From assembly GCA_040776945.1 (NCBI GenBank), contig JAXGZN010000002.1, positions 672,001-736,000 on the forward strand: a stretch of 64,000 bases of DNA, in the 5' to 3' direction. Source of the stretch: Methanomassiliicoccaceae archaeon (GTDB lineage Archaea; Thermoplasmatota; Thermoplasmata; Methanomassiliicoccales; Methanomassiliicoccaceae). Both the position numbers and the translations under genes were made by a program. The notes beneath the pieces are model-generated. The model was given only the letters and a program-made list of their open reading frames with translations. It did no database searches and was not told the origin of the DNA. How positions within the stretch are numbered: the stretch's first letter is position 1; each line of letters begins with the position of its first letter. Positions 1 through 64,000 of this stretch are shown here, piece after piece.

Positions 1-152
1 AACGAGCAGTGCTTCTTTGAGCTCATGTCAGTTCCACCATCCCTGTATTAACAATCGTTCTCCTTGTTCTTATTCTTTTCATCGACCAGATTCTTCTTGG
101 AATCTAATGTCGCCGGCGAAAAGGATATGCACCTCTATGCCCAGTAAGCATC

Positions 153-467
153 ATGCAGGATGAACTGCGCCCGCCTCGTGAGTGCATCATCGACCTCGCG
201 CTCCTGCTGGAGAGCGAACTGGACGAGGGCGATGACTGGTGCACGGGAGACCAGGTCATGGACGTCTTTCACCTCAAGCGGCGCCTCAGGGAGCAGGAGG
301 AAAGGCTGGACCGGGCCCTCAACAAGGTCCGGCTCCAAGGCGCGGCACTGGTCCTCACGTCGCTGCAGAGAGTGGAGGTGAGGCGCGAATTGATCGCCCT
401 CATAGAGGTCTGCATGAACATGCTGCAGGCGACCGACCTGCTGGAACCAAGGACCTGGGAGGAATGA
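153..467 (+). CDS. hypothetical helical protein
   Basis: 104-aa ORF with protein-like composition; no recognisable motif. Confidence 0.5.
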   Translation: MQDELRPPRECIIDLALLLESELDEGDDWCTGDQVMDVFHLKRRLREQEERLDRALNKVRLQGAALVLTSLQRVEVRRELIALIEVCMNMLQATDLLEPRTWEE

Positions 468-571
468 GCGGACCGAACATGAAAGAGGCGCAGGCCTCCT
501 CCTCCAACATGCTCAGCTCGTCCCGCGGAGGCCTCGGCCCGTCCCAAGATTAATCTCGCATCGCCGCATTA

Positions 572-1003
572 ATGGAAGGCGAGATGAAAAGGGAACTGCC
601 GGCGGACCTCAGGGCGAGAATGGAGGAGATGAAGGCCGCCCCCTTCGCTCTACGCTTGGGGATCGAGACAGTGTCCGTAGGGGAGAACGAGGCCGTTGTA
701 AGGATGCCGGTGAGCGGCCTCACCAACGCTCTGGGGATGGCCCACGGAGGCGCGATCTTCTCCCTCGCCGACCAGGCCTTCGCCCTTGCGGCCAACTCCC
801 GAGGGGAACCTCAGGTCGCCATCAGCGCCAGCATCACTTACCTGAGGCCGGGCCGGGGAGATCTTGTAGCTAGGGCCAGGAAGGTGGAGGAGAACCGGAC
901 GACCTCAGTGTACGAGGTCCAGGTGCTTCAGGGGGACGCGGTGGTGGCGATCTTCCAGGGAATAGGCTACAAGCTGAGACGGTCGGAGAAGAAAGTAGAT
1001 TAG
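572..1003 (+). CDS. PaaI-family hotdog thioesterase
   Basis: NALGMAHGGAIFSLAD motif, then ISASITYLRP. Confidence 0.9.
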   Translation: MEGEMKRELPADLRARMEEMKAAPFALRLGIETVSVGENEAVVRMPVSGLTNALGMAHGGAIFSLADQAFALAANSRGEPQVAISASITYLRPGRGDLVARARKVEENRTTSVYEVQVLQGDAVVAIFQGIGYKLRRSEKKVD

Positions 1004-1026
1004 CCTCGGCCTTAGAACGATATCCC

Positions 1027-1200
1027 ATGAGGACCTGCATGAAATGCCTGGCCGAGAACGACGACCATCAGAGCATCTGCCGAGTGTGTGGAAGCGACCG
1101 GCTGGTGGTGAGGAAGGAAAGCCTGGTGCCCTGCAAGCACTGCGGAGAGGACAACAAGGCCGGGGACAGGGAGTGCTATTCCTGCCGCCACCCGCTGTGA
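1027..1200 (+). CDS. small double zinc-ribbon protein (57 aa, not in ORF track)
   Basis: Hand translation MRTCMKCLAEN...CRVC...CKHC...CYSCRHPL; four CxxC pairs. Confidence 0.75.
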   Translation: MRTCMKCLAENDDHQSICRVCGSDRLVVRKESLVPCKHCGEDNKAGDRECYSCRHPL

Positions 1201-1850
1201 TCCAACGGCCCAAATGGACGTTCGTTCCAGGCCTTGGAGCCTGGCTTCGAACCGGCGGACCGGCCTGAACAGGCCATGGTCCCCCTCGGAGATGACATCC
1301 CCGCTGAGGACCGGCCGGGACATAGGGCACCTTATCCAACCGGCGGCGGCCTTCCTCCGGCGCAGCGCCTTCCCAAGGCCGGCGAATTAGACGATATCGA
1401 TATCGGCCCGGCTCATCCGGAGACAGGTGCTCTTAACCACATCCGTATCGCGCGGTACCGATGGCCCCAACGGCAATCCGGCGAACTGTCCGTGCAGGCC
1501 TTGGAAGGACTCAGGAGCCCACGTATCGAAGGCGCAGGATGGCGAGGGGGCGTTCGAGGGAGGGGGGGCCGCATCCGGCGGGGGGACGGCATGTCTTCTT
1601 CCAAGCGGTCCCGGCGATGCAGGAGGCGGAGACCTCGGCGACCTAGTGCACGGGATCCTTTTCGAACTAGATGTTGCGCCCGGCGAAAGAGTGGTCCGGC
1701 GCTTGGAGGGCCGGTCCGAGCATATCCTCGCTATGCTGGACCGCGTCCAAGGAGACCGCCGCCACGGGCAACGCTTATATTCAAAGGCCTCAGAACGTCG
1801 TCCTGCGCCGCCGATAGCCGGCGGCCATCGAACGCCTTCAGGAACAAGGG

Positions 1851-3149
1851 GTGATGGAAATGGAAAGAAGGAACACCATATTGGCCGCGGTGATCGGCAT
1901 CGCGATCCTCGCGGCCGCCGCCGGAGGGATATTGTCAATCAGCTCCGGCCCGAACACCGCCGATGTGACCAGCGAGGGACAGGACGACATCCGCCCGATG
2001 GGGCCCGCGGGCACCATCACCAGCGCCGAGGTCCAATCTGCCGCGGCCGGGCGTTCTAACGCGTCCGCACTTTCCGAACTGAGGGCGGAGCTGAACGCGA
2101 CCTCCAACACTACGGAGGAGCCCGATCTCCTGATGAAGGTCGGGATCACCAACAATCGGGACAGCGGCGTCACGCTGAACGCAACAGGCTTCATGGCCGT
2201 TCTGGACAACGGTTCAAGGGCTCAAGCCCTCAATGATCGGGACATCACCATCGGACCGAACGAGACCGCCTTCCCGGTGCTCGCCTTCCGGACCAATGGC
2301 TGCGAGGTGAGGTCAGCGGGCTATAGCGAAGGCCCGGTGCCTTTCTCCATCAGCATAGTCTCCCAGGATGCCGGCGGAGCGCTGCCTGACATGGTGACGG
2401 CGAGGTCCCCGTCGGGATGTCTGACCGTTCCGGAAAACCTGAGCTTTGCCAGCCTTGCGGCATGGAACATAACGGCGAACGGCAGCTCGCCCATCGACCT
2501 GAGGTTGGGCAACGGGAGCGCCGTGCTCGCAGTGATGGCCGTGACCAATAAGAACGCATCGATAGCGGAGCTAAAGGCAACGGACCTCTGGCTCGACGTG
2601 GGCAACGATACCTGGGTCAGAGGGGACGCGGGGATGAACAACAACCTGCCTTCCTTCCTGGGCAGTGATACCACGGTGCCTTTCCTGATCGGCTTCAGGC
2701 TGTCGGAGAACATGACCGCCAGCGGCAAAGCCTACTATTGGCCTGACCAGGGCCCCACAGCGGCCGAGATCCCGCTGAGGATGGAGAGTGCGGCCAAGGG
2801 CGCCGCGGGATTGGCCCTCTGGAGCATCTGGGGGCCTGGCATGAAGAGTGGGGGCAACGCCTCTGACGCCGACAACGCCACCGCCGCGTCCGACCGGACG
2901 GGCGCCGCAATGCTGAAAGTCAGGCTGCTGGCGATCGGCGACAATGCATCTGTGTCGGGCATAAGCGGCGTCAGGGTCTGGACCCTGAAGGGCGGTGCTG
3001 TGAACGTCACGCCCGCGGCCGGCAAGGACGGCCGGAGCCTCGATGTGAGCCTCGAACTGGCAAAAGGTGACGTGGCGACTCTGGTGCAGTACGAAATGGG
3101 CGGCGAGACCCGGTTCGTATGGCTGAGGCCGCTGGTGGCTAGGAAATAG
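1851..3149 (+). CDS. exported or membrane-anchored hypothetical protein
   Basis: N-terminal hydrophobic helix, many N-x-S/T sequons, T-rich run after the stop. Confidence 0.75.
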   Translation: MMEMERRNTILAAVIGIAILAAAAGGILSISSGPNTADVTSEGQDDIRPMGPAGTITSAEVQSAAAGRSNASALSELRAELNATSNTTEEPDLLMKVGITNNRDSGVTLNATGFMAVLDNGSRAQALNDRDITIGPNETAFPVLAFRTNGCEVRSAGYSEGPVPFSISIVSQDAGGALPDMVTARSPSGCLTVPENLSFASLAAWNITANGSSPIDLRLGNGSAVLAVMAVTNKNASIAELKATDLWLDVGNDTWVRGDAGMNNNLPSFLGSDTTVPFLIGFRLSENMTASGKAYYWPDQGPTAAEIPLRMESAAKGAAGLALWSIWGPGMKSGGNASDADNATAASDRTGAAMLKVRLLAIGDNASVSGISGVRVWTLKGGAVNVTPAAGKDGRSLDVSLELAKGDVATLVQYEMGGETRFVWLRPLVARK

Positions 3150-3169
3150 GCCTCCACGGCCTTTTTTTA

Positions 3170-5176
3170 TTATCTCACTTGATCGATGGAGGCCCCGCTC
3201 TTCCGGGGAAGCAGCACGACGAACCTGGCGCCCAAGGTATGGTCCCCGGGCACCCGGTCCTCCACCCAGACCCTTCCTCCGATCTCCGACACGATGTTCG
3301 CGACCAGGAACAGTCCCATGCCGTGGCCGGACGCCCTGGTTTGACCGCGCTCTCCCCTTGAGAAGAGAACGCTCTTCTGCGGGTCCGGTATCCCTGGTCC
3401 GTTGTCAGCGACGTCGACCCGGACATAATCGATGCCTTGATGATAGTAGGGTCGAACCGTCACCACTATGCTCGCCTTCCCTCCCGAATGCTTCACCGCG
3501 TTATCGATGAGGTTCGCGAACAGGTCCGGCAGAAGCTCGGTGGCGGTCACCACGGCATCATGCGTGCCGGAGTACATTATCTCCACACCGTCCCCGTGCG
3601 GCAGGACCTGCCCTATCGCCGCAGGAAGGACCGTGTCCAGGTCAACGTGGGTGACCGGGGATGGCCCGCGATCGTGGACCCGCCTGATCGTATCTATCAA
3701 GCGGGCGGAATCGCCCAGCGAGCTCAGGGCCTTCTCTATCCACTTGGCCGTTCTCGCGTCCTCAAGTCCCGATCGGTCGATGAGCTGCAGGTAGCCCGAG
3801 GCGGCGGTCAGGGAATTGGAGACGTCGTGGGTGAGCAGGTCGATGTAGAACTCGGCCCTTTCTCTGGCCTCCTTAAGCTTCTGCTCAAGCCTGATGCGTT
3901 CGGTAATATCATGCTGGACCGCCACCGCGCCGAGGAGCCTGCCGCTCCCATCGGTTATCGGGGCGGCGGAATTGAGGATTGTGCCGAAGGACCCGTCCAG
4001 CCTCTCGATGTCGATGGCCACCCCCAGGGTGGTCTCTCCGTGCTTCAATGCCTTGACCACGGGGCACTCCCTCACCGGCCCTCCGCCATCTGAATAGTAC
4101 GCGGGCAGGCCGCAAAGCTCGTCGATAGTCGTGGAGGGTGCAGGCCTCCCTCCCCAGATCTTAGAGCGGAGCGCGTTCGATTCTATCTCCCGGCCATTCT
4201 GGTCGGTGATAAGTATGCCTACCGGCAGCGTGTCGATGATCGTCCGGAGACGGGACCGCTCCTCATTGGCCAGCCGTTCCGAGCGCCTTACCGACTCATA
4301 TGCCCGGGCATTGGAGATGCCCGATGCGATCCTCTCCGCGGCCACGGTCAGCAGGGACGTCTCGCGGGCGCTCTCCTCGTGGCGCTCGGTCCATTCCACC
4401 TCCAGCACTCCCCCCTTCTCCCCGTCGATGTCGAATGGTACCTTGAGCAACGAGACCTCCCGCCGGCCATCCTCGCTGGGAACGCGTCCGAAGAACGCCC
4501 GGCCATCTCCGATGACCCGTTTGTTGAGGTCCAGGTCCAGGGCCGGGTCCGCCCTTGTGCTCCTGCTGTCAATGCCAGAGCAGGCCTTGAGCCTGAGGCC
4601 GCCGTCGTCGACCAGCAGCAGGGCCGCGCGGTCCGCGCTCATCACCGAGCGGAGGGTGCCCAGGACCGAGCGCATGATGGTCTCCAGGTCAAGCGTGGCC
4701 ACCGCCGCGCTGGCCACTTCCTCCAGGGCATGGAGGTCGTTCTCGGTGCGCTTCCTCTCGATCGCGAAGAGCATCGAGCGGACCAGCTCATAGGACCGGA
4801 CCTCGCCTTTGACCAGATAGTCCTGCGCTCCCGCCTGCACCGCGGTCCGGGCGAACGCGTCGTCGACATTGCCGGTGATTATGACCACGGGGGTGCGGGG
4901 CACCACCTCCTGCACCGAGGTTACGGTATCGAAACCAAAGCTGTCAGGCAGGTTAAGGTCCAGGAGCACGATGTCGAACCTCTCCCGGCCAAGCCTCTCC
5001 AGGGCCGGCCTCAGCCTGCTCTCGCTGTGCAGCTCGAAGAGCGGCTCGCGCGAGGACCCCAGGGCGGCCTCGATGAGGGCCGCGTCGCCTGGATTGTCCT
5101 CGACCAGCAATATCCTCAGGGCACCCCGGGAAGGCTGGGCAGTGGTGGTCCGGGCCGTTATCATGATCGACGCCAA
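3170..5176 (-). CDS. hybrid sensor histidine kinase (REC-GAF-PAS-HisKA-HATPase)
   Basis: LLVEDN and DLNLPD receiver; LTHDVSN H-box; NLIDNAVKH, DNGPG and GMGL boxes. Confidence 0.93.
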   Translation of the reverse strand: MASIMITARTTTAQPSRGALRILLVEDNPGDAALIEAALGSSREPLFELHSESRLRPALERLGRERFDIVLLDLNLPDSFGFDTVTSVQEVVPRTPVVIITGNVDDAFARTAVQAGAQDYLVKGEVRSYELVRSMLFAIERKRTENDLHALEEVASAAVATLDLETIMRSVLGTLRSVMSADRAALLLVDDGGLRLKACSGIDSRSTRADPALDLDLNKRVIGDGRAFFGRVPSEDGRREVSLLKVPFDIDGEKGGVLEVEWTERHEESARETSLLTVAAERIASGISNARAYESVRRSERLANEERSRLRTIIDTLPVGILITDQNGREIESNALRSKIWGGRPAPSTTIDELCGLPAYYSDGGGPVRECPVVKALKHGETTLGVAIDIERLDGSFGTILNSAAPITDGSGRLLGAVAVQHDITERIRLEQKLKEARERAEFYIDLLTHDVSNSLTAASGYLQLIDRSGLEDARTAKWIEKALSSLGDSARLIDTIRRVHDRGPSPVTHVDLDTVLPAAIGQVLPHGDGVEIMYSGTHDAVVTATELLPDLFANLIDNAVKHSGGKASIVVTVRPYYHQGIDYVRVDVADNGPGIPDPQKSVLFSRGERGQTRASGHGMGLFLVANIVSEIGGRVWVEDRVPGDHTLGARFVVLLPRKSGASIDQVR

Positions 5177-5325
5177 TGGATTTCCACCCCGGCCGATTTA
5201 TACCATTCCCTGGGTGGAACGTCCTGGCGGTGGCATTTCCGTGAGGGACGCTCATGGACAGGACCGCGGCCCGAGAAGGGGAAGCTTATTTCCATGACCT
5301 TCGACATTCGGAGGGAGCGATAGAC

Positions 5326-7122
5326 ATGGCCGAGCCGATAAGATGGGACCTCTCACAGCTGGTCAAGGACACTGATGCAGATTCGATCATCTCCGAGCTT
5401 GACCGGCTGGTCGCCGATGCGGTCAAGTTCCGGAACAAGTACCAGGGCAACATTACCGGCCTGGACGCCGCGGGGGCCCTGAGCTTCCTTGAGGAGCGCG
5501 ATGACCTGTACGTGAGGCACGAGGGGCCGGTCATGTTCGCCCAGCTCCTGTACGCCGCGGATTCCACGAACCCGGTGGCCAAACGCCTCAACGACGCGGT
5601 GCGGAAGGCCGGCACCAGGGCAGGCCAGGAGATGGCCTTCTCCGATATCGAGTTCGGGGAGCTGCTGAAGAAGAGGCCTGAGCTGGTGAACGACCCTGTG
5701 CTCAAGGAGTACCATCATTACCTGGAGAAGGTGCTGGCCAGGGTGCCCCACCTGCTGTCGGAGAGCGAGGAGAAGCTGGTTATGGCCAAGGACCAGAACG
5801 GGGTTGACGCTTGGTCGCAGCTCCAGCAGGATTGGCTGTCCACGAGGACGTTCAAGTTGGGCATCGACGGCGAGATTAAGGAGCTTGCCTACGGCGAGAT
5901 AATCAGCTATTATTCTGACCCCGATCGCGAAAAGAGGCGCGGCGCCAACAGCGTGGTATATTCGGAACTGGGGAAGGACGACATCCTTTGGTCCTCGGCC
6001 ATACGTTCGATCTGCTCCGACCATCTTCACATGTGCGAGTGGCGCGGTTACTCGAGACCGGTGGAGCCCAGCCTGCTGGACAACGACGTGGACGCCGCGG
6101 CCATTGATGCTCTAATGAACGTCATGCGCAAGAGCGCGCCCATTTACCGCCGATACCTCAAGCTCAAAGCGAAGCTCCTAGGCCTCGAGGTTCTCGGGAA
6201 CTGGGACCTACAAGCGCCCCTGCCGGGAGCGCCGGACACCAAGTACGATTGGTCCAGGTCCCGGGACCTGGTCACCAAGGCCTACCGATCGTTCGACCCC
6301 CAGTTCGCTTCCTGGGCCGATGAGATGTACGCCCGGTCCCACATCGACGCGGAGCCTCGTAAGGGAAAGGCCAGCGGGGCCTTCTGCAGCTATTGGTACT
6401 CCGGGAAGAGCGCCTACGTGCTGCAGAGCTTCAACGGCCGCCGGAGCGACGTATATACGCAGGCCCACGAACTGGGACACGCCATCCACGCCTATCTGGC
6501 TTCGAGGGCCCAGAAGCTGAGCAACTTCAGCGCGGGATCGTGCATAGCCGAGACCGGATCGATCTTCGGGGAGCTCCTGCTGACAGACCAGCTCCTGAAG
6601 GACGCGTCCTCCGGTGCGGAGCAACTGGCGGTCCTGGACACGGTGTGGGAGGAGTTTGGCATGGCGGCCTTCCAGGTAAGCGCCAGGTACCACTTCGAGC
6701 AGAGCATGTACGACGCCATCAAGGCCGGCAGGTTCTTGGACGGGGAGACCGTGGCCGCTCTCTGGACCAAGGCGCGGGACGACGTGTACGGGGACGCCGT
6801 GGAATGGCTGCCGGAGATGAAGTGGGAATGGACGATGAAGATGCACTACTACATCCCCAACTACCGCTTCTACAACTATCCTTACGTGTTCGCCCAGTTG
6901 TTCGTATACGCCCTGTACAAGCTGTACCAGGAGCAGGGACCGGCCTTCGTGCCCAAGATGAAGGCCCTTCTGTCCGCCGGCTCCAGCCGGTCGCCGGCCC
7001 AGCTGGCGAAGGACCAGGGCTTCGACATCACCACCGAGGGGTTCTGGCAGAAGGGGATCGACCAGGCAGTGGTCTTCCTGGAGAGGATGGAATCGCTGGC
7101 CGGCGAGAGGGGCGGGGCTTAG
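5326..7122 (+). CDS. pepF: oligoendopeptidase F (M3B)
   Basis: N-terminal WDLS, AHELGHAIH zinc motif, AETGS, FYNYPY. Confidence 0.92.
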   Translation: MAEPIRWDLSQLVKDTDADSIISELDRLVADAVKFRNKYQGNITGLDAAGALSFLEERDDLYVRHEGPVMFAQLLYAADSTNPVAKRLNDAVRKAGTRAGQEMAFSDIEFGELLKKRPELVNDPVLKEYHHYLEKVLARVPHLLSESEEKLVMAKDQNGVDAWSQLQQDWLSTRTFKLGIDGEIKELAYGEIISYYSDPDREKRRGANSVVYSELGKDDILWSSAIRSICSDHLHMCEWRGYSRPVEPSLLDNDVDAAAIDALMNVMRKSAPIYRRYLKLKAKLLGLEVLGNWDLQAPLPGAPDTKYDWSRSRDLVTKAYRSFDPQFASWADEMYARSHIDAEPRKGKASGAFCSYWYSGKSAYVLQSFNGRRSDVYTQAHELGHAIHAYLASRAQKLSNFSAGSCIAETGSIFGELLLTDQLLKDASSGAEQLAVLDTVWEEFGMAAFQVSARYHFEQSMYDAIKAGRFLDGETVAALWTKARDDVYGDAVEWLPEMKWEWTMKMHYYIPNYRFYNYPYVFAQLFVYALYKLYQEQGPAFVPKMKALLSAGSSRSPAQLAKDQGFDITTEGFWQKGIDQAVVFLERMESLAGERGGA

Positions 7123-7146
7123 GCCCTACGGGCCTCGGGAGGCGAG

Positions 7147-8076
7147 GTGATGTTCCGCACCGCAGCTGGACGATTGGCGCACACCTATTCTATAGTGGCC
7201 CGGGACCCGGACACCGGGGAGATGGGCGTGGCGGTCCAGTCCCACTGGTTCTCGGTCGGCAGCGTGGTCGCCTGGGCCGCAGCGGGCGCAGGAGCGGTGG
7301 CAACCCAATCCATGGTCAACCCGCTCTTCGGCCCCCTTGGGCTTGAGCTGCTGAGGAACGGAAGGACCGCGGCCGAGACCGTGGCCGAGCTGATAGCGGC
7401 GGACGAGCATCGAGAGGTCCGACAGCTCGCAGTGGTCGATGGCAGCGGAAGGACCGCGGCGTTCACCGGAGATAGATGCATACCTCAGTGCGGCCATCTT
7501 GCCGGCAACGGTTTCTCGGTCCAGGCGAACATGATGACCTCCGGCGAGGTATGGCCGTCGATGGCCAGGGCCTTCGAGCGCGCCGAAGGCCCCCTGGCCG
7601 AGAGGATGGTGGCTGCCCTGGAGGCTGCCGAGGCGGAGGGCGGCGATTTCCGCGGAAGGCAGTCGGCCGCCCTGCTGGTGGTGAGGGGCGAGCCCACCGG
7701 GAACGTCTGGAAGGACCGCTTGATCGACCTGAGGGTCGAGGACCACAACGATCCGGTGGCCGAGCTGAGGAGGCTTCTCAAGGTCCACCGGGCCTATGAG
7801 AGCATGAACGAGGGCGACCTGGCGCTGGAGAGGGGCGACATGGCCGCGGCCATGGAGCTTTACGGCTCGGCCCGGAGGCTGTGCCCCGACAACGAGGAGA
7901 TGATGTTCTGGCACGCCGCCATGCTCGCGAACAACGACCGGTGGGAGGAGGCGCTCCCCCTCTTCGCCGGATCCTTCTCCAGGAACCCCCGGTGGAGGGA
8001 CGCGGTCCCGGACCTGGCGAGGCTCGGGCACCTGCGGATGACCCCGGAGCAGGTCGAGAAGGTCCTCAAGCTCTGA
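7147..8076 (+). CDS. DUF1028 (Ntn-hydrolase-like) protein with TPR-like C-terminus
   Basis: TYSIVARD...GVAVQS, GAVATQS, GGDFRGRQSAAL, DLRVEDH. Confidence 0.88.
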   Translation: MMFRTAAGRLAHTYSIVARDPDTGEMGVAVQSHWFSVGSVVAWAAAGAGAVATQSMVNPLFGPLGLELLRNGRTAAETVAELIAADEHREVRQLAVVDGSGRTAAFTGDRCIPQCGHLAGNGFSVQANMMTSGEVWPSMARAFERAEGPLAERMVAALEAAEAEGGDFRGRQSAALLVVRGEPTGNVWKDRLIDLRVEDHNDPVAELRRLLKVHRAYESMNEGDLALERGDMAAAMELYGSARRLCPDNEEMMFWHAAMLANNDRWEEALPLFAGSFSRNPRWRDAVPDLARLGHLRMTPEQVEKVLKL

Positions 8077-8132
8077 TGTTCGCCGAGGACGACGTGAGGC
8101 GCCCGGCGATAGAATGCACCGAGGAGGCCGTT

Positions 8133-8456
8133 TCAGGCCTCTCCTCCCGTAAGGCGCAGTCCCACTATGCCCACGATGATGAGGGCGATGAAGGCCAGCC
8201 TGACCAGGTCCTTGGAGTCCCCGAAAAGGACGATGCCCAGGAGCACCACGCCCACCGAGCCTATCCCGGTCCATACCGCGTACGCGGTCCCCAAGGGAAG
8301 GTCCTTGGTCCCGAGCATCAGGAAGTAGAAGCTGAGGATGTAGGTTATCACCGTGGCGATGCTTGCAAAAAGGTCCCGGAAACCATCGGAGTACTTCAGC
8401 CCGATGGCCCACCCTATCTCCAAGGCCCCCGCGATGACGATGTATGTCCAGCCCAT
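8133..8456 (-). CDS. sugE: SMR-family exporter (SugE/Gdx-like)
   Basis: 107 aa, four TM helices, LEIGWAIGLKYS and LPLGTAYAVWTGIG. Confidence 0.88.
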   Translation of the reverse strand: MGWTYIVIAGALEIGWAIGLKYSDGFRDLFASIATVITYILSFYFLMLGTKDLPLGTAYAVWTGIGSVGVVLLGIVLFGDSKDLVRLAFIALIIVGIVGLRLTGGEA

Positions 8457-8638
8457 GTGCCGCCGTTAGGCCGCCCATATATATAACGGGAACTCGAAGG
8501 GCGGCCGTTCGGGCCCGCAGGCGGCACGGCGGATCTTGGCCAGAGCGTCAAAGGTCCGCAGATGTTGCGGTCAACCCATATATATGATGGGCGGGGACGT
8601 CGACCCGGGCGGTCATGCCGCCGGGAAAAGGATGGACT

Positions 8639-8965
8639 ATGGTCACCACGGAAACAAGGAAGAAGCTCTCCGAGGCGGGGAAGAAGGGGGCCGAGGAGAG
8701 GTGGTCATCTGGAAGGGAGATCAGCGATCAGACCAGGGCCAAGCTGTCAGAGGCCGGAAGGCGCGGGGCGGAGGCCCAGCCCCGGGAGGCCAAGGTGCTC
8801 GGCGGGGAGAGGGGAGCTGCGGCAAGATGGGGCTCGGGAAGGGAGATATCGCCAGAGACCAAGGAGAAGCTCTCCATGGCCGGGAAGAAGGGCGCGGCGG
8901 CGGAGCCTCGGGAGGCCAAGGTCAAAGGCGGCAAGAGGTCGGCGGAAGAACGCTGGGGCACCTAG
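8639..8965 (+). CDS. KGG-like hydrophilic repeat (stress) protein
   Basis: Repeated KLSEAGKKG...RWGSGREIS units with a 42-aa (126-bp) period. Confidence 0.7.
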   Translation: MVTTETRKKLSEAGKKGAEERWSSGREISDQTRAKLSEAGRRGAEAQPREAKVLGGERGAAARWGSGREISPETKEKLSMAGKKGAAAEPREAKVKGGKRSAEERWGT

Positions 8966-9170
8966 ATCGACGTCGGAAGCGCCGAGCTCGCGCCTGAAGC
9001 AAAAGCATCGCCGGAACGGCGGAGGATGCGGCAGTTGGCCCGTTCACCTTCCGGACCCGCTCCGATGCCCGTTCTCGCGGCCTCAGACCCGACCGCTCAC
9101 AGCGCGACCCGCCGCCCGCCCGGCTCCGGAGCCCGGCGTCCCGGGCGGCATGCTCCACCCGTCGGCGGTC

Positions 9171-9545
9171 CTACCTGCCGTCCTGCTTGAGCGCCCGGGA
9201 GATCTCGGCGTCCAGGCCCTTGAGGGCCTCCTTGACCATGGCCGGGGGCCTGATCTCCATGGTGAACGCGTTCTCTGGACAAAGGTGAGTGCAGCGGGTG
9301 CAGCCCCGGCAGGCCCGGTCGTCGACCGCTGCCTTTCGGTCGTCCCCCATGGATATGGCGCCGAAGCGGCAGAAGCCCTTTCGAACGCATGCGCCGCAGC
9401 CCACGCACCGCTCCTTCCGCACCAGCGCCCTCAGGCCCGGAACGCGGGCGTACTTGTCAGCGGCCTTCCATGTCTTCCTGATCGCCGCCCTGCCAATGAC
9501 GGAGACCGGGTTCTCGTATCTCGGGTCCATTCTCATGTCTCTCAC
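9171..9545 (-). CDS. 2x[4Fe-4S] ferredoxin-like protein
   Basis: CVGCGAC...C and CRGCTRCTHLCP. Confidence 0.85.
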   Translation of the reverse strand: MRDMRMDPRYENPVSVIGRAAIRKTWKAADKYARVPGLRALVRKERCVGCGACVRKGFCRFGAISMGDDRKAAVDDRACRGCTRCTHLCPENAFTMEIRPPAMVKEALKGLDAEISRALKQDGR

Positions 9546-9894
9546 GGGGCGCGCATCGGGGCACGTCCAACGCTCAAAATCCCGAAGGAGTACTTAGAGC
9601 TGTCAGCCCGTCTTTCAATATCGGCGGCATCCATGCGGAAGATCCGCCTGAACGCGGCTGAGGGACATGCCTGCGGAGGACCGAGGGCTCCGCGGAAAAT
9701 AAAATTAGAGCAATCTTTATTAATAATAGGCTCAAGTAAATAGTGTTCGAACGGCGACGCCCCCTGATGAGCGGATGGAGCCTGGCGGGGGCATAGCGCT
9801 CTGGCAAAGTTTGAAGAAAGGCTCATTGGTAGTATTGCTTCGGAGAACTATCGAGCGCCCGGAAGAGAGAGAGGCATCGTTGCACAAGGACGGG

Positions 9895-10359
9895 ATGATA
9901 TTGGACCGCAGCTCCGAGGAGATCGCAGACCAAGGGAAGGCCAAGCCGAGGCAGCCGCTGAAGATACTCCTTGCGGAGGACAACCCCGGCGACGTTCAGC
10001 TGCTGATGGTCCTATTGGACATGTCCGGCCTGTCGTTCCATGTCAAGCACGTGACCGATGGGGAGAAGGCGCTGTCATATCTTCGCGGAGCGACCGATAC
10101 CGAGCTTCCGGACATTGTCCTTCTGGACCTGAGGATGCCGAGGATGGACGGCTTCGATTTTCTGAGAGAGCGGCTCAAGGACCCTCGGTTGTCCTCCATC
10201 CATACGGTGGTCCTCACAAGCTCCAACGCTCCCCGCGATCGCAGGAAGGCGATGGAACTGGGTGCTGACCTCTTCATGTTAAAGCCAGACCGGATGGACG
10301 AGGCCGAGGACCTTGTACCATGCCTTGAGCGCCTCATCCGAGAAAAGGAAGCGGCATAG
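9895..10359 (+). CDS. single-domain response regulator
   Basis: LLAEDN, DLRMP, LTSS, KP; start uncertain. Confidence 0.88.
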   Translation: MILDRSSEEIADQGKAKPRQPLKILLAEDNPGDVQLLMVLLDMSGLSFHVKHVTDGEKALSYLRGATDTELPDIVLLDLRMPRMDGFDFLRERLKDPRLSSIHTVVLTSSNAPRDRRKAMELGADLFMLKPDRMDEAEDLVPCLERLIREKEAA

Positions 10360-10477
10360 TCCCGCAAGGGCGGGTATTATAGAAACGCACGCCTTACGTG
10401 GAACGCAGCGCGATGACGTGGTCGACCGTTCCGGCCGGTGAACGCACCGGGGATCCATTGAAGGGAGGACAGGCGCG

Positions 10478-10921
10478 ATGAGCGCCCTCAATGTCCTGTT
10501 GGCCGAGGACAACGCGGCCGATGCCATGATCATCGAGGAGATGCTGAAGGAGACCGGCATCGACTCCTCTTTGACCTGGCTTAAGGACGGCGAGGCCGTA
10601 CTGGACCATTTCAGCCGGGGGAACACCGCGGACGTGATCATACTGGACCTCAACATGCCCAAGATGGACGGCCATACCCTGATCGGTCGATTGAGGGAGC
10701 GGGACGAGTCCCGCCGCATCGCCATCGTGGTACTGACCGGCTCCTCATCCCCTGCGGACAAAGAGAGGGTCCGAAGGTCGGGCATAGACAGCTACCTGAT
10801 CAAGCCCATGGGGATCGAGGAGATGGACGATGTGGTCAGGACCTTGAGGACGACCCTTTTAGGGGTTAAGGCCTGCCGAGATGGAATGAGGAAGGACGGG
10901 ACATCGGAAGAGCGTACCTGA
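10478..10921 (+). CDS. single-domain response regulator (tandem paralog)
   Basis: LLAEDN, DLNMP, LTGS, IKP. Confidence 0.9.
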   Translation: MSALNVLLAEDNAADAMIIEEMLKETGIDSSLTWLKDGEAVLDHFSRGNTADVIILDLNMPKMDGHTLIGRLRERDESRRIAIVVLTGSSSPADKERVRRSGIDSYLIKPMGIEEMDDVVRTLRTTLLGVKACRDGMRKDGTSEERT

Positions 10922-11085
10922 AGTGCCGTCGAACGAACGGAACGTCCCCCTCATATCGGCCATGAGGTCCGCTTGCTCCTTGTTTTTCACACTGGGCAGG
11001 CCCTCTCCGGCCCCTGAGGCCGGGAAGCATGGATGACCATCGCCAGGCCAGGAAGGAGCGGCCCGTTCCGCGCTCCATCCCGGAC

Positions 11086-11472
11086 CTATGCCCTTATCGC
11101 CGGCCTGATGTCGAGGTCGCTGTAAAGGTAGGTCGTGAAGCCCTCGATCCCCTGGTCCACCGCCAAGCGCCGGAACTCTGCGAACGAATTGTCCGGCACT
11201 ATCACCGCCACGGGATAGCCCTCGTCCACGGCGAGGTTGTAGTCCCGGACGGCATTAGGCCTCTTCCAGCTGTCCTCGGTCTCGAAGAACTCCACCCCCA
11301 CCACCCTGTCGTCCCGGCCGAGGACGTGCATGATGCCCCACTCGTTCTTGTCATCGGAATATACTGTGTACTGCACCGCGAGGTCAGGGTCCCTAGAGGT
11401 CAAGCTCTCCGCACGAGCCGCCAAAACGCTCCTTATGTCGATCATTTCCATCCAAACGACGTCCGTCCTCAT
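11086..11472 (-). CDS. hypothetical protein, apparent paralog of 33914..34369
   Basis: EFFETEDS / Y..A / VAVIVP / YLYSD pattern shared with the 33914 ORF. Confidence 0.7.
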   Translation of the reverse strand: MRTDVVWMEMIDIRSVLAARAESLTSRDPDLAVQYTVYSDDKNEWGIMHVLGRDDRVVGVEFFETEDSWKRPNAVRDYNLAVDEGYPVAVIVPDNSFAEFRRLAVDQGIEGFTTYLYSDLDIRPAIRA

Positions 11473-11596
11473 GGTATAATTAGCTATCCCGGCCGGGGGG
11501 CGGGCGATGGCGCGGGGCCCGGCCTCACGGCATGTAAGGCATGATTTCCCGGAAGGCTTGGATGGCCTACGGGCCGGGCATGCATAGGCCCGAAGC

Positions 11597-13567
11597 TCAT
11601 CCCTTCCTGCGCACCCACCTGATATACAGCGCCATGCTTCCCAGCAGCACTACCGCCGCCAGGCCCGCCATGACCATCACCGGCACACCCCCGCTCTCCC
11701 CGGTGCCGCTCCCTCCCTGAGCCCCGGGATCGTCAAGGTCTATGGTCTTGGTCAGGCTCCTCGACGTGCCGGCGGCATCGGTGACGGTCAGCGTGACCGT
11801 ATGGTTGCCGCCGACCGCGAAGGTGTGGTCGACCTTCGCCCCTGCCGCGGTCTGGCCGTCATCGAACTCCCAGTGGAAGCTCAACGTGCCGTTGCCTCCG
11901 TAGGAGGAGCTGGCGTCAAAGTGGGCGGTCGTCCCGCTCGCGGTGAAGGTGAACAGTCCCACCGGGGGCATGGACCGTCCCTCGCCCTCCAGAAGACTGG
12001 CTATGACCGATCCAGAGGTGGAGCCCAAATAAAGCATGCCGTCGGAGATGGATGGGGAGGCGCGGACGTTGGCCCCCGGCTCGATGGGCTCGGTCCACTC
12101 CACGTTGCCGTCATCGCTGATGGCGACCACCCGGCTGTTGGTCTCGTTGGTGACCAGATAGGTCATTCCGTTGACGGTCACCGGCGAGCCTCCGGGCGTC
12201 TCCGATCCGTAGGAGGCGGTCCACCGCACGCTGCCGTCGAGGGACAGCATGGAGAGGCCCTGTGAGGAGATGGACACCGCTCCTTGTTTCGAGACCGCCG
12301 CCTGGCCTGCGTTGCTCGCGGTGGTCGCCTTCCACACAATCGAACCGTCATAGGATATCGATGCCGCTCCGCCTCCCGACCCGGTGCCCGCGGGGTCCGA
12401 ATAGGTGACGATGAGGCGGTCGTTCATCGCCACCGGGGCGTTCAGGGCGCCCCCGACCTTAACGCTCCATTCGACCTTGCTTCCGTCCCCGGCCACGGCG
12501 TACAGCGAGCCATCGCCGCCCGGCACATACAGGGTCACGTCAAATAGCGCCGGCGTGGCGGACGCCGTGGTTCCGATGCTTCTGCTCCACGCCCTTGCTC
12601 CTTTCGCGGTCACCGCGGTTATCGTCCCGTCATCGGCGGTGACGATCAGCAGGTTCCGAAAGGTCAAGGGGGACGCAGAGATCCCGCCGCTGGTCACTGT
12701 ATAGGTCCACAGCTCGCTTCCCGTCTCCTGATCGAAGGCGTACAGCTTGCCGTCGTCCGAGGCCACGTACACAGTGTAGTCCCATAGTAGGGGTGAGGCG
12801 GTCTGGTGGCCTCTTCCCACCGGCGCGCTCCACAGGACCTCTCCCGAAGGGTCCAGGCAGAACAGCTTCGAGTCGGTGGTGTAGGACCCGGAGGAAGCTA
12901 TGCCGGAGGTGACCGCGAATATCCTCCCCCCTGAGGAAACGATAGGCGCGTCGACGGCCCCGTTGCCGAGGTCCTTCTGCCATTTTTGGACGATGCCCGA
13001 CGGTTCATAGCTCAGGTCGCTGCCGGTGTTGGCGAAATCGCCCCTCTCCGAGATCCACGGGTCCCGATACTCGGGCGTGGCCGCCGGAGGCCCGATGTAG
13101 GGGTCCCGGGCATATATGGCGGCGATTGCCTTGGTGGCGATGGGGTCGATCCCGTCCAGGAGGGTCGCCGAGTAGCGCCATTCCTTGGTATTGCTGTCCC
13201 AGACCCATAGCCGCCAGAAGTCGTAGGGCTGCTGCGGGTTGGAGAAATTATAGTTGCCTGCGTACCCGTCTATGCTCATGATCGTGTTCCCCCAGGGAGC
13301 TTCATAAGCATGGGTCTCGCTGAGCCCCAGGGTCCGGGTGGCGTTCTCGAACACGTGGAAGCCCGTCATTCCTTTCGTCACCGGCACGTCGACCCACTGT
13401 GCGCGGCCGTTCCCGAAATCGATGAGGAAGGCGCAGGCGTCAGCCTCTTGGGCCGCGGCTGCGCCGCTGTAGGCAGCAACCGAGATCAAGGCCGAGCATA
13501 TAAGGGCGGCCAGCAAGGAGCGGCCTGTCCCGGCCCTGCCCGTTCGGGACTCAAGGCTCCCGTCCAT
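11597..13567 (-). CDS. cell-surface protein: DUF4430-like N-domain, PQQ-type beta-propeller, PKD domain, C-terminal TM anchor
   Basis: Signal peptide; IDFGNG and SIDG..FWRLW; repeated SP...G..YA.D..G...W blades; FDASSS..WEFDDG..V.LTVTD (PKD). Confidence 0.82.
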   Translation of the reverse strand: MDGSLESRTGRAGTGRSLLAALICSALISVAAYSGAAAAQEADACAFLIDFGNGRAQWVDVPVTKGMTGFHVFENATRTLGLSETHAYEAPWGNTIMSIDGYAGNYNFSNPQQPYDFWRLWVWDSNTKEWRYSATLLDGIDPIATKAIAAIYARDPYIGPPAATPEYRDPWISERGDFANTGSDLSYEPSGIVQKWQKDLGNGAVDAPIVSSGGRIFAVTSGIASSGSYTTDSKLFCLDPSGEVLWSAPVGRGHQTASPLLWDYTVYVASDDGKLYAFDQETGSELWTYTVTSGGISASPLTFRNLLIVTADDGTITAVTAKGARAWSRSIGTTASATPALFDVTLYVPGGDGSLYAVAGDGSKVEWSVKVGGALNAPVAMNDRLIVTYSDPAGTGSGGGAASISYDGSIVWKATTASNAGQAAVSKQGAVSISSQGLSMLSLDGSVRWTASYGSETPGGSPVTVNGMTYLVTNETNSRVVAISDDGNVEWTEPIEPGANVRASPSISDGMLYLGSTSGSVIASLLEGEGRSMPPVGLFTFTASGTTAHFDASSSYGGNGTLSFHWEFDDGQTAAGAKVDHTFAVGGNHTVTLTVTDAAGTSRSLTKTIDLDDPGAQGGSGTGESGGVPVMVMAGLAAVVLLGSMALYIRWVRRKG

Positions 13568-13719
13568 GGTCGATGACTGACCTTAATGATATTTCAAGAT
13601 TCCCGGGGTTAGGACCGTTAAGTATTGATTCCTAGGTGAACTTCCTTCCTCATCATTGGAATCTCAATGGGGCCTTGTCCGGGCCCGGCGGGGCCTCCCT
13701 GCCCTGACAGGATTGCGTG

Positions 13720-13737
13720 ATTATCGTCATAGATAAT
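13720..13737. promoter_or_regulatory. palindrome ATTATC-N6-GATAAT in the divergent intergenic region
   Basis: attatc gtcata gataat; resembles the palindromes at 39238 and 39273. Confidence 0.4.
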
Positions 13738-13875
13738 GCCAGGGGCGTAGAACGCATGCTCTGACCGACCGGCGGTCCGCTGGCCAGCGTCACTGGCGCT
13801 CCATGCGGGGGCGAAGGCCTGAAATCGATTCCGATAATAACGCAAAAAAGGTTAATACCACTTGACTTCTCCAAG

Positions 13876-14799
13876 TTGAGATTTGCTTTGAGCAGACGAC
13901 CGCTCATTATAATGGTGGCCGCCACGGCATTGTTGTTGGGGTTGCTCATAGCCCCTGTCTCTGGCTGGGCCGGAGGGGGAGGGAACAGCAACTACCAGGC
14001 AGGCGATTGCAGTTGTCATGGAACGGTGAGCTCGGCCACGGTGACCATGTCAGCGTCCTCCAAGGTCCTCCAGCCCGGAGAGAGGGTCACCGTGACGGTG
14101 ACCGTTGCCGGCGGCGAGACCGTGAACAAGCCGCTAGGCGTCATGATAATTTCCAAACTGAGCGGGAGCAGGACCATGCCCACCGAGAACGGTTGGAAGA
14201 TCCTGTCCGATTCCGTCGGCACCGCCGTCAATTACAACGAGGTGCCCTCCTATAGCGGGAGCGCCACATTCACCTGGACCCTTCAGGCCCCTGCCAATCC
14301 CGGCGCATACACCTTGTACGCAAGGATGGAGAACAGCGTCAACGGGATAGGATACTATAAGGACTACAGCGCGGGGATCGCGTTTACGGTAAGGTCCGGG
14401 GACGGTTCCTCCCTGGTGGCCATCGAGTCGCCGGCGAACGGTTCGACCCTGACCGGGAACGTGACCGTGGGCGCCATGGTGGAGGGGAAGAACATCACCT
14501 CCACCCAGCTTCTGATAGACGGCAAGCTGGTCTCCACCGGCGACGGGAGCCCGTTAAGCTATTTGATCGATACGAACGATCTGACCGATGGGGCCCACAA
14601 GATACAGGTCATCGCGACCTCGAGCGATGGTGAGGTCATCACCAGGGAGTCCAACTTCACCGTGAACAATCACGGGGCGCTCATCTTGCCGGTCCAACAG
14701 TCCGATTGGATGCCCGCCGACATGGTCTTCCTCGCCCTGATAGGATGCATGTTGGTAGTGGGCACCCGCGGGCTCAGGAGCAGTAAGAAATGGCGTTGA
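13876..14799 (+). CDS. exported protein with N-terminal CSCH motif, Reeler-like and Ig-like domains, C-terminal TM anchor
   Basis: Signal peptide, GDCSCHG, FTWTLQAPANPG, IESPANGSTLTG...DGAHKI (Ig-like), C-terminal hydrophobic helix. Confidence 0.75.
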   Translation: MRFALSRRPLIIMVAATALLLGLLIAPVSGWAGGGGNSNYQAGDCSCHGTVSSATVTMSASSKVLQPGERVTVTVTVAGGETVNKPLGVMIISKLSGSRTMPTENGWKILSDSVGTAVNYNEVPSYSGSATFTWTLQAPANPGAYTLYARMENSVNGIGYYKDYSAGIAFTVRSGDGSSLVAIESPANGSTLTGNVTVGAMVEGKNITSTQLLIDGKLVSTGDGSPLSYLIDTNDLTDGAHKIQVIATSSDGEVITRESNFTVNNHGALILPVQQSDWMPADMVFLALIGCMLVVGTRGLRSSKKWR

Positions 14800-16013
14800 A
14801 GTTGCCAAAGACAAAGTTGCCCGCCGGGCTGCGCTTGCCGCCCCGCGGTAAAGGTATCGACATCACACATCTCAGAGCGCTTCCATCGAAGCTCCCCAAG
14901 GTCGTGCGGAGGAACGCGGAACGGTACATCGGGCTCGTCATCGGGTTCTTCCTGTTCGTGGCGCCGTTCACGGTGTTCACCTGGTTCGCCTACTCGCTGA
15001 CCGGCTCTTCGGGGAACGCTTCCATTCACTCCATCTGCTACCGCCTGCCCCTTGATTGGCTCATTGGAGGCTCGGCCGCCTCGGTCGGCCCCATCGCCGC
15101 CGCCTTCGTGATAGGCGCGCTGGCAGTTGCGCTGTTGTTCGGCCCGCTGTTCTGCGGCCGCCTGTGCCCGGTCGGCGCGATGAGCGAGCTGGTGAGCCGG
15201 ATCACCCCCCTTCCGTCAAGATACAGGATGCGGATAAGGGACACAAGGGTGACGGCAAGCCTCCGCTACGGCTTCCTGGCCGGTTTCATCCTAATGGGCC
15301 TGGCGGCCGGCGGACGGGTGGCAGAGTGCTCCTACGGGGTCGACCTCGGAAGGTACTGCTCCTCCTCCATCACGGAGTACATGTCACTGGGGCTGTTCGG
15401 CGGAGCGCTGCCGGCCAACTTCTGGAACACCGGCCTGCTGCTCACCCTCTTCGCCTGGCTGGTGCTCGGGGGCATCATGATGGTCGGAGGACGGGGCTGG
15501 TGCCTGTTCTTCTGCCCGCTGGGAGCGCTGTCCGGGCTGTCCCACGCGCTGGGCTCAAGGCTCGGCCTGTACCATGTCCAGTTCCACGAGGACAAGTGCC
15601 GGCGGTGCCGGCGGTGCGAGGTCAGCTGCCCGATGTGGGCCATCGGCCTCGACCGAAGGGTCGAGCACTCGCTGTGCATAAGCTGCGGGGAGTGCGTCCA
15701 TAACTGCTCGTTCAAGGCCTATCAGGGAGGCTTCGGCCGCACCGGGGTCAAGATCACCGGGGCCGTGAAGGACCTCCTTGGACGGATCAGGTCGGTCGGC
15801 ACCTTCGCCCTGGCCTCCTCCACCGCGCCGGTGGCGGCGGTCCTCACCGGGCCCTGCGCCTCGGTGGGCTGCGCGGCCTGCCCTCTCGGGGGCGCCTGCT
15901 CGCTCGCCATGCCCCTCCTCTTCGGAGGAATGATCGCCGCTAGGAGGTCCAGGAGGATCAAGGCGGCTCTCTCCTCGCTTCGCGGACGCCTTCGCCGGAA
16001 GAGGAAGGACTAA
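14790..16013 (+). CDS. membrane polyferredoxin (NapH/MauN-like)
   Basis: FCGRLCPVG and WCLFFCPLG CxxxCP motifs, CRRCRRCEVSCP, CISCGECVHNC, several TM helices; overlaps the upstream stop. Confidence 0.85.
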   Translation: MALKLPKTKLPAGLRLPPRGKGIDITHLRALPSKLPKVVRRNAERYIGLVIGFFLFVAPFTVFTWFAYSLTGSSGNASIHSICYRLPLDWLIGGSAASVGPIAAAFVIGALAVALLFGPLFCGRLCPVGAMSELVSRITPLPSRYRMRIRDTRVTASLRYGFLAGFILMGLAAGGRVAECSYGVDLGRYCSSSITEYMSLGLFGGALPANFWNTGLLLTLFAWLVLGGIMMVGGRGWCLFFCPLGALSGLSHALGSRLGLYHVQFHEDKCRRCRRCEVSCPMWAIGLDRRVEHSLCISCGECVHNCSFKAYQGGFGRTGVKITGAVKDLLGRIRSVGTFALASSTAPVAAVLTGPCASVGCAACPLGGACSLAMPLLFGGMIAARRSRRIKAALSSLRGRLRRKRKD

Positions 16014-16043
16014 TGAGGGGCGGCGCTCATTAAGTGGGACGTC

Positions 16044-17996
16044 ATGAGCCTGGGCGATATACTCCTGGTCCTGGCGGCCCTGTCCGCGCTGACGTGCATC
16101 ATAGCGGGCCTCATGGGACCTCGAGCCGCGGCGGGCCGGGCAGCGGCCTCGTCGCGCTTCGCCGCCCTGGCCGCCTTCGCATCGATCTCCGGCGCCCTTG
16201 TCCTGCTGGCCGCGGCCTTCGCCTCCTCCGACCTCAGCTACCGCTATGTATGGTCCCATTCATCCACAGGCCTGGACGCCTTCTATAAGCTGGTCGGCGT
16301 ATGGGCGGGGGGCGAGGGAGGATTGCTGCTGTGGGCTTGGCTGATGGCCCTGTTCCTGGCGGTCGAGGTGCTGGCTGAGAGGAGGCGGGAGGCCGGTCCA
16401 AAGTACGCCGCGGCGTTCCGGGTGGCGGCATCCAGCATCGTCCTTCTCTTCTCCCTTATCCTCATGGCCGCCGACCTGTTCGGCCCCACCAACAGCGCAG
16501 AGCTGCTTCTTCACCCTGAGGGCCTGGGAATGAACATCGCGCTGCAGACCGTGGAGATGGCCGTCCATCCGCCCCTGGTCTTTTCCGCCTACGCCGCCTG
16601 CCTGATGCTCTTCTCAGCATCCATGGGCAGGCTGGTGGCGGACGATGATGGCTGGAGGGATGCCGCGCTTCCCTGGGCCAAGGTCGCCGGAGCGCTCCTT
16701 CTCGCCGGTATCGCGGTCGGCGCGGTTTGGGCCTACTATGAGCTGGGGTGGGGAGGGTTCTGGGTCTGGGACCCGGTGGAGACCGCTTCGCTCTTCCCTT
16801 TCATCGCGGTCATCGCCTTCCTGCACGCGGACCGGTCCAGGGGCGCAAGGGAGGGGGCCCTGCAGCCTTTCTTAGGCACGCTTTCCTTCGTCTTCGTGCT
16901 CCTGGCCTCTTTCATCACCCGCACCGGGGGACTGTGGGGGTCCTCCGTCCACACCTATGGGAGCATGGTCAGCGGATCGCTGGAGGCTAGGCTCGTCACG
17001 GTGCTGACAGGCGACATGGGCGTGATGGGCCTGTTCGCGGTCATCATTGTGCTTTTCGCCATCTGCCTGGTCCTTTCCTACCGGACCATGCTTAGGGCGG
17101 GCGAGAGGGGGCGGGTGAGCGCCGGGGTCCTGGCTACCGTCGCCTCCCTGCTGATCTATGCGGCCCTCCTTCTCCTGCTGCTGATAAAGAACACCGGCCT
17201 GGACCAAGGGGCCAACTTCATCGAGATCACCGAGAAGACCACCCTGCTCTCCTTCCCCATGGCGCTCCTTCTGCTGTTCGGCCTGATAAGCGGCCCGCTG
17301 GGCCGACGGAACGCCGCGAGGGCATGCGCAGCGGTGGCCGCGGCCTCGGTCGCGCTGGCCGCGGCCGCCCTGATCCTCGGGACCTTTCCTTGGCTCGCAG
17401 CGCTCGCCGCACCACCCGCGGGGACGGTCATCGGCGCATCGGCGTATCGAATCGCCATGATCGACCGGGCGCCGCCCGCCAGGTGGCTGGGCGGGGCAGG
17501 CGGGCATCTCGTTCATGCCGGGATCGCCATCGTGCTGCTGAGCTTCATAATCTCCTCAACCATGCAGGCCCACCTCCCTGAGGACGATGGGAACATGTCC
17601 GTCGGCAGCGAGGCGAGGGTGGGCGGCCATACCATTATCCTTACCGGACTGAGCGTGAGACCTTGGACCTCTTCCACGGGGGAGGCGGGGGAGGAGAGGG
17701 CCGCCACCTTCGTGGTGAGGTCCGGCGGCCCCGAGATCACCGTGACCGTTTCCAACCTATACAAGGCGGAAGGTTCAGGTTTCACGCTGGTGCGCTCGGG
17801 GACGGCCATAATCAACGGCGCCGTCGAGGACCTCTATCTTGATTATGGGTGGGTGAACGGCGATACCGCGATGGTCCAAGCGAGGGTCGTTCCCTTGGTC
17901 AGCGAGGTATGGGCCGGGTTCGTCCTGGCGACCGCAGGCATGGTCGCCACGTTGTTCGGACGGCCTCCTCGGGAACGTCCGGACGATTTGTTCTGA
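16044..17996 (+). CDS. ccmF: cytochrome c maturation haem lyase CcmF
   Basis: WAYYELGWGGFWVWDPVE (WWD domain), VHPP, ITRTG...SVH, HAG. Confidence 0.92.
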   Translation: MSLGDILLVLAALSALTCIIAGLMGPRAAAGRAAASSRFAALAAFASISGALVLLAAAFASSDLSYRYVWSHSSTGLDAFYKLVGVWAGGEGGLLLWAWLMALFLAVEVLAERRREAGPKYAAAFRVAASSIVLLFSLILMAADLFGPTNSAELLLHPEGLGMNIALQTVEMAVHPPLVFSAYAACLMLFSASMGRLVADDDGWRDAALPWAKVAGALLLAGIAVGAVWAYYELGWGGFWVWDPVETASLFPFIAVIAFLHADRSRGAREGALQPFLGTLSFVFVLLASFITRTGGLWGSSVHTYGSMVSGSLEARLVTVLTGDMGVMGLFAVIIVLFAICLVLSYRTMLRAGERGRVSAGVLATVASLLIYAALLLLLLIKNTGLDQGANFIEITEKTTLLSFPMALLLLFGLISGPLGRRNAARACAAVAAASVALAAAALILGTFPWLAALAAPPAGTVIGASAYRIAMIDRAPPARWLGGAGGHLVHAGIAIVLLSFIISSTMQAHLPEDDGNMSVGSEARVGGHTIILTGLSVRPWTSSTGEAGEERAATFVVRSGGPEITVTVSNLYKAEGSGFTLVRSGTAIINGAVEDLYLDYGWVNGDTAMVQARVVPLVSEVWAGFVLATAGMVATLFGRPPRERPDDLF

Positions 17997-18149
17997 ACCT
18001 TGCGGCCTTCGAGAGGGATATCGAGACCAGAATATGAGAGGGGTCACCTGCGTAGGATGAGCTTCGAGGCATGCTCCGGCCACGGTCAATATGGGCCCTT
18101 TGTAAAGTACGATCGATAAGAAAAAGGGAGGAAGGGTGAGCCTGGTGGC

Positions 18150-18989
18150 TCAGTTCATTTCCTTGGCCATCTTCTTGGTAAGCCCGTACGCTACCGGCAC
18201 CAGGAGGACTGCCAGCGCTATCGCGAACGCCCAGGACACGTTGGCAACTATCGAGGTGACGTTCGGGAAGGTGGCGAATATCGCGCCCGCGCCGATGATC
18301 AGGAAGATCGAGTACAGAACGAACTTTGCGTACCCGGCGACAGAGCGGAACTCGGCGTGGTCCTCGACGATGGACCGGACAAGGGTATCGGTCAAGATTA
18401 TGCCGACGCCGATGATCACGAAGCCGAGAATCAGCGGATAGATCGTTCCTCCGGACAGCAGCATGGTGTCGAGGGCCAGCAGGATGATGAAGGCGATCAG
18501 GCCGATGAACAGGAGGTTCTTGATCATATCGGCGATCTCTACCTTCTCGGGCGGGAACATCGGCCGGATCATCTTGCCGATGAAGTTAGCCAGGAAGTCC
18601 ACCAGAACCACGCCCAGTATGAGTATCAACAGACCGCCGAGAAGCCTCGGGAGGTAGTCGGCCACGACCGTGAGGTATGAGCCCAGCGTGCCGCCAATGC
18701 TCAGGATCTCGATGGCCCAGACGATGGCCAGGACGATGATGAAGGCCTTTACGAACATTCCGATGACGTTCGATAGGTCCAAACCGGCCGCTCTGAACGA
18801 TTTGCCGGTGCTGCTCTGATCGAACGCCCTCTCCATGCCGATCTTCTCGACCAGAATGTTAACGGCCTTCCCGACAATAGTGCCGACCAGCCAGCCGATG
18901 GCTATCACGATCACGGCGGCCAATATCGTCGGGATCGCGAGTATGATGTCCTCCACCATTAACTCCAATGTCTCTATGATGTCAACCAA
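18150..18989 (-). CDS. CmpX/TM-helix-repeat membrane protein (MscS-associated family)
   Basis: IPTILAAVIV..GW and YLPRLLGGLLIL repeats. Confidence 0.78.
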   Translation of the reverse strand: MVDIIETLELMVEDIILAIPTILAAVIVIAIGWLVGTIVGKAVNILVEKIGMERAFDQSSTGKSFRAAGLDLSNVIGMFVKAFIIVLAIVWAIEILSIGGTLGSYLTVVADYLPRLLGGLLILILGVVLVDFLANFIGKMIRPMFPPEKVEIADMIKNLLFIGLIAFIILLALDTMLLSGGTIYPLILGFVIIGVGIILTDTLVRSIVEDHAEFRSVAGYAKFVLYSIFLIIGAGAIFATFPNVTSIVANVSWAFAIALAVLLVPVAYGLTKKMAKEMN

Positions 18990-19607
18990 CTCTAATCACT
19001 TCCTTTGCATGGGGAGCCGAATCTTCATATATGCATTATTTTTATTTTTTTCGTTATATGTTGATTCTTATGCTTCAAAATATAAATATCTGGATATCCA
19101 TTCTTGCGAGTTAAAAAATTTGTCCTTATAATGAACATAATGCCTGCCGTCCTTCCTTGAGCAATCCAAACGGCCCTTGGGACGCTTTTTTCGGCAGCGG
19201 TCCGCCGGTCCTCGTAGCCGGCATGCTCAAGGCCGCGGCGGTCCGGTAACAAATTCTGATGGCCGGAGACGGAGGCGGGCATATCGCCGGTCCGGACGGC
19301 ACCGGGCCTCTTTGCTCGATGCTTGAACCATGTTGTCATTCCATTGCAGTGTTCGCCGGGCGCATCGGGCCTGGGCGTCGTTGCTCCATTCGGGGCGATG
19401 TCCCTCCTGATCGACATCACCTTTGTTGGGCGGCCCCCATCTTCTAACGCCATAGTTCCTTCCGCAATCGACCAGCGAGGTTATTTCATGACAGGGTCAC
19501 GTCGCCTCCAACAGACGTCCGACGATGAGTCCTGGTCAACGTTATGTGATGGGACAACTAAGGTTCGATGCCGTAAGGTTTTACGTGAAGGGTCATGCCG
19601 GCGCCGA

Positions 19608-20204
19608 TCACGCGCTGGTGATGAGGCCGAGCTTCCTGCGCAGGATCTCGGCGGTCTCAGGCACAAGGTCCGTTGACCAGAAGATGCGCTCGTAGACGTC
19701 CTCGGGAGTCCAGGCCTGGACATCCTTGGCCGAGAGGTGGGCCACGGCCAGGAGCCTCTCCAACACTTTCTCATCGCTCGTGGCGGGAAGAGCGTTGATG
19801 TTGACGGGGCCGAAGGTGGCGAAGCTGGAGGCCAGACGCAGGCCGTTCATCAGCGCCTGCCTTTTCTCTCGTCCGAAGAGCTCGTAGGCCAGCTTCTCCG
19901 CCAGGGCGGACAGGGACTCCTTGATCTCCGGCGGGATGCCTTGCAGCCCGCCGATCTCCCTCTTTAGGTCGTTCGAGCGTGCCTTGGTCAGAAGCCGGCA
20001 GTCGGTTGAGCGGATCACCAGCCGCTCCAGGACCGAGTCGTACATGTCCAGGGGGTCCCTGTCCCTGAGCTGCGGAACGTTGGTGTAGCCGACCGCATAG
20101 ACCAACAAGGCCGCGGACGGCGTGATGCCCGGCACTTTAATGATGTCCATCAATGGCATAGAGCGCTCACCTGGCTCGAATAATATTGAGGAGGTAGATA
20201 TCAA
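19608..20204 (-). CDS. hypothetical protein with DUF4332/HhH-like N-terminus
   Basis: DIIKVPGI...LL..VGYTNVPQL..RDP. Confidence 0.55.
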   Translation of the reverse strand: MISTSSILFEPGERSMPLMDIIKVPGITPSAALLVYAVGYTNVPQLRDRDPLDMYDSVLERLVIRSTDCRLLTKARSNDLKREIGGLQGIPPEIKESLSALAEKLAYELFGREKRQALMNGLRLASSFATFGPVNINALPATSDEKVLERLLAVAHLSAKDVQAWTPEDVYERIFWSTDLVPETAEILRRKLGLITSA

Positions 20205-20333
20205 TTGCTATGGGGACCTTTGGTCCCGGGGGTCGGTACAGCGTGTTCTGGCAGGGAGGAAGGGAACGGGACGAAGCGGGTCTTTCATCCCGAAGTAGGT
20301 CTTTACCGGCCGCTGTTCCATATCGGCCGCAGC

Positions 20334-20933
20334 TCAACCGCCATTGTGTTTCAGCATCTCCTGTACCAGGGCCATGATGTCAGAACAGGTGGCATTCGCA
20401 TCGATATTGCCGCGAACCTCTCCGCTTGGAAAGCCCTCGGTTATGACGTTGATGTATAGATTTCCCGCGTCCAGCTCGCCAATGAACTTGGCCATTGAGG
20501 CCCCGGCCATCGGTCCGGTGAGGGTACGTTCGGTAATGGAGCCCAGAGCGATAATGCCTTCATCATCCTCGCCATGTCTGGTATGCATTACAAGGGAGAG
20601 ATATGCGACCGCTTCACCGGTCTCCCTTCCATCCCGGGCCCAATTGATGCTCACCTGGGTTACGTCGTCGTCAAGCTCAGAGACGTGGACCATGTAGCAT
20701 ATCTCGTTCAGACCGTCATTGAGCCAAAAGACCGCGACCCCAGTGCCTTCAGTATAAACTGGGTGAGGTCTCACTTGGTCTCCGAACAGCGGCACTATTA
20801 CGGCTGGGTTCCAGCCGTGCGTCCCATCTTTTTCGGTCTGAGCATTCGTGGCAGTGAATATCACAGCCACGGCCGCGACGACAGCAACGAGCAAGCCAAA
20901 TGCGATCATTACCTTGCCAAGTTCCATTCTCAT
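20334..20933 (-). CDS. exported CHRD-domain protein
   Basis: Signal peptide; GNLYINVIT..FPSGEVRG. Confidence 0.82.
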   Translation of the reverse strand: MRMELGKVMIAFGLLVAVVAAVAVIFTATNAQTEKDGTHGWNPAVIVPLFGDQVRPHPVYTEGTGVAVFWLNDGLNEICYMVHVSELDDDVTQVSINWARDGRETGEAVAYLSLVMHTRHGEDDEGIIALGSITERTLTGPMAGASMAKFIGELDAGNLYINVITEGFPSGEVRGNIDANATCSDIMALVQEMLKHNGG

Positions 20934-21059
20934 CCCTCGTCCCTCGACCTCTGACCTTCAGGATTAATAATTAGCTCCTCAGCTAAGGCGAGGGTTAACT
21001 GTCAAGTCGCTGAGATAACGAAAATCGGCGAGTTATCGAACAGCGGGGACAACCGCCCT

Positions 21060-21496
21060 TGGCCGAGCCTATCGGGCCTGCCCGCGCAACGATGATGAGC
21101 GTCCGAGCATGAGCGACCTATTATGCAATGGTTAGACGTCCATGTGTATGGACGTGACTTTGTTCAGAGTCGGTGGCGTTCGGCCGTCCCGTCCAGATCT
21201 AAAACAGAAAGGAATCGGCCATCGAGGTACTTCAGAGATGTGCCGCCCTTGGTCCGAACATTAACTCATGCGTTCCTATGACATGATCTGCGCCGCGGCG
21301 GGAGCCATATGATGTATCGGGCCGGCGTCCAGCTCGAAAAGATAGCCTGAATATTCGGGCATTCGGACAGTAGGACGACCGCCCATTACATTGGGCTCGA
21401 TATAAAGGATATGAGCGCTCGTATGGAGATTCAGTGTATGTGGGAATTTCCGCGTTTCACTGAAAATAGTAAGAAATGAGACAGGTCGGGAAATTG
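21060..21496 (+). pseudogene. degraded tyrosine integrase remnant
   Basis: From 21282: HDLRRGGSHMMYRAGVQLEKIA*IFGHSDSRTTAHYIGLD (HxLRR, GH and catalytic Tyr region); upstream QWLDVHVYGR fragment; left edge approximate. Confidence 0.8.
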
Positions 21497-21513
21497 GTGG
21501 ACAGAGCTGGATT
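21497..21513. repeat. att copy of tRNA-Ala 3' end (left junction)
   Basis: gtggacagagcTggatt vs gtggacagagcGggatt at 31493-31509, 16/17 identical, direct orientation. Confidence 0.85.
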
Positions 21514-21810
21514 ACTTTCCAAGAAACTAACTGGCTGGAGCCCGTTTTGAACCACGTTCGGTTCACCACCCCCGATCGAGGGTTGATGAGAAAGTAAATC
21601 AAACCTTTTCCTCGCCTTTTTTATAAACCGCCTATTCAGCACTAGTATGCCCACTCCTCAATACTCCCCTTATTTTCCTTATCCTCTTAATTATTATCAA
21701 CACTCTCACCTCATTGAATTAATGACCTCAAAGGTAGAGCAGAGCAAAGGGGATAGCTTAGTACTAATAGGTCGATCAGGACCGATCGCCTCGTGCGTGG
21801 TTCCATATGT

Positions 21811-22725
21811 TCATACCGGGCCTGCAGGGCTAAAGTTGGCAAACTTGCCAATCCTGAGCCTTTCTGATCGGTAGACCTCCCTTATGCCCATCCTGTGAAG
21901 TCTCTCACGATCCGGTACCTCGTCTCTGAGTTCCCTCTGTGCAAGGACGCTTCTCACAGAATCGGTCGAGAGCATTCCTTCCCAAATGGGCCAGGAGAAG
22001 AAATCCTTCTTGTTCATTCTTGTGAAACCTGTTGTCTCTAGCTGACCATCCCTTACAACGCTAGGGAATAGTTGAAGTCCCCGATATGCCAACAGGTTGG
22101 CAGCCCAGACCGTCTTGGGCGGCGAACCGCTTGGATTTTCCCACATGAGCGCATATCTCCGGTCCTCGACGGGGTCCCAGCGCATAGAGTGCTTAGGATC
22201 GTTGTATGTCCATCTATCAAAGAGGCATTGATGGATCTTCTTCTGATCTACGCATCCGATGAGGTCCCTGACGGTCTTAAGAAAGTATTGATGGCCTGAC
22301 CCCTTGATGAAACAGAAAGGGGTGACATATATTTTTCCGCTTTCCTCATCCATACATATGGTACAGCCGAAATTCGTCATCAGATCGACAGAGGTGCGAT
22401 CGGTCGAGCGAGCTTCATCCACTACCTTTATGGCATGTGCCTTGAACACATCCTGACCAACAACGACGTTATCTCCCAGTTCGAGCTCTGTGGTCTTTTT
22501 CTTTAAGCTTTGGTAGATACGGTCCGACAACTGCTCATCTGTAATGGGATTTTCCACTCTCAAAACAGGGTGCCACGTATCTTCCTCTGACCATGACATT
22601 CGTGCACGTATGGAATGATCGGAGGATATGACCGCAAGAACCCCCAATGCGCTTAGATAGCCCAGTGGGTTGATGCCGTCAAGCCCTCTCAGTACTTTGT
22701 CTGATCCAGACGGATCGGAGCTCAT
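21811..22725 (-). CDS. type I-G (I-U) CRISPR-associated protein, Cas3-extension/Cas8g-like
   Basis: GLDGINPLGYLSALG, RWDPVEDRRYAL, ANLLA..GL.LFP, FSWPIW; overlaps the cas3 stop. Confidence 0.75.
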   Translation of the reverse strand: MSSDPSGSDKVLRGLDGINPLGYLSALGVLAVISSDHSIRARMSWSEEDTWHPVLRVENPITDEQLSDRIYQSLKKKTTELELGDNVVVGQDVFKAHAIKVVDEARSTDRTSVDLMTNFGCTICMDEESGKIYVTPFCFIKGSGHQYFLKTVRDLIGCVDQKKIHQCLFDRWTYNDPKHSMRWDPVEDRRYALMWENPSGSPPKTVWAANLLAYRGLQLFPSVVRDGQLETTGFTRMNKKDFFSWPIWEGMLSTDSVRSVLAQRELRDEVPDRERLHRMGIREVYRSERLRIGKFANFSPAGPV

Positions 22726-23942
22726 TCTAGGCCCTCCTCATCTGCCGACTCATATATTAGATCGTATTCACTTGAGCGATGGTCAGCCAACCTGAGGATA
22801 GCTTCGAGGTAGGCTTCCCCCCACCAGCCAAACCGCCTTATGCCTTCCCAGAATCGATCGCCAACACCGCTGCCCACTAGATCCATTCCAGTATCGCTGG
22901 AGTGCCTTAGAATCGAACCTCCGGTTTCGAGGGTGACCTCGCGAGGGCTTTGGTCCCAGACCACAGGGGCGAATGGTCGGCAACGACCGTGGTGGCTTGA
23001 GATCAGGTGGAGAATCAGGTCGCGTTCAACACCGAGCTCTATCTGTTCCGCCAAACGCGCCGAAAGCAGCTCGTGCCTTCCGCCCTTGGGGTAGCCTGCC
23101 CTGATTCGTGCCTGTTCGTATTGGGTGAACGTGGATGCTAACCAATCCGATTTCGCCAATAGATCCGTACCTGCGGCTGCGGCCCTTATATCTCCGCCGC
23201 GAAGGAGGGCCTGAAATCTTATGTCGGCTTTGCCTGTGTCATGCAAAGCTGAGGCCTTTTTCATTGGAACAACAAACGAGCTTGGCAGGGTTTTTATGCA
23301 AAACTCGCTGGCGATTCGTTCAACACTATCCGAGTGAGAGCTAAGAGTCACAGGTGCGGCTGGTCCATCTCTCGATCGCACTCTTCCTTTCTCGCCCCAA
23401 ATGATCAATCCTTGTCCCTGAGGATATGGAACTACGTTGGTGCGTTTTAGACTGGCCACGCCGTTCACGATCTCCCCCATTCGCCCGGGCAAGCCACTAG
23501 CGTTCGTCAACTCGCTCAATGCGTCCCTTAGATCATCTACGAAGTCGTTATCATATGATCTCTCGGCAAGATTGGGATCATTGATCAGATCTAGGATCCT
23601 ATCTTTCACCCTCGATGCTGGCCAATTTGAAATCAATGACGGATGTAGTCTCAGCAGGACTCGTTTCCCCGTTACGAATGCAGCCTCATCTCCACGGTCA
23701 ATGGCGGCCGAGTTGGGAGGAACGTCTGGGATGTGTCCGAGCGACTCTCAACCTCCCATGGAAGAGGGCAGAACAACGATTTCCCCCGGCTGTACCTCAC
23801 TAGGATTGTCTACGACCCTGCTCTCAGCACCGCCCCTCCACACGAGCATGTGCATCGGACACATCGGCTCTCCCCCCTCATTAGAGGTAAACGCCCCCTC
23901 TACGTCCGTCAGGTCCGAATCGTGGTTGACCGTTCTCACCAA
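22722..23942 (-). pseudogene. cas3: truncated type I-G Cas3 (C-terminal HD nuclease part only)
   Basis: HSDSV, HDTGKAD, RHELLS, HHGRCRP, LADH; in-frame TGA at 23748-23750 joins two track ORFs; no helicase motifs remain. Confidence 0.8.
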
Positions 23943-24137
23943 CGGACATATTGAGAGACGAGGACTGGGAGATTATCGGCGGAAGAACGATGAGATGTTC
24001 AAGGGTGGTGCTGGCCCGTAGGAACTGGTCGCGACCGGCGCGACACCTATTAATACGAATTAAATATTCTTGTTACTAATGCACGGAAAATGCTGGGTTC
24101 GGTCCTCCGGAGGAGTCCATGCATCAGAGGCTCTTAT

Positions 24138-24995
24138 ATGCTGGACGTGAAAAACATCGAGTTCTCGTACAATGAGGAGAGGGTCCTGGAGGATGTATCC
24201 TTTCAGGCCGTAGAAAATGAGGTCATATCTATCATGGGACCGAACGGCGTGGGCAAGACCACCCTTCTCAAATGCTTGTGCAACTTCCATCGTCCCCAGA
24301 ATGGGAAGATAACCATAGACGGTAAGGATGTGTCGTCCATATCGAGCCGGGAGCTGGCCAAGCATATAGGATATGTTCCGCAGCGGGCGAACACCACCAG
24401 GTCGACGGTGTTCGATTCGGTCTTGATCGGACGACGACCTTACATAGAGATATCAGCCACCAAGAGGGACCTCGAGGTCGCATGGAACGCGCTGGACTCG
24501 CTTGGCCTGGGTAGCCTGGCCTTGCGATACGTCGACGAGATCAGCGGCGGCGAGCTTCAGAAGGTGCATATCGCCCGGGCCATGGTGCAGGAACCCCGAA
24601 TACTGGTGCTGGACGAACCAACCAACAACCTTGACATCGCCAATCAGCATGTCACGTTGCACAATATAATTGATGCCGTGCGTTCCAGGGGGATGTGCAC
24701 GATAATGACCATGCACGACATCAACTTGGCCGTGCATTATTCGGACCGGCTCATGTTCATGAAGGGAGGGCGCATCTTCGCCTTCGGGGGACCGGATATT
24801 ATCGACGAGAGGTTGATCAAGGAGGTATACGGGATAGATGCGGACGTGATCATGCATAAGGGCGTCCCCTTCGTCATCCCCCATACCGCCAAGAACGGTC
24901 ATCCGAGATACACGCATAACCACGTTCATGCGGTCGATCACGACCCCTCAGACCACGTGCATGAGGCTCTTGGAATAGCCCAGGCCAAGGACTGA
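24138..24995 (+). CDS. FepC/BtuD-type ABC ATPase with His-rich tail
   Basis: GPNGVGKT, ISGGE, LDEPT, MHD; tail HTAKNGHPRYTHNHVHAVDHDPSDHVH. Confidence 0.92.
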   Translation: MLDVKNIEFSYNEERVLEDVSFQAVENEVISIMGPNGVGKTTLLKCLCNFHRPQNGKITIDGKDVSSISSRELAKHIGYVPQRANTTRSTVFDSVLIGRRPYIEISATKRDLEVAWNALDSLGLGSLALRYVDEISGGELQKVHIARAMVQEPRILVLDEPTNNLDIANQHVTLHNIIDAVRSRGMCTIMTMHDINLAVHYSDRLMFMKGGRIFAFGGPDIIDERLIKEVYGIDADVIMHKGVPFVIPHTAKNGHPRYTHNHVHAVDHDPSDHVHEALGIAQAKD

Positions 24996-24996
24996 G

Positions 24997-25788
24997 CTAC
25001 ACGTCCCATACCAGTAGTCTCATCCTGTTCAGGCACCTGAACCTGAACTCCCCACCCTCGACCATCGGTTCCAGCACCTTTCGTACGGCCGGTTCGACCT
25101 CCATGCCCTTCCCATAAGGCCTGAAGTCCCGGACAATCTCCGAGACAGCCGTTTCCAACGGAATGGAACGCTCCACCGGGGTGCTGAACTCGGTGACCTC
25201 CGGCCTCCTGCCGATCGATCTGAGTTTCCTCTCCACCAGGTCGGACCCCCTTTCGGCGAAGGAGTAATTCTTGCCCATCTCCCTCCAGACCTCGGCGTGC
25301 AGGTCATCCCAGCCGTTGACGATCCACATGATGTGTGCGCAATGGTGGTCGGTCCAAGCTTCCATCCTTTTTAGCCCTTCGACGGACCCTGTCCCGGGAC
25401 ACAGGGAGGACACAACCGCCGAGCTCCTCCTCTCCGGCTCGTACTCCATGACGTCCGCCTTGACCAATGTGACATTGCTATATCCCATATCTCGCACGGA
25501 GCTCGAAAGGCGGTCCAGCATGACCTGGGAGGTGTCTAGGCCCACCACTGACCTGACCAAGGGTGCCATTGGGAGGGTATACGTTCCAGGACCGCAACCG
25601 AGTTCCAGTACGGTCGCATCGCAGTCTAGGACCCCGGTTCGGTGCAGATGCCCGACGATCTCGTTGACCATGGACCCCTGCTGCGTTCCCGAATACCAGG
25701 AGGCGATGTCGTCCCAGAAGTGGAGCGCCCTCTGCCTGTCGAACCCCTCCCCGACGAACGGGTGGGACCCGGACCGTTGACAGTTCAT
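24997..25788 (-). CDS. class I SAM-dependent methyltransferase
   Basis: VLELGCGPG, GLDTSQVML. Confidence 0.88.
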   Translation of the reverse strand: MNCQRSGSHPFVGEGFDRQRALHFWDDIASWYSGTQQGSMVNEIVGHLHRTGVLDCDATVLELGCGPGTYTLPMAPLVRSVVGLDTSQVMLDRLSSSVRDMGYSNVTLVKADVMEYEPERRSSAVVSSLCPGTGSVEGLKRMEAWTDHHCAHIMWIVNGWDDLHAEVWREMGKNYSFAERGSDLVERKLRSIGRRPEVTEFSTPVERSIPLETAVSEIVRDFRPYGKGMEVEPAVRKVLEPMVEGGEFRFRCLNRMRLLVWDV

Positions 25789-26876
25789 CGCAGTACCTTC
25801 CTCTTCTTCCTGGTCCCCCTTATCAGAAGGTAAATGAACAGCGGTCCGCCTAGGAACGAGGTTATTATGCCCACCGGCAGCGTATAGACCAGCAGGTTCT
25901 GTCCTACGCAGTCCGCGATGAGCAGGATGATGGCTCCCAGCAGCATCGAGCCCGGGAGCACATACTTATGATCGTTTCCCAGGAACATCCTGACGATGTG
26001 CGGACCGAGCAAACCTATGAAGGCTATTATTCCCATGAACGAGACCACGATAGATGTCATTAGTGCTGAGAGGAACAACGTCTCCATCCTAAGCCAATCG
26101 ACCTTGATACCCAGGGACATGGCCACGTCGTCCCCGGCGTCCAAGGCGTTGAAGTCCCATCTGCGCCACAGGAAGTAGGCGATGACCGCCATGGAGATGA
26201 TGGCGATCAAGGTGAGCTCACCCCAGGACGCCTTTCCAAGGGAGCCGAACTGCCAGAAGACTATGGCCGAAAGGGCGTAATCGTTGTAGATGTACTGAAG
26301 CATGCTTATGCCGGCCGAGAAGATGGAGCTGAGGGCCACACCCGCCAGGACCATGGTTTCCGCGCTGACCCTGGTCACCTTGACCAGGAGGATGATTATC
26401 ACCGTGGCGATCAGGGCCCATGTGAACGCGCTGGCCGAGACCAGGTACGGATTGTTGATGAGTATGGAGGCATGGCTTTGCCCGACCACCAGTCCTCCTC
26501 CCAGTGCTAGAATGCCTAGGGAAGCGCCGAAGGCCGCGGCGTTCGAGATGCCCAGAGTGTAAGGTGAGGCGATTGGGTTCCTGAGGACGCATTGCATCAC
26601 CGTACCCGCAACGCCCAGGGCAAACCCGGCGAACAGGCCGGAGACGATCCGGGGCAGATACAGGTTCCAGAACAGTATCACATCGACCTTGGAATTCTGT
26701 GGGTTGTCCTTATCGAAAATGACCTGGACTATCTCCTCGAACGAAAGGGACCCCAGGTCGATCTTGAGCACGGCTATCGTCGAAATCAAGAGAAGTAGCG
26801 CCAAGGCCACCAGGAATAGGTTCTTCCGCCTTGAATGGGCTAGATACCCTTCTATTCCTCCATTTCTACTGTTCAT
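25785..26876 (-). CDS. FecCD-family ABC permease
   Basis: LPRI..G, RNPIASPYTLGIS, G.IAFIGL, LPVGIITS. Confidence 0.92.
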   Translation of the reverse strand: MNSRNGGIEGYLAHSRRKNLFLVALALLLLISTIAVLKIDLGSLSFEEIVQVIFDKDNPQNSKVDVILFWNLYLPRIVSGLFAGFALGVAGTVMQCVLRNPIASPYTLGISNAAAFGASLGILALGGGLVVGQSHASILINNPYLVSASAFTWALIATVIIILLVKVTRVSAETMVLAGVALSSIFSAGISMLQYIYNDYALSAIVFWQFGSLGKASWGELTLIAIISMAVIAYFLWRRWDFNALDAGDDVAMSLGIKVDWLRMETLFLSALMTSIVVSFMGIIAFIGLLGPHIVRMFLGNDHKYVLPGSMLLGAIILLIADCVGQNLLVYTLPVGIITSFLGGPLFIYLLIRGTRKKRKVLR

Positions 26877-26949
26877 CGACCGCCACCATGCCTGACCTGA
26901 GACGCTAGTATGATAAAAATATTGAGCTGGCCTGGGCCAGCGAAGTGGT

Positions 26950-28224
26950 TTAACGCATCGCCGAGAAGGTCATGGTGCCTTCTTCGGATATGAAAATCTC
27001 CCCGTACACGGGATTCGCGCGGCGCACCATGTACATGTTGTTCATGTCCATGTATATGGATGTCGGCTCAGACGGCGCTGGGACATTGGTCGCGGTTATA
27101 TCACGGTTGGACATGTGCGAGCCCAGGAACGCGTCATAGACCGCGTTAACCTTCTGCTCGAACTGCTCCTCGGTCAATAGCCCGTGGGCGTCCTTGAGGA
27201 CCTGGTACGCGGATATCAGGACGTTCTCGAAGTTCATGCCAGTCCATATGTACGGGAAGGCCACATAGGCTTCGTGCCCGATGAACAGCTGCAGGATGCC
27301 CTTGGCCGTGTTGTCCGTGCTCATGTAGAGCCCGGTAGCATCCATGAAGAGGAGAACCTCATCGCCCTCCGCCTCTGCCGCTTGTATGCCCTCCTTGATC
27401 TTGGTCGCCGAATAGGTGCTCACACCCGACCCGTTCATGTCCATGCCCTCGTTGGCCATGATGTTCTTCACCCCGGCCAGGGCGAAGGGCATGTAGTAGG
27501 CGATGGACGAGTCCGGACCGTGGGCTCCATTGTAAGCCAGGGAACCGATGTAGGCGCTGACGTTGGTCGCGGCCTGAGTGGCGATGGTCCTAATGTCCTG
27601 AACCGTATCCTCTATGGCGGCAAGGATCTCCTGGCCCCTCTTATCCATGGCCAGCACCTTGGAGAGCAGGTCAATCTGATCCCTCAGAACGTCCACAACC
27701 CTGAAGGTCACCGGTTCTAGGAAGGTGTAGACGTTGGCGATGGCAACGACGTTCAAGCCCCCATCCAGGAGCGATTGGTACTCGTTGGAGTAATCGGTCT
27801 TGAAGGTTACGGGCACGACCACCAGGGACGGCTCGGCGGTAAGGATGTTGGCCACGTCATCCACGGTGATCCCGCAGTTGGTATGGGAGAAGTCATTGGC
27901 ATCGGATTCGTTGACATCCGCCAGAGCGCGCCCGTGGTACATGAACGACTTGCCCATGAAGTTGGTCTTGTCGTTGATGTCTATCATAATGCACTTGTCA
28001 GCAAGGCCGAAATAGGTCATCCATCGGAAGGGGTCCTGGCCTATCGCCACGATGCCGCGGTCCAGATTGGTGACGGGTTGTATCTCTCTGCCTGCGAAGT
28101 CGATGTCCTCGCCTATGACCGATTCGTTCCCATCGTCCGGCTTTTGGAGCAGAATGCTTCCGCCTATGGCGGCGATGATGATTATCGCAACAGCAGTTAT
28201 TGCGAAGTAGATCTTCCTATTCAT
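26950..28224 (-). CDS. ABC substrate-binding protein (class III, metal-chelate type)
   Basis: N-terminal anchor, DFAGREI, PFALAG..N; co-oriented with the permease. Confidence 0.8.
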   Translation of the reverse strand: MNRKIYFAITAVAIIIIAAIGGSILLQKPDDGNESVIGEDIDFAGREIQPVTNLDRGIVAIGQDPFRWMTYFGLADKCIMIDINDKTNFMGKSFMYHGRALADVNESDANDFSHTNCGITVDDVANILTAEPSLVVVPVTFKTDYSNEYQSLLDGGLNVVAIANVYTFLEPVTFRVVDVLRDQIDLLSKVLAMDKRGQEILAAIEDTVQDIRTIATQAATNVSAYIGSLAYNGAHGPDSSIAYYMPFALAGVKNIMANEGMDMNGSGVSTYSATKIKEGIQAAEAEGDEVLLFMDATGLYMSTDNTAKGILQLFIGHEAYVAFPYIWTGMNFENVLISAYQVLKDAHGLLTEEQFEQKVNAVYDAFLGSHMSNRDITATNVPAPSEPTSIYMDMNNMYMVRRANPVYGEIFISEEGTMTFSAMR

Positions 28225-28491
28225 GCGGATGGGAACTGATTTTGCATAGAAATACTTTTTTAGAATTCGTGTTACTATTATCATAATGTTTTTAAAAAAA
28301 TATTACGATGTAAAATTAATGAAGTCTCCCGACGGAGGATGACCGTCTCGAACTGGCGATGACCTTGACGGACGCAATTGTTCTAAGAAAGACATCAATA
28401 ATCCTTATGAACAGAACTGTTTCATACTGCGGATCGCCTCAATGAGGCATCCTCATCCTAAGGACGTGACGAAGGGATGAGGCGAACGGAG

Positions 28492-30455
28492 ATGACGGAC
28501 TGGATCGATGAGTGGAAAAACGCCCATGAGCGGTCTATGCTCAAGGTCACCCCGGAGAACGAAGAGAGATGGAAGGTCTTTTAGAGCCTCGATGCCGGGT
28601 ATTATCTTGATGAGGTGAGGTCCGAACCGGCCTTCTATGACCAGGTGATCGACCGCCTGTGCATTGAGGGTTGGGTCCTTGGGAATGACAAGGTCCTCGA
28701 GATAGGCTGCGGACCAGGCACCCTGGCTCTTCCCTTGTACTCAAGGGTCGGTTCAGTTACCGACTTGGACGAGGCGGAGGGACACGCCCATTCCCTAAGC
28801 AAGATGCTCCTCGACTCGCCGAACAGGTTCCCCAATGATGCAAGAGCGATGATCGCCAAGGCTTTTCACGCCAAGGTGACCACCGTCAGGGAGTTATCCA
28901 GAACTGCAGACAATACCTTCCTGACCATCAAGGAACCAAAGCCCCCTGCCCTGGAACCGAACCTAACGAGTCCAGCCAAGGTGTGTGACTTGCTACAGAC
29001 GCCATCTGTCCATCACTTAATCGCCGAATCAGACGGCATAAACCGTTTCTTGAAGATGGCTAAGGAGCAGGGTGAGGAGGCGGCCATAACGGCCAAACGA
29101 GAGGAGCTAGCCCCCCGTGTGGAGGCACATGAGAGCAAGATCAGGGAAGATGAGGAGGCCGACATTGCCGCACTCGAGGATGGTTCCTGGTGGGACATTG
29201 TGAACAGTGCGATCGATGAACTTATCGCAGGGGAGCCGCAGCTTAGGAAGGTCATCGTCTTCTCGGCCCTATCGGCTGGATTGAGCGGTAAGAGACAGCA
29301 CCTGATGGCCATCGGTGATTCTCAGACCGGGAAGTCTAATACATTCCGATCGATTGGTTCACGGCTATTTTCTGACCGCTTCATTGACGTAGCAGCAATG
29401 AGTGCAAAATCACTCTATTATGCCACCGATACAGCGGGGGATCCAAGATTATTCGACGGCAAGATCATCCTAGTCGATGAGTTCGCAGACCAGAGCATCG
29501 GGACTCAGAACTTCGTCAAGGCCCTGATGTCCAACGGAACGGAGAAGCTTGCCAACATGACCGTTGATGAGCACCGCAAGTCGAAGACACAGTCCATCGA
29601 GGGCATTCCCGTCATGTGGTTGACTTCTGCGGAGGTCCTGGAGGACCCCGAGGGGCAACTCATGAACCGTCCGCTCATCGTGAACCCTGATGAATCTGCC
29701 GAGCAAACGAGGAAGGTCCTCAACTTCCAGCGGGAAGCGGTGAGCACAGGTTTGCTCAAGACCTCGGACTCCAGAATATCAAGGGCCAGGCGTCTCCTCA
29801 CTCACATCCTCAAAGAGAAGGATTTCGTCATCTACAATCTGTTCTCTAGCCATGTCCAGATATGCGAGGACGATGCCAAGGCCAGGAACACCCTACCAAT
29901 GTTCTTCATCCTGGTTGGCGCCATCGTCTACGCCCACCGCTTCGCTCGCCAGGTCATTAAACTCCCTGACGGGAGGAAGTTGCTTATGGCTAGGTGGGAG
30001 GATAATGTCAAGGCGGCGGAGCTGTGGCAGTGGGCCAGCGGGCCAAAGTCCACTGGACTGCCCAACCGAAACATCGAGCTCCTGAAAATCCTGCCGGCAT
30101 TTGCTGGAGACATCACCGGAGGCTTGGATCTCGATGTTGTCGTGGAGATGTACGCGACCAGGACCGGCCGTATGGTCAGCCACAAGATCATACGGAACTA
30201 CCTCTCGGAACTGTCTACCAAAAATATGGAGACATACTACGAGGATGCTCAGGGCACCAACTGTGGTGCTCGACCGGTTCAGCTCACATCTCTCCAACGA
30301 AGTCCCAGCTGCTCATTGGGATGGATTGCGATGAGGGTAAAGAACTGCTGGACGATGCCCTGAAATCGTTTGAGGAGGCCATCTCCCAACTCCCCATCGA
30401 AATTCGAATTGAGGAGCTAAGGAAGAGAGTCTTCGAAACGTCTCGGAGGTGGTGA
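28492..30455 (+). pseudogene. chimera of a methyltransferase N-terminus and an MGE P-loop ATPase (primase/helicase-like)
   Basis: ATG 28492, in-frame TAG 28582, VLEIGCGPG, then switch near 28780 to GDSQTGKS and ILVDEF; probable frameshift near 30255. Confidence 0.65.
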
Positions 30456-30525
30456 GCTCCCCGTCCCTCTTTGCAGATGAGATAGTGCTATCTAACCGCA
30501 GTGTCCTAACACGAGATGACTGAGA

Positions 30526-31512
30526 ATGCCGTCGAAGGATCGGTGCCTCAGTGAAGCGGTAGAAAAATTTATAGAAACCAAGAGAAAGAAAAAGAGGTCG
30601 GAACATACGATAAAAGGCTACAGCTGGATAATCGGTAAAGTAAGCCGAGAACTAAGGGAGGCGGGTTATGATCCCCATCCGAAGCGTTGGACAGAGAAAT
30701 CCGTGGACTTCCTACTCGATGATGTCTGTAGCGAGTCTAAGCCTGGGGTCACCAGGAGGGAATTCAGCATCCTGAACGCCTACCTAAAGGTGAACGGGAG
30801 CAGCATCATTGAGGATATGGACATCGAATGGCAGGAAGATGGCCGAATAAATGTCCACTGGCTCAGCCTGAACGATGCTAGGAGAATCGAGCAGGAAGCC
30901 AACGGCTTTGAGAGGCTGGTAGTCCACTTGGAGCTGCACATCGGCCTAAGACGAATCGAAGTTTCGAGGCTGAACGTGTCCGACATCCAACTGGGATACT
31001 TCAACATTCTGGGAAAGGGTCGCCGAGGAGGTAAGTGGAGGCAGAATCCATTCGACATGGAAACGAATGCCGAGCTTGCTTACTTCTTCGAGCTTCGGGA
31101 CATGGAGATAATGAAGGCCAAAGCAAAGAATCCTGCTGTGGTCATCTCCGACAACCTGTTGATCTACGAGCGGGGCGGGAACCTTCATCCCTTCAAGCGC
31201 AGCACCGTGGACAACATGCTGAAACGCATACAAGAGCGGACGGGGATTAAGTTTTCGAACCACGTCCTAAGGAGGCAATTCGCCAAGGAGCTGCACATTT
31301 CCGGCGTCCCGATAACTCGCATCTCCGAGCTGTTGGGGCATAAGGACGAACAAACGACCCGCCTTTACATCGGGATAGACATGGATCTAAAGGCCGATGC
31401 TATGAACCAGGTCGCCCAATGGAGAGCACAACAAAGGGCCCAAATGGGCCTGCCCCGGAACGGGGCATTTTTGAGTGAAGCCAGAATAGTGAGTGGACAG
31501 AGCGGGATTTGA
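30526..31512 (+). CDS. tyrosine integrase whose 3' end overlaps tRNA-Ala antisense
   Basis: GLRRIE, GKG, HVLRR, LGH, TRLY; last codons (GQSGI*) lie in the tRNA. Confidence 0.93.
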   Translation: MPSKDRCLSEAVEKFIETKRKKKRSEHTIKGYSWIIGKVSRELREAGYDPHPKRWTEKSVDFLLDDVCSESKPGVTRREFSILNAYLKVNGSSIIEDMDIEWQEDGRINVHWLSLNDARRIEQEANGFERLVVHLELHIGLRRIEVSRLNVSDIQLGYFNILGKGRRGGKWRQNPFDMETNAELAYFFELRDMEIMKAKAKNPAVVISDNLLIYERGGNLHPFKRSTVDNMLKRIQERTGIKFSNHVLRRQFAKELHISGVPITRISELLGHKDEQTTRLYIGIDMDLKADAMNQVAQWRAQQRAQMGLPRNGAFLSEARIVSGQSGI

Positions 31513-31566
31513 ACCCGCGGCCTCGACATTGCGAATGTCGCGATCTTCCAGCTGATCTATCTGCCC
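31494..31566 (-). tRNA. tRNA-Ala(CGC)
   Basis: Acceptor GGGCAGA/TCTGTCC-A with G3:U70, anticodon arm CGACA-TTCGCAA-TGTCG, GGTTCAAATCC. Confidence 0.95.
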
Positions 31567-31732
31567 TTGTAGGTCGAGGTAATGGAATCCTGCTTATAAT
31601 CTTTTTCTCGACGGGCTCCTCGCCAGCACGTAAACGAACGACCTGCGCCACGATGAACGACATCCGAGATAGGAGTGCGATGGTACCCTCCTGTGGGTGT
31701 CGCTGAATGCGGCGCTGCACGAACGGATAAGG

Positions 31733-32480
31733 AATGCGTTCCTGTGTCCCCTAGGTGCCTTCCGAGAGCATCTCTCACGAGGCCGCGGGTCTATCGGTCC
31801 GGGAGGCCTTCATGCTGCACGACTGTCTAAGCCGGCTCCTTAGACGAACCGATCGTTTCCTCTTCAAGCCGTAACTCCTTATCGACATCCTTCCAAATTA
31901 GTGTGCCACCGCTGACCCGGCCATATGATGATCTCCATAGGAAAGCTCATCGAATCGGTCAGTTGCAAGTTGAACTCCCCTGATTCCCCGGAACCCTTCC
32001 TGCCCTATGCTCACGAGGCCCTCATCAAGACATACGGCTGAACAGGAGCGCGCGGCGGCCAAGGGAGCTCGGCGTGCCGGTGAACCTGGACATCGGGTTA
32101 AAAGAGATCGAGCTCCGCCACGGGCGGTCGCCGAAGCGGTTCAAGGCTATCGTCCCGGCGGCCGAGTGCGACGCCATCGTGGTGATCTCCAAGTTGAAGA
32201 TGCACTAACCGACCGAGTTGGCCGAGATCGTAAAGAACTTATGCAGCGTATTCACCGGACCTGATAAAGAGGCCATCCGTGCCAGGCTCAGGGAACACCG
32301 CCGGTTCTCCGACGCCCCGGTGGACCACATCGAACGCATGATGCCACACCTGCCGGTCATTCACAATGTGATGTCCATGCGGGATGACGGGTTGAGGTTC
32401 GTGCGGACCAACGCCGCCGGCCTCAGCGCGATCTTATAAGGGGCGAGCTGCGCGTGATTCTGCCATGAAAAAGCCATATG
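31733..32480 (+). pseudogene. degraded DUF362-family gene
   Basis: Fragments FLFKP*LL, CATADPAI and DAIVVISKLKMH*PTELAEIVKNL match DUF362 motifs (KPNL, THP, PKLKTH..VKN); several stops and frameshifts; ends approximate. Confidence 0.65.
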
Positions 32481-32546
32481 CATCGCGAACGGCCTGTCGG
32501 CGATCGGCCATGAACGGAAAGCCGAACGCTGGTTCCCACACAGGAT

Positions 32547-33449
32547 GTGGACCAACACGGCGATCGAACCCAAAAAGTGCCTGATGCAAGGCTCTACGAC
32601 CTTGTCATCAACTGTGTCCGGGCCCTGAGCCTGGCGCCGCAGGCCCTCTCAGAAGAGGTCTTGCTCCATGAGACCCTCTTCGCGACCTTTAAGGCGGCAT
32701 ATGCTCTTCCTGAGATGGGACGGATGGAGCTATATCGGATCTTCAACGAGCTGAGGGTCGACATGAGGACCCTCCTGATGGACCAGAAGGCCGAGCACCT
32801 GGAGAAGCTGCTTGACAATGCCATAGAGGCAAAGGCCGCCAGGATCGGCCAGCAGCAGGAGGTGAAGGAATACCTGGTCGGCATGCTCATCTCCCGCGAC
32901 AACTTCGCGCTGGAGGACCTGCTGGCGGCGATGGCCTTCCAGGGAACGAAGATCTCGCTGGAGATGCTGCTGGACGAACCGTCGGCCGACTGGTACATGA
33001 AACGGCCCATAATGGCAGAGTTCCCAACCAACGGGTTCGTGGTCGCGAGCGACATCCAGCTTAAGAAGGGCGCCAAGGCGCCAAGGATGGACGTGGCCGT
33101 GGTCAGGCGGGAGAAGGGAGATTACACCCTCTTCGGTTTCGCGGTCAACTCCAGCGCGCGGAAGGATGACGTGGCGAGGTGCTTCGCCCGTGCCGGGGGA
33201 TTCCTGGAACGCTGCGACGGCGCCTGCGTGGCCATATCGCCCATGACCTACGTGAGGCAGCACGATCTGGTCAGGGAGCTGATGGAGAAGGACCGCCGGA
33301 CCGGGGTGTGGGTGGTCAACCGGCACCGGCTCATGGCCGAGCTGCGCCCGGTGCCCGTCTTGAGCGGAAGGGACATGGACCGGTCCGAGGTGTTCCACTA
33401 CATCAACAACGCCATTAGGAGAAGGAAGGCCAAGGCCGCCGGGAAGTAA
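32547..33449 (+). CDS. hypothetical protein; C-terminal half resembles a PD-(D/E)XK fold
   Basis: DVAVV...FGFAVN...CDGACVA...GVWVV spacing; start uncertain. Confidence 0.65.
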   Translation: MDQHGDRTQKVPDARLYDLVINCVRALSLAPQALSEEVLLHETLFATFKAAYALPEMGRMELYRIFNELRVDMRTLLMDQKAEHLEKLLDNAIEAKAARIGQQQEVKEYLVGMLISRDNFALEDLLAAMAFQGTKISLEMLLDEPSADWYMKRPIMAEFPTNGFVVASDIQLKKGAKAPRMDVAVVRREKGDYTLFGFAVNSSARKDDVARCFARAGGFLERCDGACVAISPMTYVRQHDLVRELMEKDRRTGVWVVNRHRLMAELRPVPVLSGRDMDRSEVFHYINNAIRRRKAKAAGK

Positions 33450-33491
33450 GCTTATTGGACCATGAGGTCCCTATCATGCCGCTGAACGCGC

Positions 33492-33773
33492 ATGAACCGG
33501 AAGCTGAGGATCGAACTGGGCAACGAGCTGGTGCTGGCCCTGGACGCCAACCCCAGCACAGGCTACTCCTGGGAAGCGGCGTTCGACGACGGGTCCCTGG
33601 CGCTGCTCAAGCAGGAGTACCGGAGCGCCTCCGACCTCATCGGCGGGGGCGGCAAGACCATTTTCACCTTCCGGCCGGTCAAGGAGGGCGTCTCCACCAT
33701 CGTCCTTAGGTACAGGAGGCCATGGGAGCCCGAGCCGATCAAGACGGTGAGCTTCGAGGTCACTGTTTCCTGA
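33492..33773 (+). CDS. chagasin-family protease inhibitor (I42)
   Basis: NPSTGYSW, GGGG, YRRPWE. Confidence 0.92.
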   Translation: MNRKLRIELGNELVLALDANPSTGYSWEAAFDDGSLALLKQEYRSASDLIGGGGKTIFTFRPVKEGVSTIVLRYRRPWEPEPIKTVSFEVTVS

Positions 33774-33913
33774 GATGGCCTGCCCTTCGTACGATGATGA
33801 AGGGAGCGCCTCTTCCGCGTCCGGAGGCCGGAAACGCTCGCCGGGGGGAGCGCTGTCCTTATAGGTGTCGGCCCTGGCAGATTATTTAGCTTCGGGCCGC
33901 CAACAAGACAATC

Positions 33914-34369
33914 ATGTTCCCAATGAGATGGAAGGAAGAGCAGGCCGGGGTCGACAGGGCCCCGAAGGCCGAGCCTCCGCTAGTCGAGATGGTCCATCGC
34001 GCCATCTTCTTCAGGGAGGACGCCCTCATGAAGGACAATCCTGACGCCCGGATCGACATAGAGCTTCAGGACAGCGAGCCTAGGGCCATCCTATGGTTGG
34101 TCGCGCCAGGCGGGAAGGTGTTGAGCAAGGAGTTCGTGGAAACGGCGTTTTCCGCCGACAAGGAAGGAAGGGACGAGGAGTACATCGATGCGGCAAGGCG
34201 CTACGGAAGCATCGCCGTGCACTATCCAGGAATGCTGATGACAAAGGAGCATGTGATCCGCCGACTGGCCGACCTCTGGGTCAAGATCGGGGACCGGAAC
34301 GTGCAAGAGAAAGCGATCATCAAGGGCTTCCTGTACGATAGCGGCGGAAGGCCGATGCTGGAGGTGTGA
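33914..34369 (+). CDS. hypothetical protein, apparent paralog of 11086..11472
   Basis: EFVETAFS / Y..A / IAVHYP / FLYDS. Confidence 0.7.
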   Translation: MFPMRWKEEQAGVDRAPKAEPPLVEMVHRAIFFREDALMKDNPDARIDIELQDSEPRAILWLVAPGGKVLSKEFVETAFSADKEGRDEEYIDAARRYGSIAVHYPGMLMTKEHVIRRLADLWVKIGDRNVQEKAIIKGFLYDSGGRPMLEV

Positions 34370-34411
34370 TCATAACCTTCTCGAAGGCATCGGGCGTCCA
34401 GAAGCTCGGGG

Positions 34412-34909
34412 TCATACTCCGGGCGGGGCGCCGATCGATGTGATGACGCTGCGGGCGAACTCCTTGGACCGAGAAAGGCTGCCCGGGGCCAGCGGGCCCC
34501 TGATGCCGGTGACCTCGACGCGCAGCATGTCCGGATAGGGGCTCAGTCCCCTCTTCTCGGCCAGGGCCCTCATCCGGGGAGCGGCCCCGTTCTCCGTCCA
34601 CTTGGCCATGCGCTCCCTCTGCCTCTCGTCCTCCGGCAGGCGCATGACCGTATCGAACACCACCACTGGCCTCGTGGACCATCGCTCCCTCTTCAGGCGC
34701 TTCAAGAACCTCTTGGCCCGGCCGGTCATCCGGCCGTTCCTGGTGGGGGAACCGATGAACGCGATGTCGGCCTCCGCTCCGCGGGGCACCCGAAGGCCGA
34801 GGTCGATGACCTCCACCTCGAGCCCCATCTCCCTCAGCTCCTCGGCGATGGCCTCCGCCACCCTCATGGTGTTCTTGAACACGCTGTCGAACGCCACCAC
34901 TCCTTTCAT
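34412..34909 (-). CDS. flavodoxin-like protein
   Basis: FDSVFKNTMRVAEAIA, IGSPT, FDT. Confidence 0.85.
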   Translation of the reverse strand: MKGVVAFDSVFKNTMRVAEAIAEELREMGLEVEVIDLGLRVPRGAEADIAFIGSPTRNGRMTGRAKRFLKRLKRERWSTRPVVVFDTVMRLPEDERQRERMAKWTENGAAPRMRALAEKRGLSPYPDMLRVEVTGIRGPLAPGSLSRSKEFARSVITSIGAPPGV

Positions 34910-35040
34910 GCGCACCCTCTGCAGCGTCGCTATCTCCAACCTCATCTAAGAACGTGACGATTGCCGGTGGACCCGCGCGATGGGCGGAGAAGGCCACACC
35001 GGCAAAAGGATAAACAGGACCGCGCCCATTCCCGGCCCTC

Positions 35041-35883
35041 ATGCTGTCAATAAAGACCGTCAACATACCGTTCAAGGTCCCCGTCGCCCCGGGCCGGGCG
35101 CTGGACCGCTCCGTCAACGTTTTCGTCATCGAGGGCGAGGACCTCGTCCTTGTGGACTCAGGGGTCAAAGGTTCGGAGAAGCTCATATTCCAACAGGTCC
35201 GGGCCATGGGGCGGCGGCCGAACGAGATCAAGAGGCTCGTCCTGACCCATTCCCATCCGGAACACATCGGGGCGGCGCCGGAGATCGTTGCCGCCACTGG
35301 ATGCCAGGTCCTCGCCCACCGGGCCGAGAGGGCCTGGATCGAGGTCCCTTCCATGCAGAACAAGCAAAGGCCGTTCCCCGGCTTCGATTCCTTGGTCTCC
35401 GGCCCGGTGAGGATAGACCGGACCGTCGCGGACGGGGACAGCATAGGCATCGCCGGGCAGAACATCAAGGTGGTCCACACTCCCGGCCATTCTCCCGGCT
35501 CCATTACCCTGTGGTCACCGGCGGAGAGGGTCGCCATAACCGGGGACGCCGTGCCGGTCCCCGGCATGCTCCCGGTCTATGATGACGCGTTCGATGCTCT
35601 GGGCTCTCTCCGCCGGCTGCGGACGCTGGGCATGGACATCATGCTGTCCTCCTGGGATGACATGCTGGAAGGGCAGGAGATCAACAGGCGCCTGGATGCC
35701 GCGATGCTCTTGGTACAGACGGTCCACCGCTCGGTGGTGCGCAGCTCGAACGGCATGGAGGTCACGCCCGCGCTTCTGGAGGCCGTGGCCAGGGACATCG
35801 GGGTGCCTGACGGGGCGGCCGATCCCATGCTGGCCCGAACCGTGCTTTCGCACCTCCGGTACAAGCACAACGTGTCCAGGTGA
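35041..35883 (+). CDS. MBL-fold metallohydrolase
   Basis: THSHPEHIG, HTPGHSPG, GDA. Confidence 0.9.
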   Translation: MLSIKTVNIPFKVPVAPGRALDRSVNVFVIEGEDLVLVDSGVKGSEKLIFQQVRAMGRRPNEIKRLVLTHSHPEHIGAAPEIVAATGCQVLAHRAERAWIEVPSMQNKQRPFPGFDSLVSGPVRIDRTVADGDSIGIAGQNIKVVHTPGHSPGSITLWSPAERVAITGDAVPVPGMLPVYDDAFDALGSLRRLRTLGMDIMLSSWDDMLEGQEINRRLDAAMLLVQTVHRSVVRSSNGMEVTPALLEAVARDIGVPDGAADPMLARTVLSHLRYKHNVSR

Positions 35884-35884
35884 C

Positions 35885-37246
35885 CTAGATGATCTTCCGG
35901 CCCAGCTCCGCTTCCGCCCGGGCGATGGTGCGGTCCACCATCTCCGGGGCCTTGCCCAGGTAGTTGTCCGGCTCCATGACCGCCTCAAGCTCTTTAGCTG
36001 AAAGGAGCTTCTTGACCGTGCTGTTGGCCTTCAAGGCCTCCTTGAGCCCCTTTCCCTCGGCCTCGGCCGCCATGCTCACATTGCGGACGAGCTCGTGCGC
36101 CTCCTGCCTTCCCAGGCCTTTGTTCGCCAGGGCAAGGAGGACAGCTTCGGCCATGATGAAACCGTTGGCCGACTCGATGTTCCGGCGCATGTTCTGCTTG
36201 TTCACGGTCAGGTTGGCGAACACTTCGTTCATCTTTGCCAGGATGTCGTCGGTGAGCACCGCAACGTGAGGGAGGATGAACCGCTCGGCCGAGGAGTTCG
36301 ACAGGTCCCGCTCGTGCCAAAGGACCATGCACTCCATCTGCGGGGCGAGATAGGACCGCACGACCCGCGCCAGTCCGGAGACGTTCTCCGAGAGCATGGG
36401 GTTCTTCTTCTGGGCCATGGTGGACGATCCGACCTGCTTCTTGGCATCGAAGGCCTCGGCGATCTCGCCGATCTCGGAGCGCTGCAGGTTCCGCACCTCG
36501 GTGGCATAGCGCTCGCATGAGGTGGAGATGAGGCCAAGCTCGAAGACCAGCTCTGCGTAGCGGTCGCGGCATACCAGCTGGGTCGCCGCCTCCTCCTGCC
36601 CCAGGCCCAGGTCCTTCATGACCAGGTCCTGGATCCGGAAGAACCTGTCCCCGAAGCCGGCCCCGGTGCCGATGGCCCCGGACATCTTGCCCACGCATAC
36701 CCGGGGGCGGATCTCCATGATCCGCTGCCGATGCCTCAGCAGCTCGGAGATGTAGCCGGCCAGCTTGAAGCCCAGTGTCGTGGGTATGGCGAACTGGCCG
36801 TGGGTGCGCCCCATCATGACCGTCCTCCTGTGCTTGAAGGCCAGGGCGGACATGGTGATGATAAGGCCGTCGAGGTCCCGCTCGATGATGTCCAGAGCGC
36901 TCTTGAACCCGAGCGCCGCGGCGGTGTCCACGATGTCATTGGAAGTGGCGCCGAGATGCACATAGCGTCCGGCATCCCCGCACTGCTCCGCAATGGCGGT
37001 GACCATGGCCATTACGTCGTGCTTCATCTCGGCCTCGATGGCCTTTACCCGTTCCAACCTGACGATCTCGGGGCGGCACTTCGCAGAGATGACCTCCGCC
37101 GCCTCCGCGGGGATGTTGCCTACCTCGGCATGCGCCCGGGCGAGGGCCGCCTCCACAAGCAGCTGAGCGCTAAGGCGGCTCTCCTCGGAGAACAGCGCCT
37201 TCATCTCCTTTCTTCCATAGCGATAATCAAGGGGACAGATGAGCAT
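35885..37246 (-). CDS. purB: adenylosuccinate lyase
   Basis: HLGATSND, GRTHGQ, GSSTMAQKKNP, HERDLSNSSAER. Confidence 0.97.
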   Translation of the reverse strand: MLICPLDYRYGRKEMKALFSEESRLSAQLLVEAALARAHAEVGNIPAEAAEVISAKCRPEIVRLERVKAIEAEMKHDVMAMVTAIAEQCGDAGRYVHLGATSNDIVDTAAALGFKSALDIIERDLDGLIITMSALAFKHRRTVMMGRTHGQFAIPTTLGFKLAGYISELLRHRQRIMEIRPRVCVGKMSGAIGTGAGFGDRFFRIQDLVMKDLGLGQEEAATQLVCRDRYAELVFELGLISTSCERYATEVRNLQRSEIGEIAEAFDAKKQVGSSTMAQKKNPMLSENVSGLARVVRSYLAPQMECMVLWHERDLSNSSAERFILPHVAVLTDDILAKMNEVFANLTVNKQNMRRNIESANGFIMAEAVLLALANKGLGRQEAHELVRNVSMAAEAEGKGLKEALKANSTVKKLLSAKELEAVMEPDNYLGKAPEMVDRTIARAEAELGRKII

Positions 37247-37454
37247 AATGGACCCATGGATAAAAGCCGGCCGATTTATAACTATTCCATAACGGGTGCT
37301 CCCCGCCGCCGGAGCCGCCGTCGAACCCGCGGAAAAAACCGGCCCTCCTGGACATGATCGCCGGCATGGCGCATCGCGTGCGCGGAGCCTGAGCGGAAAT
37401 CCTTTATAGTGATATGGTTAATATTGACGCCAGCGTATATTGTGAGATGAGAAG

Positions 37455-39077
37455 ATGCCGTTCTCCCTGACCTCTGAGAGACAACGGGGAAAGGTCCCCC
37501 AGGTACTGCTAGACTTCATGCGAGCACCGGGAGGGCACTCGCTCATGCTCAAGGGCGACGCTGGTACAGGAAAGACCACCTTGGCCCTTCAGGTGATCGA
37601 GGAGCTTGCTGACGAGCAGCCCGATTATTACCTGTCCACGCGGGTATCGGACGAGGCGCTGTTCCGCCAGTTCCCATGGGCACGGGACCGGGCCAAGAGG
37701 GACAATATCCTGAAGGCGGGGAAGGCCTTCCTCAGAAGGAGCAAGGAGATCCAGCCGGGGGCCGGGGACTCATCGGCCGCCGAGCACCTCACGCTCCTCG
37801 CGGCCAAGGACCTCCTCAAGGTGCTGAACAAGCAGGAACAGTCGCCGTCGGTGGTGCGCTCTGAGCTGCAGAGGCTGGAAGGCCAGGTGGAGGCCGGAGA
37901 GGTCGGGGGAGAGGGCGAGGACGGCTTCACCGGAGAGATAACCCAGGACGAGATCACTCTGGACCTTGGCATTATCCTCCCGGAGCTGGAGGTCGCCTAT
38001 GACCTGGCAGAGTCGAACCTGCCGAGAAAGACCCTGATAGTGGTCGATTCGATAAACGCTCTCTCGGAAAGGTACGGCATTAGCGCGGAGAGGATCATCA
38101 ACACCCTTCAGAAGGACCTTGTGGAGAACTCAGGGACCAACATCATCTACACGCTCGAAGAGGCAGGGAAGACCGGCCTGGACTACCTGGGGGACGGGGT
38201 CATCCAGCTCGAGTCCGGCGACATAGACGGCCGCAGGATAAGGCAGATGGTGATCGAGAAGCTCAGAGGGGTCTCCGTGGAGCAGTGGAAGTACTACCTC
38301 ACGCTCACAGGCGGCCGCATGTCGGTCTTCGAGCCCACCTGGGTCAAGATACCGGAGCACATGCAGAAGCACGCGGCGGTTAAGGACCCGACCTCCAGGA
38401 CCGTGTCCTCCGGCAACTTCTATATGGACCAGTACCTCGGCGGCCTGCCCAAAGGCTCCCTGGTCCTCTGGGAGTTCGATCTGGATGTCCACCTCGACGT
38501 GGTCCGCTGCCTTGAGCTGGGGGTCATGAGCGATTTCCTGGAGAAGGGGCGCGGAGTTGTATGGCTTCCGACCTATGCGACCGACTACTCCGTCATAGAG
38601 GAGCAGATGCGCATGCTGGTAGGGACCGGACCGTTGGCCAAGAGCTTCCGCATTCTGGACACCGAGGCCGGGCAGGAGCAGAGCTATCCCTTCTTGACCG
38701 CCATCGAGGGGGAGAACGCCGGGCAGGACCTTCGAATGTCCCAGATCAAGTACATGCTGGGCGATTCCGCTGCACCATACCTGAGCGTGCTGGGGTACGA
38801 CGCCATGGAGGGAGTGTACGGCTCGGGAGTGTTCAGGCAGACTCTGGCCCATATAGACGCGATGAGGCGGGCCGGACATGTCGTGGTGGCCATCGCCTCG
38901 GCGATGTCGCAGTCCCTCCCCATGCTCCGGGAGCAGGCCAAGATCCATCTTCGCTTCAAGAACATGGCCGGATGCGTAATGCTCGCGGGCATGAAGCCTC
39001 ATACCCCGTACTATTACCTTGACTTCTCCGGCTCCGCGGACAAGCTTCCCGCGCCCAGGCTGATACCGATGATCTAG
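37455..39077 (+). CDS. KaiC/RAD55/GvpD-like two-domain ATPase
   Basis: GDAGTGKT, VVDS, DYLGDGVI, EKLRG; second domain lacks Walker A. Confidence 0.85.
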   Translation: MPFSLTSERQRGKVPQVLLDFMRAPGGHSLMLKGDAGTGKTTLALQVIEELADEQPDYYLSTRVSDEALFRQFPWARDRAKRDNILKAGKAFLRRSKEIQPGAGDSSAAEHLTLLAAKDLLKVLNKQEQSPSVVRSELQRLEGQVEAGEVGGEGEDGFTGEITQDEITLDLGIILPELEVAYDLAESNLPRKTLIVVDSINALSERYGISAERIINTLQKDLVENSGTNIIYTLEEAGKTGLDYLGDGVIQLESGDIDGRRIRQMVIEKLRGVSVEQWKYYLTLTGGRMSVFEPTWVKIPEHMQKHAAVKDPTSRTVSSGNFYMDQYLGGLPKGSLVLWEFDLDVHLDVVRCLELGVMSDFLEKGRGVVWLPTYATDYSVIEEQMRMLVGTGPLAKSFRILDTEAGQEQSYPFLTAIEGENAGQDLRMSQIKYMLGDSAAPYLSVLGYDAMEGVYGSGVFRQTLAHIDAMRRAGHVVVAIASAMSQSLPMLREQAKIHLRFKNMAGCVMLAGMKPHTPYYYLDFSGSADKLPAPRLIPMI

Positions 39078-39235
39078 GGACCATCGGAGCCCTTCCTCTC
39101 CTTCTCTCCATGCTGGAGTTCCGGGAGAGAGGGAGGCCTATTAAAATATTGCCGTCAGATGCGTATTCGATACAGAAATCGGGAATCGAGAACCAGAAAA
39201 AAGGCCGTTTCGGGGGTCGATATATCATGACGCGT

Positions 39236-39290
39236 TCAATATCTGGATAGATATTGATGAAATAATTAAAATAATATCAGCACTGATATT
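39236..39290. promoter_or_regulatory. two palindromic sites AATATC-N6-GATATT
   Basis: tcaatatct-ggat-agatattga (39236-39257) and aatatcag-ca-ctgatatt (39273-39290), upstream of a wHTH gene. Confidence 0.65.
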
Positions 39291-39330
39291 TTTATGCGAA
39301 TAACTTTAATAACCCCGACAATTCCTCAGC

Positions 39331-39699
39331 ATGATGGAAGGGAACGAGTTCCGTGATGAGGAGTTGTCGCGGCTCATATCCGACGAGTATGCCAGTAAGA
39401 TACTCAGTGCCACGTACAGGCACCCGATGTCGGTACAGCAGCTCAGCCGCGAGTGTGGCATCCCCATCGCCGTCGCCTACAGGAGGGTGGCCAAGATGGA
39501 GGAGCATGGGCTGGTGAAGTGCGTCGGCTATGAGGAGGTGTACCGCGGTAAGAAGGTCTCCTACTACGAGTGCGCGATCAACATGGCCAAGGTGACCTTC
39601 GAGGGCGGCAAGTTCGACGTGGAGGTCGATTTCCTGCCAGAGACCGAATTCTCTCACGTGGGCCCTCCGCCGGTGATCGGTGAAGGAGAGGATGCGTGA
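39331..39699 (+). CDS. winged-helix (ArsR-like) transcription regulator
   Basis: DEYASKIL...LSRECGIPIAVAYRRV..ME..GL. Confidence 0.85.
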   Translation: MMEGNEFRDEELSRLISDEYASKILSATYRHPMSVQQLSRECGIPIAVAYRRVAKMEEHGLVKCVGYEEVYRGKKVSYYECAINMAKVTFEGGKFDVEVDFLPETEFSHVGPPPVIGEGEDA

Positions 39700-39846
39700 A
39701 CCGAAAGGCCTAAATTGTCAGTCCCTAGATGATCAGGGTGTTAAACAAAATCATTAAAATTCAACAAGGCTTTCCCCCTTCCAAGGGGGATGGGTTCTCT
39801 GGACGGTACGGGACAACGACAATTTAATATAAAGTCCATATCCCCA

Positions 39847-40287
39847 ATGATGGGAGATGATGAGGGGATTGGAATAGACATTCTTCGGGTATCGCAGCTG
39901 CTGACCGACGAATATTCCATCAAGATACTTGTGGCCACGGTACGCCAGCCTAAATCGGCCCAGGACATCGCGGCCAAGTATGGGATCCCTATCGCCGCTA
40001 CATATCGCCGCATAAAGGACCTTGAGGCCGCCGGCCTTTTGGTGTGCCAGGAAAGGAGATTGTCCCAGCAGGGAAAGCGGGTATCATACTATCTATCGAT
40101 GCTCAAGAACGCTTACGTCTTCTTCGAGGACGGGACGCTAAAGGTGAAGTTCCAGCTCAAGACCGGCGGGGCCGACCGCTTCGGCGATGAATGGCATGAG
40201 GTCCAGCTGGAGCCCGGCAAGCCTGACGGAAAGAGCAATGGAGGCAATAGCAGCAGGAAGGAAGGCAAAGAGGACGAAAACCAATAG
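39847..40287 (+). CDS. winged-helix (ArsR-like) transcription regulator, paralog of the previous gene
   Basis: DEYSIKIL...IAAKYGIPIAATYRRI..LE..GL. Confidence 0.85.
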   Translation: MMGDDEGIGIDILRVSQLLTDEYSIKILVATVRQPKSAQDIAAKYGIPIAATYRRIKDLEAAGLLVCQERRLSQQGKRVSYYLSMLKNAYVFFEDGTLKVKFQLKTGGADRFGDEWHEVQLEPGKPDGKSNGGNSSRKEGKEDENQ

Positions 40288-40395
40288 CTGGCCCAAGACG
40301 GCCCCTGACCCAAAAAATAGCAAATATTATAAGCAAGCGTCAGTATGCCCATTATCGCCAAGCAATTTTATTCGCTTGCTATTGAGTGTGAACGT

Positions 40396-41265
40396 ATGAC
40401 TGAACTCTTGGAGGAGCTCGAACAAAAGCGCCAACTCCATAACGTCGAGGCCGAGAGGCACAGGAAGGCCCGCGACGAACTGAATGAGAAGACCAGGGAA
40501 TGGGTTGAGAAGAGAGATGCCCTGAACGCGAAGGTCAGGGAGCTAGTTGACAAGGCCGCCAAGCACCGCGAGGCCAGGGACCAGCTGAACGTCAAGGTCC
40601 GGGAATCGAAGGAGCATAGGGACAAGTGGAACAAACTGGTCAACGAGCTGAACGAGAAGGTCACCAAGATCAAGAAGGAGAACCTTCCCAAGAACGGCCC
40701 CCCGGTCTCCAAGCTTAAGAAGGAGCTCAAGGCCCTTGAGTTCAAGCAGATGACGTCCGTGCTCACCAAGGACAAGGAGCAGGAGCTCATAGAGCAGATG
40801 GGCCATCTGCAGGCGCAGATAAAGGAGCGCGAGAAGGCCTACGACCAGAACGAAGAGGTCAAGAACGCCATAAAGGAACTTCGGGAGGCAAAGGACCAGG
40901 CCGAGGCGTTCCACCGCTCCGTGTCCGAATCCGCCGAGAAGGCCCAGGCCGAACATGATGCCATGATCGACCTCTATGAGGAGGCCGATGCCCTGAGGAA
41001 GGAGGCCGACAGCGCCCAGGAGTCGTTCATCGCCAACAAGGTCAACGCCGACGAGGAGCACAAGAAGCATATCGAGAACATCCGTCAGGTGCATGACTAC
41101 GACAAGATCATCGCCGGCATGAGGCAGAAGGCCAGGAAGGCCAAGAAGAAGGATGACGAGGCCTCGGCCAAAGAGGAGGCGGAGAAGATCTTCGACCGGT
41201 TCAAGGCCGGGGAGAAGCTCAGCACCGAGGACCTGATGGCCCTCCAGAAGTCTGGCTATCTATAG
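40396..41265 (+). CDS. archaeal coiled-coil protein (COG1340-like)
   Basis: RDELN repeats, LEFKQMT, C-terminal FKAGEKLSTEDLMALQ. Confidence 0.85.
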   Translation: MTELLEELEQKRQLHNVEAERHRKARDELNEKTREWVEKRDALNAKVRELVDKAAKHREARDQLNVKVRESKEHRDKWNKLVNELNEKVTKIKKENLPKNGPPVSKLKKELKALEFKQMTSVLTKDKEQELIEQMGHLQAQIKEREKAYDQNEEVKNAIKELREAKDQAEAFHRSVSESAEKAQAEHDAMIDLYEEADALRKEADSAQESFIANKVNADEEHKKHIENIRQVHDYDKIIAGMRQKARKAKKKDDEASAKEEAEKIFDRFKAGEKLSTEDLMALQKSGYL

Positions 41266-41482
41266 ACCATTCCAAACCCCTTATCCTTTCATCTTTCTCT
41301 GTCTATATTATTCGAAATTCCTGACATAAGCTATATATACACTAGAGATAATATTAGGAACGGGAAGCGTTGGGCTAGTTTACAGAGTGCATCCCATCCC
41401 TTCTGACAGAGCTAGCCCTTCCCACTTCCTTTTTTTGTCCGGTCCTGTTTCGCGGATATTATCCCGCGATGGAAGTGGCCTC

Positions 41483-42208
41483 ATGAGCGTTGAGCTGCGG
41501 TGGTTCCCCCAATCGTTCGTCCAACTGCGCACGGAGGAGCTGACGATGCATATCGACCCGTCGATGGCCTCGACCTTCCTGGACATCGTGAGGCTGTCGT
41601 TCCCGCCCCACGGGGCCAACGCCAAGCTCCCTCCGGGGATAGGTCCCGGAGGACTGGTGCTGGTCACCCATCCGCACCCGGACCATCTCGCGCCTGGAAC
41701 GGCCTCCCTGCTGACCGGAAAGGACGGCATCGTCCTGGCACCGGAGAGCTGCCGCCGAAAGCTGCGCGGCCATATGTCCGCCGTGGCCCCGGGCGACCGG
41801 AGAACGGTGAGAGGGGCGGAGATCAGGGTCGTGGAGACATACAATCCGGAAGGGACCAGGAGGATGACCTATCATCCGCGCGGGACCGGCGTCGGCTATC
41901 TTGTCAACATCGGAGGCGTCACCGCCTATCACGCCGGGGACACCGGACTGATAGAGGACATGAGAACGCTGGGCGAGGTTGACGTCGCCCTGCTGCCCAT
42001 AGGCGGCAGGTTCACCATGGACATCGCCGAGGCGGCCGAGGCGGCGGAGATCATTGCCCCCCGGACGGTCGTCCCGATGCATCGCCTGAGGGCCGATGCG
42101 CAGAGGTTCAGGCAGGAGGTCGAGCGCCGTTGCGGTTCCGAGGTCCGGGTCCTCGGTCCAGGAGAGCCTCTCGGCCTGGGAGGCCGGGACGGGGACAACA
42201 AGATTTAA
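41483..42208 (+). CDS. MBL-fold hydrolase (UlaG-like)
   Basis: THPHPDH, YHAGDT, LPIGGRFTM, PMH. Confidence 0.88.
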   Translation: MSVELRWFPQSFVQLRTEELTMHIDPSMASTFLDIVRLSFPPHGANAKLPPGIGPGGLVLVTHPHPDHLAPGTASLLTGKDGIVLAPESCRRKLRGHMSAVAPGDRRTVRGAEIRVVETYNPEGTRRMTYHPRGTGVGYLVNIGGVTAYHAGDTGLIEDMRTLGEVDVALLPIGGRFTMDIAEAAEAAEIIAPRTVVPMHRLRADAQRFRQEVERRCGSEVRVLGPGEPLGLGGRDGDNKI

Positions 42209-42244
42209 AACGCTCATCCGCTCTCAACTACCCAGGTTACTGAG

Positions 42245-43585
42245 ATGGTCCTGGAAAACCTCGGTCAATCGCTACGCAACGTCCTGAAGAAGATCACCGG
42301 GGCATCGCATATAGACGAAGCGCTGGTCAAGGAGATCACCCGGGACATCCAGAGAGCGCTCCTGCAGGCCGACGTGAATGTGAAACTGGTCCTGGAGATG
42401 ACCAAGGAGGTGGAGCGGAGGGCGCTCAACGAGCAGCCTCCGGCCGGCACCAGCCCCAAGGAGCACGTGGTGCGCATCATCTACGATGAGCTGATCAAGA
42501 TCCTTGGATCTCAGAGGCCGCTCCCCATAGCCAAGCAGACCATAATGATGGTCGGCCTCTACGGCCAGGGGAAGACCACCACCACCGGCAAGCTCGGCCG
42601 CTATTTCCACAAGAAAGGGCTCAAGGTAGGGCTGATAGCAGCCGACGTGCACCGGCCGGCAGCGTACGACCAGCTGAAGCAGATCGCGGACAAGGTGGGG
42701 GTGCCCATCTTCGGCAGGCCTGGAGAGAAGGACGCGGCCAAGATCGCCAAGGACGGCATGGAGCACTTCTCCAACGTGGACGTCGTGCTCGTGGACACCT
42801 CCGGCCGCCACGCGCTGGAGGACGACCTCATCGCCGAGCTGAAAAGGGTGGCCGACATCGTGAGCCCGACCGAGCGCATCCTGGTGCTCGATGCCGCGGT
42901 CGGGCAGCAGGCCGGACCGCAGGCCAAGGCGTTCCACGATGCCGTCGGCGTCACCAGCGTGATCATCACCAAGATGGACGGGACCGCGAAGGGCGGGGGC
43001 GCGCTTAGCGCAGTGGCCCAGACCAAGGCCTCGATCGTGTTCATCGGGACCGGGGAGCATCTCACCGACCTGGAGCCGTTTGAGCCCACCCGGTTCATCT
43101 CCCGGCTGCTGGGCATGGGGGACATCCAAAGCCTGCTGGAGGCGGCCAAGGACAACATCTCCGAGGCCGAGGCGGAAGAGACCGTCAAGAAGATGATGGC
43201 CGGGCGGTTCACCTTGAAGGAGATGTACGAGCAGATGGAGATGCTCACCAGCATGGGGCCGTTGAAGAAGCTGGTTTCGATGCTCCCGGGGATGCCGGGC
43301 CTCAGCGACAAGATCGATATGGAACAGAGCCAGGAGAAGCTCCGCAAGTTCCGCTACATCATGGACTCCATGACCGAGGAGGAGATGGAGGACCCCAAGC
43401 TCATCAAGTCCACCAGGATCAACCGCATTGCCCGAGGCGCCGGCGTGGAGAGCAAGGACGTCCGTGAGCTCCTTAAGCAATACAACATGTCCAAGAAGGC
43501 GGTCAAGGGCTTCATGGGGAACCGCAAGTTCCGCAAGCAGTTGATGAAACAGTTCCAGTCAGGGGACATGGGGCAATCCCAATGA
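42245..43585 (+). CDS. ffh: signal recognition particle protein SRP54
   Basis: GLYGQGKTTT, DTSGR, TKMDGTAKGGG, M-domain RINRIARGAG. Confidence 0.97.
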   Translation: MVLENLGQSLRNVLKKITGASHIDEALVKEITRDIQRALLQADVNVKLVLEMTKEVERRALNEQPPAGTSPKEHVVRIIYDELIKILGSQRPLPIAKQTIMMVGLYGQGKTTTTGKLGRYFHKKGLKVGLIAADVHRPAAYDQLKQIADKVGVPIFGRPGEKDAAKIAKDGMEHFSNVDVVLVDTSGRHALEDDLIAELKRVADIVSPTERILVLDAAVGQQAGPQAKAFHDAVGVTSVIITKMDGTAKGGGALSAVAQTKASIVFIGTGEHLTDLEPFEPTRFISRLLGMGDIQSLLEAAKDNISEAEAEETVKKMMAGRFTLKEMYEQMEMLTSMGPLKKLVSMLPGMPGLSDKIDMEQSQEKLRKFRYIMDSMTEEEMEDPKLIKSTRINRIARGAGVESKDVRELLKQYNMSKKAVKGFMGNRKFRKQLMKQFQSGDMGQSQ

Positions 43586-44169
43586 AGCGGTTCGTCGTGG
43601 TCGGCCACCGGGCCGCAACCTCCGGCGATTTCAAGCTGGACGACATGGCCGGAGGCGCTGGCCGCTTGGACATCCTCCTTCGGTGCATCAACTCCGCCTT
43701 GTTCCTCTCGCACGGCATCAGGCGGGACGCCGAGATATACCTCGTCCTCTTGGGAGAGCCGAACCCTCCCCGCACGATCAGGATCAACGGCGGAGAGGTC
43801 CGGTACCTGAACCCGGACGAGAGATCGACCGGGGCGCTGGTCCGCAACGCCCTCCTTAAGAAGCTGGACGACGAGGAGATCAGGTCCTCCCCGGGAATAT
43901 ATGTGTCAAAGCGGTCCTTCGAGCAGGTGCTGCAGGACCTGGCCCCCATATCCCGTCTGGTTTATCTGAAGGAGGACGGAAAGGACGTCAGGGAGCAGGA
44001 CCTTGACGGAGATGTTACCTTCATCATCTCGGACCATCAGGACCTCCGAGAGGACGAGGAGAGGCTCCTGATGGAGCGGTCGCCCCTGACCGTTACCCTT
44101 GGTCCCACATCATACCATGCGGACCACTGCATCACCATCATGCTCAACGAGCTGGACCGGCGGGAATAG
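43582..44169 (+). CDS. trmY: tRNA (pseudouridine54-N1)-methyltransferase
   Basis: GAGRLDILLRC, PDERS, SDH, LGP..YHADHCI. Confidence 0.95.
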   Translation: MKRFVVVGHRAATSGDFKLDDMAGGAGRLDILLRCINSALFLSHGIRRDAEIYLVLLGEPNPPRTIRINGGEVRYLNPDERSTGALVRNALLKKLDDEEIRSSPGIYVSKRSFEQVLQDLAPISRLVYLKEDGKDVREQDLDGDVTFIISDHQDLREDEERLLMERSPLTVTLGPTSYHADHCITIMLNELDRRE

Positions 44170-44215
44170 AGAAACTTCATATCCAATGCCAGCGGTAGTC
44201 CTCTCAGGCTGACCT

Positions 44216-44380
44216 ATGAGAGCGATATGTCCTAGGGACGGTTGCGAGTACATCGCCTTCGGCGATGACGAGAGGGAGCTGAGAAAGGACCTGCGGTACC
44301 ATATCATGAGCATCCATAACTGCACCGATCTGCCTGACAAGCTGGAGATGCTCGACGAGAGCGGGGACCGGACCGCTTAG
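44216..44380 (+). CDS. small DUF1059-like metal-binding protein (54 aa, not in ORF track)
   Basis: MRAICPRDGCEYIAFGDDERELRKDLRYHIMSIH: C-x4-C...H-x4-H. Confidence 0.65.
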   Translation: MRAICPRDGCEYIAFGDDERELRKDLRYHIMSIHNCTDLPDKLEMLDESGDRTA

Positions 44381-44425
44381 TTATGTTTTTTACCTGATGC
44401 TTTCCCATAATAAGGGTGGGTGCTC

Positions 44426-44893
44426 ATGAGGCTCAAGGAAAAGGAGATCACCGACAGGGGCGAGATAGAGGAGCTCCTGTCCGGAGAGAAGGTGTGCAGG
44501 GTGGCGATGTGCGACGGCAATGCTCCGTATGTTGTTCCCACCACGTACGGGTACAAGGAAGGCGTCATCTATTTGCACTCGTCCAAGGCGGGGCGCAAGA
44601 TGGACGTCCTGAAGGAGAATGATCGAGTATGCATAGTTGTGGATACCGGGCATGACCTTGTGCAGGGCCCCCTTGACTCCTCCTGCGGATCGACCATCCG
44701 GTTCAAGAGCGTCATCGCCACCGGCCGCGCCAAGCTCGTGGAGGACGAGGCGGAGAAGCGGAGAGGGATGGACATAATCATGGCCCAGATGTTCGGGGAC
44801 CAGGCCTTCGAGTACTCTCCGGAGGGCATTCGGAACATGGCCATCATCAAGGTCGATCTGGAATCTGTGACCGGCAAGAGATCTGGATACTGA
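44426..44893 (+). CDS. pyridoxamine 5'-phosphate oxidase-like (NimA-type) flavin-binding protein
   Basis: PYVVP..Y, HSSKAGRK, FKSVIATG, TGK. Confidence 0.88.
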   Translation: MRLKEKEITDRGEIEELLSGEKVCRVAMCDGNAPYVVPTTYGYKEGVIYLHSSKAGRKMDVLKENDRVCIVVDTGHDLVQGPLDSSCGSTIRFKSVIATGRAKLVEDEAEKRRGMDIIMAQMFGDQAFEYSPEGIRNMAIIKVDLESVTGKRSGY

Positions 44894-44969
44894 GGCGGGC
44901 ATGAGGCCGGAGAGCGGGCCCCGGCCGCCATAAGGAAACCTTTTAACAGGTGGTGCCGATGGGGCGGTC

Positions 44970-45161
44970 ATGAGCGAGAAGATCCCTCAGCACCGCCACT
45001 GCTCGAGCTGCGGGAAGGCGCACCTCGGAGATGGCCGTTTCTGTTCCGAGGTTTGCCAGAGGACCACAGGGGACACACTCAAGAAGAAGAAGCGGCAGCT
45101 CCTTATCTTGTACGGGATAACCATGGCCGTGCTGATCGCAGCGCTGCTCATGATCGGATGA
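44970..45161 (+). CDS. DUF2116-like Zn-ribbon membrane protein
   Basis: PQHRHCSSCG...FCSEVC plus C-terminal TM helix. Confidence 0.82.
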   Translation: MSEKIPQHRHCSSCGKAHLGDGRFCSEVCQRTTGDTLKKKKRQLLILYGITMAVLIAALLMIG

Positions 45162-45165
45162 TACC

Positions 45166-46131
45166 ATGAAGGCCGCCATGGGAGGCACCTTCAACGTTCT
45201 GCACCGGGGCCACCTGGCCCTCTTGGACCGCGCTTTCGAGGTGGCGGACGAGGTACTCATAGGGATCACCTCCGACGCCATGGCCTCCGCCATGAAGGCC
45301 GGGGTGAGGCCGCTGGAGGAGCGCAGGAAGGACCTGGAGGCCTACCTCCGGGGGAGGGGGGGCGCATGGAGCGTCGAGACCATCGACCGCCCGGACGAGC
45401 ACGTTGACGTGCGCGGCGACATCCAGGCGCTGATCGTTTCCCCGGAGACCTTGGCGACCGGCGAGAGCATAAACCGGGGGCGGAAGTCGAGGGGCCTGAT
45501 GCCGCTCAGGCTGGTGGTCGTGCCCCATGTCATCGCGGAGGATTTTCTGCCGATAGCCGCCCGTCGCGTGCTGGCCGGCGAGATCGATGCCGACGGCCGC
45601 CTGCTGCGGCCGCTCAGAGCGAGCGTGGGCTCCCTGAACCCGGTGAAGGTGAGTGCCGTCGAGCGCGTCCTATCCAAGCTGGTCGGCCGCGTCGAGGTCA
45701 CCGCCATAGAGGTCCGCTCAGGGGTTCCGGAGCAGCCTCGCGGAGAGGAGACCAGGAAGGGCGCGATGAACCGGGCGGCCGCCGCCTTGGGAGGGGCGGA
45801 CCTGGGGATCGGGCTTGAGGCCGGGGTGTTCGAGACCCAGGACGGCCTTTTTGATGTGCAGTACTGCGCGATCATCGACCGCAGAGGGAGGTTCAGCGTA
45901 GGCCACGGGATGGGTTTCCGCTACCCCAGTGAAGCGGCCGAGCTGGTCCGCGGAGGCATGACCGTCGGAGCTGCCTTCAGGGAACTGTACGGAAAGGGAC
46001 TGGATGGGCGCAAGGACGGGGCCATCGGATATCTCACAAGGGGCGCATTGGGCCGAACCGAGCTTGCCGAGCAGGCGGTGATGGCCGCCATGGTGCCAAG
46101 GATGAGGAGGGAGCTGTACAGCGACCTCTGA
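45166..46131 (+). CDS. fusion of phosphopantetheine adenylyltransferase and YjjX-type ITP/XTPase
   Basis: GGTFNVLHRGH, VSPET; then GSLNPVK, SGVPEQP, GA.NRA, GLEAG, GAIGYLT. Confidence 0.9.
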   Translation: MKAAMGGTFNVLHRGHLALLDRAFEVADEVLIGITSDAMASAMKAGVRPLEERRKDLEAYLRGRGGAWSVETIDRPDEHVDVRGDIQALIVSPETLATGESINRGRKSRGLMPLRLVVVPHVIAEDFLPIAARRVLAGEIDADGRLLRPLRASVGSLNPVKVSAVERVLSKLVGRVEVTAIEVRSGVPEQPRGEETRKGAMNRAAAALGGADLGIGLEAGVFETQDGLFDVQYCAIIDRRGRFSVGHGMGFRYPSEAAELVRGGMTVGAAFRELYGKGLDGRKDGAIGYLTRGALGRTELAEQAVMAAMVPRMRRELYSDL

Positions 46132-46359
46132 TCACGCTCGAGCCTTCGGCTGCGGCCGCGCGCGGGCATGTTCCTTGAAGTTCCCTGCGCAGTTGGACAG
46201 CCCGACACACCCGAACCGCCGGTACTTGGAGCAGTAGAACCCCTGGACGTAGTGCTCGCAGGGCGGGTCCTTCTCCGCCCGGCACTTCTCGCCGATGCAG
46301 GCGAACCCCTTGTAGCGGCCGTCGCACCGGCCGTTCGCAAGGAGATAGTAGCATTTCAT
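46132..46359 (-). CDS. small Cys-rich protein
   Basis: 75 aa with 8 Cys; overlaps the stop of the upstream small ORF. Confidence 0.6.
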   Translation of the reverse strand: MKCYYLLANGRCDGRYKGFACIGEKCRAEKDPPCEHYVQGFYCSKYRRFGCVGLSNCAGNFKEHARARPQPKARA

Positions 46360-46592
46360 CGGCCGCCCCTCCCGCTGATGAGCGGCGCCCCTAGGTCAAC
46401 AAAGTACAGGCTGGATGGAACGTGCGGTCCTAGGCCGGGGGTCTCGCGGCCCTCGCCCATGGTCCTTGGTGAAAGGGGGCGGCTGTGATAGGACGGCGCG
46501 ACGCGCTCCAAGCAGTTGCGTTCCCCGGCGCACTCGCCGGCGCTCACCATATGATGAGCGCAGCGGTTAGACCCATAGCTATAGCGGCACAA
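46356..46592 (-). CDS. small Cys/His-containing protein
   Basis: CRY...CAHH...C....C; TTG start. Confidence 0.4.
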   Translation of the reverse strand: MCRYSYGSNRCAHHMVSAGECAGERNCLERVAPSYHSRPLSPRTMGEGRETPGLGPHVPSSLYFVDLGAPLISGRGGR

Positions 46593-46651
46593 TTTCCCAT
46601 CCCTGGGGCATTATGATTATCTATAAATATAAATTTTGGCCGCTGACCCGC

Positions 46652-49021
46652 CTAGGGTATGTATTCCTTCACCGCCTCCGCCATTTCCTTGAGCCGTCTC
46701 TGCACCAGGCCGTTGATGGTCCCCTCGGGATAGCTCCCGTCCTTTGCACGCTTCCCCGCCGGCACTCCGGTGAGCACCTCGATGCCCTCGTCTATGCTCT
46801 TCACCGCCCAGATGTGGAACTTGCCTTCCTTGATGGCCTCCACGACCTCCTCCTTGAGCATGAGGTTGTGGACGTTGGCCCAGGGGATCATGCATCCCTG
46901 CTCGCCGGTCAGACCGAGGAGCTTGCAGGTCTCGTAGAACCCTTCGATCTTGTAGTTGACCCCGCCGATGGCCTGCACCTCTCCTTTCTGGTTCACCGAA
47001 CCGGTCACGGCGATGTTCTGCCTTATCGGCACGCCTGAAAGCTCTGACAGAAGGGCGTACAGTTCGGTGCTTGACGCGCTGTCCCCGTCTATGCCGGAGT
47101 ATGACTGCTCAAAGACCACCCGGGCCGACAGCGACAGCGGGAAGGTGACGGCGTACCGCTCATGCAGGAAACCGCTGATGATCATGACCCCCTTGGTATG
47201 GGTCGCGCCTCCCATCTCCGCAAGGCGCTCGATGTCGATGATGCCCTCGCGGCCGACACCGACGGAGGCGGTGATCCGGGACGGCCGGCCGAAGACGAAA
47301 TCACCGACGCTCAGCACCGCCAGGCCGTTCAGTTGCCCGACCTTCTTTCCGTCCACGTCAATGAGGATGGTTCCCTCCTCGATGAACTCCTCGATCTTCT
47401 CCTGGATCATGTTGGAGCGGTAGTCCTTCTCCTCGATCTGCTTTCGTATGTGGTCCCTGGAAATCTCGGAGGCGCCATCCTCTGAAGCGTAGAAAGAGGC
47501 CTCCCGGACCATGTCCGCCACCAAGACGAACTCGGTGGACAGCTTCTCCTGGTCCTCGGCCATCCTGGAGGATTGCTCGACGACCGCCGCCAGCGCGCTG
47601 GCGTCGAGGTGCAGGAGCCCTTCCTTCAGGACCAGCCCGCACACGAACTTCACGTACCGCTCTACGTTCTCCGGGGTGCGGTCCATGGTGGTGTCGAAGT
47701 CCGCCTTGACCTTGAACAGCTTCTTGAAGTCGGGGTCCAGCGAGTACAGCACGGAATAGGTCTGAGGGTTCCCGATGAGCACCACCTTGGCGGTGAACGG
47801 GATCGGCTCGGGCCGCAGCGTCTTGGTGATTATGTATCCCAGGCGCGCCATGGGGTCTTCCAGCTCCAGCCTGGCGTTGGATATCGTCTGCTTGAGGCTC
47901 TCCCATACCAGAGGGTCCTGGAACATCCTCTCGGCCGGGATCACCAGGAAGCCTCCGTTGGCGCGATGCGCCGAGCCCCCTCGGATCATGGTATAGTCGG
48001 TTATCAGGGTGCCGAACCTCGCCTCGCGCTCAGAGTAGCCGAACAACCTCGGGTAGTTGGGGTTCTGCTCGAACTCTACCGGCGCTCCCTCGGTCTTCGA
48101 GTTGTCCACGACCAGGTTGACGCGGTAGTTGCGGGTGGGGTCGATCACAGGGGTGTTGGGGCCGCCAGGCTGAGGGTTGAGGAACAGCGGCACGTTGTCC
48201 ACGATGTCCTTCTCCACCTCCATGAGGTATTCCAGCACCTCCTCGTTGTCCTTGAACTGCTCCTTCACCTCCCCAATGTAGGGCCCGACCGCGTAGTGGG
48301 CCACCTGGCGGTTGAGGTCCATTATCTCCTTGTCGACCTTCTTGACGATGTCCTGCATAGGGCGGAAGGTCTCCCCGATGCGCTGGTTCAGCTTCTCCCT
48401 CTCCGTCTGGATCTCTCTCTGCAGCGCCGCCGGCAGCTGGGCGAACTCCTGGTCCGTCAACGGATGGCCTTCCTGGTTGACCGGGGTGAGCTGGAGCCCG
48501 ATCTGAGAGGGCTGAACGATGAAGCCGGCCTCCTGGGCCATGGCATTGACCTTCTCCACTATCTCGTTCCTCTCCTGGCTGATGCTTGCGGTGATCGCCT
48601 CGCGCTTCTTGGCGTAGTCCGCGGACTCGAACGCCTCCCGGAGCGCCGGCGCGATCTGGCCGATGAGGCGCTCCATGGCATCCTGGAAACCCCGCCCCCG
48701 GCCGGCAGGCATCTCTATCGCCCGGGGCTTGGAGGAGTCGTTGAAGTTGTTGACGTAGCACCAGTCCGGCGGCACCGGCATCTTGCTCGCCTGAACCCTT
48801 ACGAAGTCGTGGATCGCCGTCTTCCTTCCGGTGCCTGGAATGCCGGACACGAATATGTTGAAGCCTTGGCTGGCGATCCTCAGCCCGAACTGCATCGCCT
48901 TCACCGCCCGGTCCTGGCCCACTATGGTGCCCAGAGGGGTGAGCTGGGAGGTGCTGTCGCATTCGATGTCCTTCTTCTCGCAGGTACGGCGGACCTCTTT
49001 GTAAGTCAGTTCCTGGACCAT
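46652..49021 (-). CDS. Lon-like ATP-dependent protease
   Basis: GQDRA, HRANGGFL, FEQSY..IDGDSAS, IGGVNYKIEGF (Ser-Lys dyad). Confidence 0.93.
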   Translation of the reverse strand: MVQELTYKEVRRTCEKKDIECDSTSQLTPLGTIVGQDRAVKAMQFGLRIASQGFNIFVSGIPGTGRKTAIHDFVRVQASKMPVPPDWCYVNNFNDSSKPRAIEMPAGRGRGFQDAMERLIGQIAPALREAFESADYAKKREAITASISQERNEIVEKVNAMAQEAGFIVQPSQIGLQLTPVNQEGHPLTDQEFAQLPAALQREIQTEREKLNQRIGETFRPMQDIVKKVDKEIMDLNRQVAHYAVGPYIGEVKEQFKDNEEVLEYLMEVEKDIVDNVPLFLNPQPGGPNTPVIDPTRNYRVNLVVDNSKTEGAPVEFEQNPNYPRLFGYSEREARFGTLITDYTMIRGGSAHRANGGFLVIPAERMFQDPLVWESLKQTISNARLELEDPMARLGYIITKTLRPEPIPFTAKVVLIGNPQTYSVLYSLDPDFKKLFKVKADFDTTMDRTPENVERYVKFVCGLVLKEGLLHLDASALAAVVEQSSRMAEDQEKLSTEFVLVADMVREASFYASEDGASEISRDHIRKQIEEKDYRSNMIQEKIEEFIEEGTILIDVDGKKVGQLNGLAVLSVGDFVFGRPSRITASVGVGREGIIDIERLAEMGGATHTKGVMIISGFLHERYAVTFPLSLSARVVFEQSYSGIDGDSASSTELYALLSELSGVPIRQNIAVTGSVNQKGEVQAIGGVNYKIEGFYETCKLLGLTGEQGCMIPWANVHNLMLKEEVVEAIKEGKFHIWAVKSIDEGIEVLTGVPAGKRAKDGSYPEGTINGLVQRRLKEMAEAVKEYIP

Positions 49022-49065
49022 GATCTCATATAATCGAACATAGTCTCGAATAAATAAAATCGTCC

Positions 49066-49992
49066 CTAGGCCGCCGTGGATGCCTCCGGACGCTTGCTCC
49101 GGGAGAACGTGAACCTGCTGACGTAGATCAGCCAAGCTATGTCCACGGTCATGCACACGGTGGCCGGGACCGCTGCCTCCGGCCCCAAGAGGGCCATGGC
49201 AAGCGCGGCGGCCATGCCAGTGTTCTTATGCGTCGCGAACAGCACCGCGGGAACGCGGCGCTCCCAGGCCGCGCCCCTTCTTCGTCCGTAACGCTCCACC
49301 GCGATCCCGACCCCGAAGGTCTTTACAGCCGCAACCGCCACCAGAGCGGCCAACAGGCCGGGCTCGCCGAAGAACACGCTGCGGTTGGCGCCTGCCACCG
49401 CGATCACCAGCACCCCGAAGGCGATGTTGATGACCGCGCTCCTGGCATAGGGGGAGATGTTCGCCATCCTCAGGCCCCTGGAGATCAACACGGGCACGGC
49501 GATCAGCAGGCCCACGTACCACAGCAGGGTCTCGACGCTCACCGCCTGCCCGATGAACACCAGGGTCAGCAGCGGGGTGAGGACCAGTGCGATCAGGTAC
49601 ATCGCCGCCGAGGAGACCAGGGTCCCCTCAAGGTCCCCTCCGAGGATGAGGGTGAAGGGAATGACCGAGACCGCCGATGGGACCGCAGCGGCCAGGACCC
49701 ACCCTGCTCTCAGGTCCCCGGTGAAAAGGAAGGCCATGGCTATGGTGATGCCGGTGGCCAGCCCGAACGACAGAATGAAGGCGTCGCGGAAAGCGGCGCG
49801 ATGCGCTGCCAGCTTGAGCCCCCTCAGTCTCATGGCGCATAGCGAGAAGGACATCATGGCCATCAGGGAGAGCATGGCCACGTCCTTGTTCATCTTGGGA
49901 TAGACTTCGGGGAACCCCCCGAAAAGGAGGGCGATCACCAGTGCCGCGATCATCACCGCCGCGTTGTTCCCGAGAAGGTCCCTAGGCCGCAC
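49066..49992 (-). CDS. bile acid:Na+ symporter-family transporter
   Basis: Many TM helices, AVPSAVS, KNTGMA; start uncertain. Confidence 0.8.
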   Translation of the reverse strand: MRPRDLLGNNAAVMIAALVIALLFGGFPEVYPKMNKDVAMLSLMAMMSFSLCAMRLRGLKLAAHRAAFRDAFILSFGLATGITIAMAFLFTGDLRAGWVLAAAVPSAVSVIPFTLILGGDLEGTLVSSAAMYLIALVLTPLLTLVFIGQAVSVETLLWYVGLLIAVPVLISRGLRMANISPYARSAVINIAFGVLVIAVAGANRSVFFGEPGLLAALVAVAAVKTFGVGIAVERYGRRRGAAWERRVPAVLFATHKNTGMAAALAMALLGPEAAVPATVCMTVDIAWLIYVSRFTFSRSKRPEASTAA

Positions 49993-50044
49993 GGCGCGAG
50001 ATTCCCTTCCCAGATTAGTATCTTTCCGGCAGGGCGATATACCG

Positions 50045-51004
50045 ATGGGTCCCATAGATGGAGTGGTGTCCCCCCTCGACCGTGAGCGCCGGCTGTTCGC
50101 GGTGCTCAACCCTAGATCGGGCATCGGCTCCGCCCTTTATCTCAAGAACGAGATACTGGCCGGTCTCAGGGGCCTCCATGTCGAGCACGTTGTCCTGAGG
50201 AAGAGCGATGATATCCTCGATATCGTGAGAGGTGCCATCGAGGCGGGGGCGAACGAGATAGTGGCCGTGGGCGGGGACGGGACCGTTTCGGGGGTTGCGG
50301 AGGCGGTGGCCGGCACGGACGCGGCCATGGGCATAGTGCCGACCGGAACGGCCAACATGGTCGCCAGGGAACTGAGGTTGCCGCTATCCATCGCCTCCTC
50401 CACCAGGACCATTCGTGCCAGGAGGGGCGTGGTGAGGATGGACGCCATGAGCTCCGGCGGCCGGAGCTTCATCTATCAGGTGGCGGTGGGCGTAGGCGCT
50501 GACGTCAACCGCCGCGTGGCCAAGCCGGAGAAGGAGCTGCTTGGCCGTTCATCCTATCTGCTGGGCATGCTCCGGGCCCTTAGCGATATGCGCCCCCTTA
50601 TGGTCAGATGCCGCATCGACGGCCGCGAAGTGGAGATGTTGGTGAACCAGCTCTTGATCGCCAACGCTGGCATACTGGGCACGGCGCCCCTGCGCCTCGG
50701 CCCGGGCATTCGGCCAGATGACGGCAAGGTGGAGGTCGTGGTCCTGAGCGGCCAAGGCCGTCTGGACCTTATCGGCTCAACGATGGATATGGTGCTCGGC
50801 AACTATGGCGGTCCCGGGCTGAGGTACTTCGATGCTCGCCGCGAGGTGGTCCTGGACACCGAGCCGCCAGCTGTCGTCAAGGCCGACGGCGAGTTCGTTG
50901 GGCGGACCCCATTGACGGTCCAGGTGCGCCCCGGGGCGGTAAAGGTCATCGCTCCCGCGGCGGGAGCGCCACGGTCCCGGCAGTGGCCGCTTCTTCCATG
51001 GTGA
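50045..51004 (+). CDS. diacylglycerol/lipid kinase family protein
   Basis: NPRSG, GGDGT, PTGTAN, DGE. Confidence 0.92.
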   Translation: MGPIDGVVSPLDRERRLFAVLNPRSGIGSALYLKNEILAGLRGLHVEHVVLRKSDDILDIVRGAIEAGANEIVAVGGDGTVSGVAEAVAGTDAAMGIVPTGTANMVARELRLPLSIASSTRTIRARRGVVRMDAMSSGGRSFIYQVAVGVGADVNRRVAKPEKELLGRSSYLLGMLRALSDMRPLMVRCRIDGREVEMLVNQLLIANAGILGTAPLRLGPGIRPDDGKVEVVVLSGQGRLDLIGSTMDMVLGNYGGPGLRYFDARREVVLDTEPPAVVKADGEFVGRTPLTVQVRPGAVKVIAPAAGAPRSRQWPLLPW

Positions 51005-51526
51005 GGATGTCAGCTCACGGCCGGCCGTTCGAGGAGGTGCGGAAGGGTGGTTCGGGAACATGAAGCGCTGGGCACATCGAGGCGCCTCATCGCGTCGGGA
51101 AGCGACCGGGCTGTCGGCCTCATCGAGAGCGCTCCCCTAGGTGCTCAGCCCTCCACCTCTCCCGTTCGCTCAGCGTCGGACCGCAGGGAACGCCTCGGCT
51201 CTGGCCTGCTCGATCATCGGCCATTCCTATCTGCCTGCCCGTGAGGGGGACCTGACCTTCGGACCGTTCATCGCTGGGTCTTGCCATGTTCACGCAGCAA
51301 TGCGCCGGATTGCCGCAACCCGATCGGTCCCGAGAGGTCCAGGGAGCATGAGGCATCGGCCCGGCCGTTCCGAAGACGCCTGCCGCCGGTGGTCAAGGCA
51401 GGCTACGTGGCGATGGCGTCCCTGCGAACGGAGCTTGGGGCCCTCCGTAGCGGGATCGCCCGGCGGGCATGAGAAAAAGGTGGTCGGACCGAGGCCCGTT
51501 GACGTTCTCGCTCGGTGGACCATGGT

Positions 51527-52753
51527 TCATTCGTCGGCGAACAGTGCCCTCAGGTCCACCATCTGCCAGTCCGAGAACTTATATCCGCGCACCCATAGGC
51601 ATAGGTCCTCAGGCACAGCGACCACCTGCAGCACCGTCCCCTTGTGCACCGCTCCGCCATCCTTGAACTCGATGTCCATCAGCTCCTTCATGGCGGCCGC
51701 GTCCAGCTTCCCGTAGAACCGTTCCGAGCGGGCCAAGCTCACGAGGTTGTCGTAGCGTCCATCGTCCTCCCGCGCGGGCGTGACCTTTCCCTCCCACGTG
51801 CCCGGGTAGGGCGGCACAAAGCTGTTGTAGGCTACGAGCAGGCCATTTTCATCACCCTCGCGCACACGGCAGTCGAAGGTCGCCCTTTCGACGGAGACCG
51901 CTCGGTCGAGATCGGCGAGCTGGATGATGTATGCCGCTTCCGCCGGGATGCCTGCGAGATATTCTGCAGCCTCATCTATGGTCCCACACCTCGTCAATGC
52001 GTCGGCGAGCACCGACACGCTGCTCTCCCGGTCCTCAAAGGTGCTCAGGTCCGAGTACATGCCGTTGTTGAGCTCCAGGAACAGACCGCGCTCGTTGATT
52101 CCCGTCTCCATGTAGACATTGCCCAGCGGATGCACGTTGGCATATGCGATGCCCTCGTCGGGATGGAAGACCGCCACTGACAGATATCTCATGTATCCGA
52201 GCATGCCGTCGCGCATCATGTCCCAGTTCCTCCCGAACACGAGCTTTCCGCCCGGCGCGTATGCTCCCCACGCGCCGATGCCGCTGCAGGCGTCGTTGCT
52301 CTCCGCTTCCAGCAATACTCCCGATAGATTGAAAATGCCGACATTGAGCAGCCGTATCTCGTCGCTGGTGAGCCCCGATGTTTCGACCATGCCGTCCATA
52401 AGATCGTTCAGGCCGGCGGATAGGTCTCCCGAAAGCCCTCTCGCCACGATAAGCTGGTCCTCCAGGCTCATGCCGCGCCTCTCCAGGTCGGATGTGATCT
52501 CCGTGTAGAACGCCTTCAGGTCGGCCTTGACGAGAGCGCCGTACTGCCGCCCCATCTCCCTCCACGTTCCCTTGAGGTCCAACACCCAATAGATGTCATC
52601 TGCGGTGCGGTAGGCCGTCCCGCCCTCGAAGGTGGCGGTCCTGATCAGTCCTTTTTCATCCGGCCCACGGGACGAAAGCTCACATGATGAGAGCATGAAG
52701 GTGGCGAGCAGGAGCGCGATGATCGCTACGGCGTAGTACTTTGTTGTGCCCAA
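51527..52753 (-). CDS. exported C45-family Ntn peptidase/acyltransferase
   Basis: Signal peptide, MGRQYG, ACSG nucleophile, GRNWD, GINE. Confidence 0.82.
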   Translation of the reverse strand: MGTTKYYAVAIIALLLATFMLSSCELSSRGPDEKGLIRTATFEGGTAYRTADDIYWVLDLKGTWREMGRQYGALVKADLKAFYTEITSDLERRGMSLEDQLIVARGLSGDLSAGLNDLMDGMVETSGLTSDEIRLLNVGIFNLSGVLLEAESNDACSGIGAWGAYAPGGKLVFGRNWDMMRDGMLGYMRYLSVAVFHPDEGIAYANVHPLGNVYMETGINERGLFLELNNGMYSDLSTFEDRESSVSVLADALTRCGTIDEAAEYLAGIPAEAAYIIQLADLDRAVSVERATFDCRVREGDENGLLVAYNSFVPPYPGTWEGKVTPAREDDGRYDNLVSLARSERFYGKLDAAAMKELMDIEFKDGGAVHKGTVLQVVAVPEDLCLWVRGYKFSDWQMVDLRALFADE

Positions 52754-53756
52754 GATTTCATCCTCCTAGTATCCTGTGTTTTTATCCCCCATTGTTCTGA
52801 TGGCGGAGCACCGCGATGCCATGGTTGGTGCTCCAGGCACCTGGACGCTCCACGGCCTTGAGCTGGAACGGTAACTCGGCCAGGGACGCTGCTGGAACAT
52901 GTGATCATCTCTCAGCCTCGCAGCGTTCTTAGCGCGAGAACTGCCTCGTGTTCGGATCGGTTCGTAGCGAGCGGAAGGTCCTACGCCCTCCGCTGAGCCG
53001 ATCCACTTAAAACGATCGCTCCTCATCAGCGCATCAGCTCGCAGATCATCGCGGTGTAGGCGGAGCACGTCCCGCCGATGTGGTAGGTCCGATGGGGCGC
53101 GGTGCCGGCAGCCTCCCTCTCACAGTAGAGAAGCGCTTCCATTTCTCTAGGGGAGATGGATTGGCCTTTTCTCCTGTGGACCATCTCGATGAGAGAGATG
53201 TTGTTCCCTGCAGGCACCCTCCTCGGCGTTGCCTCATTGGCGAACTTCCGATCGTCGCGTTCCGAGCGGAAAAGGACGCCCATGCCCCTGGATATTTGAA
53301 TGGATATTAATATGCTAACTTTAAAATTCATAAGATGAAAAAACTTTCGTGATGAACCAGGCCTTCCTGACGCCTGTTCGAGAACGGCAGCGGGGGGGTG
53401 AGAGATGTTCCATGGTCATCCGTGGATAGGCGTCCTGACGTTCAGCATCTGATCATGTCGTGCGGCGACCTCGGCCCATCGGTCGAGATCGACCAACATG
53501 TCCCGGGCTGGCATATCTCGAAAGATCTTATCGAAGAGACGTGTGATATAAGAAGCTCAACTCGCACCCGGCCCTCGCTCGGTCAGGACCCGCCGACAAA
53601 GGTTACCGTCCTTGCCGGCCGATGTTCTGCTCTCGTCCTAGACCAGCGCGGATAGGATGTTGGGCCATGTTCGACCTGGCAGGCGTCTTGCGGAAACCGG
53701 TGCCGTTCGTCGGCACGATCCTCCTGTTTGCCCCATGTTAAAGAGAAGGCCAGGAG

Positions 53757-53843
53757 CGCCGAGGGGGAGATTCGAACTCCCGAAGTGCGAAGCACCACCA
53801 GCTCTCAAGGCTGGCGCCGTGATCCGGGCTTGGCTACCTCGGC
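53757..53843 (-). tRNA. tRNA-Ser(TGA)
   Basis: Acceptor GCCGAGG/CCTCGGC-G, anticodon arm CCAGC-CTTGAGA-GCTGG, long variable arm, GTTCGAATC. Confidence 0.95.
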
Positions 53844-53883
53844 CCGGAGCGGCCAGGTCCGTTGGCTCACTTATTCTTTTCGG

Positions 53884-55539
53884 TCAGGCGACCTTCTCCA
53901 GCTTGCCCGCGGTCACCGCCTCGAGGTCTAGCTCGAAGGCCGCGATGGGGTACCCCAGCTCGAAGCCGGTGATCACCTGGGGATGCATCTCGCCGAAGGT
54001 GCCGATGACCTTATCGCCGACCACGACCTCGGCGCCGCGCCCCTCGATGTAGGTTCCGGCGGAGGACGCCCGTATCGCGTGCTTCACCGACAGGTCGCGC
54101 ATGACGCTCTCCACCAGGGACTTGACCTCGGTGAACGATGCCCGCGCCGATATGCTCACACCGGCCAGGTGCTTCCTACGCCTGGTATCGAGCAGTACGT
54201 CCCCGACCTCGAACAGCCGCTGCGGGAGGTCGCGGTGCTTGTTCCTCCGGAGCACCGCCATCAGGCTGGGGAGGAGGGAAACGCGAAGGCAGGTGTGGTC
54301 CTCGCTTATGGGGTTCAGCACCTCCACCACCTCCCCGCGCGGGAGGCGCATGCGGTCGAACTGGTCCTCCTCCGAGCTGAGGGTGAGGGTGGTCGCCTCC
54401 AGGTAGCCGTATCCGACCATGAGCTGGCGGGCGACGTCCGAGGCCTTGGTGGACAGCAGCTCCGATCCGAAGGTCTGCTGGCTTGGCAGCTCCCGCCCGA
54501 ACATCTCGTAGCCGTACCCCTTGGCCACGTCCTCGATGATGTCCACCGGGTGGATGAGGTCGAGCCTCCACGCCGGGGCCAGCACCTCGAGCTCGCTGCC
54601 TTTCGCCGCTGCGTCGAAGCCCATCTTCCCCAGGGCGGCGGCCATGCCTGCGCCGTCCAGTTTCGTCCCCAGCAGGGAGTTGGCCTCCGCGGCGCTCACG
54701 GTCCACTTCCTGGGAGCAAGGTTCGGGGTAACCATATCTTGGGTCCCCTTCACCGTGACCGTCCTGATCTTGCCGCCCCTCTCGGCCATGGCCGTGGCCA
54801 CGATGTTCAAGGCTCCGCTGATGGCGTTGAGGTCCGTCCCGGTGACGTCCAGGAACACGTTCCTGGTCTCGGTGGTGACGGTCGTGAGCACGCCGTTGAT
54901 GATGGGCGGGAAGGACAGCACCTCGCCGTTGCTGTCAACGAGGAGCGGATAGAGGTCCTTGCCTTCCAGTATGAACGCGTAGTCCACGCCCTTCTCGTGA
55001 CGCTCCAGGATCTCCCTCAAGCTCATGCTCTCTGTCTTCGCCAGCGGAACGAAGGATACCGAGTCCGGGTCCACCGCCTTGTAAGTGAACGGCGGGGTGA
55101 CCTTGTCCAGATCATGTATGCCGATGGAGACCTTCGATCGCTTCCGGCCCATGGTGAGGTGCAGCTTCTCCTGCAGCTCCATCAGGGAGCGGATGAGCTC
55201 GTCCGTGATCGTTATGTCCTCGATGACGCCGGCGACCATGTAAGGGCGAACCGCCTTGATGCTTTCCTCCAGCGTGAGGACGATGTCCGATCTCCCGACC
55301 TCGTAGACGGTAAGCCCGCTCTGGAGGCCGAGAAAGGTCCGCAGCGCCCTGGCCGCTCCTTCCACGCTGTAAAGGTCCGGCCGGTCGGGGAAGAACTCGA
55401 TGGAGAGCTCCCCGGTCCCCTCGTCGTACGAGTGAACGTCCGCGCCGAGCTGGGGCACCCGGTCCATGAGGGCGTCCACGCTCACCTCCCGTCCGAGCAG
55501 GGATATGAGGTCATCATAGGCGAAGGTAACTACTGGCAT
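53884..55539 (-). CDS. pheT: phenylalanine-tRNA ligase beta subunit
   Basis: DRPDLYSVEG, QEKLH, SFPPIIN, R.DLIH.VDIIED, PQRLFEVG. Confidence 0.96.
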   Translation of the reverse strand: MPVVTFAYDDLISLLGREVSVDALMDRVPQLGADVHSYDEGTGELSIEFFPDRPDLYSVEGAARALRTFLGLQSGLTVYEVGRSDIVLTLEESIKAVRPYMVAGVIEDITITDELIRSLMELQEKLHLTMGRKRSKVSIGIHDLDKVTPPFTYKAVDPDSVSFVPLAKTESMSLREILERHEKGVDYAFILEGKDLYPLLVDSNGEVLSFPPIINGVLTTVTTETRNVFLDVTGTDLNAISGALNIVATAMAERGGKIRTVTVKGTQDMVTPNLAPRKWTVSAAEANSLLGTKLDGAGMAAALGKMGFDAAAKGSELEVLAPAWRLDLIHPVDIIEDVAKGYGYEMFGRELPSQQTFGSELLSTKASDVARQLMVGYGYLEATTLTLSSEEDQFDRMRLPRGEVVEVLNPISEDHTCLRVSLLPSLMAVLRRNKHRDLPQRLFEVGDVLLDTRRRKHLAGVSISARASFTEVKSLVESVMRDLSVKHAIRASSAGTYIEGRGAEVVVGDKVIGTFGEMHPQVITGFELGYPIAAFELDLEAVTAGKLEKVA

Positions 55540-55564
55540 CGCCGAGCGATGGGGGAGTGACTAA

Positions 55565-56647
55565 TTATAATTTTTCGGGCGCCCCGCCGAGCACCAGGGG
55601 AACGCGAGCCCCGCAGCGGGGGCACTGCGTAGAGGTCGCGATGACAGTAACCTCGTAGGAGGGGCAGAACCTGCTCACCTCGCTGCCCTTTAGGCACACC
55701 TTCTGCGGGGGCCGCACGCTCCTCCGCTTCACCAACACCTCGCCGCAGGACGGGCACCTGGTGTCAAGCTCCACGCCGGCGACGCCCCCAAGGTACACGA
55801 AGCGCAGGCCCGCCTCGCGGGCGATCCGCGCCGAACGCTCCATGACCTCCATGCTCTGCTCTGGAAGGTCCGCTAACCGGTGGGAAGGCTGGAACCGGAA
55901 GAAGAACACCGGAGTGTCCGGTCCCATCTCCTCCGCCGCCCACTTGGAGAAACGTCGGACCTCGGCCTCGCTGTCGTTGAGGCCGGGGACCAGGAGATAG
56001 GTCAGTTCGACGTGCTTTCCCTCCCGCCGCGCCAGAAGGCAGGTGTCCAGCACCTCGCGCAGGCTCCCGCCGCAGACCTTCTCGTAGAACTGCTCGGAGA
56101 AGCCCTTCACGTCGATGTTGAGCGCGTCCACGCTCCGGACGATGTCCTTGGCCGCCTCCGGGAGCATGTACCCGTTGGTGTTGATCATGGTGTAAAGCCC
56201 GTTCTCCCGGGCCAGGGCCGCGGTGTCCATGATGAGCTCGGCCCACACCGTCGGCTCGTTGAAGGTCCAAGCGATCCCTTGCACGCCTTCCTTCAATGCC
56301 AAGTCCACGATCTCCCGAGGCTCCATCCTCCGGGGCTCGAGGCCCTCTCCCGAGGACGTGGCCAGGGGGGCGTTCTGGCAGTAGGCGCAGGAAAGGTTGC
56401 AGCCGAAGGTTCCGAGGGACAGCAGCTTCGTCCCCGGCCGGTAATGGAACATCGGCTTCTTCTCGATCTGGTCCACCGCTCGAACGCAAACTTGACCGTA
56501 GGTTCGGGATATCAGGGTGCCTTTCACGTTCTGCCTGGCTCCGCAGCGGCCTATGCCGCCGTCCGGGAGGATGCATCGGTGGGGACACAGGTCGCACCTG
56601 AGCCTCCCTCCCTCTTCATGCCACCATCTGGCCTTCGCTCCGGACAT
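55565..56647 (-). CDS. AmmeMemoRadiSam-system radical SAM enzyme (PflA-like)
   Basis: CDLCPHRC, DQIEKKP, CNLSCAYCQN, NEPT. Confidence 0.92.
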   Translation of the reverse strand: MSGAKARWWHEEGGRLRCDLCPHRCILPDGGIGRCGARQNVKGTLISRTYGQVCVRAVDQIEKKPMFHYRPGTKLLSLGTFGCNLSCAYCQNAPLATSSGEGLEPRRMEPREIVDLALKEGVQGIAWTFNEPTVWAELIMDTAALARENGLYTMINTNGYMLPEAAKDIVRSVDALNIDVKGFSEQFYEKVCGGSLREVLDTCLLARREGKHVELTYLLVPGLNDSEAEVRRFSKWAAEEMGPDTPVFFFRFQPSHRLADLPEQSMEVMERSARIAREAGLRFVYLGGVAGVELDTRCPSCGEVLVKRRSVRPPQKVCLKGSEVSRFCPSYEVTVIATSTQCPRCGARVPLVLGGAPEKL

Positions 56648-56715
56648 GACACCGAGGATGGTTGGCAAGAGGATAAACCTGCCGGGCGGAACGATGCGTT
56701 ACCGCGAAGCGCCCC

Positions 56716-57867
56716 TCAACGGCCCAGCTTGCTGTGGGCGCTCCCGAGATGGCCTGTGGACTGAGCGCATAGGGTGGACAGCTCGCCGGCGAGCACGACC
56801 GCTCCGACTATCTCAGCGAGCTTGAGCGCCTTGCCCTCGCCGACGCAGCCGATCATGCTGAGCGCCTCCGACTGGCAGGGCAGTCTCGTCCCTCCTCCGA
56901 CGGTGCCCACCTCCACGCAGGGCAGGCGCGCCGAGATGTACAGGTCCCCGTCGACAACCTCGCAGGTGGTGGTGACCATGGAACCCTCGGCCACCTGGGC
57001 GGGGTCCTGCCCGGTGGCTATGTACAGCGCCGCGAGCATGTTCGCCGCGTGGGCGTTGGACCCGAGCGATGCGGCCAGCGAGGAGCCGATGGCGCACTTG
57101 CGGAAGCAGGTCTCGGCCACCGCCTCGGGGACGGCGTGCATCCTGTCCTCGAGCACCTGTCTTGGTATGGTGACGTCCGCGAGGACGATCTTCCCTCTTC
57201 CAAGCACCGCGTTGACGGCCGCCGGCTTCTTGTCCACGCACAGGTTGCCGGAAACGGATATCAGGACCGCGCCGGTCTCCCTCTCCACGAGCCTTGCCGC
57301 CGCCTCCGAGGCGATGGTGGCCATGTTCATGCCCATGGCGTCCCCGGTGCTGTACGACAGGCGAAGATAGAACGAGCGGCCGGCGGAGAACGGCTGCGCG
57401 CTGAGCAGGCGGCCGTGGGATGTGGTCGCTTCCGCGGCCTGCCGTAATCGGTCGAAGTTGCTCTCGACCCAGGCAGCGGCCTCCACCGCATGCCTGGTGT
57501 CCCTGACCCTGAACACCGGGGCCCGGGTCATGGCGTCGCTCACCACCACGGCCGCCGCGCCTCCGGCGGCGGTTATCGCTGAGCAGCCCCGGTTCACCGA
57601 AGCGACCAGCGCCCCTTCTGTGGTGGCCATCGGCACCAGGAACTCGCCCGATGCGTGGTCCCCGTTGATCCTCAGCGGACCGACGAACCCGAGGGGCACC
57701 TGCACGGCCCCGATCATGTTCTCGATGTTCTTGGACGCGGCCAAGGGATCGAAGGAGAGGAAGCCGATGTTCGTCAGCCCCGTTCCCGTCCGCTCCTCCA
57801 CCGCTTTTCGTCGTTCGTCGACATCCGCACGGGTCCTTCCACGGTTCTTCAGTCCCTCTCCGGTCAT
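56716..57867 (-). CDS. hmgA: HMG-CoA reductase (NADPH, class I)
   Basis: IENMIG, PMATTEGALVAS, DAMGMNM, GQDPA, GTVGGGT. Confidence 0.97.
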   Translation of the reverse strand: MTGEGLKNRGRTRADVDERRKAVEERTGTGLTNIGFLSFDPLAASKNIENMIGAVQVPLGFVGPLRINGDHASGEFLVPMATTEGALVASVNRGCSAITAAGGAAAVVVSDAMTRAPVFRVRDTRHAVEAAAWVESNFDRLRQAAEATTSHGRLLSAQPFSAGRSFYLRLSYSTGDAMGMNMATIASEAAARLVERETGAVLISVSGNLCVDKKPAAVNAVLGRGKIVLADVTIPRQVLEDRMHAVPEAVAETCFRKCAIGSSLAASLGSNAHAANMLAALYIATGQDPAQVAEGSMVTTTCEVVDGDLYISARLPCVEVGTVGGGTRLPCQSEALSMIGCVGEGKALKLAEIVGAVVLAGELSTLCAQSTGHLGSAHSKLGR

Positions 57868-58097
57868 ATCGCCCCAAGGTATGGGCTTGTCATCTTAAGG
57901 ATTCTGACGCCGGAATGGACTCCTCGAGGGGGGTCCCTGCCGGGTTAGGGCGCTGCGGAACGACGCCCCATATATCGCAGGGCGACATTTGACGGCGTTT
58001 GGCGGAAATACGGAATCAGTTTCAAATATCAGTATTGTTTCACTTTACCCCAATCCCAAGAAGGATTCTCGGTAAGGTGATAACTGGAATGTACAGC

Positions 58098-58511
58098 ATG
58101 AGCCCGCGGACAGGAAAGTACTTGAGCGACGAGGAATGCGTTCAGAGGTTCAAGGCCGGCAACGAGTGGGGACTATTGACCTCCATCGACCTCCATGATT
58201 GCGATCCGAAGAAGATCGCCAGCAAGGAAGTGATCACGCAGTTCTCCATCGATCTGTGCGACTATATAGACATGAAGAGGTTCGGCGAGCCGATAGTGGT
58301 CAGGTTCGGTGCCGACCCCAGGGTGCAGGGCTACTCCCTGGCGCAGCTGATCGAGACCTCGCTGATCTCCGGCCACTTTGCCGAGGATACCGACCGGGCG
58401 TTCATCGATGTCTTCTCCTGCAAGGAGTATCCACCCAAACAGACCGCGGAGTTCTGCAAGAAGTACTTCGGGGCCAAGTCCATGGAGTATTCCGTGGCCT
58501 TCAGGTCCTGA
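58098..58511 (+). CDS. S-adenosylmethionine decarboxylase proenzyme-like protein
   Basis: IDLHDC, QLIETSLISGHF, DVFSCK. Confidence 0.85.
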   Translation: MSPRTGKYLSDEECVQRFKAGNEWGLLTSIDLHDCDPKKIASKEVITQFSIDLCDYIDMKRFGEPIVVRFGADPRVQGYSLAQLIETSLISGHFAEDTDRAFIDVFSCKEYPPKQTAEFCKKYFGAKSMEYSVAFRS

Positions 58512-58588
58512 ACGGAAAAACCCCTTGGCCCCTTTGCAAAGGGCAGGCAAATCCTTTCCGTTATTCTTCAACGCGCGGCGGCGAGGAC

Positions 58589-59002
58589 CTAGTAGACGGC
58601 CCGGCTGCGCAGATGCTCGAACATCGGGTCCCAGTACATCTCGTACCACATCTGCTCGATCGTTTCGAGAAGCTCGGACGGCACGCCGCTCTGCTCTAGC
58701 TTGAGATGCGTGCCCTTCCCGAACCGCTTTAAGACCATCTCCACCCTGGACGGGGGCAGGTCGGACGGCCACTCCGCCAACCTCCAGTCCATTACGATGC
58801 GCTGCCCGCGCTCCAGCTCGATGTAGCGGGCGGAGATCAGGCCGCCGCGGCAGATGATGGCTCCTCCCGGCGCGGCCGTCCCCTCGGAGGGAACGCCGGC
58901 CCACGCCGAGTGCAGGACCGGATCGACAAGGCGATCGAACACCTCTTCCGGCGGTCCGGGCACCATCGTGCTCATGCTCATCGTTCCTGTCCTCTCGGCC
59001 AT
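58589..59002 (-). CDS. SRPBCC/AHSA1 domain protein
   Basis: PPEEVF, RIVMDWR, LEQSGVP, W..MYW. Confidence 0.85.
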   Translation of the reverse strand: MAERTGTMSMSTMVPGPPEEVFDRLVDPVLHSAWAGVPSEGTAAPGGAIICRGGLISARYIELERGQRIVMDWRLAEWPSDLPPSRVEMVLKRFGKGTHLKLEQSGVPSELLETIEQMWYEMYWDPMFEHLRSRAVY

Positions 59003-59236
59003 GCTCCCGGCAAAGGCATCGTTGATTTAAGATTGTTCATCGACCCCAGCCGCCGCTCCCGGACACGGCCGTTCGGGACGGAGCCCGCATTGTCAGAGAT
59101 CACATACCGATAGGGGGCGAGGGTCGGAGGCCATAAGGCGCTGTTCCGGCGCATCCGGGGCCGTCCCCGGGCGACGTGCCCTCCGCCCCTTGTGGCCTCC
59201 CCCGGCCGAGCTGGACGGGACGCGGGGCGTCAGCGG

Positions 59237-60523
59237 CTACCGGACCCGGCCGCCGGGCCTCTGGCGGTAGACGAGGTGCTCCATGATCAGGACCGCCACG
59301 ATGCCCACCACGAAGCCGTTGGTGATCAGGGGGCGGACGGTGGCCGGGAACTCCGCGGCGACCGATGAGGGGAGGAAGGACACGATCGTCCCCAGGAGCA
59401 GCGGGACGCCCATTATCAGTCCGTCCTCGAACGTCCTCACCGCGGAATTCTCTTGCCCCAGCATGAGCCCTGCCGATATCTGTGACACCATGACGAAGGC
59501 GAGGACGACGCCAATGACCGGCCCGGGTATGCTGCTCAGGTAGCCGATGGAGAGCGGTGACGCGGCCATGAGCGCGAGGATCACGGCCGCGGGCACCAGG
59601 GCGAACCGGGACGCGCACCTGGTGGCGGCTATGATGCCCGGGCTCAGTGAGAAGTTGACCGGGCCGATCACCCCGGCAAGACCGGAAAGGGCGTTGCCCA
59701 GGCCGGTAACGGCCACCCCGCGGTCCACCCGCCCGCTCATATTGTCCGCCGATAGGAGGCCGCCGACCGACCGGATGGACCCCAGGTCATTGATGGCGAG
59801 AGCGAGGAAGCATATCAGGAACGCTGCGAGGACCCCCGCGTCGGGAACGGCGAGCGGGGCGAGGACATCCGCGGGGAGCGCGAGCGGCGCCGTGCCCTCC
59901 GGCGGCAGGGGGACCGCGCCGAAGACCGATACGTAGGCCAGGCTGCCGATGATGATCGCCCAAAGGGCCAGGGTCGATCTCCATATCCCCTTCAGGTATC
60001 CGTTCAGGATGAACAATATCATGGTGAAGGCCAGAGCGAACAGGAAGGCATGCGACGGCGGGGCCGTCCCTCCACCGTCGATGATGAGGCCGAGGATCAC
60101 CGGGGCCAGGGTGAACGCGATCAGCATCAGGACGACGGCGATCACCCGGGGAGTGAAGAGGCGCTCGAGGTGCTTGAAGAGCCCTGCCGCCGCGACCCCC
60201 GCCAGGATGAGGCCGCCGATAAGCAATGACGAGTTTATCGCGCCGAACCCCGCGTCAAGGCTGGCCAGAATGCCGATGAGCAGTACCGTTGACGGGCCGA
60301 CCACCAGGGGCAGCCGATGGCCCAGGTACAATTGGACGAGGAGGACCAGGGCGGTGATGAGGAACAGCTTTTGAAGATAGGGGATGGCCGGCCCTCCGTA
60401 GAGGTCGGCGACCACCTTGCCGATTATCAGGATGGCAGGCACGCTGACCGCCAGCCATTGCAGGCCGAAGATGAGCTGGGCCGTTGGCTTCGGTCGGTCA
60501 TCTATGCCGTAATTGAGATTCAT
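59237..60523 (-). CDS. NCS2/xanthine-uracil permease family transporter
   Basis: YGIDDRP, GLQW, GHRLP, many TM helices. Confidence 0.9.
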   Translation of the reverse strand: MNLNYGIDDRPKPTAQLIFGLQWLAVSVPAILIIGKVVADLYGGPAIPYLQKLFLITALVLLVQLYLGHRLPLVVGPSTVLLIGILASLDAGFGAINSSLLIGGLILAGVAAAGLFKHLERLFTPRVIAVVLMLIAFTLAPVILGLIIDGGGTAPPSHAFLFALAFTMILFILNGYLKGIWRSTLALWAIIIGSLAYVSVFGAVPLPPEGTAPLALPADVLAPLAVPDAGVLAAFLICFLALAINDLGSIRSVGGLLSADNMSGRVDRGVAVTGLGNALSGLAGVIGPVNFSLSPGIIAATRCASRFALVPAAVILALMAASPLSIGYLSSIPGPVIGVVLAFVMVSQISAGLMLGQENSAVRTFEDGLIMGVPLLLGTIVSFLPSSVAAEFPATVRPLITNGFVVGIVAVLIMEHLVYRQRPGGRVR

Positions 60524-60844
60524 CGGGACCGTTCCTGACCATATGATCGGTCAGAGCGCATGCCTGGGAAAAGAGCTCTGGATTATAAAGCGGTTCCATT
60601 CTCCTTGACCGATGATCGTCCCGTTCGAGGGATAGGGTCCTCGTGGGGGTTGAGGTGGAGCGAGGTTGCCCTTTCGTCGCTGGCCGACCTGCCATGGTCC
60701 GGCGATAATGGCGAGGAGGTGAACGCCCGTCGGGGTGGACCAGAAGCTCCACTGAACCCCAAATTATTATTCGGTCCAAAGATGGATATTTCCAGTGGAG
60801 CAGGGAAACCTTTAAAATGGTAAGCGATATTCGGTGGACTACAA

Positions 60845-60922
60845 GGGCCCGTAGCTTAGCCTGGCTGGAGCGCCCGGCTGATAACCGGGAGGTCAAGAGT
60901 CCAAATCTCTTCGGGCCCACCA
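60845..60922 (+). tRNA. tRNA-Ile(GAT), CCA encoded
   Basis: GGGCCCG/CGGGCCC-A-CCA, anticodon arm CCCGG-CTGATAA-CCGGG; upstream aaacctttaaaa promoter. Confidence 0.95.
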
Positions 60923-60942
60923 CTTTCACTGGCTCATGCCGT

Positions 60943-60985
60943 TTGTGACACGGGTTTTTGTCACGCCCTTCCCCGAGCGGGGAAG
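60943..60985. terminator. two inverted repeats between tRNA-Ile and the integrase
   Basis: gtgaca-N8-tgtcac and ccttcccc-gagc-ggggaagg; role as terminator or integrase arm site is inferred. Confidence 0.4.
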
Positions 60986-61039
60986 GTCCTTCCTTTGTCG
61001 GAGAGGGGGTTTTCAGCTTGCTCGGCAGCGGTTTGTAGC

Positions 61040-62041
61040 TCACCGAACTATAAGCTGCGGGCGATACCGGGGCATCGCCCTGTACGGTTCCTGCTCCATT
61101 TTTCTCCTCAGGTCGGTGAGGTAGGTGTCCACCAACCACTGGGCCTTCGCGAGGTCGTCCACCGACAGACCGGCGTACTGTATGGTCTGCTGCGGACTGG
61201 CGTGGCCCATTGCGGCCGATAGGTCCTCTATCTCGACCCCGGCATGTCGGTGTATCCGGCACCCGGTCCGCCGCAGGACGTGGTTGCTCAGGTCCTCCGG
61301 CTTTATCCGGGCGAGGATGCCGACCTCCTTCACCATGGTGTCCACGGCCGTCTCCTGGTACGCTCCCAGCTTCCAGCCGTATTGGGCATAGATCATGATG
61401 TTCTCCGGGATCTTCTGGTCCGGCTTGACCTCCAGCGCGTGAGAGATCAGCACCTCGCGGTAGCGGCTGTACTGCTCGAACACCGCCAGGGTCTCTGGGG
61501 CCCATGCCAGCGTCCGCCACTTCCCGCCGAGCCGTCCCTTGCCCCTCACCTTGAGGATCCCCATCTCCACGTCCTGAATGGTGAGGCGCATGACCTCGAC
61601 CCTTCGGAGCATGAGACGGAGTTCCAGGTGAATGAGCATCTTTTGTAGCGGGGTCTGCGCGGCGTCCATGAGCACCACGCCCTCCTCGTCCGTCAGCCAC
61701 TTGGCGTTCGGGCGAGTGTTCGGAGGCCAGGGGATCATCATTCGCTCCACGACGTTGTTGCCGTGGAACTTGAGATACTGGCCGATGATGCTCACTTGTC
61801 GTCGGTTGACCATCGGGCTCAGGTGGGAGTAGAGCTCGTTTCGGAGCAGGTCTATCTGCTCCTCCCCGACCTTCTTGGGGGTGGCCTCTAGGCCAGCCGC
61901 CCTCCATGCCTGAGTAGCCAATGATACGAGACGCCCGTACTCGTCGGTCGTGCTCTTGGTCACTCCTTTCCTGTTGGTTAAGGCGTTTAGATATGCGTTC
62001 AGTTGGGCATTGAGATACCTGTCCCGTCTGTCGGATGGCAT
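61040..62041 (-). CDS. tyrosine integrase
   Basis: LRRVE, GKGRLGGKWR, HVLRR, MGH, IQY; same family as 30526..31512. Confidence 0.93.
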   Translation of the reverse strand: MPSDRRDRYLNAQLNAYLNALTNRKGVTKSTTDEYGRLVSLATQAWRAAGLEATPKKVGEEQIDLLRNELYSHLSPMVNRRQVSIIGQYLKFHGNNVVERMMIPWPPNTRPNAKWLTDEEGVVLMDAAQTPLQKMLIHLELRLMLRRVEVMRLTIQDVEMGILKVRGKGRLGGKWRTLAWAPETLAVFEQYSRYREVLISHALEVKPDQKIPENIMIYAQYGWKLGAYQETAVDTMVKEVGILARIKPEDLSNHVLRRTGCRIHRHAGVEIEDLSAAMGHASPQQTIQYAGLSVDDLAKAQWLVDTYLTDLRRKMEQEPYRAMPRYRPQLIVR

Positions 62042-62140
62042 CTCTATTACCCGGATTGTCCTGCTCTACTAAAAGGGGTTCGCTGCATGATGTTGGCTCC
62101 GTTGGCGATGAAAACAGGTTGCGGCCGGGCCTGGACGCTA

Positions 62141-62338
62141 TCACGCCCTGACCCCGGTGTCCTTGTAGATCCTGATCTCCCCCTTCTCGGGGTCGGCCTC
62201 GACGACAATGTGATCGCCCTCGCCGATACGGGCGGTGACCAGGGCTTGTTTTGACAGATAGGTCTTGCCTATGTCTGTGATCGGCTTGTGCAAGTAGAAC
62301 TTCTCACCAGGCTGATTCTCGTCCCGAGTGCATCCCAT
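62141..62338 (-). CDS. small AbrB/SymE-like protein
   Basis: GKTYLSKQAL..ARIGEGDHIVV. Confidence 0.6.
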   Translation of the reverse strand: MGCTRDENQPGEKFYLHKPITDIGKTYLSKQALVTARIGEGDHIVVEADPEKGEIRIYKDTGVRA

Positions 62339-62467
62339 GCGCAGGGATTAATTCTGTTATATTTAATAGTCCAACGGATAGTATTACTAAATAGACTGGT
62401 CTTAAAAATAATACATTTCCACAAATGTAAGGATAAATTTAATGGATAGGAGTACAATAACGCGTGT

Positions 62468-62671
62468 ATGGCGGAGTTCTTAGATACCGCAGCAGTCAAA
62501 GATAACAATCAAATTACGGTGACCACAAAGGTTAGGGGGGTTTTGAAGGTAAAACAGGGGGACCACCTCGCCTTCTTCAAGCTGGACGAGTACCCGGATG
62601 CCGTTCTGGTGAAGAAATTAGAGACGACGATAGAGCCGGTCACAGCTCTATCATCGAAGAAATCTCGTTGA
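62468..62671 (+). CDS. AbrB/MazE/SpoVT-family DNA-binding protein
   Basis: NQITVTTKVRGVLKVKQGDHLAF. Confidence 0.8.
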   Translation: MAEFLDTAAVKDNNQITVTTKVRGVLKVKQGDHLAFFKLDEYPDAVLVKKLETTIEPVTALSSKKSR

Positions 62672-62864
62672 TCAGCTCTTCCCTTTTTTTCCTAAGCAGA
62701 TCCCTCAGCCCGTCCTCGTTGAAGTGGACGTCGCTGGTCCGTCTGATGACGATCTCTACGGTGTAGATGGAGGTGCTCTCGTGGTCGTGAATTGTCTTGT
62801 TGTCGCAGTCAAGAATCCGGAATGAAACATCCGAAACACCCCGGTCATCGCTAGTTGTTACCAT
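62640..62864 (-). CDS. hypothetical protein
   Basis: 74-aa ORF with protein-like composition. Confidence 0.45.
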   Translation of the reverse strand: MVTTSDDRGVSDVSFRILDCDNKTIHDHESTSIYTVEIVIRRTSDVHFNEDGLRDLLRKKREELINEISSMIEL

Positions 62865-63272
62865 TGTGTTTCACCATTGTTGCGGGTCCATCCGAGGACG
62901 TGTATTAAACCTTGCTACGTTTGGGCGAAAAAAATGGTTGTTTCGTATTACTGGCTCGCCTTTATTGGTTACGGATATCCGTAAAGGGTAGGGGAATATG
63001 GCACCGAACAAGCACCCGGAAACAGGGACAAAGGAATCGAACGGCGCAGGAGTGGGTACGAGCAAACGACCGTTGGCGTAGGATCGGGAGAGGCAAAATC
63101 GCCGAGCCTTCGCTCCTTCTAAGATAAAATGGATTCTTTTTCTATTATTGTTTGTACTCTCTAGGCCCCCTGGCCGGCGGCGGCGATTTATCTGGATGGA
63201 TTGAAAGTAGCCGAGTTCAGCTGGGATCCAATTAGTAAAAAAAGGGTGGTTTTTCGGAGCTCGAGGAGGGCC

Positions 63273-63602
63273 TCAAGCTCGGGACCTCAAATGCTGTTGG
63301 CAGCGCTCGCACTTCGTCGGCGGGGGCTCGGGACCGTCCCGCTTGATGACCCAAAGATGGCCGCAGTGGGGGCACCCCCGGATACCGGCGTTGGCCAGGA
63401 GGGGGTCGTATCGGAACAACCCGTGGGGCTTGAACAGTCCGCCCTGGGCCTCCACCATGGCCAGGAGGCGGCCCAAGGGTGGCTGCTCGCCCTCGGGCAC
63501 CAGGAGGATGCCAACCTCCTCGTCGGCGGCGACAACCACGAGGACCGGGACCCTGTCCCTGATGACGATGGCATGACGATCCACGAGGCTAGAGGCTCCC
63601 AT
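63273..63602 (-). CDS. Zn-ribbon protein
   Basis: CPHCGHLW...PTKCERC; start uncertain. Confidence 0.6.
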   Translation of the reverse strand: MGASSLVDRHAIVIRDRVPVLVVVAADEEVGILLVPEGEQPPLGRLLAMVEAQGGLFKPHGLFRYDPLLANAGIRGCPHCGHLWVIKRDGPEPPPTKCERCQQHLRSRA

Positions 63603-63689
63603 CGAGGCCTCCCCGGTAACGGCGGAAGGCCCAGGCAAGGTAGGCGAGGGCTACGATCAGCCCCCCGCCCAGGAGCGCGGACGTGGGGA

Positions 63690-64000
63690 TCAGGGAACCA
63701 CCGCCGCGAACTTGGCGTCCAGGGCTTCCAGGCGGACCCTCATGGGGTGCTCCCGGGGGACCTTGTGATTGACAACATCGAGGGGCAGGGGGTACATGTC
63801 CTCAATCCGGATGCCGGTGACCGCCGAGACCTCCTGGATGTAGGCTAGGCCCACCCAGGTCAGCCAGTAGGTGTCCGTCCGGGGGCGAGCATACTCCTTG
63901 ACATGGCTCCGTTGGTTGAACACCAGGCCGCGCTTCCTGCACTCGACGAGCGCCACCGAGATCCTGGCGGCGGATAGCCCCACCCTCTGGGAGATGCCGC
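63690..64000 (-). CDS. winged-helix-like protein, 5' end probably outside the window
   Basis: ARISVALVECRKRGLV...YWLTWVG pattern. Confidence 0.55.
   Translation of the reverse strand, partial: GISQRVGLSAARISVALVECRKRGLVFNQRSHVKEYARPRTDTYWLTWVGLAYIQEVSAVTGIRIEDMYPLPLDVVNHKVPREHPMRVRLEALDAKFAAVVP

Follow-up and report, generated by a model that had tools for sequence, protein, structure and literature searches.

Why does a methanogen of a genus thought to be free of cytochromes keep and transcribe a gene for a CcmF-type haem lyase, directly behind genes for an exported protein with a Cys-x-Cys-His motif and for a membrane polyferredoxin? Investigating a window of 64,000 nucleotides (the whole stretch analysed: positions 672,001 to 736,000 of contig JAXGZN010000002.1, assembly GCA_040776945.1), we observed that these three genes, here called A, B and C, look by their sequence like a stripped-down haem-attachment set. 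On balance, and with confidence little above even, we propose that they form a minimal cytochrome c system that scavenges its haem and does without CcmE. The host is a Methanomassiliicoccus, as confirmed by the named orthologues (Methanomassiliicoccus MAGs) and the presence of McrA, and its genome is 99.8% complete. The locus is arranged as follows:

11597 to 13567, - strand: divergent gene for an exported PQQ-like beta-propeller and PKD protein (Pfam), a possible accessory of uncertain membership
13852 to 13857, + strand: TATA-like box (ttaata) read from the sequence, putative operon promoter
13888 to 14799, + strand: gene A, choice-of-anchor V family protein, exported and anchored at its C-terminus (303 aa; 307 aa if counted from 13876)
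14790 to 16013, + strand: gene B, NapH/MauN-like membrane polyferredoxin (Pfam, orthologue alignment)
16044 to 17996, + strand: gene C, putative CcmF/NrfE-type haem lyase (Pfam, TIGR00353, 6ZMQ alignment)

The first-pass annotation had described three linked, co-oriented genes, and this is what we find: open reading frames at 13876..14799 (307 aa), 14790..16013 (407 aa) and 16044..17996 (650 aa) on the + strand, the first two overlapping by 10 nt and the third following after a gap of 30 nt. Comparison with orthologues makes TTG 13888 the more likely start of A, since these have ATT, TCG or a stop (TGA) at the codon equivalent to 13876, while a start codon (TTG or ATG) directly 5' of S-R-R-P is kept; the Cys-His motif is not affected. 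The ttaata box lies 31-36 nt 5' of this TTG, about 30 nt around it are kept in the close orthologous loci L002, L003, L148 and L149, and RNA contigs from four runs have their 5' ends at 13891-13897. Four metatranscriptome runs (three studies), from libraries in which DNA may be present, yielded contigs that extend over A, B and part of C and equal the window sequence except for one G>T in one of them; single contigs bridge the genes (13894-16263 and 13897-16245), and the intergenic bins 13561-13747 and 17862-18048 are covered by no contig of the same set. The divergent gene (PQQ_2, E 1.8e-38; PKD_4, E 5.4e-18) adjoins A in L002-L007 and L148-L150 and is not beside A in L162, the most divergent species.

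Adjacency of A, B and C is found in all six named Methanomassiliicoccus or Methanomassiliicoccaceae loci (the L005 contig ends inside C) and in two of three metagenome loci of Methanomassiliicoccus type, the third contig stopping after A. Ten of the 11 genus genomes have every one of the three genes with an intact frame, side by side in each of them, so that the CxCH protein and CcmF do co-occur; the eleventh, G021 (93% complete), lacks all three. Adjacency, joint absence and bridging RNA contigs thus make the three genes one conserved unit. Judged by dN/dS between species (A 0.20-0.32, B 0.23-0.31, C 0.26-0.32; dS 0.46-1.17), all three are under purifying selection. These ratios, the frames intact in ten genomes, the catalytic residues all intact in 7/7 homologues and the RNA contigs from three studies leave very little probability to the view that the unit is a functionless leftover of an ancestral cytochrome system. 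Such a view could draw on the one species without all three genes and on a relative, L008, in which ccmA, ccmC, a multihaem cytochrome and dnTM (a polytopic membrane protein neighbouring the A homologue in most lineages) lie beside the A homologue, and CcmE and AhbA/B are present elsewhere in the genome; none of these was found here (ccmA within the window).

The identity of C is well founded. It matches PF01578 with 87 bits (cut-off 29.9), aligns with TIGR00353 (CcmF/NrfE) over residues 51-640 and, throughout the WWD region, with the Thermus CcmF structure 6ZMQ, and contains about 14 hydrophobic segments by hydropathy, in line with the full-length CcmF with a WWD motif annotated at first. Exactly four of its His residues are invariant in the 7/7 homologues:

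16566 to 16568, + strand: H175, outer-face His before the WWD domain, aligned with a 6ZMQ His and presumably a haem ligand (assignment from E. coli work)
16749 to 16781, + strand: WWD motif (W236-E246), aligned to the 6ZMQ motif, invariant in 7/7 homologues
16824 to 16826, + strand: H261, transmembrane His aligned with 6ZMQ, presumed b-haem ligand
16950 to 16952, + strand: H303, outer-face His after the WWD domain, aligned with 6ZMQ
17514 to 17516, + strand: H491, second transmembrane His, presumed b-haem ligand

In its genome this lyase is an orphan. Gene C is the sole PF01578 match in the genome under study (G000), so that no CcmC was found in it, and G018, G023, G019, G020 and G016 have one match each. 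CcmE, which in its holo form supplies the CcmF of System I with haem, is found in 0/11 genus genomes, so that the lack of other ccm genes first seen in the window extends genome-wide for CcmC and CcmE; CcdA was not found in the genus. The search for haem synthesis likewise gave no marker (AhbA/B in 0/11 genus genomes; ferrochelatase not found in the genome under study). No frame of at least 80 aa with at least two CxxCH occurs in the genome, and a screen for exported CX1-5CH proteins gave 9 candidates among 9434 ORFs, of which only A is convincing. Altogether, the searches support a lineage without another candidate c-type cytochrome or assembly gene (CcmC, CcmE and CcdA sought). Among 12 Methanomassiliicoccales genomes, KatG and cytochrome bd are reported absent and VhoC/HdrE present in only one (PMC8351635, Table 3), and HemBCD is reported in nine (PMC8351635, Table 2). 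Since CcmC, CcmE and CcdA are missing from the genus and neither AhbA/B nor ferrochelatase was found, we propose the environment as the source of haem.

Methanogens make other tetrapyrroles, for example F430 and corrinoids, and with HemBCD in most of these genomes and no haem synthesis markers, C might instead attach a non-haem tetrapyrrole of the cell's own making to the contracted motif, an option raised in the first-pass annotation that nothing in our analysis favours. CcmF forms thioethers with vinyl groups, and sirohaem, F430 and corrinoids have none; C retains the WWD motif together with all four histidines assigned as haem ligands, and relatives of A occur among ordinary CxxCH multihaem cytochromes; we consider this option highly improbable.

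The presumed substrate, A, matches NCBIfam NF041895 (52.5 bits, cut-off 42) and thus belongs to choice-of-anchor V, a large, uncharacterised family of Thermoplasmatota; orthologues in Methanomassiliicoccus loci are 55-77% identical. Its parts are:

13888 to 13965, + strand: signal-peptide-like N-terminus, basic S-R-R-P and then a hydrophobic stretch to about V-S-G, with a putative cleavage site
13963 to 14400, + strand: N-terminal beta-sandwich domain bearing C-S-C-H (AF2 model, profile search)
14008 to 14019, + strand: C-S-C-H motif (C45, S46, C47, H48 in 307-aa numbering), read from the DNA
14416 to 14610, + strand: second Ig-like domain, Big_7 (Pfam PF17957, E 1.5e-11, residues 181-245)
14710 to 14766, + strand: C-terminal membrane anchor (hydropathy 1.92; AF2 predicted helix 280-304), then a basic tail

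The N-terminal hydrophobic segment (hydropathy 2.69, residues 6-24 of the 303-aa form) is kept in orthologues, and a Tat signal is unlikely because some relatives have K-K in place of the two arginines. A signal-bearing, membrane-anchored CxCH protein, as first annotated, is hence what the hydropathy segments and the DNA reading support. The AF2 model of the N-domain (alignment A6) has a mean pLDDT of 94.6 (91 in the motif block), and its profile gathers 169 cluster representatives at E<=1e-3. No Pfam cytochrome family matches A, and among the best Foldseek matches of the N-domain are the cupredoxin domain of AmoB (E 1.5e-5, TM 0.49) and YcnI in its apo and copper-bound forms (E from 6e-5 to 3e-4, best 6.3e-5). 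A copper or other metal site, or a redox-active thiol pair, instead of haem is accordingly the main rival reading of the Cys/His motif; we regard it as rather unlikely, with perhaps a minor share of the probability. The layout of A, an exported sandwich with a C-terminal anchor and, through dnTM in most lineages, a polytopic membrane neighbour, is like that of YcnI paired with YcnJ and of CopC paired with CopD. However, all copper-protein matches have TM <0.5 and rmsd of 4-9 A, and none is among the best 50 listed in a VIA second look (Z >= 8.2). The copper ligand of YcnI is the N-terminal His itself, whereas the motif His of A comes some 18 residues after the mature N-terminus.

More attention should be drawn to the Cys-His motif itself, the best conserved part of A's family. 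The codons at 14005-14019 (gat tgc agt tgt cat) encode D-C-S-C-H, which is invariant among the Methanomassiliicoccus-type A sequences compared; conservation of CxCH thus holds there and does not hold family-wide, where the spacing is CX1-5CH and mostly CX3CH. Tallied over 140 family proteins with a matched N-terminus, the forms are CX3CH (70), CX1CH (20), CX2CH (17), CX4CH (7), CX5CH (5), a single C-H (5), the first Cys only as C-x-x-H (11) and no pattern (5). The 11 first-Cys-only and 5 patternless members are, like the lack of a haem synthesis marker, points against haem. The motif His alone is near-universal (124/125 occupied rows, the sole exception being Lys); the Cys next to it is present in 111/125, and the first Cys stands before it at variable spacing. 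Some clades are without one Cys and some without the other, with the His retained; thioether sites would explain this more readily than a metal site of Cys2His type. Across the family there is no conserved sixth haem ligand (Met at profile position 29 in 58/135 rows), which fits the metal reading. We found no publication describing CXCH as a naturally occurring haem c motif, and a review, where it deals with altered cysteine spacing, describes aberrant System I products (PMC3601427).

The first suggestion, a lyase reserved for the contracted motif, lacks support in view of two genomes. In L162, a species of the genus, the CxCH gene, a C-N-S-C-H (CxxCH) paralogue, B and the genome's only CcmF are all neighbours, and in the Thermoplasmata MAG L009/G419, where CcmE and AhbA/B were not found, a CX3CH homologue of A is divergent from the only PF01578 gene, a 650-aa CcmF. 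The L162 locus argues that the lyase is not CxCH-specific, and with the CX3CH member it makes CxCH one spacing variant of the family. Relatives also stand in cytochrome surroundings. In the 39-44%-identical clade, an upstream ORF can be read at eight metagenome loci: seven of these have a multihaem one (3 to 9 CxxCH within the contig) and one has ccmA and ccmC, and L008 is of the same kind; the homologue in G173 sits among ORFs with 13, 4, 8 and 13 CxxCH, and some relatives adjoin nine-haem cytochromes. Across the phylum sample, PF01578 occurs in 93/94 genomes with the A domain and 102/307 without, by lists compared by eye, which rest on about 8 families with 83/94 genomes in two of them. A metal site would leave these multihaem and ccm neighbours unexplained, as well as the constant, fully conserved CcmF neighbour, for which there is no other candidate substrate.

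The membrane Fe-S protein annotated for B is borne out by two Fer4_5 matches (E 8.7e-13) and Fer4, with weak matches to NapH/MauN, and identity across six orthologues is 57-76%. Its cysteines are grouped as follows:

15153 to 15170, + strand: first C-x3-C-P motif (C122-P127), Fer4_5 match, invariant in 7/7 orthologues
15501 to 15518, + strand: second C-x3-C-P motif (C238-P243), invariant in 7/7 orthologues
15597 to 15707, + strand: two 4Fe-4S motifs (C270..C280-P281 and C296..C306; Pfam Fer4 families), all eight cysteines invariant in the alignment
15825 to 15941, + strand: C-terminal hydrophobic segment (hydropathy) with four cysteines of putative functional role

The latter four (C356, C361, C364, C370) are invariant in seven aligned sequences; NapH-like relatives (~290 aa) span only about 70% of B, and the L162 orthologue, of 293 aa, stops before this segment. 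CcoG, a relative from the NapH family, is a cupric reductase, and within the metal reading A and B might be a CcoG-like metal reductase or handling pair, with CcmF in another role or serving another substrate.

It should also be considered that C attaches haem to A and that the module captures, stores or detoxifies environmental haem without electron transfer. A genus without haem synthesis markers, with no candidate haem c protein found beyond C itself and, in its order, with the reported lack of KatG and cytochrome bd and near-lack of VhoC/HdrE, living in digesters and sludge (by run labels only) where haem should be available, would suit this. Yet covalently trapped haem cannot be handed on, and the polyferredoxin gene translationally coupled to A as well as the nine-haem cytochromes beside relatives point to electron transfer; we hold haem capture to be improbable.

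In the cytochrome c system that we favour, A would be exported by Sec, and its C-terminal helix would tether it to the outer side of the cytoplasmic membrane; haem c would be bound at C-S-C-H through thioethers to C45, C47 or both, H48 being the axial ligand. C, a CcmF-type lyase with its own b-haem, would receive environmental haem at the outer face, hold it in the WWD domain and ligate it to A. B may pass cytoplasmic electrons through its two 4Fe-4S clusters across the membrane, keeping haem iron and cysteines reduced for ligation, and/or acting as electron donor or acceptor of holo-A. We found no precedent for a CcmF working without CcmE; the proposed lyase would be CcmE-free and in this differs from the CcmF of studied System I, which depends on CcmE, the holo-form handing haem to CcmF as outlined in the System I part of a review (PMC3601427).

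The three genes under study are co-oriented on the forward strand and lie, according to the ORF listing, as follows:

13876..14799, + strand: gene A as ORF, encoding the exported C-S-C-H protein
14790..16013, + strand: gene B, encoding the NapH-like polyferredoxin
16044..17996, + strand: gene C, encoding CcmF

B starts within the last 10 nt of A and a gap of 30 nt separates it from C, which bears out the tightly linked trio described in the first-pass annotation; D-C-S-C-H of protein A is encoded at 14005-14019. The codon equivalent to 13876 is ATT, TCG or a TGA stop in orthologous loci, and the start codon immediately 5' of S-R-R-P is conserved among orthologues as TTG or ATG; since these loci keep the latter start and not 13876, we place the start of A at TTG 13888, downstream of a conserved ttaata box (13852-13857). 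The order A-B-C is contiguous in six of six named Methanomassiliicoccus or Methanomassiliicoccaceae loci (the contig of one, L005, stops within C) and in two of three metagenome loci of the same type, the third contig stopping after A. The same 10 of 11 genus genomes hold each gene; none of the three was found in genus genome G021 (93% complete), and C was found in none of 13 genomes across five other genera of the family. In pairwise comparisons the three genes show purifying selection, with dN/dS of 0.20-0.32 (A), 0.23-0.31 (B) and 0.26-0.32 (C).

In three studies, four metatranscriptome runs yielded contigs that match the window, with one G>T in one contig as the sole difference. RNA contigs start at 13891-13897 in all four runs, and in two of them single contigs run from A across B into the beginning of C (13894-16263 and 13897-16245); cover over the 3' half of C is patchy or nil. 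As the intergenic bins 13561-13747 and 17862-18048 are without RNA contigs and the flanking genes are covered, the contigs argue for RNA over contaminating DNA, the bridging contigs falling short of proving one single transcript. Convergent with C lies a gene for a mechanosensitive-channel-like membrane protein (18150-18989, - strand), whose RNA contig depth, a rough guide, is the highest in all four runs (34-70 vs 2-19 over the operon). An exported CHRD-domain protein (PF07452, E 2.3e-15) is encoded at 20334-20933 (- strand), and GC content is 0.53-0.57 at 18001-32000 and 38001-42000 vs 0.62-0.66 around the operon; islands or genes of another class may account for these low-GC stretches. Upstream of the operon, a hybrid sensor kinase (REC-GAF-PAS-HATPase; 3170-5176, - strand) and a separate response-regulator receiver protein (9775-10359, + strand) are encoded.

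By every sequence criterion save the curated score and the absent partners, C is CcmF. It matches PF01578 at 87.1 bits (cut-off 29.9), positions 1-575 of the 578 of TIGR00353 align to its residues 51-640, and residues 1-648 align end to end with proteobacterial CcmF at 25-38% identity; about 14 hydrophobic segments are present. Its scores stay far below the NCBIfam curated ones (159.4 vs 569 bits for TIGR00353, 158.1 vs 927 for TIGR03145). The WWD motif lines up with its counterpart in the Thermus thermophilus CcmF structure (PDB 6ZMQ) and is invariant in seven of seven homologues, so that the full-length CcmF with WWD motif first annotated here holds. Among the 80 matches listed for the CcmF alignment, all were bacterial, mostly proteobacterial CcmF. 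The only histidines invariant in all seven homologues are H175, H261, H303 and H491, three of which align with histidines of the Thermus structure. Going by E. coli work, we take two of the four to be b-haem ligands in helices and two to flank the WWD domain.

The genome carrying the operon (2.17 Mb in 2 contigs, 99.84% complete) encodes McrA, and the named orthologues of A and B come from Methanomassiliicoccus MAGs, which confirms the methanogen lineage. The first-pass annotation had called this lineage supposedly cytochrome-free and had seen no ccmABCE genes in the window, and searches of the whole genome extend that picture. PF01578 has a single match, C itself, and one gene in each of the six operon-bearing genomes checked (this genome, G000, and G018, G023, G019, G020 and G016); with this profile no CcmC was found in G000, nor were DsbD/CcdA or ferrochelatase in the corresponding searches. 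CcmE (PF03100) and the AhbA/B domain were each found in none of the 11 genus genomes, G000 included; the same CcmE search picks up CcmE of Methanosarcina acetivorans, and control genomes gave the expected response in every family search. TIGR04054 and TIGR04055 (NirJ1/2), used as AhbC/D markers, gave only generic radical-SAM matches, the Methanosarcina control also falling below cut-off. No frame of at least 80 aa with two CxxCH occurs among 12083 frames, and tblastn of the genome returned no homologue of a multihaem cytochrome, of CcmC or of dnTM, the downstream membrane partner of A-family genes in relatives. A CX1-5CH that follows a hydrophobic N-terminal segment is found in 9 of 9434 ORFs, of which only A is convincing on reading as an exported candidate. 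Beyond the window, a 117-aa ORF (C1:251391-251744, - strand) is signal-like at its N-terminus, and its mature part, rich in His, Gly and Cys, contains C-x4-C-H; the ORF may be spurious, or may encode a further substrate or a peptide that binds metal. Table 4 of a survey of 12 Methanomassiliicoccales genomes gives CcmCF in none of them (PMC8351635); within the literature as far as searched, this paper alone links Methanomassiliicoccales and CcmF, and no paper describing the A-B-C operon was found.

Behind its signal-like N-terminus, protein A has a beta-sandwich domain and then a Big_7 Ig domain, and it ends in a C-terminal anchor. The export signal, predicted from hydropathy, comprises a basic N-terminus and a hydrophobic segment, both conserved in orthologues; Tat export was rejected, the R-R pair being K-K in some relatives. 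With 52.5 bits against a cut-off of 42 over residues 22-158, A is by its profile match a member of a named but unstudied NCBIfam domain, choice-of-anchor V (NF041895), whose cut-off is also passed by a CxxCH paralogue in the genus (L162) and by a homologue in another Thermoplasmatota genome (L061); several archaeal A-family members score below it or have no match. The label, like that of the MXAN_6652 family (NF041894), is uninformative on function, and a literature search on the domain found no paper. Pfam gives A no cytochrome match, and a PDB sequence search with the family profile A2 yielded only four matches of E~0.1, to interleukin receptor.

The profile of the N-domain collects 169 cluster representatives at E<=1e-3, and in the protein atlas the clusters nearest to this domain fall in Thermoplasmatota; the cluster members of 10 CxxCH-type representatives include only one that is named, a Thermoplasmata archaeon.

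Table. Motif types among 140 A-family proteins with a matched N-terminus
CX3CH: 70/140
CX1CH: 20/140, of which 8 outside the Methanomassiliicoccus type
CX2CH: 17/140
CX4CH: 7/140
CX5CH: 5/140
Single C-H: 5/140
First Cys only (Cys not adjacent to His): 11/140
None of the patterns: 5/140

The initial reading of the locus asked whether CxCH is conserved. In 164 domain rows His fills 124 of 125 occupied positions, with Lys in the remaining one, a uniformity surpassed by no tabulated column, and the adjacent Cys fills 111 of 125; the one-residue spacing is a minority type and CX3CH the commonest. Such a pattern, in which C-H is fixed, the other Cys stands at a varying distance and either Cys can be lost, would be the behaviour of a haem c site. 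Against the haem c reading stand the members that retain only the Cys not adjacent to His and the sixth haem ligand, none being conserved across the family (Met58 was rejected in this role, occurring in 58 of 135 rows). Against it as well, CXCH is not reported as a haem c site in the titles and abstracts of the papers using that word, and altered cysteine spacings give aberrant products in E. coli System I (PMC3601427). The main alternative, which we consider unlikely, is that A binds a metal and works with a CcoG-like partner.

This alternative takes up the best Foldseek matches of the confident N-domain model (pLDDT 94.6), which are copper-binding sandwiches with TM below 0.5, among them YcnI (E 6.3e-5, TM 0.46-0.50). 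In the fold searches, however, the N-domain is a generic sandwich (top Z 10.0) in which neither copper proteins nor cytochrome f stand out, YcnI is not among the 50 best of a second look with VIA, and the conserved His lies about 18 residues past the predicted cleavage site, whereas in YcnI/CopC-like sandwiches the mature N-terminal His binds the copper. The model of whole A matched solely tandem Ig or FnIII folds. Cytochrome f, a c-type cytochrome, is likewise exported, folds as a sandwich anchored in the membrane at its C-terminus and carries a Cys-His site within its first ~25 residues. VIA-align places two of its chains on the N-domain, one at Z 8.9 (120 aligned, rmsd 3.1) and one at Z 8.4 (124 aligned), values that dozens of generic Ig-like sandwiches reach too; the two alignments begin before the motif, at model residues 11 and 6, and few other rows begin so early. 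The likeness is one of design and no claim of homology, sequence similarity not having been found. With copper sandwiches below TM 0.5 and cytochrome f tied with Ig folds, the fold decides nothing. C-x-C-H is also box II of Rieske proteins, which need a box I (C-x-H) ~15-20 residues upstream and thus 2 Cys + 2 His; a Rieske 2Fe-2S centre in A was rejected, because no Cys or His lies between signal segment and motif and the Cys spacing in relatives ranges from 1 to 5.

From its motifs, B is a NapH-type polyferredoxin with extra ends. It shares with the NapH/MauN/NosR/CcoG family a pair of C-x3-C-P motifs, a pair of 4Fe-4S motifs and four segments in the membrane (Fer4_5 and Fer4 each in two stretches); unlike it, B carries ~50 additional N-terminal residues and a hydrophobic C-terminal segment with four cysteines. 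The latter cysteines and the other motifs are invariant in seven orthologues, and the segment was seen only among Methanomassiliicoccus orthologues. B scores far below the curated NapH levels (52.2 vs 213 bits for TIGR02163, 48.7 vs 234 for NF007013), only the C-terminal third aligning. It is coupled to CcmF, and no NapG or NapC partner was seen in the operon. Relatives of ~290 aa with 41-51% identity include named ones from Methanolinea, Candidatus Methanosuratus, Verstraetearchaeota and Nitrososphaerota. A complex prediction of B, with two 4Fe-4S clusters, and A residues 30-307 reached 0.01 against a mark of 0.32, which counts neither way.

The genomic context of relatives links the A family to cytochromes. 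In a clade 39-44% identical to A, dnTM, here a conserved 4-TM protein of 227-236 aa, follows in all 10 metagenome loci whose contigs extend downstream, and all eight loci with a readable upstream ORF show on the opposite strand either a multihaem cytochrome (seven loci, 3 to 9 CxxCH on the available contig) or ccmA and ccmC (one locus). The same arrangement is present in L008, a locus whose genome adds CcmE, a 757-aa CcmF and two AhbA/B matches; the CcmC-like protein of this sister clade, 386 aa long, is encoded there (L008:2203-3363, - strand), in which PF01578 matches only residues 186-320 and ~180 residues precede the match. In G173, another Thermoplasmatota genome (78% complete, one contig), the A homologue lies amid ORFs with 13, 4, 8 and 13 CxxCH (L061, G173:C1:2873000-2892999); PF01578 was not found there, which means either that maturation genes are missing from the assembly or that a different system operates. 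Among 401 sampled Thermoplasmatota genomes, the A domain occurs in 94 and PF01578 in 195; 93 of the 94 also hold PF01578 (two lists compared by eye), the exception being G173. Since 83 of the 94 belong to two families, this co-occurrence amounts to about eight family-level observations.

Directly 3' of A-family genes, often overlapping or abutting them, a dnTM-type protein of 185-236 aa with about four hydrophobic segments is encoded in most Thermoplasmatota lineages:

L008:7928-8632, dnTM-type protein
L009:7940-8584, dnTM-type protein
L056:8518-9096, - strand, dnTM-type protein
L057:10985-11545, dnTM-type protein
L063:10281-10877, dnTM-type protein
L064:10911-11561, dnTM-type protein
L065:10394-10951, dnTM-type protein
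L162:1422-2102, - strand, dnTM-type protein

A Pfam search of dnTM gave nothing above noise; in seven aligned sequences H8, N96, K97, R115 and E157 are among ten invariant columns. In G000, without a dnTM homologue found, B occupies its place.

Two loci bear on the lyase itself. In the most divergent species of the genus (L162, G023:C48:3000-13500) two A-family genes stand back to back: a 416-aa paralogue with canonical C-N-S-C-H is followed by dnTM, and a 663-aa orthologue with C-D-C-H and extra Ig domains by a 293-aa B lacking the C-terminal segment and then by CcmF. In the Thermoplasmata MAG G419 (locus L009), the genes of a CX3CH member and of a 650-aa CcmF point away from each other; this CcmF is 39% identical to C and the only PF01578 gene of that genome, of unstated completeness, in which CcmE and AhbA/B were not found. 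These arrangements weaken the initially proposed lyase dedicated to CxCH; the undescribed surface redox module proposed along with it is the best-supported reading.

The simplest account would start from an ancestral Thermoplasmata cytochrome cluster with ccm genes, a multihaem cytochrome, A and dnTM, which in Methanomassiliicoccus would have been cut down to A and CcmF and joined by a NapH-like protein, leaving A as the only substrate of the only lyase. Haem lyase activity of C and covalent haem on A are predicted functions, deduced from sequence. As C keeps the b-haem ligands and haem-synthesis genes were not found, haem would be acquired from outside; and because CcmC and CcmE were not found, its route to the WWD domain would have to be a direct one. 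Electrons from cytoplasmic ferredoxin could be brought by B, replacing quinol and thiol-reducing proteins. Methanomassiliicoccus is not known to have quinones. M. luminyensis is described as double-membraned in a figure legend (PMC4429474, Figure 1), so A would face the intermembrane space. Taken jointly, we tentatively propose, as somewhat less than an even chance, that a whole supposedly cytochrome-free genus makes one c-type cytochrome with a System I cut to CcmF, in which scavenged haem is bound directly at WWD without CcmABCDE and a ferredoxin-fed NapH-like reductant stands in for quinol and thiol-reducing proteins; A would be the founder of a new beta-sandwich class of cytochromes c, widespread in Thermoplasmatota and tolerating CX1-5CH, including the first natural CXCH.

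If this is true, four accepted views need revising: that Methanomassiliicoccales have no cytochromes, that CcmF works only downstream of CcmABCDE, that a haem c site cannot have fewer than two residues between its cysteines, and that a cytochrome c lyase is of no use to a haem auxotroph. Hypothetical surface proteins of a large family, sampled in the above-mentioned 94 genomes, would gain a function. A, B and C are small enough for tests of CcmE-independent haem ligation in a heterologous host.

Compared with known systems, we rate the operon as a pared-down System I, its substrate family new and its site unusual. C has in common with System I CcmF/CcmFH of E. coli and Thermus the PF01578 domain, WWD, the four histidines and the full length; those proteins work with CcmC and CcmE as haem deliverers, whereas for C neither was found and the lyase is encoded with a polyferredoxin, in a genome in which no haem-synthesis markers or CcdA were found. 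NrfE(FG) is a CcmF paralogue dedicated to the CXXCK site of NrfA (TIGR03145), and NrfE acts on top of a complete CcmA-E system. Here too the gene of a CcmF-family lyase lies beside that of a protein with an unusual site, and TIGR03145 aligns to C at full length (E 3.7e-46); unlike for NrfE, a complete CcmA-E system was not found for C, NrfF and NrfG were not seen in the operon, and in one species (L162) a C-type lyase adjoins a CxxCH paralogue as well. The mode of working proposed for C is that of CcsBA (System II), where one WWD membrane protein binds haem on the outer face and ligates it without CcmE (PMC10663686, PMC6299221); CcsBA, however, exports haem made by the cell, and by architecture and profile C is CcmF, the CcsB model TIGR03144 covering only its residues 217-306 (35.6 bits). 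The archaeal Ccm system is known as CcmABCEF of Methanosarcina acetivorans, a System I variant (PMC9084895), that paper and its preprint containing neither the term Thermoplasmata nor Methanomassiliicoccales; the Thermoplasmata relatives of the locus carry ccmA, ccmC, CcmE, CcmF and AhbA/B, whereas Methanomassiliicoccus retains CcmF alone.

Follow-up and report, generated by a model that had tools for sequence, protein, structure and literature searches.

An archaeal integrase gene with the att core in its last codons: the tail displaced by integration looks conserved as DNA

In the window, which is the whole stretch of 64,000 nucleotides of a Methanomassiliicoccaceae archaeon that was analysed, a tyrosine integrase gene ends inside a tRNA gene, and a second copy of the shared sequence lies about 10 kb to its left. 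An earlier note, made from the sequence alone, proposed that integration removes a C-terminal tail of 27 residues from the enzyme, and that this isoform switch may control directionality or stability. The locus thus raises two questions: does the integrase have two lengths, and is the displaced tail maintained as a peptide or as DNA?

The integrase end, the far att copy and the island

The integrase ORF (30526–31512, + strand) encodes 328 amino acids in the integrated state, and its final 20 nt are antisense to a tRNA-Ala(CGC) gene (31493–31566, – strand, ARAGORN). This tRNA gene is the attB target and its 3' end forms the att core. The attR core, a 17-nt identity block (31493–31509, + strand), makes up the final six integrase codons; the protein ends in ...SGQSGI, and its TGA stop is supplied by the tRNA T-loop (ATT followed by TGA). 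A Pfam scan at E<=0.01 gave PF00589 alone, at residues 118–283 (E 3.3e-18), and Phage_integr_3 (PF16795) was absent; an XerA-like NCBIfam match was below cut-off. The tyrosine recombinase catalytic set R..K..HxxR..H..Y is present, with R142, H246, R249 and Y281 invariant and K170 and H272 nearly invariant among 79 sequences. Every catalytic residue is upstream of the att site; the integrated ORF (residues 1–328) accordingly has a complete catalytic domain, and 27 codons are displaced by integration.

The 17-mer 31493–31509 has one further copy in the window, the attL core (21497–21513, + strand), which is identical at 16 of 17 positions. The mismatch, a T for G at 21508, lies within the core. 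Two matches within 3 mismatches were present in the window, against a mean of 0.29 in shuffled sequence. In the frame of the integrase, the left copy runs into TFQETNWLEPVLNHVRFTTPDRGLMRK and reaches a stop at 21595–21597. These 27 codons and their stop (21514–21597, + strand) are on the right (P') arm of attP and would lengthen the integrase from 328 to 355 amino acids in the excised circle. The earlier note was therefore correct that the integrase ends on antisense tRNA-Ala sequence, that the second att copy stays open in the integrase frame, and that excision adds 27 residues with the catalytic motifs intact either way. Its caution that 27 open codons can arise by chance was also well placed, as the probability is estimated at (61/64)^27, i.e. 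about 0.27, and is not significant alone; the open stretch owes its significance to relatives that share the arrangement, not to its length. On paper, the integrase gene has two legitimate lengths and the isoform switch is real, its function being unproven.

A 5'-truncated integrase pseudogene (about 21249–21521, + strand), comprising the part from HxxR to the end, lies at attL. In-frame stops interrupt it, and it passes through the att core in the other frame. To judge by its sequence, an earlier insertion left it behind as a relic, and as it terminates on the left att copy, the site would have been used repeatedly. The pseudogene, the mismatch inside the core and the mosaic nature of the 10-kb 'element' were absent from the earlier note.

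The island body (21811–30455) carries a Cas8g-like gene, a C-terminal fragment of Cas3g, an ABC transporter of the FecCD type together with a methyltransferase, and a P-loop ORF of 582 aa whose family is unknown. Some island genes are host-like, and the repeat is short and has one mismatch, as would be expected if the 17-nt match and the open frame were coincidental and no element existed. This explanation is extremely improbable: 0.29 copies are expected even when 3 mismatches are allowed, and one with a single mismatch is much rarer still; the left copy is the exact endpoint of the integrase relic, many genomes have this same right arm after their att copies, and the GC content is 0.49–0.59 within the island vs 0.60–0.68 outside. 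The 10-kb element, a mosaic, appears to be fixed, and at tRNA-Ala(CGC) it is probably immobile now.

The public data checked were assembled contigs only, in which the island is covered by three DNA runs, each from a different study. The attL side was bridged by one X8 contig (20800–21594) and the attR side by one X9 contig (29481–32200). Neither the circle joint (31509 to 21514) nor the empty site in which the island is skipped was found in these contigs; contigs drop rare forms, and the missing junctions therefore say nothing about excision. A joint from 24791 to 31390 was disregarded, being present in a single run with a 24-nt side. RNA contigs covered 30433–31005 and 31106–31509 on int and none lay on 20800–21942, which speaks neither for nor against a switch.

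The arrangement in relatives and the right arm of attP

Homologs of the integrase (E<=1e-30) were found in 78 of 261 genomes of Methanomassiliicoccales. The att-in-integrase-end design is common to a family: among 34 distinct 3' ends of integrase genes, 15 share 20–64 nt with an antisense tRNA-Ala or tRNA-Ile. For one of the 15 (L035), ARAGORN called a tRNA-Ser. Far att copies were located for eight elements, and all eight have an in-frame extension, of 17 to >45 aa, with a Trp at codon +7. The block shared by attP and attB is 17–33 nt long, from the tRNA 3' end to the first T-loop bases. In every element with a far copy found, identity ends at GATT(T); the integrase is therefore kept up to ...G-x-x-G-I and receives its TGA stop from the tRNA T-loop. 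All sequence on the right side of the core is shifted by integration and comes to lie at the element's far end.

What is shifted includes a conserved attP right arm of about 125 nt, which contains the 27-codon extension and remains conserved beyond its stop. Nearest to the core is an inverted repeat of the core's first 8 nt (21515–21522, + strand), which matches at 6 of 8 positions here and at 8 of 8 in L064; in family arms the mean is 4.6/8, vs 2.1 at control offsets. This repeat may be the right-hand integrase half-site, 9–10 nt from the left one. We considered whether it is a copy of the tRNA 5' acceptor strand, including the G3:U70 wobble; this is true in some arms, and the idea was set aside, the L064 arm being a perfect palindrome. 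Next comes a degenerate direct repeat of attB, i.e. of the core and its T-loop continuation (21531–21553, + strand; 16/23 identical), with a score in the family of 11.1/23 vs 5.6. It contains an invariant CTGG, the source of the Trp codon. A palindrome with two 6-nt stems and a 6-nt loop (21548–21565, + strand) overlaps its end; the stems covary across the family (66.5% paired, 25 double-sided changes), a level that none of 500 shuffles attained. Past the stop lies a conserved block (CAAACC..TTCC) followed by a T-run (21598–21623, + strand). Outside the genomes, a search of IMG/VR returned one relative (L059) and one chance match, and a pattern scan of metagenomes found the arm in 5 of 28 loci, the remaining loci being unrelated sequence.

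The reading that we favour, at a probability of about 0.6, is that of an integrated element with the att core in the end of int, the right arm being kept for DNA functions and the tail peptide being incidental. The 27 displaced codons would be the attP right arm, with a second, inverted integrase half-site, and the degenerate attB copy may bind further integrase. The palindrome would be part of the same arm, and the block with its T-run is a possible terminator of the int transcript in the circular form; both the half-site and the terminator are roles suggested by sequence features. These DNA functions would maintain the conservation of the arm. In the circular form, the tail peptide would be a by-product of a frame that chances to stay open past the core, and selection on it would be mostly for harmlessness and limited length.

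The palindrome and T-run could act in another way, by forming the int mRNA 3' end in the circle only, according to the logic of lambda sib; in the integrated state, int transcription would enter the tRNA gene antisense. In most arms a covarying hairpin is indeed followed by a T-run, 35–110 nt beyond the core, integration necessarily parts both from int, and retroregulation of int by lambda sib is established, as stated in the accessible text of PMC5300877. However, the hairpin is short (about 6 bp), and it is more stable on the int-antisense strand in 19 of 24 arms, a misfit with an RNA element of the int-sense strand; a palindromic protein-binding site would show equal covariation, and an Rfam scan of 21300–21800 at E<=1 gave no match. 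Such a switch on the int transcript is quite unlikely.

Peptide or DNA conservation of the tail

Random post-att extensions among relatives would have counted against the proposal of the earlier note, and the outcome is divided. The extensions are not random: 24 of 28 arms have a Trp at codon +7, the other 4 retain the boxes with a shifted frame, and many tails are 25–28 aa long, with a similar stop position and similar ends (..P.R...(R/K)). What looks conserved is the DNA, without a coding signature, rather than the peptide.

The tail peptide could be a working part of the integrase, a Trp tail that tunes activity, directionality, multimer contacts or turnover and is lost on integration. In addition to the Trp in the eight cognate reconstructions and 24 arms, and to the alike stops and tail ends, frame 0 is open over 17 codons in 20 of 21 arms, the expectation based on column composition being 0.62; in each of frames 1 and 2 the figure is 6 of 21 arms, as expected. 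Synonymous changes are in excess in frame 0 of the four closest pairs, a small sample of overlapping pairs, with a synonymous to non-synonymous ratio of 12:14, vs 4:20 and 2:21 in the other frames. Frame openness and these pairs weakly hint at a translation constraint, and the IntP and IntX forms of phage Mx8 offer a possible precedent by analogy (PMC6070905, in the part available).

Other measures do not behave as for a peptide. Tail entropy by codon position was 1.26/1.21/1.08 (24 arms), position 3 being the lowest; there is no third-position excess. In int itself the values were 0.96/0.74/1.40, and position 3 was the highest in 242 of 242 windows. Over 14 pairs, the share of synonymous codon differences was equal in all frames (27/122, 25/123 and 23/117 in frames 0, 1 and 2). 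At the DNA level, each conserved stretch can be accounted for by the inverted repeat, the attB-like repeat or the palindrome. As only one codon exists for Trp, the invariant TGG cannot tell DNA from protein constraint; the residue encoded in part by the base before it varies, yet this base is C in 23 of 24 arms.

Natural proteins point in the same direction. Trp was at +7 in only 4 of 13 natural ORFs that extend past the core, two natural proteins (P0017 and P0159) read the arm boxes in another frame, and the other core frame is found in an integrase that shares 65% identity with P0017. Intact relatives have tails of 2–8 aa or in another frame. The three shifted genomic arms (L068, L072 and L083) all place the Trp in the frame of the other-frame integrases, an outcome expected 1 time in 8 by chance. 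For the other-frame integrases, the 20 kb upstream contained no far att in either G017:C24 or G031:C46, and none was found elsewhere in G031; an additional match in G017 was rejected, being another tRNA-Ala on which a separate integrase gene ends. The P0017 locus was not found among the 261 genomes. The tail follows a variable linker of about 20 residues and is predicted to be unstructured: in an AlphaFold2 monomer model of P0007, a natural long form, pLDDT is 51–57 over the last ~30 residues, vs a mean of 92.6.

In conclusion, of the switch proposed in the earlier note, the two lengths stand; control of directionality or stability by the tail is unproven and on balance unlikely, because the conservation is DNA-like and intact relatives have short or other-frame tails. 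A tail peptide working as part of the enzyme is, likewise, rather improbable. To our knowledge, no excisionases are known in archaea. A broader possibility, which we regard as doubtful, is a built-in state switch, in which the Trp tail or the hairpin, joined to int in the circle only, would alter integrase activity or expression; the family would then be a third archaeal class, 'tail-swapping', with directionality obtained without a separate excisionase.

Comparison with known systems

In phage lambda, sib and int are parted by integration. The lambda core lies outside the int ORF, and the target of sib is a bacterial mRNA, on which it acts by way of RNase III. The family seems to resemble lambda in having a palindromic, possibly structured element 3' of attP that is beside int only when unintegrated, and differs in that the core is inside the int ORF and the hairpin is more stable on the opposite strand. 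In mycobacteriophage BPs, the gene concerned is the repressor, and the part lost is a degradation tag. Its attP is within the gene, and integration shortens the product (PMC4557955, accessible text). Here also the product of the att-crossed gene is shortened by integration, but this gene is the integrase; no recognised degradation tag was found in the integrase tail, the sequence of which varies.

Archaeal integrases have been grouped as 'suicidal', when att splits the gene, or 'classical', when att is outside it, in a review whose accessible text mentions neither Methanomassiliicoccales nor Thermoplasmata (PMC8371274). According to the same text, SSV1, pTN3 and pT26-2 target tRNA genes with att within the int ORF, as a compact int-att module, and SSV-type suicidal integrases carry Phage_integr_3 (PF16795). 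The att site is inside the int ORF here as well, but the gene is not split into non-functional Int(N) and Int(C); the whole catalytic domain is kept and PF00589 is the sole match, and the integrase is therefore not suicidal. As with classical archaeal integrases (pNOB8 and SNJ2 types), int is intact after integration into a tRNA gene. In SNJ2-type elements the att core is 3' of int at a measurable distance (PMC5861418, in the portion available), whereas here it is within the ORF. By its sequence, the Methanomassiliicoccales family is between suicidal and classical integrases, with the core in the last codons, a stop from the tRNA and a whole enzyme. No prior description of this arrangement was found among openly available articles.

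For annotation, these integrase genes legitimately have two lengths, their 3' ends give island borders to the base, and the conserved right arm can be used to locate the far border. As a natural experiment, the family could also show whether archaeal directionality is controlled by a swapped C-terminus or by a displaced 3' element.

In myxophage Mx8, a long C-terminal stretch of the integrase is reportedly exchanged for a short one, with altered activity. In this phage attP is inside int, and integration creates a new int 3' end without inactivating the enzyme (accessible text of PMC6070905 and PMC4383910). The layout here appears alike in sequence, integration replacing the int 3' end; unlike in this bacterial phage, the swap is confined to a tail that follows the catalytic domain, and the stop comes from the tRNA. 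The element of the window can be described as a variant, and not a suicidal one, of the design in which att lies inside int, as in Mx8 and SSV.

The att site in the integrase 3' end and its island

The window contains a tyrosine recombinase ORF of 328 aa (30526–31512, plus strand; PF00589, E 3.3e-18, residues 118–283), whose final 20 nt overlap, in antisense, the 3' end of a tRNA-Ala(CGC) called by ARAGORN (31493–31566, minus strand); the TGA stop of the integrase is supplied by the tRNA T-loop. The 17-mer at 31493–31509 has one further match in the window, at 21497–21513 with 1 mismatch, and these two were the only matches found at ≤3 mismatches (mean of 0.29 in shuffles). Past the left copy, the integrase frame stays open for 27 further codons (TFQETNWLEPVLNHVRFTTPDRGLMRK) up to a stop at 21595–21597. 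The two structural claims of the earlier note, an att site inside the integrase 3' end and a same-frame extension of 27 codons after the left copy, were therefore borne out. GC content is 0.49–0.59 between the att repeats vs 0.60–0.68 outside.

The single att mismatch lies inside the core, the segment shared by the tRNA 3' end and the far copy. The core is unmutated in L097 and L108, the two metagenomic loci with the arms closest to that of the window, and on this comparison the window mismatch looks derived. As tyrosine recombinases require matching crossover regions, this copy is probably fixed in place. Public DNA contigs from three runs of three studies cover the island, one spanning attL and one attR; no circle or empty-site junction was found among public assembled contigs, which cannot reveal rare forms.

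An integrase pseudogene that lacks its 5' part and contains in-frame stops (~21249–21521, plus strand) spans the HxxR box to the end of the gene. It lies immediately 5' of the left att copy and ends exactly on it, with the core read in another frame, and its best match is P0130 (59% identity, E 6e-20). This pseudogene was left by a previous insertion at this tRNA and, since it ends on the left att copy, the tRNA-Ala has been used at least twice. The island is a mosaic. Its left end bears what remains of a truncated CRISPR-Cas locus (21811–23636, minus strand): a type I-G Cas8g-like gene (NF049934, E 2e-72) accompanied by only the C-terminal ~200 residues of Cas3g (profile positions 666–854 of 854), with no helicase part of Cas3g beside it. 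The region 24090–28780 encodes a FecCD-type ABC transporter, a SAM methyltransferase and a short CpaM-like methyltransferase fragment, with which a 582-aa P-loop ORF matching no known family begins; these three look like corrinoid-related cargo of a host type. The top depth figure (22) in one metatranscriptome belonged to a contig on the binding-protein gene (26948–28203), a figure that is given once per contig and cannot rank genes.

A second integrase (61142–62041, minus strand) shares 33% identity with the first and has its stop ~100 nt short of a tRNA-Ile(GAT) (60845–60922), so that integrases reaching into the tRNA and stopping before it coexist in one genome.

Spread of the arrangement in Methanomassiliicoccales

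An integrase homologue at E ≤ 1e-30 is present in 78 of the 261 genomes of the order. When the 3' ends of 34 distinct integrases from 40 loci were compared, an antisense tRNA overlap of 20–64 nt was observed in 15; such a tRNA lies ≤150 nt away in five, 13 have none and one runs off its contig. The arrangement is a family trait. Eleven of the 15 overlapping ends read ..G-x-x-(G/E)-I and stop at the T-loop TGA; the other four extend further into the tRNA because they use another frame or meet a T-loop without TGA. The overlapped tRNAs are Ala-CGC, Ala-TGC, Ala-GGC and Ile-GAT, plus one, at locus L035, called as a 94-nt tRNA-Ser(ACT) by ARAGORN (1607–1700). The L035 integrase end, ..SGPSGI, matches Ala-type cores, and this tRNA may be intron-containing or miscalled.

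The far att copy was located for eight elements, with an identity of 16–33 nt that always ends in GATT(T). At tRNA-Ala(CGC) of one genome (G032:C1, ~103400–130500; L054, L055, L015) the elements form a tandem array: att copies occur at three sites upstream, and two integrases, each from a different subfamily, are accompanied by a fragment of an integrase. P0003, the inner integrase of this array, reads into its neighbour's DNA and acquires an unrelated 25-aa tail.

The sequence beyond the core

In all eight reconstructed junctions the integrase frame runs on into a tail whose codon +7 after the core is Trp, often followed by (L/I)-(E/D), and many tails are 25–28 aa long and alike at their ends. 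We then searched for the core followed by any non-tRNA sequence, a pattern that does not presuppose a tail. It gave 28 hits, distributed over 21 of the 261 genomes, and the unbiased count of hits with TGG at codon +7 is 17; by eye, a sorting that leans partly on the feature itself, 20 were att-arm-like and eight GC-rich ORF-like. In metagenomes, 5/28 loci have TGG at codon +7, including two close relatives of the window arm. The extension is not random among relatives; its conservation pattern, however, is DNA-like and not peptide-like.

A functional role of the tail peptide in the integrase is unlikely. It would account for the openness of frame 0 over a stretch of 17 codons, seen in 20/21 arms, vs 0.62 expected from column composition (an excess overstated by the relatedness of the arms), unlike frames 1 and 2, which are open in 6/21 each, as expected. 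All eight cognate pairs are in frame, and the four closest pairs, which overlap and give small counts, show 12 synonymous to 14 non-synonymous differences in frame 0, and 4:20 and 2:21 in the others. The invariance of TGG decides nothing, because it is the sole Trp codon. Against a peptide role, tail entropy by codon position is 1.26/1.21/1.08 (n = 24), position 3 being the lowest; the corresponding integrase genes give 0.96/0.74/1.40, with position 3 highest in 242/242 windows of 14 codons. The synonymous share over 14 pairs is equal across frames 0, 1 and 2 (27/122, 25/123, 23/117). The base preceding TGG is C in 23/24 arms, and the residue encoded there varies (N, D, I, V, L, Y).

Nor is the peptide itself kept everywhere. 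The conserved boxes are present with a shifted frame in 4/28 arms, among them L059, on an IMG/VR contig of 29.9 kb where the integrase is intact, the tail is only 8 aa long and no tRNA lies within 3 kb. Among natural ORFs running past the core into non-tRNA DNA, 4/13 have Trp at +7 (P0007, P0012, P0059, L024); of the other nine, some may have arisen as hybrids where elements join in tandem. The tails of natural proteins P0017 and P0159 match the same arm in another frame, and the core frame differs between integrases 65% identical. L068 and L087, on two contigs of G018, have near-identical arms and identical left flanks but tails in different frames, owing to a one-base deletion; strain variation inside a single genome bin may explain the pair. 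An AlphaFold2 monomer model of P0007, a natural long form (alignment of 79 sequences), has a mean pLDDT of 92.6, and of 51–57 over the last ~30 residues (linker, tRNA-encoded residues and tail).

Arm conservation therefore reads as a constraint on DNA, not protein. Nucleotides 2–9 past the core repeat its first 8 nt in inverted orientation (mean 4.6/8 vs 2.1 at control offsets; 8/8 in L064). Tyrosine recombinases use two half-sites around a centre, and the core start and this repeat would form two integrase half-sites around a 9–10-nt centre. From +17, a degenerate direct repeat of attB (mean 11.1/23 vs 5.6; 16/23 in the window) is followed by a palindrome whose stems covary (25 double-sided changes and 66.5% pairing, a level that 0/500 shuffles reached). 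Conservation goes on past the tail stop, with a CAAACC..TTCC block and then a T-run. Every conserved stretch of the arm can be read in terms of DNA.

In lambda, integration separates sib from int. By analogy, integration would part the hairpin and T-run from int, acting as an RNA-level switch; this seems unlikely, as folding of the hairpin (arm alignment A2 columns 53–72; window 21547–21566) gives the greater stability for the int-antisense strand in 19/24 arms (mean -8.7 vs -6.7 kcal/mol).

Comparison with known systems

The state-dependent isoform switch proposed in the earlier note follows from the sequence, but the conservation pattern of the arms does not support a role for the tail peptide. 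Mx8 has its att inside int, which integration provides with a new 3' end without killing the enzyme (PMC6070905), and Islander notes that Mx8 and SSV integrases extend across attP (PMC4383910). Archaeal suicidal integrases also have att inside int, with a split gene and PF16795 (PMC8371274); SNJ2-type elements have the core downstream of int (PMC5861418), and BPs has attP inside the repressor gene (PMC4557955). No prior description of the arrangement in Methanomassiliicoccales was found in the open-access articles searched. The Methanomassiliicoccales family shows neither gene splitting nor PF16795, two of the traits that define suicidal integrases. Its design is like that of Mx8, but the family is archaeal and swaps only a post-catalytic tail. 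The window case is a family-wide, non-suicidal variant of the known att-inside-int design.
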